Positions 1-30,409 of a stretch of 30,409 nucleotides of DNA are shown one piece after another. Every line of letters starts with the position of its first letter. Position 1 is the first letter of the stretch. Source of the DNA: a virus; the IMG/VR virus record IMGVR_UViG_3300044675_004870, positions 1-30,409 of that record, one strand, 5' to 3'. The position numbers and the translations under genes were made by a program. Below the pieces are notes generated by a model. It saw only the letters and a program-made list of their open reading frames with translations. It was not told the DNA's origin and did not search any database.

Positions 1-120
1 TTGAGCACCTGTTGCACCTTGAGCACCTTGCGCTCCAGTCGTACCACCACCAGCTCCAACCCAGTTACCGCTAGAGTCGATTACTTCACCGTAACCAGCA
101 ATGCTTAATTGAACTGTGGT
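1..120. repeat. Terminal overlap: bases 1-120 are identical to 30290-30409, giving a circular or terminally redundant unit of 30,289 bp
   Basis: Direct comparison of the first and last 120 nt (ttgagcacctgttgcacc...attgaactgtggt) shows identity throughout. Confidence 0.95.
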
Positions 121-294
121 AGTTTCTGCTGCTGTTATGTTTACTTCGGTTCTACTAACTTCGATAGGCATTTCATCACCTACACCATCAGTAAGTGGCT
201 TAAGTGCATTAGTTAAACCTTCGGAACCTTTATCACCAATACCAACTACAGAAGGATATGTCTCGTAGATGTATTTGTTAGTTAAATCTGCCAT
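1..294 (-). CDS. Collagen-like tail fiber 2, N-terminal part. Same gene as 28874..30409 across the junction; the full gene is 1710 nt, about 569 aa
   Basis: ATG at 294-292 on the minus strand. Translation MADLTNKYIYETYPSVVGIGDKGSEGLTNALKPLTDGVGDEMPIEVS...[22 protein letters not shown] runs off base 1 in the same frame as the G-X-Y frame entering at 30409. Absent from the ORF track because it has no in-window stop. Confidence 0.8.
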   Translation of the reverse strand, partial: MADLTNKYIYETYPSVVGIGDKGSEGLTNALKPLTDGVGDEMPIEVSRTEVNITAAETTTVQLSIAGYGEVIDSSGNWVGAGGGTTGAQGAQGATGAQ

Positions 295-319
295 GTGTTA
301 TATTATTTTCTTTTTAATT

Positions 320-1999
320 TTATGATACTGTTACTGAATCGATCCAAATGTAAGGTTGAGACCATCCACTAATTACATTAACGCATAATTTTATGTAACC
401 ACCTGATAAAGCTTCTACTTCACTACCAGTTAATGTATATGTATGATTTGTCCAAGTTGGTTGCAACGAAATATTTTCAGTATAGAATAAATCTCCTTTT
501 GCTTCAGTTGTACCATTAGATAAAGCCATATTAATAGGTTGTATACCTACAGTTATAGTAGGAGCTGAAGCTGGAGATTGAGCTCTAATTGTAAAAGTCA
601 TTGGTGTATTAGAACCACTAGGAATATAAACATTTTTAATAGGAACTTGAACGAATTCGCTACTACCTACATTAGCGAAAGCTCTATGAATTCTTAAAGA
701 ATTTGTACCAGTATCATATACAGTTGGATCTGCAAAAATAGTAGTAGCATTTTGAAATAAAATCTTTTCACCTTCTGAATCATAAACAAAACTTGACGTT
801 TTAGTAAGTGTAGCACTGTATGCTGCTGTACTTAAAGGCCAGTTATCTACGTTAGAAGATGGTGCTATAATTTGTGCATCTAATGAATTACTAAATATAA
901 TAAATTTTTGAGAAGCAGATGACATTGTAGGATATTCTACTATATTTCTAACTATACTATTAGGACTTTGATAATCAAATAATATTACATAGGCTAAAGT
1001 AGATTCTGGGGTTGGTTGTATCCATTCAATATTAAAATTATCAATATCATAAGTACCAACACCTAAAAGCGAAGAACCTCTTGCAGCATTTACTTGCTTA
1101 AACCAAAAATTATTTATTTTAACTAAAGCACCAGCAGCACTATTAATTACATTACCACTAGTTTGTACGTGCCAATCCCATAAATTGTTAATTACTAAAG
1201 TTTTAGTTTGATATGTGAATGCTTGATTTAAAGTTATAGAACTACTTTGAGTAGCCCAACTGATATTACAACCAGTAGAAGCGTGGTAATAATCTAAAGA
1301 ACCAACAAAAAATCCACTAAATGAAAACCATAAATTACCCATATTAACTTGTAGTCCAATAGGTGCGCTTGGTAAAACAGCATTTGAACTTGCTAAGTTA
1401 ACAAAAGCAAAATTATTAAAAGTAATTCCATTTAACCATAAATTATTAACAGTTCTAAATGCTGTACCAGATTGTGTTGTTGCAGAAGTATTAATAAAAA
1501 CGGTGACACCATCTTGTGCTGTAAATCCATTTGTCCAACCTCCTTGAATGTTAAAATTCTGCTTATTAGTAGTAATTGCAGACAAACTTTCTAGATCTGT
1601 ATTAGCAACTGTAGCTACATAATGATTTGTGTCTAGTCTTTCAGCTTGTGCTCCAGAAACTACATTTCCAGATAAACCTAAATTAACTGTTAGAGCTATA
1701 CTACTAACTGCAATTACTCTTAAAAAGATGCTTCTATTACCAAAAACTGGATCTTTAATAGCAATAACGCTATTTACTGGCACAATTCCAGTTAAATCTT
1801 GAGATGTAGCAATACTATTAGTGCTACCACCATAAGTTAAAGTTCCTGGAATGTTTACCCAAGATCCTCCAGCAACATTAACTGTGTCTCCGCCAGTACC
1901 AACTTGCATTGCTTTTAAAACTGATTTGTATGGGTTTGCAATAGTACCATCTCCAGTAGTATCGTTACCCGTTAAATTATCTGTATACCAAGTAGCCAT
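320..1999 (-). CDS. Tailspike-like protein, putative right-handed beta-helix (pectate-lyase-fold) depolymerase with a C-terminal beta-sandwich-like domain
   Basis: 559-aa ORF. The N-terminus (TGNDTTGDGTIANPYKSVLKAMQVGTGGDTVNVAGGSW) resembles the start of parallel beta-helix proteins. The body is N/S/T-rich and repetitive. It lies between fiber genes. Sampled 60-nt lines give about 32% GC. Confidence 0.5.
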   Translation of the reverse strand: MATWYTDNLTGNDTTGDGTIANPYKSVLKAMQVGTGGDTVNVAGGSWVNIPGTLTYGGSTNSIATSQDLTGIVPVNSVIAIKDPVFGNRSIFLRVIAVSSIALTVNLGLSGNVVSGAQAERLDTNHYVATVANTDLESLSAITTNKQNFNIQGGWTNGFTAQDGVTVFINTSATTQSGTAFRTVNNLWLNGITFNNFAFVNLASSNAVLPSAPIGLQVNMGNLWFSFSGFFVGSLDYYHASTGCNISWATQSSSITLNQAFTYQTKTLVINNLWDWHVQTSGNVINSAAGALVKINNFWFKQVNAARGSSLLGVGTYDIDNFNIEWIQPTPESTLAYVILFDYQSPNSIVRNIVEYPTMSSASQKFIIFSNSLDAQIIAPSSNVDNWPLSTAAYSATLTKTSSFVYDSEGEKILFQNATTIFADPTVYDTGTNSLRIHRAFANVGSSEFVQVPIKNVYIPSGSNTPMTFTIRAQSPASAPTITVGIQPINMALSNGTTEAKGDLFYTENISLQPTWTNHTYTLTGSEVEALSGGYIKLCVNVISGWSQPYIWIDSVTVS

Positions 2000-2002
2000 G
2001 TC

Positions 2003-2212
2003 TTATTTTAATTTTATATTTAGTCCCGATGTTGAGTAAACATTTTGTCCAGCGCTTGATTCGTTTAAAATGTTATTTAAACCACTAGTCAACCAGGTAG
2101 TTTGTACGCTAGTAGTAGGCCAAATTTGAGTAGATCCTCTATAGATCTTGCTTAATTGGTCAGTACCTCTGTATGCTATAACGAGTGTATCGCTGCCTAT
2201 TTTTATCGCCAT
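2003..2212 (-). CDS. Small hypothetical protein in the fiber module
   Basis: 69-aa ORF whose ATG overlaps the stop of the upstream fiber gene (TAATG coupling at 2212). Confidence 0.55.
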   Translation of the reverse strand: MAIKIGSDTLVIAYRGTDQLSKIYRGSTQIWPTTSVQTTWLTSGLNNILNESSAGQNVYSTSGLNIKLK

Positions 2213-3516
2213 TAGTCAATAAAGTATATTGTTGCTGCGTCATAGGTACCTAAAGCATCATATTGTACTTGAGTACCTGACCACACTGAGTTAATTGTAT
2301 TAGGTCCAGTAGAACTAATAGGTCCAACTGCTCCTTGAGCACCTGTATCACCTTGAGCACCTGTAGGACCTGGATCGCCTTGCGCACCTTGTGCTCCAGT
2401 TTCACCTTTGTTACCAACAACACCAACTGTAGTTAATACGTAAGAATAGTATTGTACACCTTGAGTGTACCAAGTTATGTTATGTGTAGTTGAATCCAAG
2501 TTACTTACGTAGATTTTAACAATCATTCTATAAGTAGGATCAACAATAGTAGTAGGCAAAGTTAAATCTGTAGTAACTTCAGCTGGTGTAGAAACATCAA
2601 CCCAACCAATAAGAGCACTACCACTTGTAATCACTGGACCAACTGGAGTTCCTAAAGAATCTGTCAATTGAAGTGTTACGTAAGTCTCAATATTATCGTT
2701 TGATGCAGGTTTTAAGAAGTGAAAATGGAATCTTTGAGTTCCACCAGGAATTACAGCAAAACCAAGTTCTGGTGTAATAAATTCTTGTACTAAAAGACCA
2801 GTTTGATTACTAGTTAAAGTTTTTAATATTGTCTGTTGAGCACCACTTGGAATAGTTGAAATTACTTTGTATGGTGTGATCTCTGAGCTTTCTGATTCAT
2901 TGAAGTAGTATGTTGCGCCTGCGGAAATTCCAGCAGCACCTTGAGCTCCTGTCGCACCGACTTCGCCTTTAGCACCAGTAGCACCTTGCGCGCCTTCGAT
3001 ACCTTGAGCTCCAGCAACGCCTTGTGCACCAGTTGCACCAACATCACCTTTATCACCTTGTACACCAATATCTCCTTGAGCTCCTTGAGCTCCTTCAATT
3101 CCTTGAGCACCTTGAGGTCCAGTAGCACCAGCAACGCCTTGTGCTCCAGTAGCACCAGCAATACCTTGCGCACCTTGTGGTCCAGCAATGCCTTGTGCAC
3201 CAGTTGCACCAACTTCACCTTTGTCTCCTTTTGCACCTGCATCTCCTTGAGCTCCAGTTGCTCCTTGAGCACCTTCAGCACCTTGTGCACCTTGTGCACC
3301 AGTTGGTCCTGGAGGTACAACTAAACCTGTAACTGTTGCGTTAGTAAAATCTTGATCACCGCTCCAGTTAATTCCTTGTGTACCAACTTCCATTGGCAAT
3401 AAGTTACCAGCACCATCACTTAAAGTAACTGGTGTAGTATCTATGGGCGCACTATTACTAGTCTTGATCAGACCTTCGTACGTGGTAGCGACTGTTTGTC
3501 CTTTTAATCCTGACAT
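2212..3516 (-). CDS. Collagen-like tail fiber 1
   Basis: 434 aa. N-terminal anchor, then a long uninterrupted G-X-Y run (about nt 2925-3309, [16 protein letters not shown]...), a globular middle domain, a second short G-X-Y run (about nt 2321-2415) and a small C-terminal domain (...[23 protein letters not shown]). Confidence 0.85.
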
Positions 3517-3537
3517 ATTTTATTTATATTTTTATTT

Positions 3538-4110
3538 TTAATTACATTGATCCCATACAAATGTCTGGTTTTGCCACTCACCTGTCATTGGCCAAATTGG
3601 ACAAGTTGGAGGTTGAATACCACAATTCCATGTAAATGTAGAGTATTTCCAAATATCTGGTACATTCCACGTAGCACATTCAGCATCATCTCTTGTTAAG
3701 TAAACTACGTTTCTCTCTGGATCATTGTCCGAAATGTAGACTACATCGATGCTTTCAGGTACAGTGTTCTCTAGGTAAGCTTGTCCTTCGTCTAATAGGT
3801 AACCATAAGCTGGATCCAAGGTCACTGTGTCAATAGCCCAAAGTTTGTAATCGTAATTACCACTTGGGGACAGTCTGATCACACCGTTTTCTGGATCTAT
3901 TAAGTAATCTTGTTTGACTAGTTCAATGCTGAACCTGGTGTATCTGGTGTTTTGGGTGACAATTTGAGGTATTACATACGTCCATACATTTGTAAAACCG
4001 TTCTTAAAACCAAATAAGAATAAGTTAGACGCGTACGGAATATCAGGATTCAATGTGTTAAGGTACACAATGACATCGTCGTTTACCGTAAGATTCTGAA
4101 GATTGATCAT
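3538..4110 (-). CDS. Hypothetical virion-module protein with a Trp/Cys-rich C-terminus
   Basis: 190-aa ORF directly downstream of promoter-like motif copy P1. The C-terminus is ...CATWNVPDIWKYSTFTWNCGIQPPTCPIWPMTGEWQNQTFVWDQCN. Confidence 0.6.
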   Translation of the reverse strand: MINLQNLTVNDDVIVYLNTLNPDIPYASNLFLFGFKNGFTNVWTYVIPQIVTQNTRYTRFSIELVKQDYLIDPENGVIRLSPSGNYDYKLWAIDTVTLDPAYGYLLDEGQAYLENTVPESIDVVYISDNDPERNVVYLTRDDAECATWNVPDIWKYSTFTWNCGIQPPTCPIWPMTGEWQNQTFVWDQCN

Positions 4111-4118
4111 TTACGCTC

Positions 4119-4157
4119 GTCTTTTTCTTTAAATATTCTTATCTCAAGATTTGACAC
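4119..4157 (-). promoter_or_regulatory. Promoter-like motif copy P1 (minus strand: GTGTCA-N14-AATATTTAAAGAAAAAGAC)
   Basis: The 19-mer gtctttttctttaaatatt (4119-4137) is identical to 19049-19067. The upstream box tgacac is at 4152-4157. The motif ends 8 nt before the ATG at 4110. Confidence 0.5.
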
Positions 4158-4158
4158 A

Positions 4159-4188
4159 ACAAAAAAGGGATGCCTTTCGACATCCCTT
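4159..4188 (-). terminator. Rho-independent terminator downstream of 4213..4743
   Basis: Minus-strand RNA aagggaugUC-GAAA-GGcaucccuu followed by UUUUUU. One stem position is G.U on the minus strand but a C-A mismatch on the plus strand. Confidence 0.75.
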
Positions 4189-4212
4189 CATTTAAAGATA
4201 GATTAGATCTGA

Positions 4213-4743
4213 TTATGCGTTCACTACAGTGATACCAGTTACTACGTCAGCCAAAGTATCGCCAGCAGCGAGAGGTTGAGCAGCAGCAGGTTCTTGTGCT
4301 GTGAATGATAAAGTGTAACCATTTAAGTCAGATACTAAAGTGCCAGAGGCAGCAGAAGATGCTGACATAACCGCACCTCTAGTAAGACCCATGATCCAAG
4401 TGATATCGTTGTTGTCAACGAAAGCAATTCTTAAGTCTCTGTTTTGAGCTAAAAGAAGGATAGAATTTCTCTTATCTGCTTCCATTTTCTGAAGAACGAT
4501 GGTTAAAACACCTTCGTAGAAAACAGTACCATTTACGTTTGAAACGTTGATAGCTTCATTGAAGAACGCTGTATCCTTTGCAAGTTGGAATTCGTAGAAC
4601 GAACCAGAACCGTTGATGTCTGTGATTTCACCACCAGCAGCTACAGTACTAGTAATTTCACCTGCCAAGAAGTAAGCTGTCTTCAAACCACCGATGGAAT
4701 TCATACAATCCAAAGGTAAAGCCGAATTAATTAAACAAGCCAT
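4213..4743 (-). CDS. Putative major tail (tube) protein
   Basis: 176-aa ORF immediately after the capsid gene, bracketed by hairpins, with the same codon style as the capsid gene. The call rests on overall sequence character, not a specific motif. Confidence 0.4.
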   Translation of the reverse strand: MACLINSALPLDCMNSIGGLKTAYFLAGEITSTVAAGGEITDINGSGSFYEFQLAKDTAFFNEAINVSNVNGTVFYEGVLTIVLQKMEADKRNSILLLAQNRDLRIAFVDNNDITWIMGLTRGAVMSASSAASGTLVSDLNGYTLSFTAQEPAAAQPLAAGDTLADVVTGITVVNA

Positions 4744-4771
4744 ATTGTAATTATTTTTTTTTAATTTTTAT

Positions 4772-4795
4772 AAGAGGGGACCGAAGTCCCCTCTT
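4772..4795 (-). terminator. Stable hairpin between the capsid and tail-tube genes; partial terminator or RNA stabiliser
   Basis: Perfect 10-bp stem aagaggggac/gtcccctctt with a 4-nt loop that reads UUCG on minus-strand RNA. No U-tract follows on the minus strand. Confidence 0.5.
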
Positions 4796-4808
4796 TCTTG
4801 GAGGTTTA

Positions 4809-5747
4809 TTATGCTACAGTTGATACGAACTGAGAAGCGTAAGCTGCAGTTCCTAACTTGAACTTGGCCATGAAGTTAACCTGATCTTGTGAAGGATCGT
4901 AGTAGAATCTGAATGCATCTTGGTCGTTGATGATACCAGTACCCATGTACATGTATTTCTTAGGACCTAAGATAACTGCAGAATCACCAGCTGGATCAAC
5001 GATACCAGGAGCAGCGAAAACTTTGATGTTAGTACCTGGGAAGATGAAAGAAGATTCAGCTTGACCAGCTACGTTGTTGATGTTAGGGTATTGCAACAAG
5101 ATAGAGTTACCAGTTGCGATAAGACCTTGAGTCAACTTAGAGTAAGTAGAGTATGACATGTAAGCTACTAAGTCATCTTCTTGCTTCAATGCAACTGGAA
5201 GCAAGTCGATCATAGTCCACATATTTGCAACAGCTGTGTTAGCCGCCCATGCAGCAGAAACAGAAGTAGCGTCAACAGCACCTTCAGCAACTGAAGTTTG
5301 GAACAAAAGACCGTCCAAAGTTGCACCGTCACCAGCCCATAGAGTAGATTCAACGTATTTGTTGATTTCTCTTACTTTCAAGTTAGCGATAGCTTCTTCG
5401 AAAGGAACTGACTCGTGGTAAGCAGAAGGAGACAATTGGCTAGACAACCAGTAGTCGTAAAGTGAGTCAGGGCAAAGTGTTTCTTTCAACATCTTAGCAG
5501 CAACTACGATAGGCAATTGAGTGAAGATAGTTGAGTTTGTACCAGTTTGACCAGAACCGAATCCACAAGTTGCATCTAAGATGTCAACGTTTGCGTCAAG
5601 GATGTTCAAATTGGTAGTTCCAGCAGTTAAACCTGCTTTAACAGTAAGATTGTTCACAGTTTGTGGCTTCAAAAGAGCCTTAGTGATCAAATCAGTTTGT
5701 GAGGTTTGGTCGACGTATGTAGTCAAACCAGATAAATTAAAACTCAT
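4809..5747 (-). CDS. Major capsid protein
   Basis: 312-aa ORF directly after the acidic scaffold-like gene, with a hairpin downstream. Size and composition are typical of HK97-fold capsid proteins. Confidence 0.7.
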   Translation of the reverse strand: MSFNLSGLTTYVDQTSQTDLITKALLKPQTVNNLTVKAGLTAGTTNLNILDANVDILDATCGFGSGQTGTNSTIFTQLPIVVAAKMLKETLCPDSLYDYWLSSQLSPSAYHESVPFEEAIANLKVREINKYVESTLWAGDGATLDGLLFQTSVAEGAVDATSVSAAWAANTAVANMWTMIDLLPVALKQEDDLVAYMSYSTYSKLTQGLIATGNSILLQYPNINNVAGQAESSFIFPGTNIKVFAAPGIVDPAGDSAVILGPKKYMYMGTGIINDQDAFRFYYDPSQDQVNFMAKFKLGTAAYASQFVSTVA

Positions 5748-5779
5748 GATTAATTGTTTTTATTTTTGATTGATTTAGT

Positions 5780-6379
5780 TTACTTTTTTAAGCTCTTAAT
5801 GAACTCTAATTTTGCTTCGATTGAATCGAATTTTTCTGGAGTAGCAGTAGTTACTTTAGGAGCAGCACCAGCAGCAGGAGCTTTAGAGAACTTTTCCATT
5901 TTAGTTTTCATAGCACCCATTTCTTCTTTAATGGCACCTACTTCTTTAGCAACCTCTTCAACTACTTCGAAGATCATTTTCATCTTCTCAGCAATCTTTT
6001 CTTCGATTACTTCCATTACTTTTTCTTCCATTGCAACGTCAACTTTGTCTTCAGTAACGACTTCTTCGCCAGCTACTTCAACAACATCTTCTGCAACTTC
6101 AGGAGCTTCAGCTTCAGGTGTTTCACCTTCAGAAGATACTTCCATAATTGTACCAGTCTCATCGACTTCGATTTCGATACCGCCTTCTAGTTTGTGTTCA
6201 CCTGCTGGAGCGGGAGTCTTGGTAGTTCCGTCTTCAGAAACAATAAATACAGGAAAACCTGGCTCTAATCTTTCATACTCAACAACTGTTACGCCGTCGA
6301 TCAACTTCGCTACTTCCAACTTAACTTCCATGCCAAGAACCTCGCGGATTTGGTTTAACTTAAGTTTGTACATAGTCAT
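5780..6379 (-). CDS. Scaffolding protein
   Basis: 199 aa, strongly acidic and E/K/V-rich with a helical character, placed between the protease and capsid genes. Confidence 0.65.
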   Translation of the reverse strand: MTMYKLKLNQIREVLGMEVKLEVAKLIDGVTVVEYERLEPGFPVFIVSEDGTTKTPAPAGEHKLEGGIEIEVDETGTIMEVSSEGETPEAEAPEVAEDVVEVAGEEVVTEDKVDVAMEEKVMEVIEEKIAEKMKMIFEVVEEVAKEVGAIKEEMGAMKTKMEKFSKAPAAGAAPKVTTATPEKFDSIEAKLEFIKSLKK

Positions 6380-6416
6380 ATTATTTTTATTTAAAACATG
6401 GGCTTCGCCCTTTATT

Positions 6417-6445
6417 GTAAATATTTATACTTTTCACCCTGACAC
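6417..6445 (-). promoter_or_regulatory. Promoter-like motif copy P5 (GTGTCA-N14-AATATTTAC)
   Basis: aaatatt at 6419-6425 and tgacac at 6440-6445, the same 14-nt spacing as P1. It lies 40 nt upstream of the scaffold ATG. Confidence 0.45.
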
Positions 6446-6451
6446 ATCTCG

Positions 6452-6481
6452 CTTAAATATACTACTAGTGAGTTTTGAAAC
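6452..6481 (-). promoter_or_regulatory. Promoter-like motif copy P6 (GTTTCA-N15-ATATTTAAG), in tandem with P5
   Basis: cttaaatat at 6452-6460 and tgaaac at 6476-6481. Spacing is identical to P3. The upstream box overlaps TTGAAA (6475-6480) of the plus-facing repeat copy A. Confidence 0.45.
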
Positions 6482-6561
6482 AGAAATGAGCAACTAGCAT
6501 ATAAAGTAGGGTTTAACGTCCAAACAAGGTTTAAAGGGGAGACAAGGACTCAACTCAAGAT
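6475..6561 (+). repeat. Inverted-repeat copy A of a promoter/leader-like block; partner at 28200..28300
   Basis: 6493-6547 is the exact reverse complement of 28228-28282 (55 bp), and 6475-6486 pairs with 28289-28300. TTGAAA-N19-TATAAA sits at 6475-6505. The block ends at the ATG of ORF 6562. Confidence 0.9.
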
Positions 6562-6756
6562 ATGAAACACTTCTTAAAATATACTTTAGTCTGGATTAGT
6601 CAGAACTTGTCTATTCCATTTTGGATGGTAGGACATGTTCACCTATCAGTAAATGTTTATGAAGATTTATATGAGATCCTAATGAGCTTAGGAATGAATA
6701 TTATAGTAGCTGTTGGATTCCTTATTGATTACTTAGAAACAAGAAAAAGGGGCTAA
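6562..6756 (+). CDS. Small hydrophobic protein, the only plausible plus-strand gene
   Basis: 64-aa ORF starting right at the end of repeat copy A. It has a hydrophobic stretch (LMSLGMNIIVAVGFLIDYL). Its stop codon lies in the loop of hairpin 6747-6767. Confidence 0.4.
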   Translation: MKHFLKYTLVWISQNLSIPFWMVGHVHLSVNVYEDLYEILMSLGMNIIVAVGFLIDYLETRKRG

Positions 6757-6767
6757 GAAAGCCCCTT
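6744..6767 (-). terminator. Rho-independent terminator after the protease-fusion gene
   Basis: Stem aaggggc/gcccctt (6747-6753 and 6761-6767) with a 7-nt loop. On the minus strand it is followed by UUUUUCUUGUUU; no U-tract follows on the plus strand. Confidence 0.65.
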
Positions 6768-6825
6768 AATCAATAACCTAAAGAATAAACTATAATGAAA
6801 CACCGTAAAGGTGAGAACAGTATAT

Positions 6826-8127
6826 TTATCCTAGTATTCTTTTAATCTTTTCATATTTCTTCTTAGCCTCTAATTCTTCCATATCTGCTAAGATACCTTC
6901 AATTGAAAAACCTCTTAGTTCTCCAGCTTTAATTCTAGCCCAAGTCTCTTTATTGTCAACTTTCATAGTTACAACCCAACTTCCTTTTGGTAAATCATAA
7001 CCATAAATAGTGTTGGCTTTGTCAGTTTCAGGATCTTCTACAATCCATGACTCAAAAATGTAGGCTCCAGCTTCGTTCTCTTCGTGATCAGTGTTAACGT
7101 CATTAGTTCTTGCCTCTTTAAAGTACTTCATGCAGATTTCTTTGATAGTTTCAGGCGAGAATCTTACGAAATACTTTTCACCATCTTCATCAATTCTTGG
7201 GATACTGATATTCGGCACCATCGCGGGACCAACTAAGATCATTTTATCCTCTTCTGCTAATTTAAACATTGAGTGGTAGTAACCTTGTTTAGGCATGTCG
7301 ATTGGTCTAACACCAGCTCTTCCCGCTGCGTCCTTAACTACTTCAATTTCGATTTGACCATTAGGCATAGTCACTAAGTATTGAACCCATCTGTGCTTAC
7401 AATTTGGACCGCCTTTAAATGACCAGATACTGTAGGTTGATGCTCCATCGATACCAAATCCACTATTAACAGCAATATCTGACATCGCTTGTACTTGTGC
7501 TTTAGTGTAGAAGTTATCTAAACCTACCATTTGTACACAGAATTCTCTAGAATTAGAACCAATTGATCCAGTATACTTGTAAAGGTAGAGCTTTTTGTCA
7601 CCTTGGTTTAAAACCTCTGATGTACTTGTACCAGATCCACCTTGTGATGCATTTGCGAAGCATTCTTTTCTAAATAGATCTGCTAAATCCTCTTCTTTTG
7701 TACCAAGTTCTTTGGCTAATGCGAGAATTGTATCAACTACGTATGCATCTGTAGTCCATGAGTAATCGATTACCTCTTCTGAGCTAGCTAAAATGGCTTT
7801 AGTAACCAACTTTTGCTTCTTATCTCCTGGATCTACGTAAGGTGCCAAACCTGCAGTGTCAATTTCCATCTTTTCTTCCCAATAAGAATAACATACTGCA
7901 GCTGCCTGATCTTCTGGTTTACCTTCGTTAATTAATACTGGTATGCAACGAGAAATAAACTCGTCCTGTGACTCGCCAGCACTTGGTTTTACGAATGAAT
8001 ATTGTTTACCAAAGTATCTAAAGTCCAACATAATTGCTGGCTCTTCTACTAAGGATACTTTCTTTACACCAGTAGCTTCATCTTCTGAGAGGATGCCAAG
8101 GTCAATGATTTTTTTATCTCTTTCCAT
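6826..8127 (-). CDS. Head morphogenesis (Mu F / SPP1 gp7-like) domain fused to an XkdF-like prohead protease domain
   Basis: 433 aa. The middle carries ...SREFCVQMVGLDNFY...GGPNCKHRW (MuF-like C...C / GGxNC[KR]H motif). The C-terminus ...VNTDHEENEAGAYIFESWIVEDPE...LPKGSWVVTMKVDNKETWARIKAGELRGFSIEG matches my recollection of the XkdF (Peptidase_S78_2) pattern. Confidence 0.6.
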   Translation of the reverse strand: MERDKKIIDLGILSEDEATGVKKVSLVEEPAIMLDFRYFGKQYSFVKPSAGESQDEFISRCIPVLINEGKPEDQAAAVCYSYWEEKMEIDTAGLAPYVDPGDKKQKLVTKAILASSEEVIDYSWTTDAYVVDTILALAKELGTKEEDLADLFRKECFANASQGGSGTSTSEVLNQGDKKLYLYKYTGSIGSNSREFCVQMVGLDNFYTKAQVQAMSDIAVNSGFGIDGASTYSIWSFKGGPNCKHRWVQYLVTMPNGQIEIEVVKDAAGRAGVRPIDMPKQGYYHSMFKLAEEDKMILVGPAMVPNISIPRIDEDGEKYFVRFSPETIKEICMKYFKEARTNDVNTDHEENEAGAYIFESWIVEDPETDKANTIYGYDLPKGSWVVTMKVDNKETWARIKAGELRGFSIEGILADMEELEAKKKYEKIKRILG

Positions 8128-8135
8128 TGTCTTAT

Positions 8136-8639
8136 TTATTTGATATCGCCATTGCTGAAGTCATCTAAGTTAAACTCCTTCAATTCGCTTTTAATGTCTT
8201 TGCCTCTAGCCACTAGTCTTTTGAATGCATGCCAGAGTCCATACTTTTTCACCATTCTATAATTCTCATCGATAGAAAAGACCTCGATCGAAGCTAGAAC
8301 GAGCGCTACAACTTTAGTTAGTAACCACTCGATGCTAAAGAAACGAAATAAGATGTCTCCAAGAATGAATTTGTCAATTAAAAAGAACATAATAATGGTT
8401 CCTTCGTACAAGAACATCTTAGAAATGATCTTACTTAGACCTCTTGACGTGATTTTTTCGCCTAATTTTTTAGCTTTCCATACGCCAACAATAGTGTCAG
8501 CAATAATTAAGAAGCCCACGGTAAACATAATACCTTGAATGGGTGCAAATAGAGCGCTTAAAATGGCTATAAGTTTCATAGAGTTTTCTTGTAGAGCAGC
8601 TTGCAAACATGCAACTTGTTCCATTAGTTCTTTTTTCAT
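8136..8639 (-). CDS. Holin-like membrane protein (Phage_holin_4_1-like)
   Basis: 167 aa with several hydrophobic helices. Carries ...LIIADTIVGVWKAKKLGEKITSRGLSKIISK... and ...SIEVFSIDEN..., which resemble that holin family. Confidence 0.5.
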   Translation of the reverse strand: MKKELMEQVACLQAALQENSMKLIAILSALFAPIQGIMFTVGFLIIADTIVGVWKAKKLGEKITSRGLSKIISKMFLYEGTIIMFFLIDKFILGDILFRFFSIEWLLTKVVALVLASIEVFSIDENYRMVKKYGLWHAFKRLVARGKDIKSELKEFNLDDFSNGDIK

Positions 8640-8640
8640 G

Positions 8641-11037
8641 TTAGATACGTGCTATGTCGTTGATGCGCTTATCAGCTTCTTGTTGACTCGTCATTTCACT
8701 TGCAACAACGTATGTTTTTATGATAGGAGCTTGACCTTCTGTACCAGGTATAGCTGATCCACCTCCCATTTGGTTTATTGTTGATATGATACCACCGAAC
8801 ATTTCAGTAGATCTTGCGTTAATTACTGATTCACCAGCAGATAACATCGCTGGAATTGAGTCTGAAGTACCAGATCCAGGTCCAACAACTAGACCACCCA
8901 TTGCAAATTTGCTAGGTCCACCAGCTGCACCGCCTCCACCTCCACCAGCATTTGGTTTTGGTACTTGTACACCAGCGATCTTAGCAATACTAGCTAAACC
9001 TGATGCCACAGCTACACCCGCAGCGATTGGTGCTAAAACAGGACCAACAACTGGAATACCAACTGTAGAAGCATAAGCTGATGTGGCTGATTGGTATGTG
9101 GTAATACTAGTTTCAGCAATCTTTAATGCCTTATACGCTAAAGTGTTTTCACCAAATAAACTAGCAGCTGCACTTAATGTACCTGCTGTTGCAGATAACT
9201 GTGCGTTAAGTACTGCATCGTTGATGGCTTTTTTGGAATCAGCAGCTTGTCTTTCAATCTCAACTCTTGCTGCGGCAGCATCTTCTTCTGACAATTTAAG
9301 GTCTTCGATCTGCTTTAACTTAGCCTCTTTTTCCAATTCTACAGTCATTAACTGCTTTTGGAAACCTTCTTCAACTAATGAGAACTTAAAATCAGCAATA
9401 CCTTGAGCATTTTCTTTCTCAATGGCTGCTACCTTTTCGTTGTTAATCTTAGTAACTGCTTCAATTAACTTGGCTTTTTGCTCCTCGGTCAACTGTCTTT
9501 GGTTGATCTCAGCAATTTGGTTAGCCAGTTGGATCTCTAGTTCCTTCTTTCCTCGATCAATCTCGTTCTCGATCGAAGCGAGAGTGTACTCGTCTTTTAA
9601 TGCTAATAGATTTGCTTGATACTCCTTCTCTTTTTCAGCTCTCGCCTTAGCTTGTTCGTCTAAAAGTTTCTGAGTATCTTGTGCTTGCTTCTCGTCAAGA
9701 GCTTTTTGTTGAGCGACAAGAGTTTCTCTAAGTGCTTTTTCCTCTTTAGTTAAGTTCTTTTTCTTGTCAAGAGCATCAATTTGTACTTGAATAGATTTAT
9801 CAGCAGTTTCTTGTTGAATTCTGAGCTCTTCCTGCGCTCTCTTTTCTTGGTCCTTAATACTATCAAGATAAAAAGAGTTTTCTAAGTCCTTGATCTTCTG
9901 AAGTGCATCTTTTTGGGCTTCTAATGCTTTCTCTCTTCTCTCTTTTGCTTTATCAGCAGCAGCTTTTGCAGCGTCTTTAGCTTTTGAAGCAGCATCTTCT
10001 TGTGCCTTTTTAGCATCATCAGCTTTTTTCTTTTCGAATTCAGCTTGTGCAACTCTAGCATCGTTATTAAGATCTTTAACAGCTTCTTGTAATTCTACGA
10101 GTTTCTTCTTTTGCTCGTCACTTAGTTCACCATCGATCTTTTGTAGTTTCAATAAAGCATTGATGGCTTCTTGTTTAGATGCTACCTCTTCTTTATTGAT
10201 CTTTTTCTTTTGTTCTAGTAATTGCTCTTCTGTAGCACCTTGTGCTTGCATTAAGGCTAATCTACGTTTAGATTCAGCTATTTGTTTGTTAGCAGCAGAA
10301 CCTACATCGTCTAATGATTCGATAGTTTTATCTGCATTGTCTCTGGTCTTAGCAGTACTTGCATCATCGATCAAACCACCAGTCAAGAACGAAGCCACAT
10401 TACGCATTGTATCTAGTACAGTGTTAATGGCGTCATTTAAGAAATCAAATTGAGCAATAAATTTCTTGATTGGGTTGATTGCCATGGCAATACCAACTAC
10501 CAATAAACCTAAAGCAGTAACAATTAGACCAATCGGGTTGGCAGTAAGTGTGATGTTTAATGCTTTGTTGATACCATTTAGGATTGCGGTACCAGCTGCT
10601 GCGGCTTTCTCTAAGATGATTCTTCTCTCTAACTGAGTATTGATCAATCCATCTTTGATTGCGCGCACAGACATCACGACAGCAATTGCTTGTTGTGCCT
10701 TTGCTTCTATCTTGGCTAAGTTTTCTGACTCTTTACCAAACAACGTAGTAGCTTGTGAAGCCAATGCAAAGGATCCACTAACCAAGTCAGCAGCACCAGC
10801 GATGGTTTGTAGTTGCTTTTCAGCACCTTTACCTTCGAAAGCTTTGTCTAAGTCTTCTTTAGCTGATCTAGCCTTAACTAATTGATCTTGAAGTTGTTTG
10901 AATTCTTGAGTACCAAACTGCGCCGACTTTAACGACTCTTCTAAACTCTGAATCGATGCATCTAAGTCATTGATGGAGCTGATTGTTTTATCAACTCCAT
11001 CAACTTTTAGTGAAAATGCTATTTCTTTATTTGCCAC
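8641..11037 (-). CDS. Tape-measure-like protein
   Basis: 798 aa (GTG start in the track). Long coiled-coil K/E/A/Q-rich regions, hydrophobic segments (LTANPIGLIVTALGLLVVGIAMAI), a Gly run, and the C-terminal motif GSGTSDSIPAMLSAGESVINA seen in tape-measure and internal virion proteins. Confidence 0.65.
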   Translation of the reverse strand: MANKEIAFSLKVDGVDKTISSINDLDASIQSLEESLKSAQFGTQEFKQLQDQLVKARSAKEDLDKAFEGKGAEKQLQTIAGAADLVSGSFALASQATTLFGKESENLAKIEAKAQQAIAVVMSVRAIKDGLINTQLERRIILEKAAAAGTAILNGINKALNITLTANPIGLIVTALGLLVVGIAMAINPIKKFIAQFDFLNDAINTVLDTMRNVASFLTGGLIDDASTAKTRDNADKTIESLDDVGSAANKQIAESKRRLALMQAQGATEEQLLEQKKKINKEEVASKQEAINALLKLQKIDGELSDEQKKKLVELQEAVKDLNNDARVAQAEFEKKKADDAKKAQEDAASKAKDAAKAAADKAKERREKALEAQKDALQKIKDLENSFYLDSIKDQEKRAQEELRIQQETADKSIQVQIDALDKKKNLTKEEKALRETLVAQQKALDEKQAQDTQKLLDEQAKARAEKEKEYQANLLALKDEYTLASIENEIDRGKKELEIQLANQIAEINQRQLTEEQKAKLIEAVTKINNEKVAAIEKENAQGIADFKFSLVEEGFQKQLMTVELEKEAKLKQIEDLKLSEEDAAAARVEIERQAADSKKAINDAVLNAQLSATAGTLSAAASLFGENTLAYKALKIAETSITTYQSATSAYASTVGIPVVGPVLAPIAAGVAVASGLASIAKIAGVQVPKPNAGGGGGGAAGGPSKFAMGGLVVGPGSGTSDSIPAMLSAGESVINARSTEMFGGIISTINQMGGGSAIPGTEGQAPIIKTYVVASEMTSQQEADKRINDIARI

Positions 11038-11048
11038 GGTCTCGTTGT

Positions 11049-11089
11049 GTTTTTCTATTCTTAAATATTTCTAAAGTGACTATTGAACT
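11049..11089 (-). promoter_or_regulatory. Promoter-like motif copy P4 (AGTTCA-N14-AATATTTAAGAATAGAAAAAC)
   Basis: aaatatt at 11063-11069 and tgaact at 11084-11089, which overlaps the stop of the 1579-aa gene. It lies 26 nt upstream of the tape-measure start. Confidence 0.45.
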
Positions 11090-14000
11090 AGTTTGTTGTT
11101 ATGTTAACTACACTTCCATTAGTATTACTTGATGTCAATAGGATTCTTTTTGTAAAATTAGTATCTCCATCACCATTAATTGCTGACATTTTAACTATAG
11201 CACCAATTGCATATGCGGGGAAACCATAGAAAGCATTTGGTTGATAAAATCCGTAGTAATACAGTACATCACCTTTTATAACCATTGAACCTGCAGCACT
11301 ATAAGAAGCATTTGGATTAAATCTAGCTTCATCGAACTCTATAATTCTATCACCATTAGGATCCAATTTTGCAATACCTCTATATTGTACACCATTAATA
11401 GATGCTGTATTAAATGTTTGTACATATAAATTATCAAATGCATCTACTGCTAAAGTTACATTAGTTATAGTAGGTGGATCTACAAAAACAAATGATCTAA
11501 TATAAGTTCCATCCATTAAACCAGTTTCTAAGAATCTTCTGATTCTGTAATTACCTGATTCTAATGTTAATGAGTAGATTCTGTTTTGAGAATCCATTAC
11601 TAAATTAGATCTCTTATCAAAACTTTGATAACTTAATTCTACAGTACCACTTGCATTCATTACAACAACGGGAACTGTATAGTTAACACCTTTCCATCTT
11701 TGTAAATTGTTTAAGTAGATTTTTCCATCTCTTATTGCAATAATTATAGGTGCAGCAGTATTTGATTGTGTTCCTGTACCAACTACAAAGCTATTATCTC
11801 TAGTACCATCATTAAATAGGCAAATTACACCCCATGCATCAGTACTATTATAAGTTCTAAATGATCCAGTAACTATGATTCTATTATCGTCTAAAGCAGC
11901 GATACCACTTACTAAAGGTTGATTAGTTGTTCCACTTGTAAATCCAGTACCAGCATTAAATGTTGGATCAATGTTACCATAAAAATCTAATTTAACAATA
12001 CCATTTACAGGTACACCTTTATAGTGAGTAAAGTTACCAACTACATAAAGGCCATTATCATGAATAAGAGTTTTGCTACTAATATTTTGAGTAGATCCAG
12101 TTCTGCTAAAACCAATTCCAACATCAAAGGCACTTAATTTTTCACCAGTATCACCATTAATAGCTATGATACCATTAGAACTAATACCATCATAAGATGC
12201 AAAGTTACCGTTTACATAGACTACTTCGCCACATGGAGGACAAACACCACAGTTAAAGAAACTTAAGTTACCTAAAGTGTCTACGTAGTATGTGTTTCCA
12301 GATCTGTCTTTATAATAACCTGGTAAAACCATTGTAGTACCTTCTGCATCTCCAAAAACTACAGTTGAGGTAGCCATAGTTTCGGTATTGCCGTAAATTG
12401 TGATTGGTGTACCATCAGTATCGCAACAAACTGTACAACCAGAAGCTTCATTGCCAAAATATTCAGCATCTAATGGGTAGTAAATGTCTGCACCGCACTC
12501 ACCTCTTTCAACAATGGTAATTTTACCAAAGATAGGAATAACTGAATACTGACAAGCACATACTAAATAACTAGTTGATGGTGCAATATCCATGTACATT
12601 ACTTCTTCAGTGTCACAATCAATATAACTAATAGCACCACCTGTAAGTGAAGAGATTTCGTAATCATAACACTCACAAGGAACTGGAGGTCCAGCGCACT
12701 CTTCACATGTTTCGTATACGTTATCTACTGGCTCACCAGGTGTTGTCCCTTCTTCGATAATTACCCAACACTGATTACTATAAGATAAAGAGTCAACAAC
12801 ATCTCCAATGTTAAGTGGTGTAGGCGAAGTAAATCTAGCCAAAAGAGTAGGTTCTTCACAGTTTTCACCAACATAGTGGTAATCACAAGAACATCCAGTA
12901 CATGTAGCAGTTGATATTACATCACCATCTGCGTCTGTGATTAAAACATCATTTGATCCAATTTGTTTCCAATATGCTGCGCCACCTCTAGTCAAAGGTA
13001 CGTTGTCAATATAGATTACAGTTGAATCACCAAATGCTACTGTATCTGAGTACACAGTTTGTTCTAATGTCTCACAACATACGTCACAAAGAGCAAACTC
13101 AGTAGATTTGAATACAACTTGGTGTGGATATACGATAATTGGGTTACAGTTACAAAAAGATCCTACACCAATTGCCCATGTAACACCATTGATTACGTTT
13201 ACACTGTAAGGAGATCCAGTTTGTGCATACCAACCATTAGCTGGAATTGTACCAGCAGAATCTAAATATACATTGGCACTTGAAGCCAAATCTGTAGAAC
13301 TTGTACCCCAAACAGTAATGCTTGCACCTTCGCAACAGTAAGCTTCGCATGAAGTAGTACCAACACAAACAGTATAAGGATACAAATCTGGTGGGTTACA
13401 GTTACAAATAGGGTTTAAATATTGTATAATAACACCATTGACGGTTTGTACAGTTGTAGTACCATCAGAATAATAGCCATCTGGTGCAGGTATACTTCCT
13501 AATGCATCGTTATAAATTACTGTTGAATTTGCAAATAAAATATCGTTAGTGAAGTATTGACCAACTTGGAAAGTACAACAATAAGCTTCGCATGCTGTAT
13601 TTCCAAAACAAAGTTCTTTTTGCTTATAAACAGTGGTGTTTGGTGGAATAACCAAACCAATGTTACCACCAACTTTGACTAGTTCGACTCTACAGTTTGT
13701 CTCTGAGCCAATAACGTAATCAGTTACTTTGTTTACTAAGTACCACGCATCTTTAACGAAAATGTAGTCATTAAATTTAAGTTCTAAAATGTCTTGGTAG
13801 CTCAATATAAAGTTGGCTTCAACAATTCTAGAGAATGGATCGAACATTGTGTCATACCAAGTCTTCCAGAATACGTTAAAACAACTATAATTACTTATGT
13901 TTTTAGATAAACCTGAAGTTTCAGTATCATAAAGAGGCAATTCATTCTCCCAATTTAGATCAAATGTAGATACACTTACAGGCCATGTAGAAAACTGACT

Positions 14001-15827
14001 CATCAAAGGATAAGAATTCTTCGATACGGGTACTGAACCCGTTTGTGATACTGGGTTCCAGTTACTATTAATGTACCATGTTATTGGAGAAGGTTGTAGA
14101 CCATTGTAATAAAGTAGTCTTAATTTAGGTTGAATTGGTTGACGTTCAGTATCAGTGTCTTTTGCTAAGTGTGGAATTAAGAATGCATAAGCTGCATCAC
14201 TTGGATCTGTACCACCAATTGGATACAGAGGAGTTGGAGCAAATTGATCTTGTATAACTTTGGTACCTTTAATTAATTCATTATTAGAATCTAAGTTTAA
14301 TTGACCATAAGTCTGCTTATAGTCTAGTTGATAACCATAGTTAACAAAGTCTGCATCTTCTTGGTCCTTATAGACTTGTAGTCTCTCTTGACCATAGAAT
14401 AGAGGCTTAATCTTCATATCCTTTGAGCCATCTAACATGGTAGTCCAATCTTTTTGAGTTCCTTGTAGTATCCAATCTTTCCAAGGTGTAATCTCAAAGT
14501 GTTTCTCATTGTCCTTTGAAGGTACGAATACTAAACGGAATCTATTAATGATTGAACGCATAAAGTCTATCTTACGAATGTTCGTAGGCATAAATGAGCT
14601 CATCGCAACTGTAGAAGGTACTGATGTTGTATACCAATTACAACTAAAGAATGTAATGTAAGAAGTGTTAACAGGAGCAACAGGACCGATACCTTCAACT
14701 TGTAATTTAACTACTTGTCCTAAAGTTAAAACTGCTGATAAAGATTTTGTAAATGATTGTGGTCCTTGTAATACTGCTTGTGGCGATGTTGTAGATAAAA
14801 CTGTACCTGTATTAACATCAACAATCTTAAATAGGACTGCTGTGTTTGCTGCTGGATTTGACCATACTCCTTCTACATAACCACTAACTTCAAATGTAAA
14901 AGTACCAGGTGTCTCTGCTGTGTAGTGACTAGTTGTAGGATTGTATGCATTCGCAGGATCAATGATCTCATTTGGGAATTGCATATCGACAATATATGGT
15001 ATACCAGAACCAATACCAGTACCTACATCATTAGTAGCACCAAAATCATCTGCATTAAAACTAATATCTGCACTAATTAGAGCTCTTGCCTCGTTTTCAG
15101 CAACGACAAACAAACCAGTAAATAATGGATCTGATTCAAGGAATGTAGACTCATAAGTATAACCTGTTTCATTAAAGATTGCATCCCATAATGCTTTAGC
15201 TTTAAGAGTTGGTTTAAGTTGTGGAAAGTTAATAGCCTCACTCGCTGTAGTAAAACTAGCTACGCCACCAATTGACATTGTATTGTTTCTGGGTTGTGGT
15301 ACTCCAGCTGAAGTATACAAATAACCCCATTCAATTAATGGATAAACTACGTTACCACCTAAAAGACCACCAGACCAACTATTAACCACGTTATTGTAAG
15401 TTAACGAGTGGTTATAAGCTGAAAGGTTAACCTCACTTAAGAAGCCACCACCAATTTTAGAACCAAAGTCAGATGTTTCGCCATAGAAATTGATCTCGTA
15501 TTGGACATCATCTTGCTTTTCGTTAACATAGATTGATAAGAGTCTAATGTTACCAAGAGCAAAGAAGATACCATTATCATTAATATAGGCATCTGCTTTT
15601 TTACTGGCATCAAAGTCAGTAGAGTTTACGTTGAATGCAGCTTTAAAGAATGGTCCGTTTTGACCAGTGTGTGGTACTTTAAAGGTACGAGAGAACACTG
15701 AATTGGCTGCAAGCGGGTCTTCAATGTTGGCTACTGACAAAGTCAATTTGATTGGCTCTGTAGGAAAAAGATCTAACCTTCTGTAGGTTAGATCTCCTGG
15801 TGCTTTTACAAATAATTGTACGCTCAT
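11088..15827 (-). CDS. Giant tail / host-recognition protein: N-terminal structural region, four Cys-rich modules, C-terminal seven-blade propeller-like domain
   Basis: 1579-aa ORF coupled to the upstream gene (TAATG at 15827). Repeat modules and delta-60-like blades are visible in the translation (see findings). Confidence 0.7.
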   Translation of the reverse strand: MSVQLFVKAPGDLTYRRLDLFPTEPIKLTLSVANIEDPLAANSVFSRTFKVPHTGQNGPFFKAAFNVNSTDFDASKKADAYINDNGIFFALGNIRLLSIYVNEKQDDVQYEINFYGETSDFGSKIGGGFLSEVNLSAYNHSLTYNNVVNSWSGGLLGGNVVYPLIEWGYLYTSAGVPQPRNNTMSIGGVASFTTASEAINFPQLKPTLKAKALWDAIFNETGYTYESTFLESDPLFTGLFVVAENEARALISADISFNADDFGATNDVGTGIGSGIPYIVDMQFPNEIIDPANAYNPTTSHYTAETPGTFTFEVSGYVEGVWSNPAANTAVLFKIVDVNTGTVLSTTSPQAVLQGPQSFTKSLSAVLTLGQVVKLQVEGIGPVAPVNTSYITFFSCNWYTTSVPSTVAMSSFMPTNIRKIDFMRSIINRFRLVFVPSKDNEKHFEITPWKDWILQGTQKDWTTMLDGSKDMKIKPLFYGQERLQVYKDQEDADFVNYGYQLDYKQTYGQLNLDSNNELIKGTKVIQDQFAPTPLYPIGGTDPSDAAYAFLIPHLAKDTDTERQPIQPKLRLLYYNGLQPSPITWYINSNWNPVSQTGSVPVSKNSYPLMSQFSTWPVSVSTFDLNWENELPLYDTETSGLSKNISNYSCFNVFWKTWYDTMFDPFSRIVEANFILSYQDILELKFNDYIFVKDAWYLVNKVTDYVIGSETNCRVELVKVGGNIGLVIPPNTTVYKQKELCFGNTACEAYCCTFQVGQYFTNDILFANSTVIYNDALGSIPAPDGYYSDGTTTVQTVNGVIIQYLNPICNCNPPDLYPYTVCVGTTSCEAYCCEGASITVWGTSSTDLASSANVYLDSAGTIPANGWYAQTGSPYSVNVINGVTWAIGVGSFCNCNPIIVYPHQVVFKSTEFALCDVCCETLEQTVYSDTVAFGDSTVIYIDNVPLTRGGAAYWKQIGSNDVLITDADGDVISTATCTGCSCDYHYVGENCEEPTLLARFTSPTPLNIGDVVDSLSYSNQCWVIIEEGTTPGEPVDNVYETCEECAGPPVPCECYDYEISSLTGGAISYIDCDTEEVMYMDIAPSTSYLVCACQYSVIPIFGKITIVERGECGADIYYPLDAEYFGNEASGCTVCCDTDGTPITIYGNTETMATSTVVFGDAEGTTMVLPGYYKDRSGNTYYVDTLGNLSFFNCGVCPPCGEVVYVNGNFASYDGISSNGIIAINGDTGEKLSAFDVGIGFSRTGSTQNISSKTLIHDNGLYVVGNFTHYKGVPVNGIVKLDFYGNIDPTFNAGTGFTSGTTNQPLVSGIAALDDNRIIVTGSFRTYNSTDAWGVICLFNDGTRDNSFVVGTGTQSNTAAPIIIAIRDGKIYLNNLQRWKGVNYTVPVVVMNASGTVELSYQSFDKRSNLVMDSQNRIYSLTLESGNYRIRRFLETGLMDGTYIRSFVFVDPPTITNVTLAVDAFDNLYVQTFNTASINGVQYRGIAKLDPNGDRIIEFDEARFNPNASYSAAGSMVIKGDVLYYYGFYQPNAFYGFPAYAIGAIVKMSAINGDGDTNFTKRILLTSSNTNGSVVNITTN

Positions 15828-17302
15828 TAGGTATTTTGTATTTTCTCTGTTAAGGTTACGTCTACGTCAAATGTAGCTTGAGTCACTTTGTTTTGTCTTA
15901 CATTCTTAGAAGTGTAAGAAGCTTGCTTCACATTCACTTGGTAAGGGAAGTCATCATCAAACGCTGCACCTGTATGTATGTATGCTAGAACTTGGGGTGA
16001 CTTTAACAAACCTTCGAGTAAGTCTACTTGTTCTTGACTCAACCAATCAGTTGAGATCTTGTAACTAGTAGTTACTTCTTTGTTGTAGAGTTTGTCACCA
16101 CCTAAAGTTGCTAAGTTGGCTACTGGTTCTGCTTGCAAAGTTTGAACTGGCGAAGAACCTGACCAATTCATCTCTTCTTGTGTGTACTTCTCTGCAGTTG
16201 CTGATACACTTTTCTCAGTCAACATTGTAAAGTTCATGTAGTCTCTACCACCTAAGGTATTCAACCATGATAAACGCACTCGAGGATACAGGGTCGTATC
16301 GCAATATTCTTGTATATTGATTACTACTTTTTCAGTAATAGCTGCACCGAACGTACAACCTGTGCCTTTGGTGAAGCCTTGAATTTCTAGTACACCACCA
16401 ACTGGTGCAGTAGTTGCTAGGGCTTGCGCAACATCGTTAGGCGAAGCTAAAACATGTAGCAATCCATACTGTGAATCAATTTGTGCAGCTACAGCATCAC
16501 CACAGTTTAGTCTTGGACCAGATCCAGTGACTGAAGTAACTACAACATCACTCGTATAAACTGTTGCGCCAGCAGAGTTTTTAAATGTGTATCTAAAACC
16601 ATAGATAGTACGCTTGTTAGCATCGTTGTTATAAGGTGACCAGTTGATAAAGCTAAGAACCATTTTGTCAAATGCATAGAGATCTTGCTCGAGCTCATTC
16701 CACATCAATGGATAAGCCAAACGAGTAAGAGTCGTTGCCAAACCATGATCATAGACTCTATTAGTGATAGGATCTACGCCATAAGCTCCAGACAACATGT
16801 AATAGTTACTCATTGCATATTGTTGTCTTCTATAATCTACTGTTGAAGGCCAAACATGCACTGGTACGTTAGCCAAAGCTGTAACACCAGAATAAATTGC
16901 ATATTGTGGAGCTCCAACAGCTTGTGTTACACCATTGTAGATTTGACTAACACCACCAGTAGTATACTCTTCACCTACTCTGATGTAAAAATTAGCACTC
17001 AAATCGCCATTACTTTGGAACAATCTACCTAAAGTGTAGTTGATTGTGGTTTCACCTTGTGTCAAAGGACCATTTGGGTTTGTATCGATGAGGTAACCTT
17101 GTGCCACAGTCGAAATATCAAACATACCATAGCCCGCTGGGTTTGGTCTCTGCTTAAATCTTAGAATAAAGACACCATCTTTGTACAGATCAATCACATA
17201 TTTGAAGTCTGTCTGTAAGATTTGGTTACTGTAAAACGTCCAAATGATGGGATTGTAAGCGCCCGCTTGGTACGATGGTTTGTATGTTACTGAGGTAATC
17301 AT
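15827..17302 (-). CDS. Virion (tail) structural protein, function unknown
   Basis: 491-aa ORF, translationally coupled on both sides (ATGA at 17299-17302, TAATG at 15827). Confidence 0.6.
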   Translation of the reverse strand: MITSVTYKPSYQAGAYNPIIWTFYSNQILQTDFKYVIDLYKDGVFILRFKQRPNPAGYGMFDISTVAQGYLIDTNPNGPLTQGETTINYTLGRLFQSNGDLSANFYIRVGEEYTTGGVSQIYNGVTQAVGAPQYAIYSGVTALANVPVHVWPSTVDYRRQQYAMSNYYMLSGAYGVDPITNRVYDHGLATTLTRLAYPLMWNELEQDLYAFDKMVLSFINWSPYNNDANKRTIYGFRYTFKNSAGATVYTSDVVVTSVTGSGPRLNCGDAVAAQIDSQYGLLHVLASPNDVAQALATTAPVGGVLEIQGFTKGTGCTFGAAITEKVVINIQEYCDTTLYPRVRLSWLNTLGGRDYMNFTMLTEKSVSATAEKYTQEEMNWSGSSPVQTLQAEPVANLATLGGDKLYNKEVTTSYKISTDWLSQEQVDLLEGLLKSPQVLAYIHTGAAFDDDFPYQVNVKQASYTSKNVRQNKVTQATFDVDVTLTEKIQNT

Positions 17303-18120
17303 TTTACTGGTTGTTTTTTATCTTTTTTGGTACTTAGCCATGATTTTATCGTGTTCCAACTTCTCTTTGCGGGCTTTGTCTTTGGATCGAGCGAGAAAGT
17401 TGAAGGCATTGACTGCGCTAACTCTTGTAATCTCGTCAAGCTTTGTAATGTCGTCATTTGCCAAGAAGCAGAAGGTGTTGTACCACCCTCGAGCAGCTCT
17501 AATGTGATCTGCTTCGTCAGGCTTATTAGCTCTTCCTGTTCCTTCGTCATCTCCTCCGTCGTCGTCAAAGAGTCCAACATAGCTTCGATAGAGAACTTTT
17601 TGATTTGCAAAAAAAAATTAAGTGCACCAAAGACGTATGCAATAGGCATTTGTAAGAATTCTTTGGCTCTTTCCTCTACTGTGTTAGCATCATAAGGCTC
17701 AACAATTACCCAATTGTCAGTGATGTCGAGTGCAGGTCTGTAAAGTACAGCCATCATTTTGTGTAGCATTTGGTCCTTACGAGGATCCTTAGACAAAACA
17801 TCCATATCAGCAATTTCGCCAATAGTGATGTTCTTAATGTCTGTAAAGCCATACATTTTGTCTTTTAGACCAAAGTATTTGTGAAATGGTAGTGTATCGT
17901 TAAGATCCAAAGGTCCATTCACCAATTCAGACCATAAGACAGCAAACTCTACGTTATCTAGTTGTTTTAAGTGATCTGTGGGACAACCACTCAACTTAGA
18001 CACTATTTCCAGTTTGTTAGTTGCACTCGTGCTGACCAGCAGCGTGTGGATGTCATAGTAATTTTGGATCGTAATCTGATCGATCGTGTACTTATTACCT
18101 TTTAGTTTAAATTCTATCAT
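17299..18120 (-). CDS. Hypothetical morphogenesis protein, possibly chaperone-like
   Basis: 273-aa ORF with ATGA overlap to the upstream gene. The C-terminus is basic. No firm motif. Confidence 0.5.
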   Translation of the reverse strand: MIEFKLKGNKYTIDQITIQNYYDIHTLLVSTSATNKLEIVSKLSGCPTDHLKQLDNVEFAVLWSELVNGPLDLNDTLPFHKYFGLKDKMYGFTDIKNITIGEIADMDVLSKDPRKDQMLHKMMAVLYRPALDITDNWVIVEPYDANTVEERAKEFLQMPIAYVFGALNFFLQIKKFSIEAMLDSLTTTEEMTKEQEELISLTKQITLELLEGGTTPSASWQMTTLQSLTRLQELAQSMPSTFSLDPKTKPAKRSWNTIKSWLSTKKDKKQPVK

Positions 18121-18563
18121 GCTCTTCTAATTCCAATTTCAATTAATTTGTCAATAAAGACTTCCATGCTTTCGCCAAATTCATCAGCTAACATGGTCTC
18201 ATAGTCTTGTTGTTGTGTACGTAATGAAAGCCAATTTTGTGGCCTAATACCTCTGCGTCCTTGTCTGTAACCACTCCATGGTTCTCTGTCAAATATATTC
18301 AATTCATTTTGCTCGCGCCAGTTTGAGAATTGTCTCGTTCCAAAAGCTGTGTAGTTACCATAGAACGGGTAAGTCAAGAAGATGGCCCAATTGCCATCAG
18401 CATCCTTACGTGCTTCAACTGCTAATCTACTCTTTAGATTTCCAGTGGCATAAGGATTTTGACCACGTTGTGGTACTTGTCTGCGCAAATCGGCACTCAT
18501 TTTACGAGCTACCTTTTGCATCATCTTTCTTAGCTCAACATCTAGTTCTCTCGCTGTGCTCAT
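18117..18563 (-). CDS. Hypothetical head-tail joining protein, weakly HK97 gp10-like
   Basis: 148-aa ORF. Its N-terminal pattern (...KVARKMSADLRRQVP...TGNLKSRL...) recalls gp10-type proteins. TAATG coupling at 18563. Confidence 0.35.
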   Translation of the reverse strand: MSTARELDVELRKMMQKVARKMSADLRRQVPQRGQNPYATGNLKSRLAVEARKDADGNWAIFLTYPFYGNYTAFGTRQFSNWREQNELNIFDREPWSGYRQGRRGIRPQNWLSLRTQQQDYETMLADEFGESMEVFIDKLIEIGIRRA

Positions 18564-19042
18564 TAGTTACCTCCGAATTGAATTGGGTTATTACACTGAT
18601 CAAATGGTGATTTAGCCTCGATTTGTACTTGTGCTGTCCAACCTGCAACTGAGTTATTGAAACCCATTACAAATGGTGTTGCAGTAACTGGTAGAATCAT
18701 GTTATAGTTGACGTCTTTCCATGTAGTCATAGTGTAAGCAGCTAAGATGTCTCTTAAAATTTCCATGGTTGAGTTGTGTACCTTAGCCTCTAGATCTAGT
18801 GAATCTTTAGCCAAATCCATAACGATGATGTCGAAGTCAAACATAGTTGAACGACCATCTAATGTAGCTGGTTGAGGTACCATCATGACATAGGGGTACT
18901 TCGCAGATACTGGTTGTTCCTTAGTTGGAATCTCAATCATGTTAGCAGGACCTACTCTAAAAGTTTCAATCGCTGGATGATTAGAACAAATATCTCTCAT
19001 TTGCTTAATGACATCCGAATATGTTTGTGCGATAATTGCCAT
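18563..19042 (-). CDS. Hypothetical structural-module protein
   Basis: 159-aa ORF directly downstream of promoter-like motif P2. Confidence 0.55.
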   Translation of the reverse strand: MAIIAQTYSDVIKQMRDICSNHPAIETFRVGPANMIEIPTKEQPVSAKYPYVMMVPQPATLDGRSTMFDFDIIVMDLAKDSLDLEAKVHNSTMEILRDILAAYTMTTWKDVNYNMILPVTATPFVMGFNNSVAGWTAQVQIEAKSPFDQCNNPIQFGGN

Positions 19043-19048
19043 TGCTTT

Positions 19049-19087
19049 GTCTTTTTCTTTAAATATTTTGGTTTACGTTTTTGAACT
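19049..19087 (-). promoter_or_regulatory. Promoter-like motif copy P2 (AGTTCA-N14-AATATTTAAAGAAAAAGAC)
   Basis: 19049-19067 is identical to 4119-4137. The spacer aaaacgtaaaccaa nearly matches P3's aaaacgcaaactaa. The box tgaact is at 19082-19087. Confidence 0.5.
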
Positions 19088-19089
19088 AC

Positions 19090-20313
19090 TTAATCTGGCA
19101 TGAACTTAGTGGTCTTTCTAAAGAAAGCATAGTTAGCAGCTTTATCTAGTGACAGAGCGTACCTGATTGCATCCATTGCGTGGTTATTTGCATCTATTGG
19201 TTTGTCTGTGTCAGCTTTCCAACAGTAGACTGAGTACTCATCTAAAATGTCTTTGGAATTAGGGTGCACAAAGACCTCATATTGCTTGATCTTGTCAATA
19301 CCAGTTCTAATTGAGTCAGGACCTTTATACGCGGGTTCAATCTTCCAACCCTTTCTCTTAAGTTCTTCTATGGATTTAGGTTCTGCTGAATCTGCGATGA
19401 TCTGTGCATTCTTGGGTACACCTAATTTGACCATTCGTTGGTGTATGTCCTCGTTAGTTAAGTTTGTCTCATAGATTATCTGTTCAACCCACATTTTGCC
19501 ATTGTGTTTGCAAACTTTTACTAACGCTGCTGGATCTGATGCAAAACCAAAGTCAAGACCATAAGTAGTGTCCACTCCCGGCGGGGCAATGCCACTTTGC
19601 CAATCAGAGAAGATCTTACCAACAATACCCTCGGTCCAAGCGCCCATTATGTGGTGATCGTAGTACTCAGGATCCAAGTCTTTCATGCGTTCCCATTCTG
19701 CGATTTTCTTAGCATCTAAGTTATGAGCATTGATGTGGTAAGTGGTGTGAATAAACTCGTGGTCTATAAACCATTTTGGGTTTGGTTGGCCATCGATGTA
19801 CCAGCGTTTGTGGATCCAGTGTCTTTTAGTCGTAGGGTTGAATAAGATAAAGATCTTACGCTCTACATCTTTGGTACGAAACGAGTCATTCAGTTTGATA
19901 AACTCTTCTTCTGATGGTAACTCTGTGGCCTCGTCAATCAATAAGTGGGTTACTTTAGCAAGACCTTTACCTTTTGCTTGCATTGTCCCGTCGGCAAGCT
20001 TCATGGCGTGTGTGATTATCATGTTGCCATTCAACTTGTTAGTGATCTCATCACCATCGATCTTTAAGAAGTTCTTGATGCTCCATTGTTCAGCAAGATC
20101 CAAGATGTCCCTATAGATTGAGGATTTGATTGACTTTTGAGTATAACGAGCAACGACTCCTCGAAAGAAGTCATCGCCCATTAGTTTGATCAAGAAATAT
20201 GCAGCTGCTTGAGTTGACTTACCACTACCTCGCCCGCCGGAGATCAGGTAATAAGTCTTGTCTGAGTAGAACAATGGACCATAAGCTGGCAATACCTTGA
20301 ACTCTTTATCCAC
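19090..20313 (-). CDS. terL: Terminase large subunit (PBSX / Terminase_3-like)
   Basis: 407 aa. Walker A ISGGRGSGKST, Walker B-like HLLIDEATE, and nuclease-domain motifs YGLDFGFASDPAA, IADSAEPKSIEEL and HAMDAIRYAL. Confidence 0.9.
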   Translation of the reverse strand: MDKEFKVLPAYGPLFYSDKTYYLISGGRGSGKSTQAAAYFLIKLMGDDFFRGVVARYTQKSIKSSIYRDILDLAEQWSIKNFLKIDGDEITNKLNGNMIITHAMKLADGTMQAKGKGLAKVTHLLIDEATELPSEEEFIKLNDSFRTKDVERKIFILFNPTTKRHWIHKRWYIDGQPNPKWFIDHEFIHTTYHINAHNLDAKKIAEWERMKDLDPEYYDHHIMGAWTEGIVGKIFSDWQSGIAPPGVDTTYGLDFGFASDPAALVKVCKHNGKMWVEQIIYETNLTNEDIHQRMVKLGVPKNAQIIADSAEPKSIEELKRKGWKIEPAYKGPDSIRTGIDKIKQYEVFVHPNSKDILDEYSVYCWKADTDKPIDANNHAMDAIRYALSLDKAANYAFFRKTTKFMPD

Positions 20314-20515
20314 GCTTAATGTTTCTGATTTCTTTTTTCAGTCTTGTGATTACTGCATTTAAACAAGCACCACAACCATTAGGTCTTCTGTTCTCATTGG
20401 TGATGGCGTTGTAAACTGAGTACATTTCTGCAGTCTCGGCGGGAGCATAAGCTTTAGGTGTAGCCAAAATTGGCTCTAATAGCATGAGTCTGATAGTGAT
20501 TTCGTCTTGTGTCAT
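20306..20515 (-). CDS. Small hypothetical protein
   Basis: 69-aa ORF. Its ATG overlaps the upstream stop (TAATG at 20515), and it overlaps the terL start by 8 nt. Confidence 0.55.
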   Translation of the reverse strand: MTQDEITIRLMLLEPILATPKAYAPAETAEMYSVYNAITNENRRPNGCGACLNAVITRLKKEIRNIKRG

Positions 20516-20781
20516 TAGTAGTTAATTATCTTTTCTAAAATTAGTGTAATAGCGCCTGAGGCAAACATAAAGGGTATAGCTAACCAACCATACCCCAAAT
20601 ATAAGCCGACCAATAAAACGGTCCATTGACTTGCACAAAAGCTACAATTAAACGGCTTTCTTTCTACGTTTAGGTTTGTCAGTATCGATAGGACTTTCAG
20701 TAACTTCAGATACACTTGGTTGTGCATCAGACTCGTCCACGCGAGACTCGATAGCAGGCTCAATAGCAATAGTGTGTTCAT
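20515..20781 (-). CDS. Small CxxC membrane protein; start uncertain (alternative ATG at 20727)
   Basis: The C-terminal part KPFNCSFCASQWTVLLVGLYLGYGWLAIPFMFASGAITLILEKIINY looks genuine. The first 134 nt overlap ORF 20648..21055 out of frame and use atypical Leu codons (CTA/CTG). Confidence 0.5.
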   Translation of the reverse strand: MNTLLLLSLLSSLAWTSLMHNQVYLKLLKVLSILTNLNVERKPFNCSFCASQWTVLLVGLYLGYGWLAIPFMFASGAITLILEKIINY

Positions 20782-21055
20782 TTTCTTCTAATCTTGATTC
20801 AATTTGTGGTTCTTCAGTAACGTCTGTGTGCTCTACGTCTACAATGTTCTTTTCTTCTTGTAAGAAATCGTATAGGAATTGACCACCTTCTAGTAGTTCT
20901 ACTTGGACATCAGCGCCAATTTGTAGTTTCTCTTTCCAGTAAGAGACGTTTCTTTTGAATCTTTCTAAGTCTGATGTAAAGACTCTGTCTAGTGTTTCAA
21001 ACTTCCAGGTTACCTTTTTGTTTGAAGCAGCTTTGTTAATGATGTTAAATGCCAT
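20648..21055 (-). CDS. Acidic hypothetical protein with a basic C-terminal tail
   Basis: 135-aa ORF. T-rich third codon positions persist through the overlap region, which supports this frame. Confidence 0.6.
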   Translation of the reverse strand: MAFNIINKAASNKKVTWKFETLDRVFTSDLERFKRNVSYWKEKLQIGADVQVELLEGGQFLYDFLQEEKNIVDVEHTDVTEEPQIESRLEENEHTIAIEPAIESRVDESDAQPSVSEVTESPIDTDKPKRRKKAV

Positions 21056-21058
21056 GGT

Positions 21059-21529
21059 TTATATATGTTTTTTTAAGAATTTGCGAACTCGGTTAATTGT
21101 CAAGGAGATAGATGTTCGCGGGATCCCAGTCTCTCTTGATAAGCTTGAATATGTATGTTGCCCGTCGGCGAATAGTTTAAATAACTCTCTGTCGTACCAG
21201 TTTAGTTGGTCTAGTAAGCCATTTACCTTTTTAAAGTCAAAAGCTTCTTCTGTTTCAATTGGTTTGTCGTAAGTATCTACGTCCTCGTGTTGGCGCACAA
21301 ACTGTTTATAGAATGGACCTGTCTGTGAGCGCCATTGAGTACTCATAATACAGACACAATAGAACCTTGCCCCGCCGGAGGCCAAAATAGCCTGCAAGTT
21401 TTCTTTATGGCTCATTTGCTCGATGGCATAGTGCAACAAATCTACAGCCAACTCGTTATGACCTGTGATTTTATTTGCTGCGTCCATAAGGGCTTTATAA
21501 TCTTCTTTTAAGTACTGATCGAATGTCAA
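21059..21529 (-). CDS. Phage-encoded RNA polymerase sigma factor (sigma-70 family, ECF-like two-domain)
   Basis: 156 aa (TTG start in the track; an internal ATG 14 codons later is possible). Region-2-like ...ITGHNELAVDLLHYAIEQM... and a region-4 HTH LNWYDRELFKLFADGQHTYSSLSRETGIPRTSISLTINRVRKFLKK. Confidence 0.7.
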   Translation of the reverse strand: MTFDQYLKEDYKALMDAANKITGHNELAVDLLHYAIEQMSHKENLQAILASGGARFYCVCIMSTQWRSQTGPFYKQFVRQHEDVDTYDKPIETEEAFDFKKVNGLLDQLNWYDRELFKLFADGQHTYSSLSRETGIPRTSISLTINRVRKFLKKHI

Positions 21530-21553
21530 AATTGGCCGTAGTGTTTTTAAATG

Positions 21554-21583
21554 AAAAAGGCGACACTCTATGTATCGCCTTTT
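21554..21583 (-). terminator. Rho-independent terminator or attenuator immediately upstream of the sigma-factor gene
   Basis: 8-bp stem 21559-21566/21572-21579 with a 5-nt loop. One position is G.U only on minus-strand RNA. A U5 tract follows on the minus strand (A-run 21554-21558). Confidence 0.6.
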
Positions 21584-21599
21584 CTTGGAAGCACTTGGA

Positions 21600-21887
21600 T
21601 CAATCTTCCTTTGGAGGTAAGACGATCTTTAGCGGGTTGTCTATCGTGACATCTGTCTCAGTCTTCTTTGGAATAACAAACGGACTTAGTTTAATGAGAA
21701 AATCAAGTGCTCCTTTTGGATCCGTTTCTGCAACCCTATTTAACCAACCTTGGATATTCTCCAAGTTGCCTTCCACTAGATTAGTGTAGGCTCTTTTAAT
21801 TTGTTCTGTGGACTTATTGGTGGATCCAGACTTACGCCCGTTAGGGTTACCGCTTACACCATTGCCCCAATTAGGATTTCCTGCCAT
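21600..21887 (-). CDS. Hypothetical DNA-binding protein or terminase small subunit candidate
   Basis: 95 aa. The N-terminal GNPNWGNGVSGNPNGRKSGSTNK and ...DPKGALDFLIKLSPFVIPKK recall small-terminase/DUF5681-type proteins, from memory only. Confidence 0.3.
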   Translation of the reverse strand: MAGNPNWGNGVSGNPNGRKSGSTNKSTEQIKRAYTNLVEGNLENIQGWLNRVAETDPKGALDFLIKLSPFVIPKKTETDVTIDNPLKIVLPPKED

Positions 21888-21993
21888 CTTTTTTCAGTTT
21901 AATTAAGTACTGTTGCAAAAGTTTTGCATTCTCTGCTGTTTTGGGATACTCCCTTGACAGCTTTACAGTTTTATTTATAGATTTATCGCTCAT
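21871..21993 (-). CDS. Possible 40-aa basic ORF, not in the ORF track
   Basis: ATG at 21993. Translation MSDKSINKTVKLSREYPKTAENAKLLQQYLIKLKKDGRKS. It fills the gap between 22014 and 21887 and overlaps the next start by 17 nt. Confidence 0.25.
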   Translation of the reverse strand: MSDKSINKTVKLSREYPKTAENAKLLQQYLIKLKKDGRKS

Positions 21994-22013
21994 AGTGTAA
22001 AAGTGTGCCAGAA

Positions 22014-22658
22014 TTAATTGGTGCTCCAGTCGCCACAGCCATAACAAGTATCATCGATACCATTATTGTTGCTACCTGCCCAATTAGGTCTCGTTCCGTT
22101 ACCGTAAGGATAGTTCTTGTATTTTCTGTAGTTAAAGTATTTTGAGTTGGTTTGTAGGCCACTGAAGTAAGGTGTCTTTCTATCAGGAGCTTGACCATCT
22201 TGTGTACTGTAGCTCGCGTACGCTGGATATTGTGATAAGTTGTTAACTAAGTAAACTTGCATTTGATCCACGTAAGACTCAGCGACTTCTCTTACTTGTG
22301 CTTGTAAGAACTTAAGCTCGTTTAATTCAATTGAGCTGGCGTTCTCTTGGTTAGGCGAGAGCACTGATTTGTTGAAGATCTTGTACTTCAAAAATGGTAA
22401 TGCGTGGTACATTGCATAGTTAACTAGGATTGGACCAATAAAGTTGTCCAATAGAGTCTTATTAGGAATCGAAATGGCTCCTGCTAAGATCTGATCCTTA
22501 AGTTGCTTGTAGAATGTCATACCTAAATAGTTCATTAAGTAAATGTCTTGCGCTTGCAACACATAAGGAGTCAAATCTTCTGGAGACACTGACTCATGGA
22601 TTGAAGTATAGCTCTTAAGCTTTTCTTCAGAAATAAAGAGGACGTTGTAAGCTGGCAT
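22014..22658 (-). CDS. Hypothetical protein, possibly a head-tail connector (gp6-like)
   Basis: 214 aa. The N-terminal pattern ISEEKLKSYTSIHESVSPEDLTPYVLQAQDIYLMNYLG resembles gp6-like connector N-termini. TAATG coupling to the portal gene. Confidence 0.35.
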   Translation of the reverse strand: MPAYNVLFISEEKLKSYTSIHESVSPEDLTPYVLQAQDIYLMNYLGMTFYKQLKDQILAGAISIPNKTLLDNFIGPILVNYAMYHALPFLKYKIFNKSVLSPNQENASSIELNELKFLQAQVREVAESYVDQMQVYLVNNLSQYPAYASYSTQDGQAPDRKTPYFSGLQTNSKYFNYRKYKNYPYGNGTRPNWAGSNNNGIDDTCYGCGDWSTN

Positions 22659-23806
22659 TATTCTACGGCGGTTGTATTTTCTAGTGCTTCGATAATCTTG
22701 TTAGGCTCAATGTAAAGTTCCACGTCTTTGTGGCCCATATCGTACATTAAGTTGTTAAAGATCTTCAGCAATTGTTTTTGAATTGGTTTGATCACTGTTG
22801 CGGTAAAGTGTGCATAAGCAGTCTCTATCTCGTCTTTGTTACTACCTAAACCTGTGCCTCCTTGGTGGTACAAACCTAACAAAAGAGGTGAAGTAATTCT
22901 GTGAGCTGATAAGATTCTTGATGTGATTCTTTCCTCAATAGTTACGTATATTGTGTCATTAGCTGCTTGAATTGGAGTAATTTCTGGCGCGTGCTCTTTG
23001 TCATCACTAAATGCAATAAACGCCTTTCCACTATTCTCAGATCCTCTAAAAGCCATGGTAAGCTCATCATAGATTTCCTCTCTTGCTTCAGGATCAGGGA
23101 TACCATTGTTCAAAGAGATGAATAGTCCAGGAAACATTCCATTGGCGAGCGTAGATAAGTGTAACTTACTGACTTCCACGTCAATTTGGATATCGTTAAG
23201 ACCACCTGCATAAGAAGGTAGTGGATAGAACAAATTACCTGGTTCGTAGTCAAAGAAGTACATGACTTGTGATGGGTGATCTAAGCTTCTCGCTGGATCG
23301 TACGCACAATACTCAATTGGTCTAAACTTTCTGTATTGACCCCAATCTGATGAGTAGTAGTAATACTCTGGTTTGTCTAAGTCTGCAACCCAAATGCCTG
23401 AACGAACTTTGGTGAAGTCCATGTGGTATGCTTCTGCAATAGTTTCGCCATCGTTAGACCAAATAGGGTTCATTGATAAACCACCAAATGTGATGTAGTC
23501 TAAGGCCACTTTCTCAAACACGTCATTCCATGATTCGTACTTATTGATTCTCTTAAGTAAGTACTCGTGTTCTGGGTTAACTGTGCGCAAACCTTGACCA
23601 ATAACTCCGTCTAATTTTGATTGGATCGCCGTGCGGTTCATTGCACTCTTGTTAAATAGGCCTGCGATAAACTGAGGATATAGGTTATCTTCTCCGTACA
23701 TGATCCACTTTTTACCGACCAATTCTACAAAGGTAGGCAAGTTTACTTCGATCCTGTCTACGTTGAACGAGAAGAAGTTTTTATCTTGTGATTTCTTATC
23801 TGACAT
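22658..23806 (-). CDS. Portal protein
   Basis: 382 aa. The N-terminal region (...GEDNLYPQFIAGLFNKSAMNRTAIQSKLDGVIGQGL...) is typical of portal proteins. First gene after promoter-like motif P3. Confidence 0.6.
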   Translation of the reverse strand: MSDKKSQDKNFFSFNVDRIEVNLPTFVELVGKKWIMYGEDNLYPQFIAGLFNKSAMNRTAIQSKLDGVIGQGLRTVNPEHEYLLKRINKYESWNDVFEKVALDYITFGGLSMNPIWSNDGETIAEAYHMDFTKVRSGIWVADLDKPEYYYYSSDWGQYRKFRPIEYCAYDPARSLDHPSQVMYFFDYEPGNLFYPLPSYAGGLNDIQIDVEVSKLHLSTLANGMFPGLFISLNNGIPDPEAREEIYDELTMAFRGSENSGKAFIAFSDDKEHAPEITPIQAANDTIYVTIEERITSRILSAHRITSPLLLGLYHQGGTGLGSNKDEIETAYAHFTATVIKPIQKQLLKIFNNLMYDMGHKDVELYIEPNKIIEALENTTAVE

Positions 23807-23822
23807 AATTTAGTCGATGTTT

Positions 23823-23858
23823 CTTTTTCTTAAATATATTAGTTTGCGTTTTTGACAT
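23823..23858 (-). promoter_or_regulatory. Promoter-like motif copy P3 (ATGTCA-N15-ATATTTAAGAAAAAG)
   Basis: ctttttcttaaatat at 23823-23837 and tgacat at 23853-23858. It lies 26 nt upstream of the portal ATG. Confidence 0.45.
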
Positions 23859-24119
23859 TCAATCTAAGTGGATGCCATGTCTCTTCGCCAAATCTATAGT
23901 TACTTGTGCTAATTCGTACTCTTCTAGTTCTACATATCGATCGACCAACATCTGCATTGCTTCTTCAAAGGTGACATCTGCACTAGGAAAGTCTTCCATA
24001 AACTCATCGTACCATCTGACAAAGTTTTTGGCCATGTGGTCTTGTAGGTTTTCTTTCGCGACATTATCCATCTCGAAGTACTTACATACCACCTTTCCTA
24101 TGTAGTCCTCAAATTGCAT
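23859..24119 (-). CDS. Small acidic hypothetical protein
   Basis: 86-aa ORF abutting the upstream stop (TGA then ATG at 24120/24119). Confidence 0.6.
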   Translation of the reverse strand: MQFEDYIGKVVCKYFEMDNVAKENLQDHMAKNFVRWYDEFMEDFPSADVTFEEAMQMLVDRYVELEEYELAQVTIDLAKRHGIHLD

Positions 24120-24569
24120 TCAGAATTGGCTCAGCTCTGGAAAGTCCAATAAGTGACCATAAGAGCCGAATACTTTTTTACGTTCTACTGTGAACTGTTG
24201 CATAGTCTTTGGGTTCTCATCTAAGTACCTTTCCCCGGCGGTGCGACCCAACAAGTAACACCAAATTTTGATGGCTGATTCATCCTCGATTGGGAAATCA
24301 GTTGCGCCTTGTTTTTTCCATAAAGGTTTAACATACCAGATGTCTGCGTTCACATCATCTACATCAAAGAACTCTGTTAGGTTTTCGAATGCCGTTTCTG
24401 GTGTAGCTTTACCATGACAACCTAAGATGGTTCTGATGTCTATTGCATACATGCGGTACATCTTAGCTGTTGGATGGGCCTTACGAATTCTGTACATGAA
24501 AGCTGCGAATACTATTTCTCTTTCTGTTAGTCCTTTGTCTAGGAATATTTCTGGTAATCTGATGATCAT
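24120..24569 (-). CDS. Hypothetical early protein
   Basis: 149-aa ORF with no recognisable motif. Confidence 0.6.
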   Translation of the reverse strand: MIIRLPEIFLDKGLTEREIVFAAFMYRIRKAHPTAKMYRMYAIDIRTILGCHGKATPETAFENLTEFFDVDDVNADIWYVKPLWKKQGATDFPIEDESAIKIWCYLLGRTAGERYLDENPKTMQQFTVERKKVFGSYGHLLDFPELSQF

Positions 24570-24651
24570 GTCTATGTTTATTTAGGTTATGTATTCAATT
24601 TTTGGTACGCGAGAAATTGTAGAGCTTTGTTGTTAACAAATTGTATAGAGA

Positions 24652-24679
24652 CAAAAAAGGCCCACATTACTGTAGGCCT
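24652..24679 (-). terminator. Rho-independent terminator after the HNH gene
   Basis: 9-bp stem 24658-24666/24671-24679. The loop reads GUAA on minus-strand RNA, and one G.U pair forms only on the minus strand. A U6 tract follows (A-run 24653-24658). Confidence 0.7.
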
Positions 24680-24758
24680 CTTCTGATATACAAAAAACAA
24701 AAATAAAACTAAACTATAAATGCGCAAACACCTACAATAAAGTATACTCTTTATATAT

Positions 24759-25280
24759 TCATTCTCCACTTTGTTTCTTTGGACGGCCCCACTTCTTTGG
24801 ATTTGGCTTCATAAGTGAGTTAGCGAAAGCATGTTTGATATTCTCTGAGTAAGTGGCCCACTCTAGGTTGGAAATATGGTTGTTGTCCTTGTTGCCATCT
24901 TTGTGATTAACTGTACGCTTCATTTCTGGGTTAGCAATAAAGTTCTCTGCTACTAGTCTATGGATGTACTCTTGGGTTGGTAAGCACTGGTACTTCTTCT
25001 CGTGACCACCCTTGTAATAAGTAGGCATAAGCCTATATTGCCATTGGCCAGGATGTTTGAGTCTCTTAAAACGATTATGTGTCTCTTCGTTAGTGTAGTT
25101 GTACTTTTCTAACTTTACTCTTCCATGGTCTGAAATATACCAATGGGTTTCTGAGACTACTAATAAGGGTGAAAGAACTGATCTATTCAACCTTTTAGTT
25201 TGTGCTGTGGTTTTAAACTTGATCCATATCTCGTTTGGTAGATCTTGGATCTGTTCTTCTGTAAATTGTGTCATCTTCAT
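24759..25280 (-). CDS. HNH homing endonuclease (NUMOD4-like N-terminus plus HNH_3-like core)
   Basis: 173 aa. Carries ...WYISDHGRVK... and VNHKDGNKDNNHISNLEWATYSENIKHA. Confidence 0.8.
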   Translation of the reverse strand: MKMTQFTEEQIQDLPNEIWIKFKTTAQTKRLNRSVLSPLLVVSETHWYISDHGRVKLEKYNYTNEETHNRFKRLKHPGQWQYRLMPTYYKGGHEKKYQCLPTQEYIHRLVAENFIANPEMKRTVNHKDGNKDNNHISNLEWATYSENIKHAFANSLMKPNPKKWGRPKKQSGE

Positions 25281-25343
25281 AGTTATTTTTAGTTATATAA
25301 ATATGTATCTAAGTAATTATTGATTCTCGCCGAAAGCGCGAAA

Positions 25344-25976
25344 TTATTTTATCTTTTGGAAAATAGGTAGATCTTTCATAGATCCATTAGTTCCTTCGTA
25401 GATTTTAATACAGCATTCTGAGTAATATAGAATTTGGTTAACAATAGAATCTTTGTAACCCAATTCTTTTATGACAGCTCTAACATCTTTACGAGTAAAT
25501 GTGTCGTTTAAATTATCAAGGATATGATTAATAATTACAGTCTTACACTTTTTACCATGCCATTTAGTATAATTACCAGCGTTGGTTGACATACCACAAA
25601 CTTCACATGTTACTACTTTATCATTAAAGTTACGTGACCATTGATCTCTCATAGCATTAACATATTCTTCATCTAGTTTTATGCCTAAATGAGATTTGCC
25701 ACCAGCTATAGCTGCTAACTTATGGGTTTCAGACTGATAGTATCCAGATTGTAATTTTTTTTCATGGCCTACAATACTAGCTTCTATTTGTCTTTTAGAT
25801 ACACTAATATTCCAATCATCAATCATTTGTTCTAACATCTTAGAATACTCTGGATCATTGATAATAACTTCATGATCTACTTGTAAATCTTTAAATAGAT
25901 CACGACGTCTATTGTACATAAATCTACGCTTGTCTTCTATAGAATGCGTATAGGTTAAGCTTATCTTATTTTTCAT
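25344..25976 (-). CDS. Hypothetical protein with a NUMOD3-like motif and a CxxC...HxxxC zinc-finger-like motif
   Basis: 210 aa. Carries SETHKLAAIAGGKSHLG and VTCEVCGMSTNAGNYTKWHGKKCK. The gene looks AT-richer than its neighbours (two sampled 60-nt lines give 28-30% GC). Confidence 0.45.
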   Translation of the reverse strand: MKNKISLTYTHSIEDKRRFMYNRRRDLFKDLQVDHEVIINDPEYSKMLEQMIDDWNISVSKRQIEASIVGHEKKLQSGYYQSETHKLAAIAGGKSHLGIKLDEEYVNAMRDQWSRNFNDKVVTCEVCGMSTNAGNYTKWHGKKCKTVIINHILDNLNDTFTRKDVRAVIKELGYKDSIVNQILYYSECCIKIYEGTNGSMKDLPIFQKIK

Positions 25977-25994
25977 ACTGCTAATATACTAAAA

Positions 25995-27872
25995 TTATTT
26001 CACATTAAAAAATCCTAACAACATTTTTTTTCTAATATCTCTAACTTTGTTAAGACTAGAGTCCAATTGTCTAACTGCTTCGTCTTTTGTCAAGTTGTAG
26101 TAAGATGCGTATCTTTCAAAATAAAAGTCATCTGATTGGTATCTACGAACAGCTGTTTTTAAACTAACTATACCAGCGTTATATTCTTCTACTTCTGCAA
26201 TAACTTGATTAACAAATTTTTCTGCACGTTGATCAATCAAGTATTTTTTGTAAGTATTAGTCATACGAAGACCAATTACTTCTAGCATACGATCATGTTG
26301 TGCACGAGAAGCTTCACTAAAAGTATCGTCATGAATAACATCTACTGTCATTTCACCTTGGTTAATCTCCAAAGTAGTAACATTAGTAGTATCGTTATCG
26401 AATACCCAACGAGCTGAACGCTCTTCAGTCTCTCGTTCCTGTGGTTCAGTAGGTTCTTGTTCGTTCTCGTTCTGATTTTGGTTAGAAACTGTAGCACGAA
26501 CAATTTGAAACTCGTTAACTTCGCTTTGCATATTACCAATTGTAGAACGAATCATACGTGCAGCTTCGTTAGCTTCACCTTCCATAATAGGAAGAATGAT
26601 GTGAGCAATTTGCTTAGTCTCAGTGTAACGAAGAGCACGACCAATGATCTGAATGATGTCGATACCTGATTGGAAACGGTCACCAAATACGATGCAATCG
26701 ATGCAAGGTACATCTTCACCTTCTTTTAACCAAGGAGAACTAGTAGCAATAGCAGTTTCTGAGCTACAAAAAGGACCATACTTCAACCACCATTGTTGTG
26801 CTTTACGATTGTCTTTAGTCTTAATAACCACAGTCTCACCGTTTGCATCCACGTAACTTCTGGGTGCACCAAGTTGAGTTGGAGTAGTATCACTAGCCAC
26901 ACAACCAATCGTAGCGCCTTGCAATACACCTAATTGGTTTTGCATAAAGTGGAAAAGGTTGTTAAAGTCATGAGCATCGGCACGTTGTTGGTACATAACT
27001 ACAATCTTACGAGCACCCATGTTATAGGCTTTGATAACTGAGTAAGCTGTAGCCAAATGACGACCTTTAACAGTTTCACCTAAGAATTCCATTTCCTTGT
27101 TCAACATACGTTTGATACTATCATCAGAAACCTCTAACAAATAAGTTTGAAAGTTACAAAGGATACCTAAACGAATGGCTTCGAAAATGGTCAAAGAATA
27201 AGCTACACGACCATAGATGTCAGTGTTAGCCATAGAGAAAAGGTTATTGTTCTCGATAACAACTTCATTTTCGTCTTTAATATCTTCGTATTCTTTGATG
27301 GTAGCTGTCATAAACAATTTATGGTTAGCGCGCACAATCATGTCATCAACGCAAGAAGTAAACATACCAAATTCTTTACCAGAAGTACGGTGACACTCGT
27401 CATAAATAGCCAAGTCAAAAGAAACACCAGAGTTAGTAAGTTCAGAAGTAATATCATTAGTAATACCTACAGTATTATAGACAGCAAAAATAATCTTTTT
27501 AACATCAGAAGGTTTGTTCATAAAATATTGAATGTCTTCAGCAGTCTTAAGGTCACCTTCACAATAAGCAGTAGCATAATCAAACTCAATACCTAAAGCT
27601 TTCCACTCAGCAATAGTTTGGTCTACCAAAGAAATCTTAGGTACCATAAAAAGAATAGTAGAAATACCATTAGCATAAGTAAAGATTAATTTCCATGCAG
27701 TACGGGTTTTACCAACACCAGTAGCCAAGTTAAGTACAGTTTTCATTGGACGACCTTCTTTCTTACAAAGGTTCCATTCTTTGATAACAGCCATACAAGC
27801 TTCTTGTTGGATCTGGTTTTTTACCTCTAACATCTGTTTAAAGGTAAGGACGGGCATTGAGTTCTTGTTCAT
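25995..27872 (-). CDS. Superfamily 2 DEAD/DEAH-box (ResIII-like) helicase with an acidic linker and C-terminal extension
   Basis: 625 aa. Motif I LATGVGKTRTA, motif II IYDECHRTSG, motif III TATIKE, motif VI QIIGRALRY, then NQNQNENEQEPTEPQERETEERS and about 150 further residues. Confidence 0.85.
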   Translation of the reverse strand: MNKNSMPVLTFKQMLEVKNQIQQEACMAVIKEWNLCKKEGRPMKTVLNLATGVGKTRTAWKLIFTYANGISTILFMVPKISLVDQTIAEWKALGIEFDYATAYCEGDLKTAEDIQYFMNKPSDVKKIIFAVYNTVGITNDITSELTNSGVSFDLAIYDECHRTSGKEFGMFTSCVDDMIVRANHKLFMTATIKEYEDIKDENEVVIENNNLFSMANTDIYGRVAYSLTIFEAIRLGILCNFQTYLLEVSDDSIKRMLNKEMEFLGETVKGRHLATAYSVIKAYNMGARKIVVMYQQRADAHDFNNLFHFMQNQLGVLQGATIGCVASDTTPTQLGAPRSYVDANGETVVIKTKDNRKAQQWWLKYGPFCSSETAIATSSPWLKEGEDVPCIDCIVFGDRFQSGIDIIQIIGRALRYTETKQIAHIILPIMEGEANEAARMIRSTIGNMQSEVNEFQIVRATVSNQNQNENEQEPTEPQERETEERSARWVFDNDTTNVTTLEINQGEMTVDVIHDDTFSEASRAQHDRMLEVIGLRMTNTYKKYLIDQRAEKFVNQVIAEVEEYNAGIVSLKTAVRRYQSDDFYFERYASYYNLTKDEAVRQLDSSLNKVRDIRKKMLLGFFNVK

Positions 27873-27959
27873 TTTGTCTTTAGGTTTTTAATTATACAGT
27901 AAATATACAACTAATTTTTGATATAGGACATGCTTGAGTGAAAATAGTTACGAACATTT

Positions 27960-28136
27960 TTAAAATAGGCTCTTACCATACTCCTTGTCTTCAGTGTATG
28001 TCTTCTTCTTGACTATGGCTTTGATTATTTGTTTGGATACACCAAATCTTTGGGCTAATTGATTGTAACTAGCTCCCATTTCTGAGTACTCTCTAATCTT
28101 CTCAGCTTGATACATGGTTAGTTTTCTTTGTTCCAT
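27960..28136 (-). CDS. 58-aa helix-turn-helix DNA-binding protein, first gene after the control region; not in the ORF track
   Basis: Manual translation: MEQRKLTMYQAEKIREYSEMGASYNQLAQRFGVSKQIIKAIVKKKTYTEDKEYGKSLF. GASYNQLAQRFGVSKQIIKAIV has a resolvase/sigma-region-4-type HTH pattern. Confidence 0.6.
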   Translation of the reverse strand: MEQRKLTMYQAEKIREYSEMGASYNQLAQRFGVSKQIIKAIVKKKTYTEDKEYGKSLF

Positions 28137-28199
28137 GTATCTTATACTATATAAATACTTATTGTTTCAAGTCTTGAGTTAGATCCTCGTTCTGAGCTA

Positions 28200-28300
28200 A
28201 TCTTGAGTTTGAACCCTTGTTGTGAGACCTTGTCTCCCCTTTAAACCTTGTTTGGACGTTAAACCCTACTTTATATGCTAGTGCTAAGTTTCTGTTTCAA
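28200..28300 (-). repeat. Inverted-repeat copy B of the promoter/leader-like block; partner at 6475..6561
   Basis: See copy A. Copy B has 14 extra nt (about 28210-28223). TTGAAA-N19-TATAAA is read on the minus strand from 28300 and faces the HTH gene. Confidence 0.9.
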
Positions 28301-28325
28301 CTTTTATAAAAATATTTTCAATTAT

Positions 28326-28364
28326 TTTCACTTTACACTTTGCGAGAGTTTCACTTTACACTTT
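28326..28364. repeat. Direct repeats TTTCACTTTACACTTT x2, equal to four CACTTT units; candidate operator or iteron sites
   Basis: Identical 16-mers at 28326-28341 and 28349-28364, period 23 nt, between the genome-end terminator and repeat copy B. Confidence 0.7.
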
Positions 28365-28371
28365 AGAGCAT

Positions 28372-28405
28372 AAAAAAAGCCAGGGTAGAGAGCCCTGGCT
28401 TTTTA
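28372..28405. terminator. Bidirectional rho-independent terminator closing the minus-strand late operon
   Basis: Perfect 8-bp stem agccaggg/ccctggct (28378-28385 and 28393-28400) with a 7-nt loop, flanked by A7 upstream and T6 downstream. Confidence 0.8.
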
Positions 28406-28543
28406 ACTTATTATGAAAAACCCAATTAGATTTTTATTAAGAACTTCTAACGATAAAGAAACACGCGACTGTCCTTTTCAGCCATTTTAAAGTTAATAAT
28501 AAATCTCATGATAGTTATACCATGAATCTAATTAATGTTTCAA

Positions 28544-28852
28544 TTACAATTCTGTGATCGTAACTGTGAAACCTTCTACTTCTAACATTTGCTTTACAAC
28601 TTCGTTAGCTGCAAAAAGTAGATCAGTTCCCATAACTGTTCTATCATAAGGAACCTGCATAGGTACATTGATATTTGTAGGTTGTAATGGTTGTGACTTA
28701 GCATTGTAAGCTTCTTCTGAAGCCCAAAATGCAGGTCCAACTACTAATTGTGAACCATCGATTGACAAAGCTGCGTTAGTTCTAGCGTATGCTGTAGTAA
28801 CAGTAAGTCCGTTGTTTAAGGTGATGTTTTCACCTGAGATTAATAATGCCAT
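28544..28852 (-). CDS. Hypothetical protein downstream of fiber 2; last gene of the late operon
   Basis: 102-aa ORF, 21 nt after the fiber-2 stop. Confidence 0.6.
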   Translation of the reverse strand: MALLISGENITLNNGLTVTTAYARTNAALSIDGSQLVVGPAFWASEEAYNAKSQPLQPTNINVPMQVPYDRTVMGTDLLFAANEVVKQMLEVEGFTVTITEL

Positions 28853-28873
28853 AGTGTTTTATTTATTTTAATT

Positions 28874-30409
28874 TTAAGCGTGTACAATTTTAAGTAGATC
28901 ACCAGTTCTGTAGATCTGACCAACTGGCAAACCTGCTGTAACTGCTGCTGCGTTATCTGCATATTCACCTACAGTATTTACGTTTAAGTTTTGAACGTGT
29001 GTTGTATCAGCAGATTTAGAAACGACATTAGTACCAATTGCTACTGCATTTGTGTGAGTTGCTTCTGCTGCTCTACCGATTGCAATAGATCTATCAGCTG
29101 TTGCTTTAGTTAAAGTACCATAAGCCATTTTATCTTCACCAGCACCAGTAGTATCAGTTTGGTAACCAATACCGTGGTTTCTACCACCTGCGTTTGTTGT
29201 ATTTGATTCACCAATCATAATAGTACCATCAGCACCACCAGTGTTTAAAGATCCAATGATAACGTTTCTTTGAGAATTAGATGAGTTATTTGCACCAATT
29301 ACAATTTGTTCATTTGTATAACCTAATACATCATTGCTATAACCTATATTGATACCATAGTTTGACAATGTATTGTTACCACCATTACCAATTTGAATTG
29401 AATCAGCTGCTGCGTAATTAGATGAATCGTTACCAATTACAATTGCATATTGAGCTGCTTTAATATTATTACCAATTAAGACAGCATTAACTCTAGCATT
29501 ATCGGCATTATCATTACCAGAACCGATGATGATAGCTTTTTGAGCATAGTTAGTATTATTAGCACCTATTCCAATGCCATTAAATTGTTGTACATTAGTA
29601 CTAGGTCCGATTGATATAGCATTTTCACCAGTAGCTTGAGCAAGTTGACACATAGCTAAAGATAGAGCTCCAGTTGATGTTGTAGAATTTCCAATTGCAA
29701 TATTAGCACTGTTTACATCAGCAACAGCTAATCTTCCGATTGCTACGTTACCACCTTGGTCAAAATTTGCACCAGCACTAGAATCTACACCGATTGCAAC
29801 ACCTAAGTAGTGAACTTTAGCATTTTTTCCAATAGCCACACTAGAAGCATGTTCTGAGATAGCTCCTTCTCCAATGGCTACTTTACCACCATCACCGTTA
29901 CTTAATGTTGTAGCTCCATTTCCAATTGCAACATCACTTGCGGTTGCAGCAGTTGCTGGATTTGTTGTAAGTCCTGGCGCGCTCACCAATGAGTTTGTTG
30001 CAGCTCCATTAATTAAACCTGCGGGTGCGGGATCACCTTGCGCACCTTGAGCTCCTGTAGATCCTGGAGAACCAGCATCACCTTGTGCTCCAGTAGGACC
30101 AGGAGAACCAGCGATACCTTGAGCACCAGTTGCACCAATTTCACCTTTTGCTCCTTGAGCTCCAGTAGGACCAGGAGATCCTGCAGTACCTTGAGCACCT
30201 GTTGCTCCTTGAGCTCCAGTTGTTCCAGCAATACCTTGAGCGCCTTGAGCACCAACTTCACCTTTTGCTCCTTGAGCTCCAGTGGCTCCTTGAGCACCTG
30301 TTGCACCTTGAGCACCTTGCGCTCCAGTCGTACCACCACCAGCTCCAACCCAGTTACCGCTAGAGTCGATTACTTCACCGTAACCAGCAATGCTTAATTG
30401 AACTGTGGT
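28874..30409 (-). CDS. Collagen-like tail fiber 2, C-terminal part: G-X-Y region plus a YadA-head-like (Hep_Hag-type) repeat domain. Continues at 294..1
   Basis: The track ORF 28874..29989 begins at a TTG. I read upstream codon by codon from 29990 to 30055 in this frame with no stop, passing through ...[22 protein letters not shown]. The G-X-Y repeat continues in this frame to 30409 (about 30029-30346). Residues downstream show roughly 14-aa periodic xxAIGxxAxA repeats ([40 protein letters not shown]...). Confidence 0.8.
30290..30409. repeat. Terminal overlap, second copy of bases 1-120
   Basis: Identical to 1-120. Confidence 0.95.

Follow-up and report, generated by a model that had tools for sequence, protein, structure and literature searches.

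Site-specific invertible segments such as Mu G/Gin, P1 C/Cin and Salmonella Hin recombine at 26-34-bp crossover sites, and lambda nutL/nutR and HK022 putL/putR are leader elements duplicated downstream of two promoters. The promoter-early stem-loops (PeSLs) of T4-type phages are mobile regulatory cassettes (Arbiol et al. 2010, PMC2839356; Comeau et al. 2014, PMC4122927), and ORFs of these phages are shuffled by recombination between repeated promoter cassettes (PMC2839356, PMC4122927). The moron, a concept of Hendrix and Juhala, is a unit of promoter, gene and terminator lying between two genes in lambdoid and other tailed phages (PMC2839356). Promoter reuse by "putative mobile promoters" is widespread in prokaryotes (Nijveen, Matus-Garcia and van Passel 2012, PMC3575422).

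Here we analyse a non-coding block that occurs twice, in inverted orientation, in a 30,409-nt uncultivated phage (IMG/VR record IMGVR_UViG_3300044675_004870; the whole stretch is called the window below, and related loci carry L numbers). It is probably a promoter with its 5' untranslated leader, copy A serving a small gene, ORF64, and copy B the HTH operon, with the identity of the two copies resulting from recent copying.

The inverted repeat

A repeat search and sequence comparison identify the promoter-leader modules, copy A at 6475-6568 (plus strand) and copy B at 28207-28300 (minus strand), as the arms of an inverted repeat, I1, of 94 nt, 85% complementary and 21,638 nt apart. The geometry given in the first-pass annotation was recomputed and is exact: the 55-nt core of copy A (6493-6547, plus strand) is identical to the reverse complement of the core of copy B (28228-28282, minus strand; 55/55), and 6475-6486 pairs with 28289-28300 (12/12) across a 6-nt divergent patch that reads TGAGCA in copy A and CTTAGC in copy B. 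An equally good alternative alignment of this patch has one insertion, one substitution and one deletion and keeps the spacer length; such compensating indels, with the spacing kept, count in support of the promoter reading. Beyond the core, one mismatch (A/T) and a 14-nt segment present only in copy B are followed by AACTCAAGAT in both copies, also as described. In a hand alignment the 3' end of copy A, ACAAGGACTCAACTCAAGATATGAAACA, matches a more distal part of copy B, ACGAGGATCTAACTCAAGACTTGAAACA, at 22/29 positions; on that alignment the homology would reach the -35 box of the next promoter, and the copy B leader would have grown by internal repeats and not by one 14-nt insertion. The ACAAGG direct repeats lie at 6524 and 6542, 18 nt apart, copy A touches the ATG at 6562, and 63 nt separate copy B, taken to 28200, from the ATG at 28136, all in agreement with the earlier description. 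So is the absence of any other comparable non-coding repeat: no further exact inverted repeat exceeds 14 nt, which rules out a chance origin of the 55/55 pair, and among the direct repeats the longer ones are either collagen-like and coding or belong to the 120-nt overlap of the assembly (1-120 = 30290-30409).

The predicted promoter class TGAAAC(A)-N17/18-(R)TATAA(T)

The -35 box of copy A, TTGAAACA (6475-6482, plus strand), has the core TGAAACA at 6476-6482, which is conserved across the phage family, and its -10 box ATATAAA (6499-6505, plus strand; class consensus RTATAA) places the predicted start near 6508-6512. In copy B, a class motif search finds the -35 box TTGAAACA at 28293-28300 and the -10 box ATATAAA at 28270-28276 (both minus strand), with a predicted start near 28267-28263. 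With RNA polymerase starting about 6-8 nt past the -10 box, transcription would begin near 6510 (plus strand) and 28265 (minus strand). The hexamers TTGAAA and TATAAA each match 5/6 positions of canonical TTGACA and TATAAT. They are spaced 19 nt apart in both copies and 18 nt apart in most family members, and neither copy is called by a generic sigma-70 scan, which accepts a spacing of 16-18 nt. Both promoters lie upstream of a gene and co-oriented with it, that of copy A 56 nt before the ORF64 ATG and that of copy B 134 nt before the HTH ATG.

The motif is strongly enriched. TTGAAA-N17-20-TATAA has 4 matches in the window against 0.35 expected, TGAAAC-N17/18-TATAA has 4 against 0.115, and the stricter TTGAAAC-N17/18-TATAA has 13 against 0.38 in 345 kb of window and relatives. 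The claim of promoter-like conservation is borne out by 18 distinct family instances, in which the boxes do not vary whereas the spacers show no relationship to one another: the base following TTGAAAC is A in 17 of them, a purine always precedes TATAA, and the 15 nt upstream are A/T-rich. Many of the listed class instances sit 18-40 nt before an ORF-opening ATG, and related phages carry arrays of 3-5 class promoters in an early intergenic region. The first -35 base is free, the conserved P1 promoters (see below) reading ATGAAAC in L105 and GTGAAAC in L094; these refute the idea that ATGAAAC in L001, L105 and L045 marks promoter decay after ORF loss. For both copies, promoter activity, start sites and sigma factor are inferred from the sequence. 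The proposal that one shared promoter would drive two oppositely oriented units is well supported by the comparison (class enrichment, conserved boxes and a real ORF64), whereas the "early" timing attached to it was only assumed.

The holoenzyme that reads this class would contain either the primary sigma factor of the host or an ECF-like one that the phage itself encodes (156 aa, 21059-21529). An AAC-type -35 element is typical of ECF sigma factors and TGAAAC resembles it equally, so the -35 core would also suit the phage-encoded factor, whose closest profile matches are Bacteroidota models. The host is probably a member of the Bacteroidota, as indicated by the absence of Shine-Dalgarno sequences from the genome, the nearest terminase matches and this ECF-sigma resemblance. 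The Bacteroidota primary sigma factor prefers TTG/TAnnTTTG; a promoter of this type was rejected for the block, TTG-N18-20-TAnnTTTG showing no enrichment in the window (5 matches against 2.7 expected, with only one intergenic). A capsid query against the genome-contig collection gave no match, and ORF64 matched only three MAG contigs there (Phycisphaerales, Chitinophagaceae and Bacteriovoracaceae), which are uninformative for the host. No GenBank phage matched positions 5700-8200 by DNA similarity, and a helicase query of the viral-contig collection, by a limited pattern-based retrieval, found no relatives.

The copy A locus and ORF64

The cargo of copy A is ORF64 (6562-6756, plus strand), a conserved 64-aa two-helix membrane protein encoded antisense to all neighbours. 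It has 2,828 homologues with 22 invariant columns, including polar residues within the helices, and its AlphaFold2 model is a helical hairpin (pLDDT 75). This conservation indicates that ORF64 is a real, strongly conserved gene under strong purifying selection. The predicted 5' leader (6506-6561, plus strand) is purine-rich and ends in AGATA followed by the TGAAACA of the ORF64 start. A G+C-rich hairpin at 6747-6767, the terminator of the minus-strand protease gene, covers the stop codon of ORF64 and may also end transcription of the plus-strand unit, though weakly. On the other side, about 25 nt from copy A and divergent from it, a conserved late-promoter-like block precedes the scaffold gene (6400-6450, minus strand; GAGATGTGTCAGGGTGAAAAGTATAAATATTTACAATAAAGGGCGAAGCCC on that strand), in which GACAyATCTC is found in 8/8 aligned relatives with only y varying.

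We propose that copy A would transcribe ORF64 as an antisense moron-like unit, situated in a hot spot that is flanked by the terminator of the prohead protease gene and the putative late promoter of the scaffold/capsid genes, and that ORF64 would by inference share its expression timing with the HTH/helicase operon. At the same antisense position L075 and L046 carry an ORF64 homologue behind a different promoter of the same class, and the protease|scaffold junction holds different cargo in L033 and L101. Three to four relatives (L001, L105, L045 and L042) hold an antisense promoter and leader without ORF64, which is unexpected if the sole role of the promoter is ORF64 expression.

The copy B locus and the HTH/helicase operon

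Profile searches identify the first gene downstream of copy B (27960-28136, minus strand) as encoding a 58-aa HTH protein, whose likeness to invertases is confined to their HTH domain. Between copy B and this gene lies P1, a proximal promoter of the class (TTGAAACAATAAGTATTTATATAGTATAA, 28142-28170, minus strand), whose -10 box ends 4-5 nt before the ATG and whose boxes, TGAAACAA and TATAA, are invariant in 6/6 aligned relatives. Another class promoter, P3 (28515-28543, minus strand), directly follows the 102-aa gene and heads a unit of about 135 nt that ends at a hairpin terminator (28374-28404) between P3 and copy B; the stem of this terminator shows compensatory changes in L010 and L098. 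The sequence AAAGTGTAAAGTG occurs twice upstream of copy B (28329-28364, minus strand), outside the duplicated block, and L010, L094 and L098 conserve both repeats but have a variable spacer. Copy B itself lies in a segment of about 161 nt (28165-28325, minus strand) that is bounded by a TGAAA direct repeat; it is present in the window, L009 and L010 and absent from L094-L100. Copy B would be an extra upstream promoter, stacked with P1 and P3, for an operon that begins with the 58-aa HTH protein and the helicase.

Origin of the two copies

Presence and absence among relatives were observed at both loci. L084 has ORF64 and lacks the copy A element of about 85 nt; L094-L100 have the HTH gene and P1 and lack the 161 nt with copy B; L035 and L037 have neither the copy A element nor ORF64. 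Judged from these comparisons, both copies are lineage-specific insertions relative to close relatives. All four combinations of promoter and ORF64 are seen (window, L084, L001/L105 and L035). The first-pass annotation had read the 55-nt identity as selection on an invariant leader or operator, a claim that fails on two counts: both copies are absent from close relatives, and L010 and L001 carry differences at these very positions. The identity would be better explained by recent copying or by gene conversion than by long-term selection.

In each copy a TGAAACA box stands at either end of the homology (copy A, 6476 and 6563; copy B, 28299 and 28169), which suggests box-mediated recombination. 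In the history proposed here, the ORF64 locus was probably the donor of the module and the HTH locus its recipient, the copying was probably by recombination or template switching at this short conserved box, and gene conversion may have homogenised the copies since. The inverted orientation would follow from the position of the target promoter on the other strand. The direction from A to B is favoured by the available sequences. The A-type promoter, including its spacer, is 28/29 identical in L001 and L105, where the flanks are only about 75% identical, and copy B is absent from L105. The distal end of copy B, AAGACTTGAAACA, reproduces the native ORF64 start context, GAGATATGAAACA, which L084 possesses without the element. 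At the left junction of copy B about 31 extra nucleotides are unexplained by a simple box-to-box exchange.

A parallel exists in L046, where a 36-nt inverted pair of the same promoter class flanks an antisense GIY-YIG-like endonuclease cassette. Three exact or degenerate DNA patterns of the element found L001 as the sole match among public viral contigs, and two DNA patterns found no match among metagenome contigs; either the element is confined to the nearest relatives or the relevant samples are missing from the searched collections. A MITE or other transposon was considered and rejected, since by eye there are no terminal inverted repeats and any target duplication at copy A is at most 2 nt.

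Alternative explanations

I1 is real and not an assembly artefact. L009 crosses copy B with both flanks at 100% identity, and an independent 30,386-bp JGI contig has the same intergenic lengths as the window. Repeats often make short-read assemblers break or misjoin, and contig L076 ends three bases into ORF64, beside the repeat edge, as expected for a repeat-induced break; nevertheless, it is extremely unlikely that copy A is a chimera or misjoin, because an A-type promoter occupies the same locus in independent assemblies (L001 and L105), the scaffold-ORF64 gap is 182-188 nt in the window and the JGI contig but only 100 nt in the element-less L084, and the spacer and 3' end of copy A are unlike copy B, so that it is not a pasted B copy. 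One end of the Logan contig SRR27430019_6983 is estimated at about 28282, the core edge, and is not counted as evidence. The earlier suggestion that the repeats form an inversion switch, flipping the 8.46-kb scaffold/capsid/fibre arc relative to the 21.6-kb arc and giving two genome isomers in the population, finds no support in the comparison and is very unlikely. A perfect inverted identity of 55 bp does suffice for low-frequency homologous exchange, and copies A and B agree where copy B of L010 and copy A of L001 differ, which suggests gene-conversion contact; module orientation also varies in the family, an HTH homologue lying opposite to the capsid gene in L033. L033 is not the predicted isomer, however, as its protease gene still precedes the scaffold gene. 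No invertase, integrase or other recombinase was found: recombinase catalytic domains were absent from 30 of the 34 listed ORFs searched with Pfam, from 10 searched against PHROGs and from 5 against NCBIfam, the four ORFs outside the scan being the 1,579-aa gene (11088-15827) and three of 60-71 aa. The parental junctions stand in every spanning contig (the window, the JGI contig and, across copy B, L009), these being only a few assembled contigs. About 20 longer related loci hold no comparable inverted pair; self-comparison of those of at least 9 kb gave only the 36-nt pair of L046, and that of five further loci only a local 20-nt repeat in L101. Nor is there an evident regulatory gain, each arc having its own promoters. 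A rare homologous inversion across the 55 bp is possible.

Two further readings were considered. In one, the invariant 41 nt after the -10 box would be a shared cis-element kept identical by selection, either an operator of the 58-aa HTH protein (candidate sites being the ACAAGG or TAGCA repeats) or a nut/put-like antitermination signal. At 56 nt in copy A and some 134 nt in copy B, the leader is longer and G-richer than the 18-40-nt A/T-rich leaders of other class members, which leaves room for extra function; ACAAGG or ACGAGG occurs twice in copy A and four times in copy B; and the A-type spacer that stays 28/29 identical across genomes of about 75% identity is unusual for a neutral spacer. 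Even so, we consider such an element improbable. The conserved leader suggested earlier gave no significant fold (z = +0.77 for copy A, and +0.13 and -0.58), and over both leaders and their L001 and L075 equivalents z lay between -0.6 and +0.8. Rfam at the gathering threshold had no match in the whole window, the copy A leader included, and at E <= 10 on 27900-28560 only weak terminator-driven ones; tRNA and tmRNA genes were not found. L001 turns ACAAGG into ATGAGG and ACAAAGGGG, the first half of the leader differs in L105 behind the same promoter, L010 differs at 5 positions just past the -10 box, and relatives whose HTH protein is 81-88% identical have no element at all; profile searches found no N-, Q- or NusG-like protein encoded. 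In the other reading, which is unlikely though a little less so, the main product of copy A would be non-coding, a short RNA to the protease terminator or an antisense transcript into the protease and late genes that dampens or insulates late expression while early promoters fire, with ORF64 an optional passenger. L001, L105 and L045 do have the antisense promoter and leader with the terminator hairpin immediately after them and no ORF, an intact TTGAAAC promoter in L042 aims into the 3' end of the protease gene, also without an ORF, and in the window the 6747-6767 hairpin lacks a U-tract on its plus-strand side, which makes read-through into the protease antisense strand likely. Yet purifying selection on ORF64 is strong and the leader runs right up to its ATG, L084 retains ORF64 with the promoter lost or never present, and the lack of any antisense promoter at the junction in L035 and L037 indicates a dispensable function; apart from the terminator the putative short RNAs have no significant fold (L001, z = -0.19), and copy B would be left unexplained.

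Implications

A promoter and leader recently copied in front of an unrelated operon, the reading preferred here, looks like ordinary promoter reuse by recombination and not like a new kind of switch. It reveals no new regulatory principle; it would be a clean natural example of how phage expression is rewired, with junctions that implicate the -35 box itself as the place of recombination. What has been proposed for PeSLs and promoter reuse may thereby apply outside T4-type phages, in a family of uncultivated phages of about 30 kb, mostly from freshwater samples. Three candidate promoter classes of the phage family also emerge from the analysis, together with a hot spot for accessory genes where the protease and scaffold genes meet. 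ORF64 stands out as a small phage membrane protein that is very widespread and highly conserved and has no assigned function.

A broader and rather doubtful idea is that the TGAAACA box is both a -35 element and the crossover point of PeSL-like shuffling in small freshwater phages. If so, promoter-leader modules and the morons that follow them would move between intergenic sites by template switching or recombination at a 7-nt box, a mechanism that would account for ORF64, which has a box-like start (ATGAAACA), and for homing-endonuclease cassettes. Modules would always land co-oriented with the resident promoter, explaining the inverted copies, and the inverted pair could now and then flip the structural arc as a by-product. 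If the class is read by the phage ECF-like sigma factor, the cassette would also add new genes to a regulon specific to the phage.

Comparison with known systems

The resemblance to site-specific inversion is that inverted repeats flank a segment with tail-fibre genes. Unlike the Gin, Cin and Hin systems, no recombinase gene was found here, the repeats are predicted promoters and not crossover sites, the segment also holds the scaffold and capsid genes, and no alternative isomer was seen in the few spanning contigs. With nut/put the block shares a leader element duplicated downstream of two oppositely pointing promoters, but it has no stem-loop, no antiterminator gene was found, and close relatives have the same operon without the element.

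PeSLs offer several likenesses. Both are short repeated intergenic modules with a strong sigma-70-like promoter (here predicted) and an A/T-rich upstream region, and in both, indels of small accessory ORFs between close phages map to the modules; here indel end points fall in the motif, in L084 at copy A and in L094-L100 at copy B, where TGAAA bounds them. Shuffling is proposed to proceed via recombination in conserved promoter parts in either case, and a terminator stem-loop directly adjoins the promoter copy in L046, as one adjoins P1 in L105. The differences are equally clear. The duplicated block has no stem-loop, the copy B terminator lying 74 nt upstream and outside the repeat and copy A having none, and it includes a long 5' leader. 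PeSLs occur as many direct copies clustered in a hyperplastic region and can form mini-circles, whereas the window has four class members and only one near-identical pair, inverted and 8.5/21.6 kb apart, in a 30-kb phage genome unrelated to T4.

Copy A, ORF64 and the hairpin at 6747-6767 together form an autonomous unit between the protease and scaffold genes that is missing from L035 and L037 and oriented against the flanking late genes, as in a moron. Unlike a moron, its promoter is not private but appears to be a copy of, or the donor for, the phage's early-operon promoter, and promoter and ORF have been gained or lost independently. As in promoter reuse, genes that are not homologous share near-identical upstream regions within a single genome, and no transposable element can be recognised; what sets this phage case apart is that the junction microhomology, TGAAACA, is traceable and coincides with the predicted -35 element.

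Genome organization and the inverted repeat

The window represents a phage genome of 30,289 bp that assembled as a circle, bases 1-120 recurring at 30290-30409, and its minus strand carries all plausible genes but one ORF. These encode a 58-aa HTH protein (27960-28136), a DEAD/ResIII helicase (25995-27872), an HNH endonuclease (24759-25280), the portal (22658-23806), a divergent ECF-type sigma factor (21059-21529), the large terminase (19090-20313), tail proteins in the terminase-holin interval, the holin (8136-8639), an XkdF-type prohead protease (6826-8127), the scaffold (5780-6379), the major capsid protein (4809-5747) and collagen-like and YadA-like fibres (320-3516 and 28874 to the window end). 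Shine-Dalgarno sequences are almost absent before start codons throughout the window and upstream regions are A-rich; the nearest matches of terminase and protease, at about 33-36% identity, are Flavobacteriia phages, and the host probably belongs to the Bacteroidota.

The putative promoter and 5' leader at 6475-6568 (plus strand, copy A) recur inverted at 28207-28300 (minus strand, copy B). Rechecking the window sequence confirmed every sequence statement of the first-pass annotation on this repeat. The core, 6493-6547 against 28228-28282, matches exactly at 55 of 55 positions, and no other exact inverted repeat in the genome exceeds 14 nt; the difference between the two spacers is readable as an insertion, a substitution and a deletion, with spacing preserved. 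Independent assemblies bear the repeat out: a related contig (L009) spans copy B at 100% identity, two loci (L001 and L105) carry an A-type promoter at the same locus as copy A, an independent JGI contig of 30,386 bp has the same gene spacing as the window, and contig L076 breaks off at the repeat edge.

A probable promoter class

The pattern TTGAAA-N17-20-TATAA has four matches in the window, at 6475 (plus) and at 28170, 28300 and 28543 (minus), against 0.35 expected. Among about 100 related loci fetched via the protease, portal, capsid, ORF64 and HTH proteins, both boxes recur with unrelated spacers, many of them 18-40 nt before an ORF-opening ATG, and the strict TTGAAAC form has 13 matches in 345 kb against 0.38 expected. 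The base preceding TGAAAC is free, so that the class is better written TGAAAC(A)-N17/18-(R)TATAA(T), with four window matches against 0.115 expected; relatives have arrays of three to five such promoters in the intergenic region preceding early genes. Conserved boxes with free spacers constitute a promoter signature, and this, together with motif enrichment, supports the earlier reading of the duplicated block as a putative promoter, here a member of this class.

TATAAT with TTGAAA resembles a primary-sigma promoter, and TGAAAC is the classic ECF -35 motif; the phage itself encodes an ECF-like sigma factor, a candidate reader of the TGAAAC class. This 156-aa protein (21059-21529, minus) has a full-length alignment with the ECF sigma-70 superfamily model, scores against TIGR02937 below the curated cut-off (E = 1e-6), and has Bacteroidota ECF sigma factors as its best named matches; it matches no PHROG family, and L094 encodes a homologue equal in length and position. 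The Bacteroidota consensus TTG-N19-TAnnTTTG is not enriched in the window. Although the window is poor in Shine-Dalgarno sequences, its dominant candidate early promoters resemble canonical TTGAAA/TATAAT and not Bacteroidota TTG/TAnnTTTG. The sole intergenic match to the Bacteroidota type, TTGCGCATTTATAGTTTAGTTTTATTTTTG, lies in the gap 24570-24758 (minus) and is followed by a hairpin and T-run, GAGGCCTACAGTAATGTGGGCCTTTTTT; this stretch possibly yields a short transcript upstream of a 149-aa gene. A further motif, GTATATTTACTGTATAA, stands upstream of the helicase gene (27892-27908, minus) and recurs near-exactly before multi-gene antisense cassettes in the protease/scaffold gap of L041 and L043; it is possibly a third promoter class of the family.

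Copy A and ORF64

Copy A adjoins the ATG of ORF64, the 64-aa plus-strand ORF at 6562-6756. Databases contain 2,828 homologues, as much as 98% identical, and a 23-sequence alignment has 22 invariant residues (among them W11, S13-Q14-N15-L16, P19-F20-W21, G24-H25, H27-L28, E38, N46 and Y57); by this conservation, ORF64 is a real gene. The product, a small, very widespread and strongly conserved protein, belongs to no family in Pfam, PHROGs or NCBIfam, and AlphaFold2 predicts a two-helix hairpin (pLDDT 75). Homologues also occur in 28-88 kb contigs (the longest on record 147 kb) of large phages, beside clamp-loader, Cpn10/Cpn60 and Hsp20 genes. Position and orientation differ across the phage family: the gene lies antisense at the same protease/scaffold junction in L041, L043, L046 (3895-4083), L075 and L084, and sense-oriented at another location in L012-L014 (13289-13477 in L014) and L018; in L078-L083 it occupies 4001-4207. 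Its first 8 nt, ATGAAACA, resemble the family's -35 box.

The copy A unit ends at the protease terminator, a hairpin at 6747-6767 that overlaps the ORF64 stop codon. About 25 nt beyond the other side of copy A is a conserved block resembling the scaffold/capsid late promoter. Another conserved motif found upstream of genes, ATATTTAA(A)GAAAAAGA, has four matches in the window against 0.02 expected (4120-4136, 11052-11068, 19050-19066 and 23821-23837, minus; variant at 6400-6444, minus). It begins 26-31 nt ahead of the start codon that opens a block of structural or packaging genes, and two copies have an additional upstream TCAAAAACGyAAAC in common. As a candidate late promoter or leader, it could be read by the phage ECF-like sigma factor.

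Copy B and the HTH operon

Copy B sits in a 407-nt intergenic region behind the last fibre-module gene, in the order P3 (a promoter of the same class), a unit of about 135 nt closed by a strong terminator, the pair of AAAGTGTAAAGTG repeats, copy B and its 134-nt leader, and then P1 (a further promoter of the class), immediately ahead of the HTH gene. All six aligned relatives preserve the P1 boxes without change, which argues that the HTH gene originally had P1 as its promoter and that copy B was added. Only 4-5 nt separate the end of the P1 -10 box from the annotated HTH start codon (28134-28146), so that P1 transcripts would be leaderless or would encode a 51-aa form from Met8; the alternative start is at 28115, and some database records call the 51-aa form (P0142). 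The 58-aa form is predicted to be encodable by transcripts from copy B or P3.

The P3 unit with its terminator (28374-28543, minus) has a significant fold (z = -2.9), is partly conserved in L094, L098, L101 and L105, and may be a small RNA of the phage. Both the window and L094 contain a 20-aa micro-ORF, MRFIINFKMAEKDSRVFLYR, whose conservation does not extend to L101 or L105. In L010 and L098 the terminator stem (28374-28404) changes from CCAGGG...CCCTGG to CCAGAG...CTCTGG, and these compensatory changes support a functional hairpin. The exact AAAGTGTAAAGTG repeats (28329-28341 and 28352-28364, minus) are kept in L010, L094 and L098 with the intervening 10 nt varying, and in L094 the second serves as the P1 -35. 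Together with I2, a 32-nt imperfect inverted repeat bracketing the HTH gene (27937-27968/28301-28332), they are candidate regulator-binding sites outside the duplicated block.

Origin of the two copies

ORF64 and the A-type promoter/leader are separable among relatives. Both are present in the window and both absent from L035 and L037. L084, 82-85% identical to the window overall and near-identical around ORF64, has the gene and lacks about 85 nt with the promoter/leader, its junction reading ...TAATAGAG|AGATATGAAACAC. L001 and L105 have the promoter/leader directly followed by the terminator, without ORF64; their flanks are about 75% identical to the window, and the promoter including its spacer is identical at 28 of 29 positions. 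L105 has no copy B. L094-L100, 92% identical to the window over HTH and helicase genes, retain the terminator, both AAAGTG repeats and P1, and are without the roughly 161 nt holding copy B, a gap flanked by a TGAAA direct repeat. Judged from these sequences, copies A and B are both recent and dispensable.

The distal end of copy B, AAGACTTGAAACA, matches the native start context of ORF64, GAGATATGAAACA, as in L084; this makes copying from A to B likelier than the reverse. In each copy, A/B homology runs from the TGAAACA box that is the module's -35 to the next TGAAACA box, which in A is the ORF64 start and in B the P1 -35. Homology so bounded suggests that the module would have been exchanged at the box by recombination or template switching, and the inverted orientation would follow from its landing co-oriented with a target promoter on the opposite strand. 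A single exchange fails to explain about 31 nt at the left junction of copy B and the internal repeat expansion of its leader.

The exact core could reflect either very recent copying or homogenisation by gene conversion. The L010 copy B differs from that of the window at five positions just past the -10, and the L001 copy A at no fewer than eight leader positions, and at every such position copies A and B of the window agree. Spacer variants are copy-specific, the A type being common to L001 and L105 and the B type to L009 and L010, which speaks for partial conversion. This identity does not require purifying selection on an RNA or operator. The first-pass annotation had suggested a conserved leader or operator in the invariant stretch, but the RNA gives no significant fold and no Rfam family match, ACAAGG varies in L001, and the element is missing from relatives whose HTH protein is near-identical, so that a leader or operator under selection is not supported.

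The same annotation had raised an inversion switch. Reciprocal exchange between A and B would flip the 8.46-kb scaffold-to-fibre arc, yet no recombinase, integrases and invertases included, turned up among the ORFs scanned (30 of the 34 listed against Pfam, 10 against PHROGs and 5 against NCBIfam), all contigs spanning a copy have the parental arrangement, and the roughly 20 longer related loci compared have no equivalent inverted pair, save one of 36 nt and the same promoter class in L046 (6497-6532/7379-7414, 92% identical) that flanks an antisense GIY-YIG-like endonuclease cassette. An HTH homologue (47% identical) in L033 at 9922-10296, with the capsid and fibre genes on the other strand, indicates that module orientation is not fixed in the family, but this arrangement differs from the isomer that the present pair would yield. 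Inversion would be a low-probability by-product, and the switch reading is not supported. The L046 cassette, a 79-aa ORF and a 195-aa GIY-YIG-like protein, is inserted after a capsid-proximal gene, and its outer repeat copy adjoins a terminator with no sense ORF downstream; similar GIY-YIG-like ORFs lie in the protease/scaffold gap of L033. The L033 HTH homologue converges on the capsid/fibre genes at a bidirectional terminator.

Comparison with known systems

The closest described system is the PeSL cassettes of T4-type phages, repeated promoter/stem-loop modules at which recombination inserts or deletes accessory ORFs (PMC2839356, PMC4122927). The concept of promoter reuse (PMC3575422) fits the present case, as does that of the moron. 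Common to all are a promoter module, indel end points within it and accessory cargo; unlike those systems, the window repeat is without an internal stem-loop, has a long leader, forms a single inverted pair and belongs to an unrelated small phage. On these likenesses and differences, the block is, by analogy, one that works like a PeSL or a reused promoter and is not itself a PeSL.
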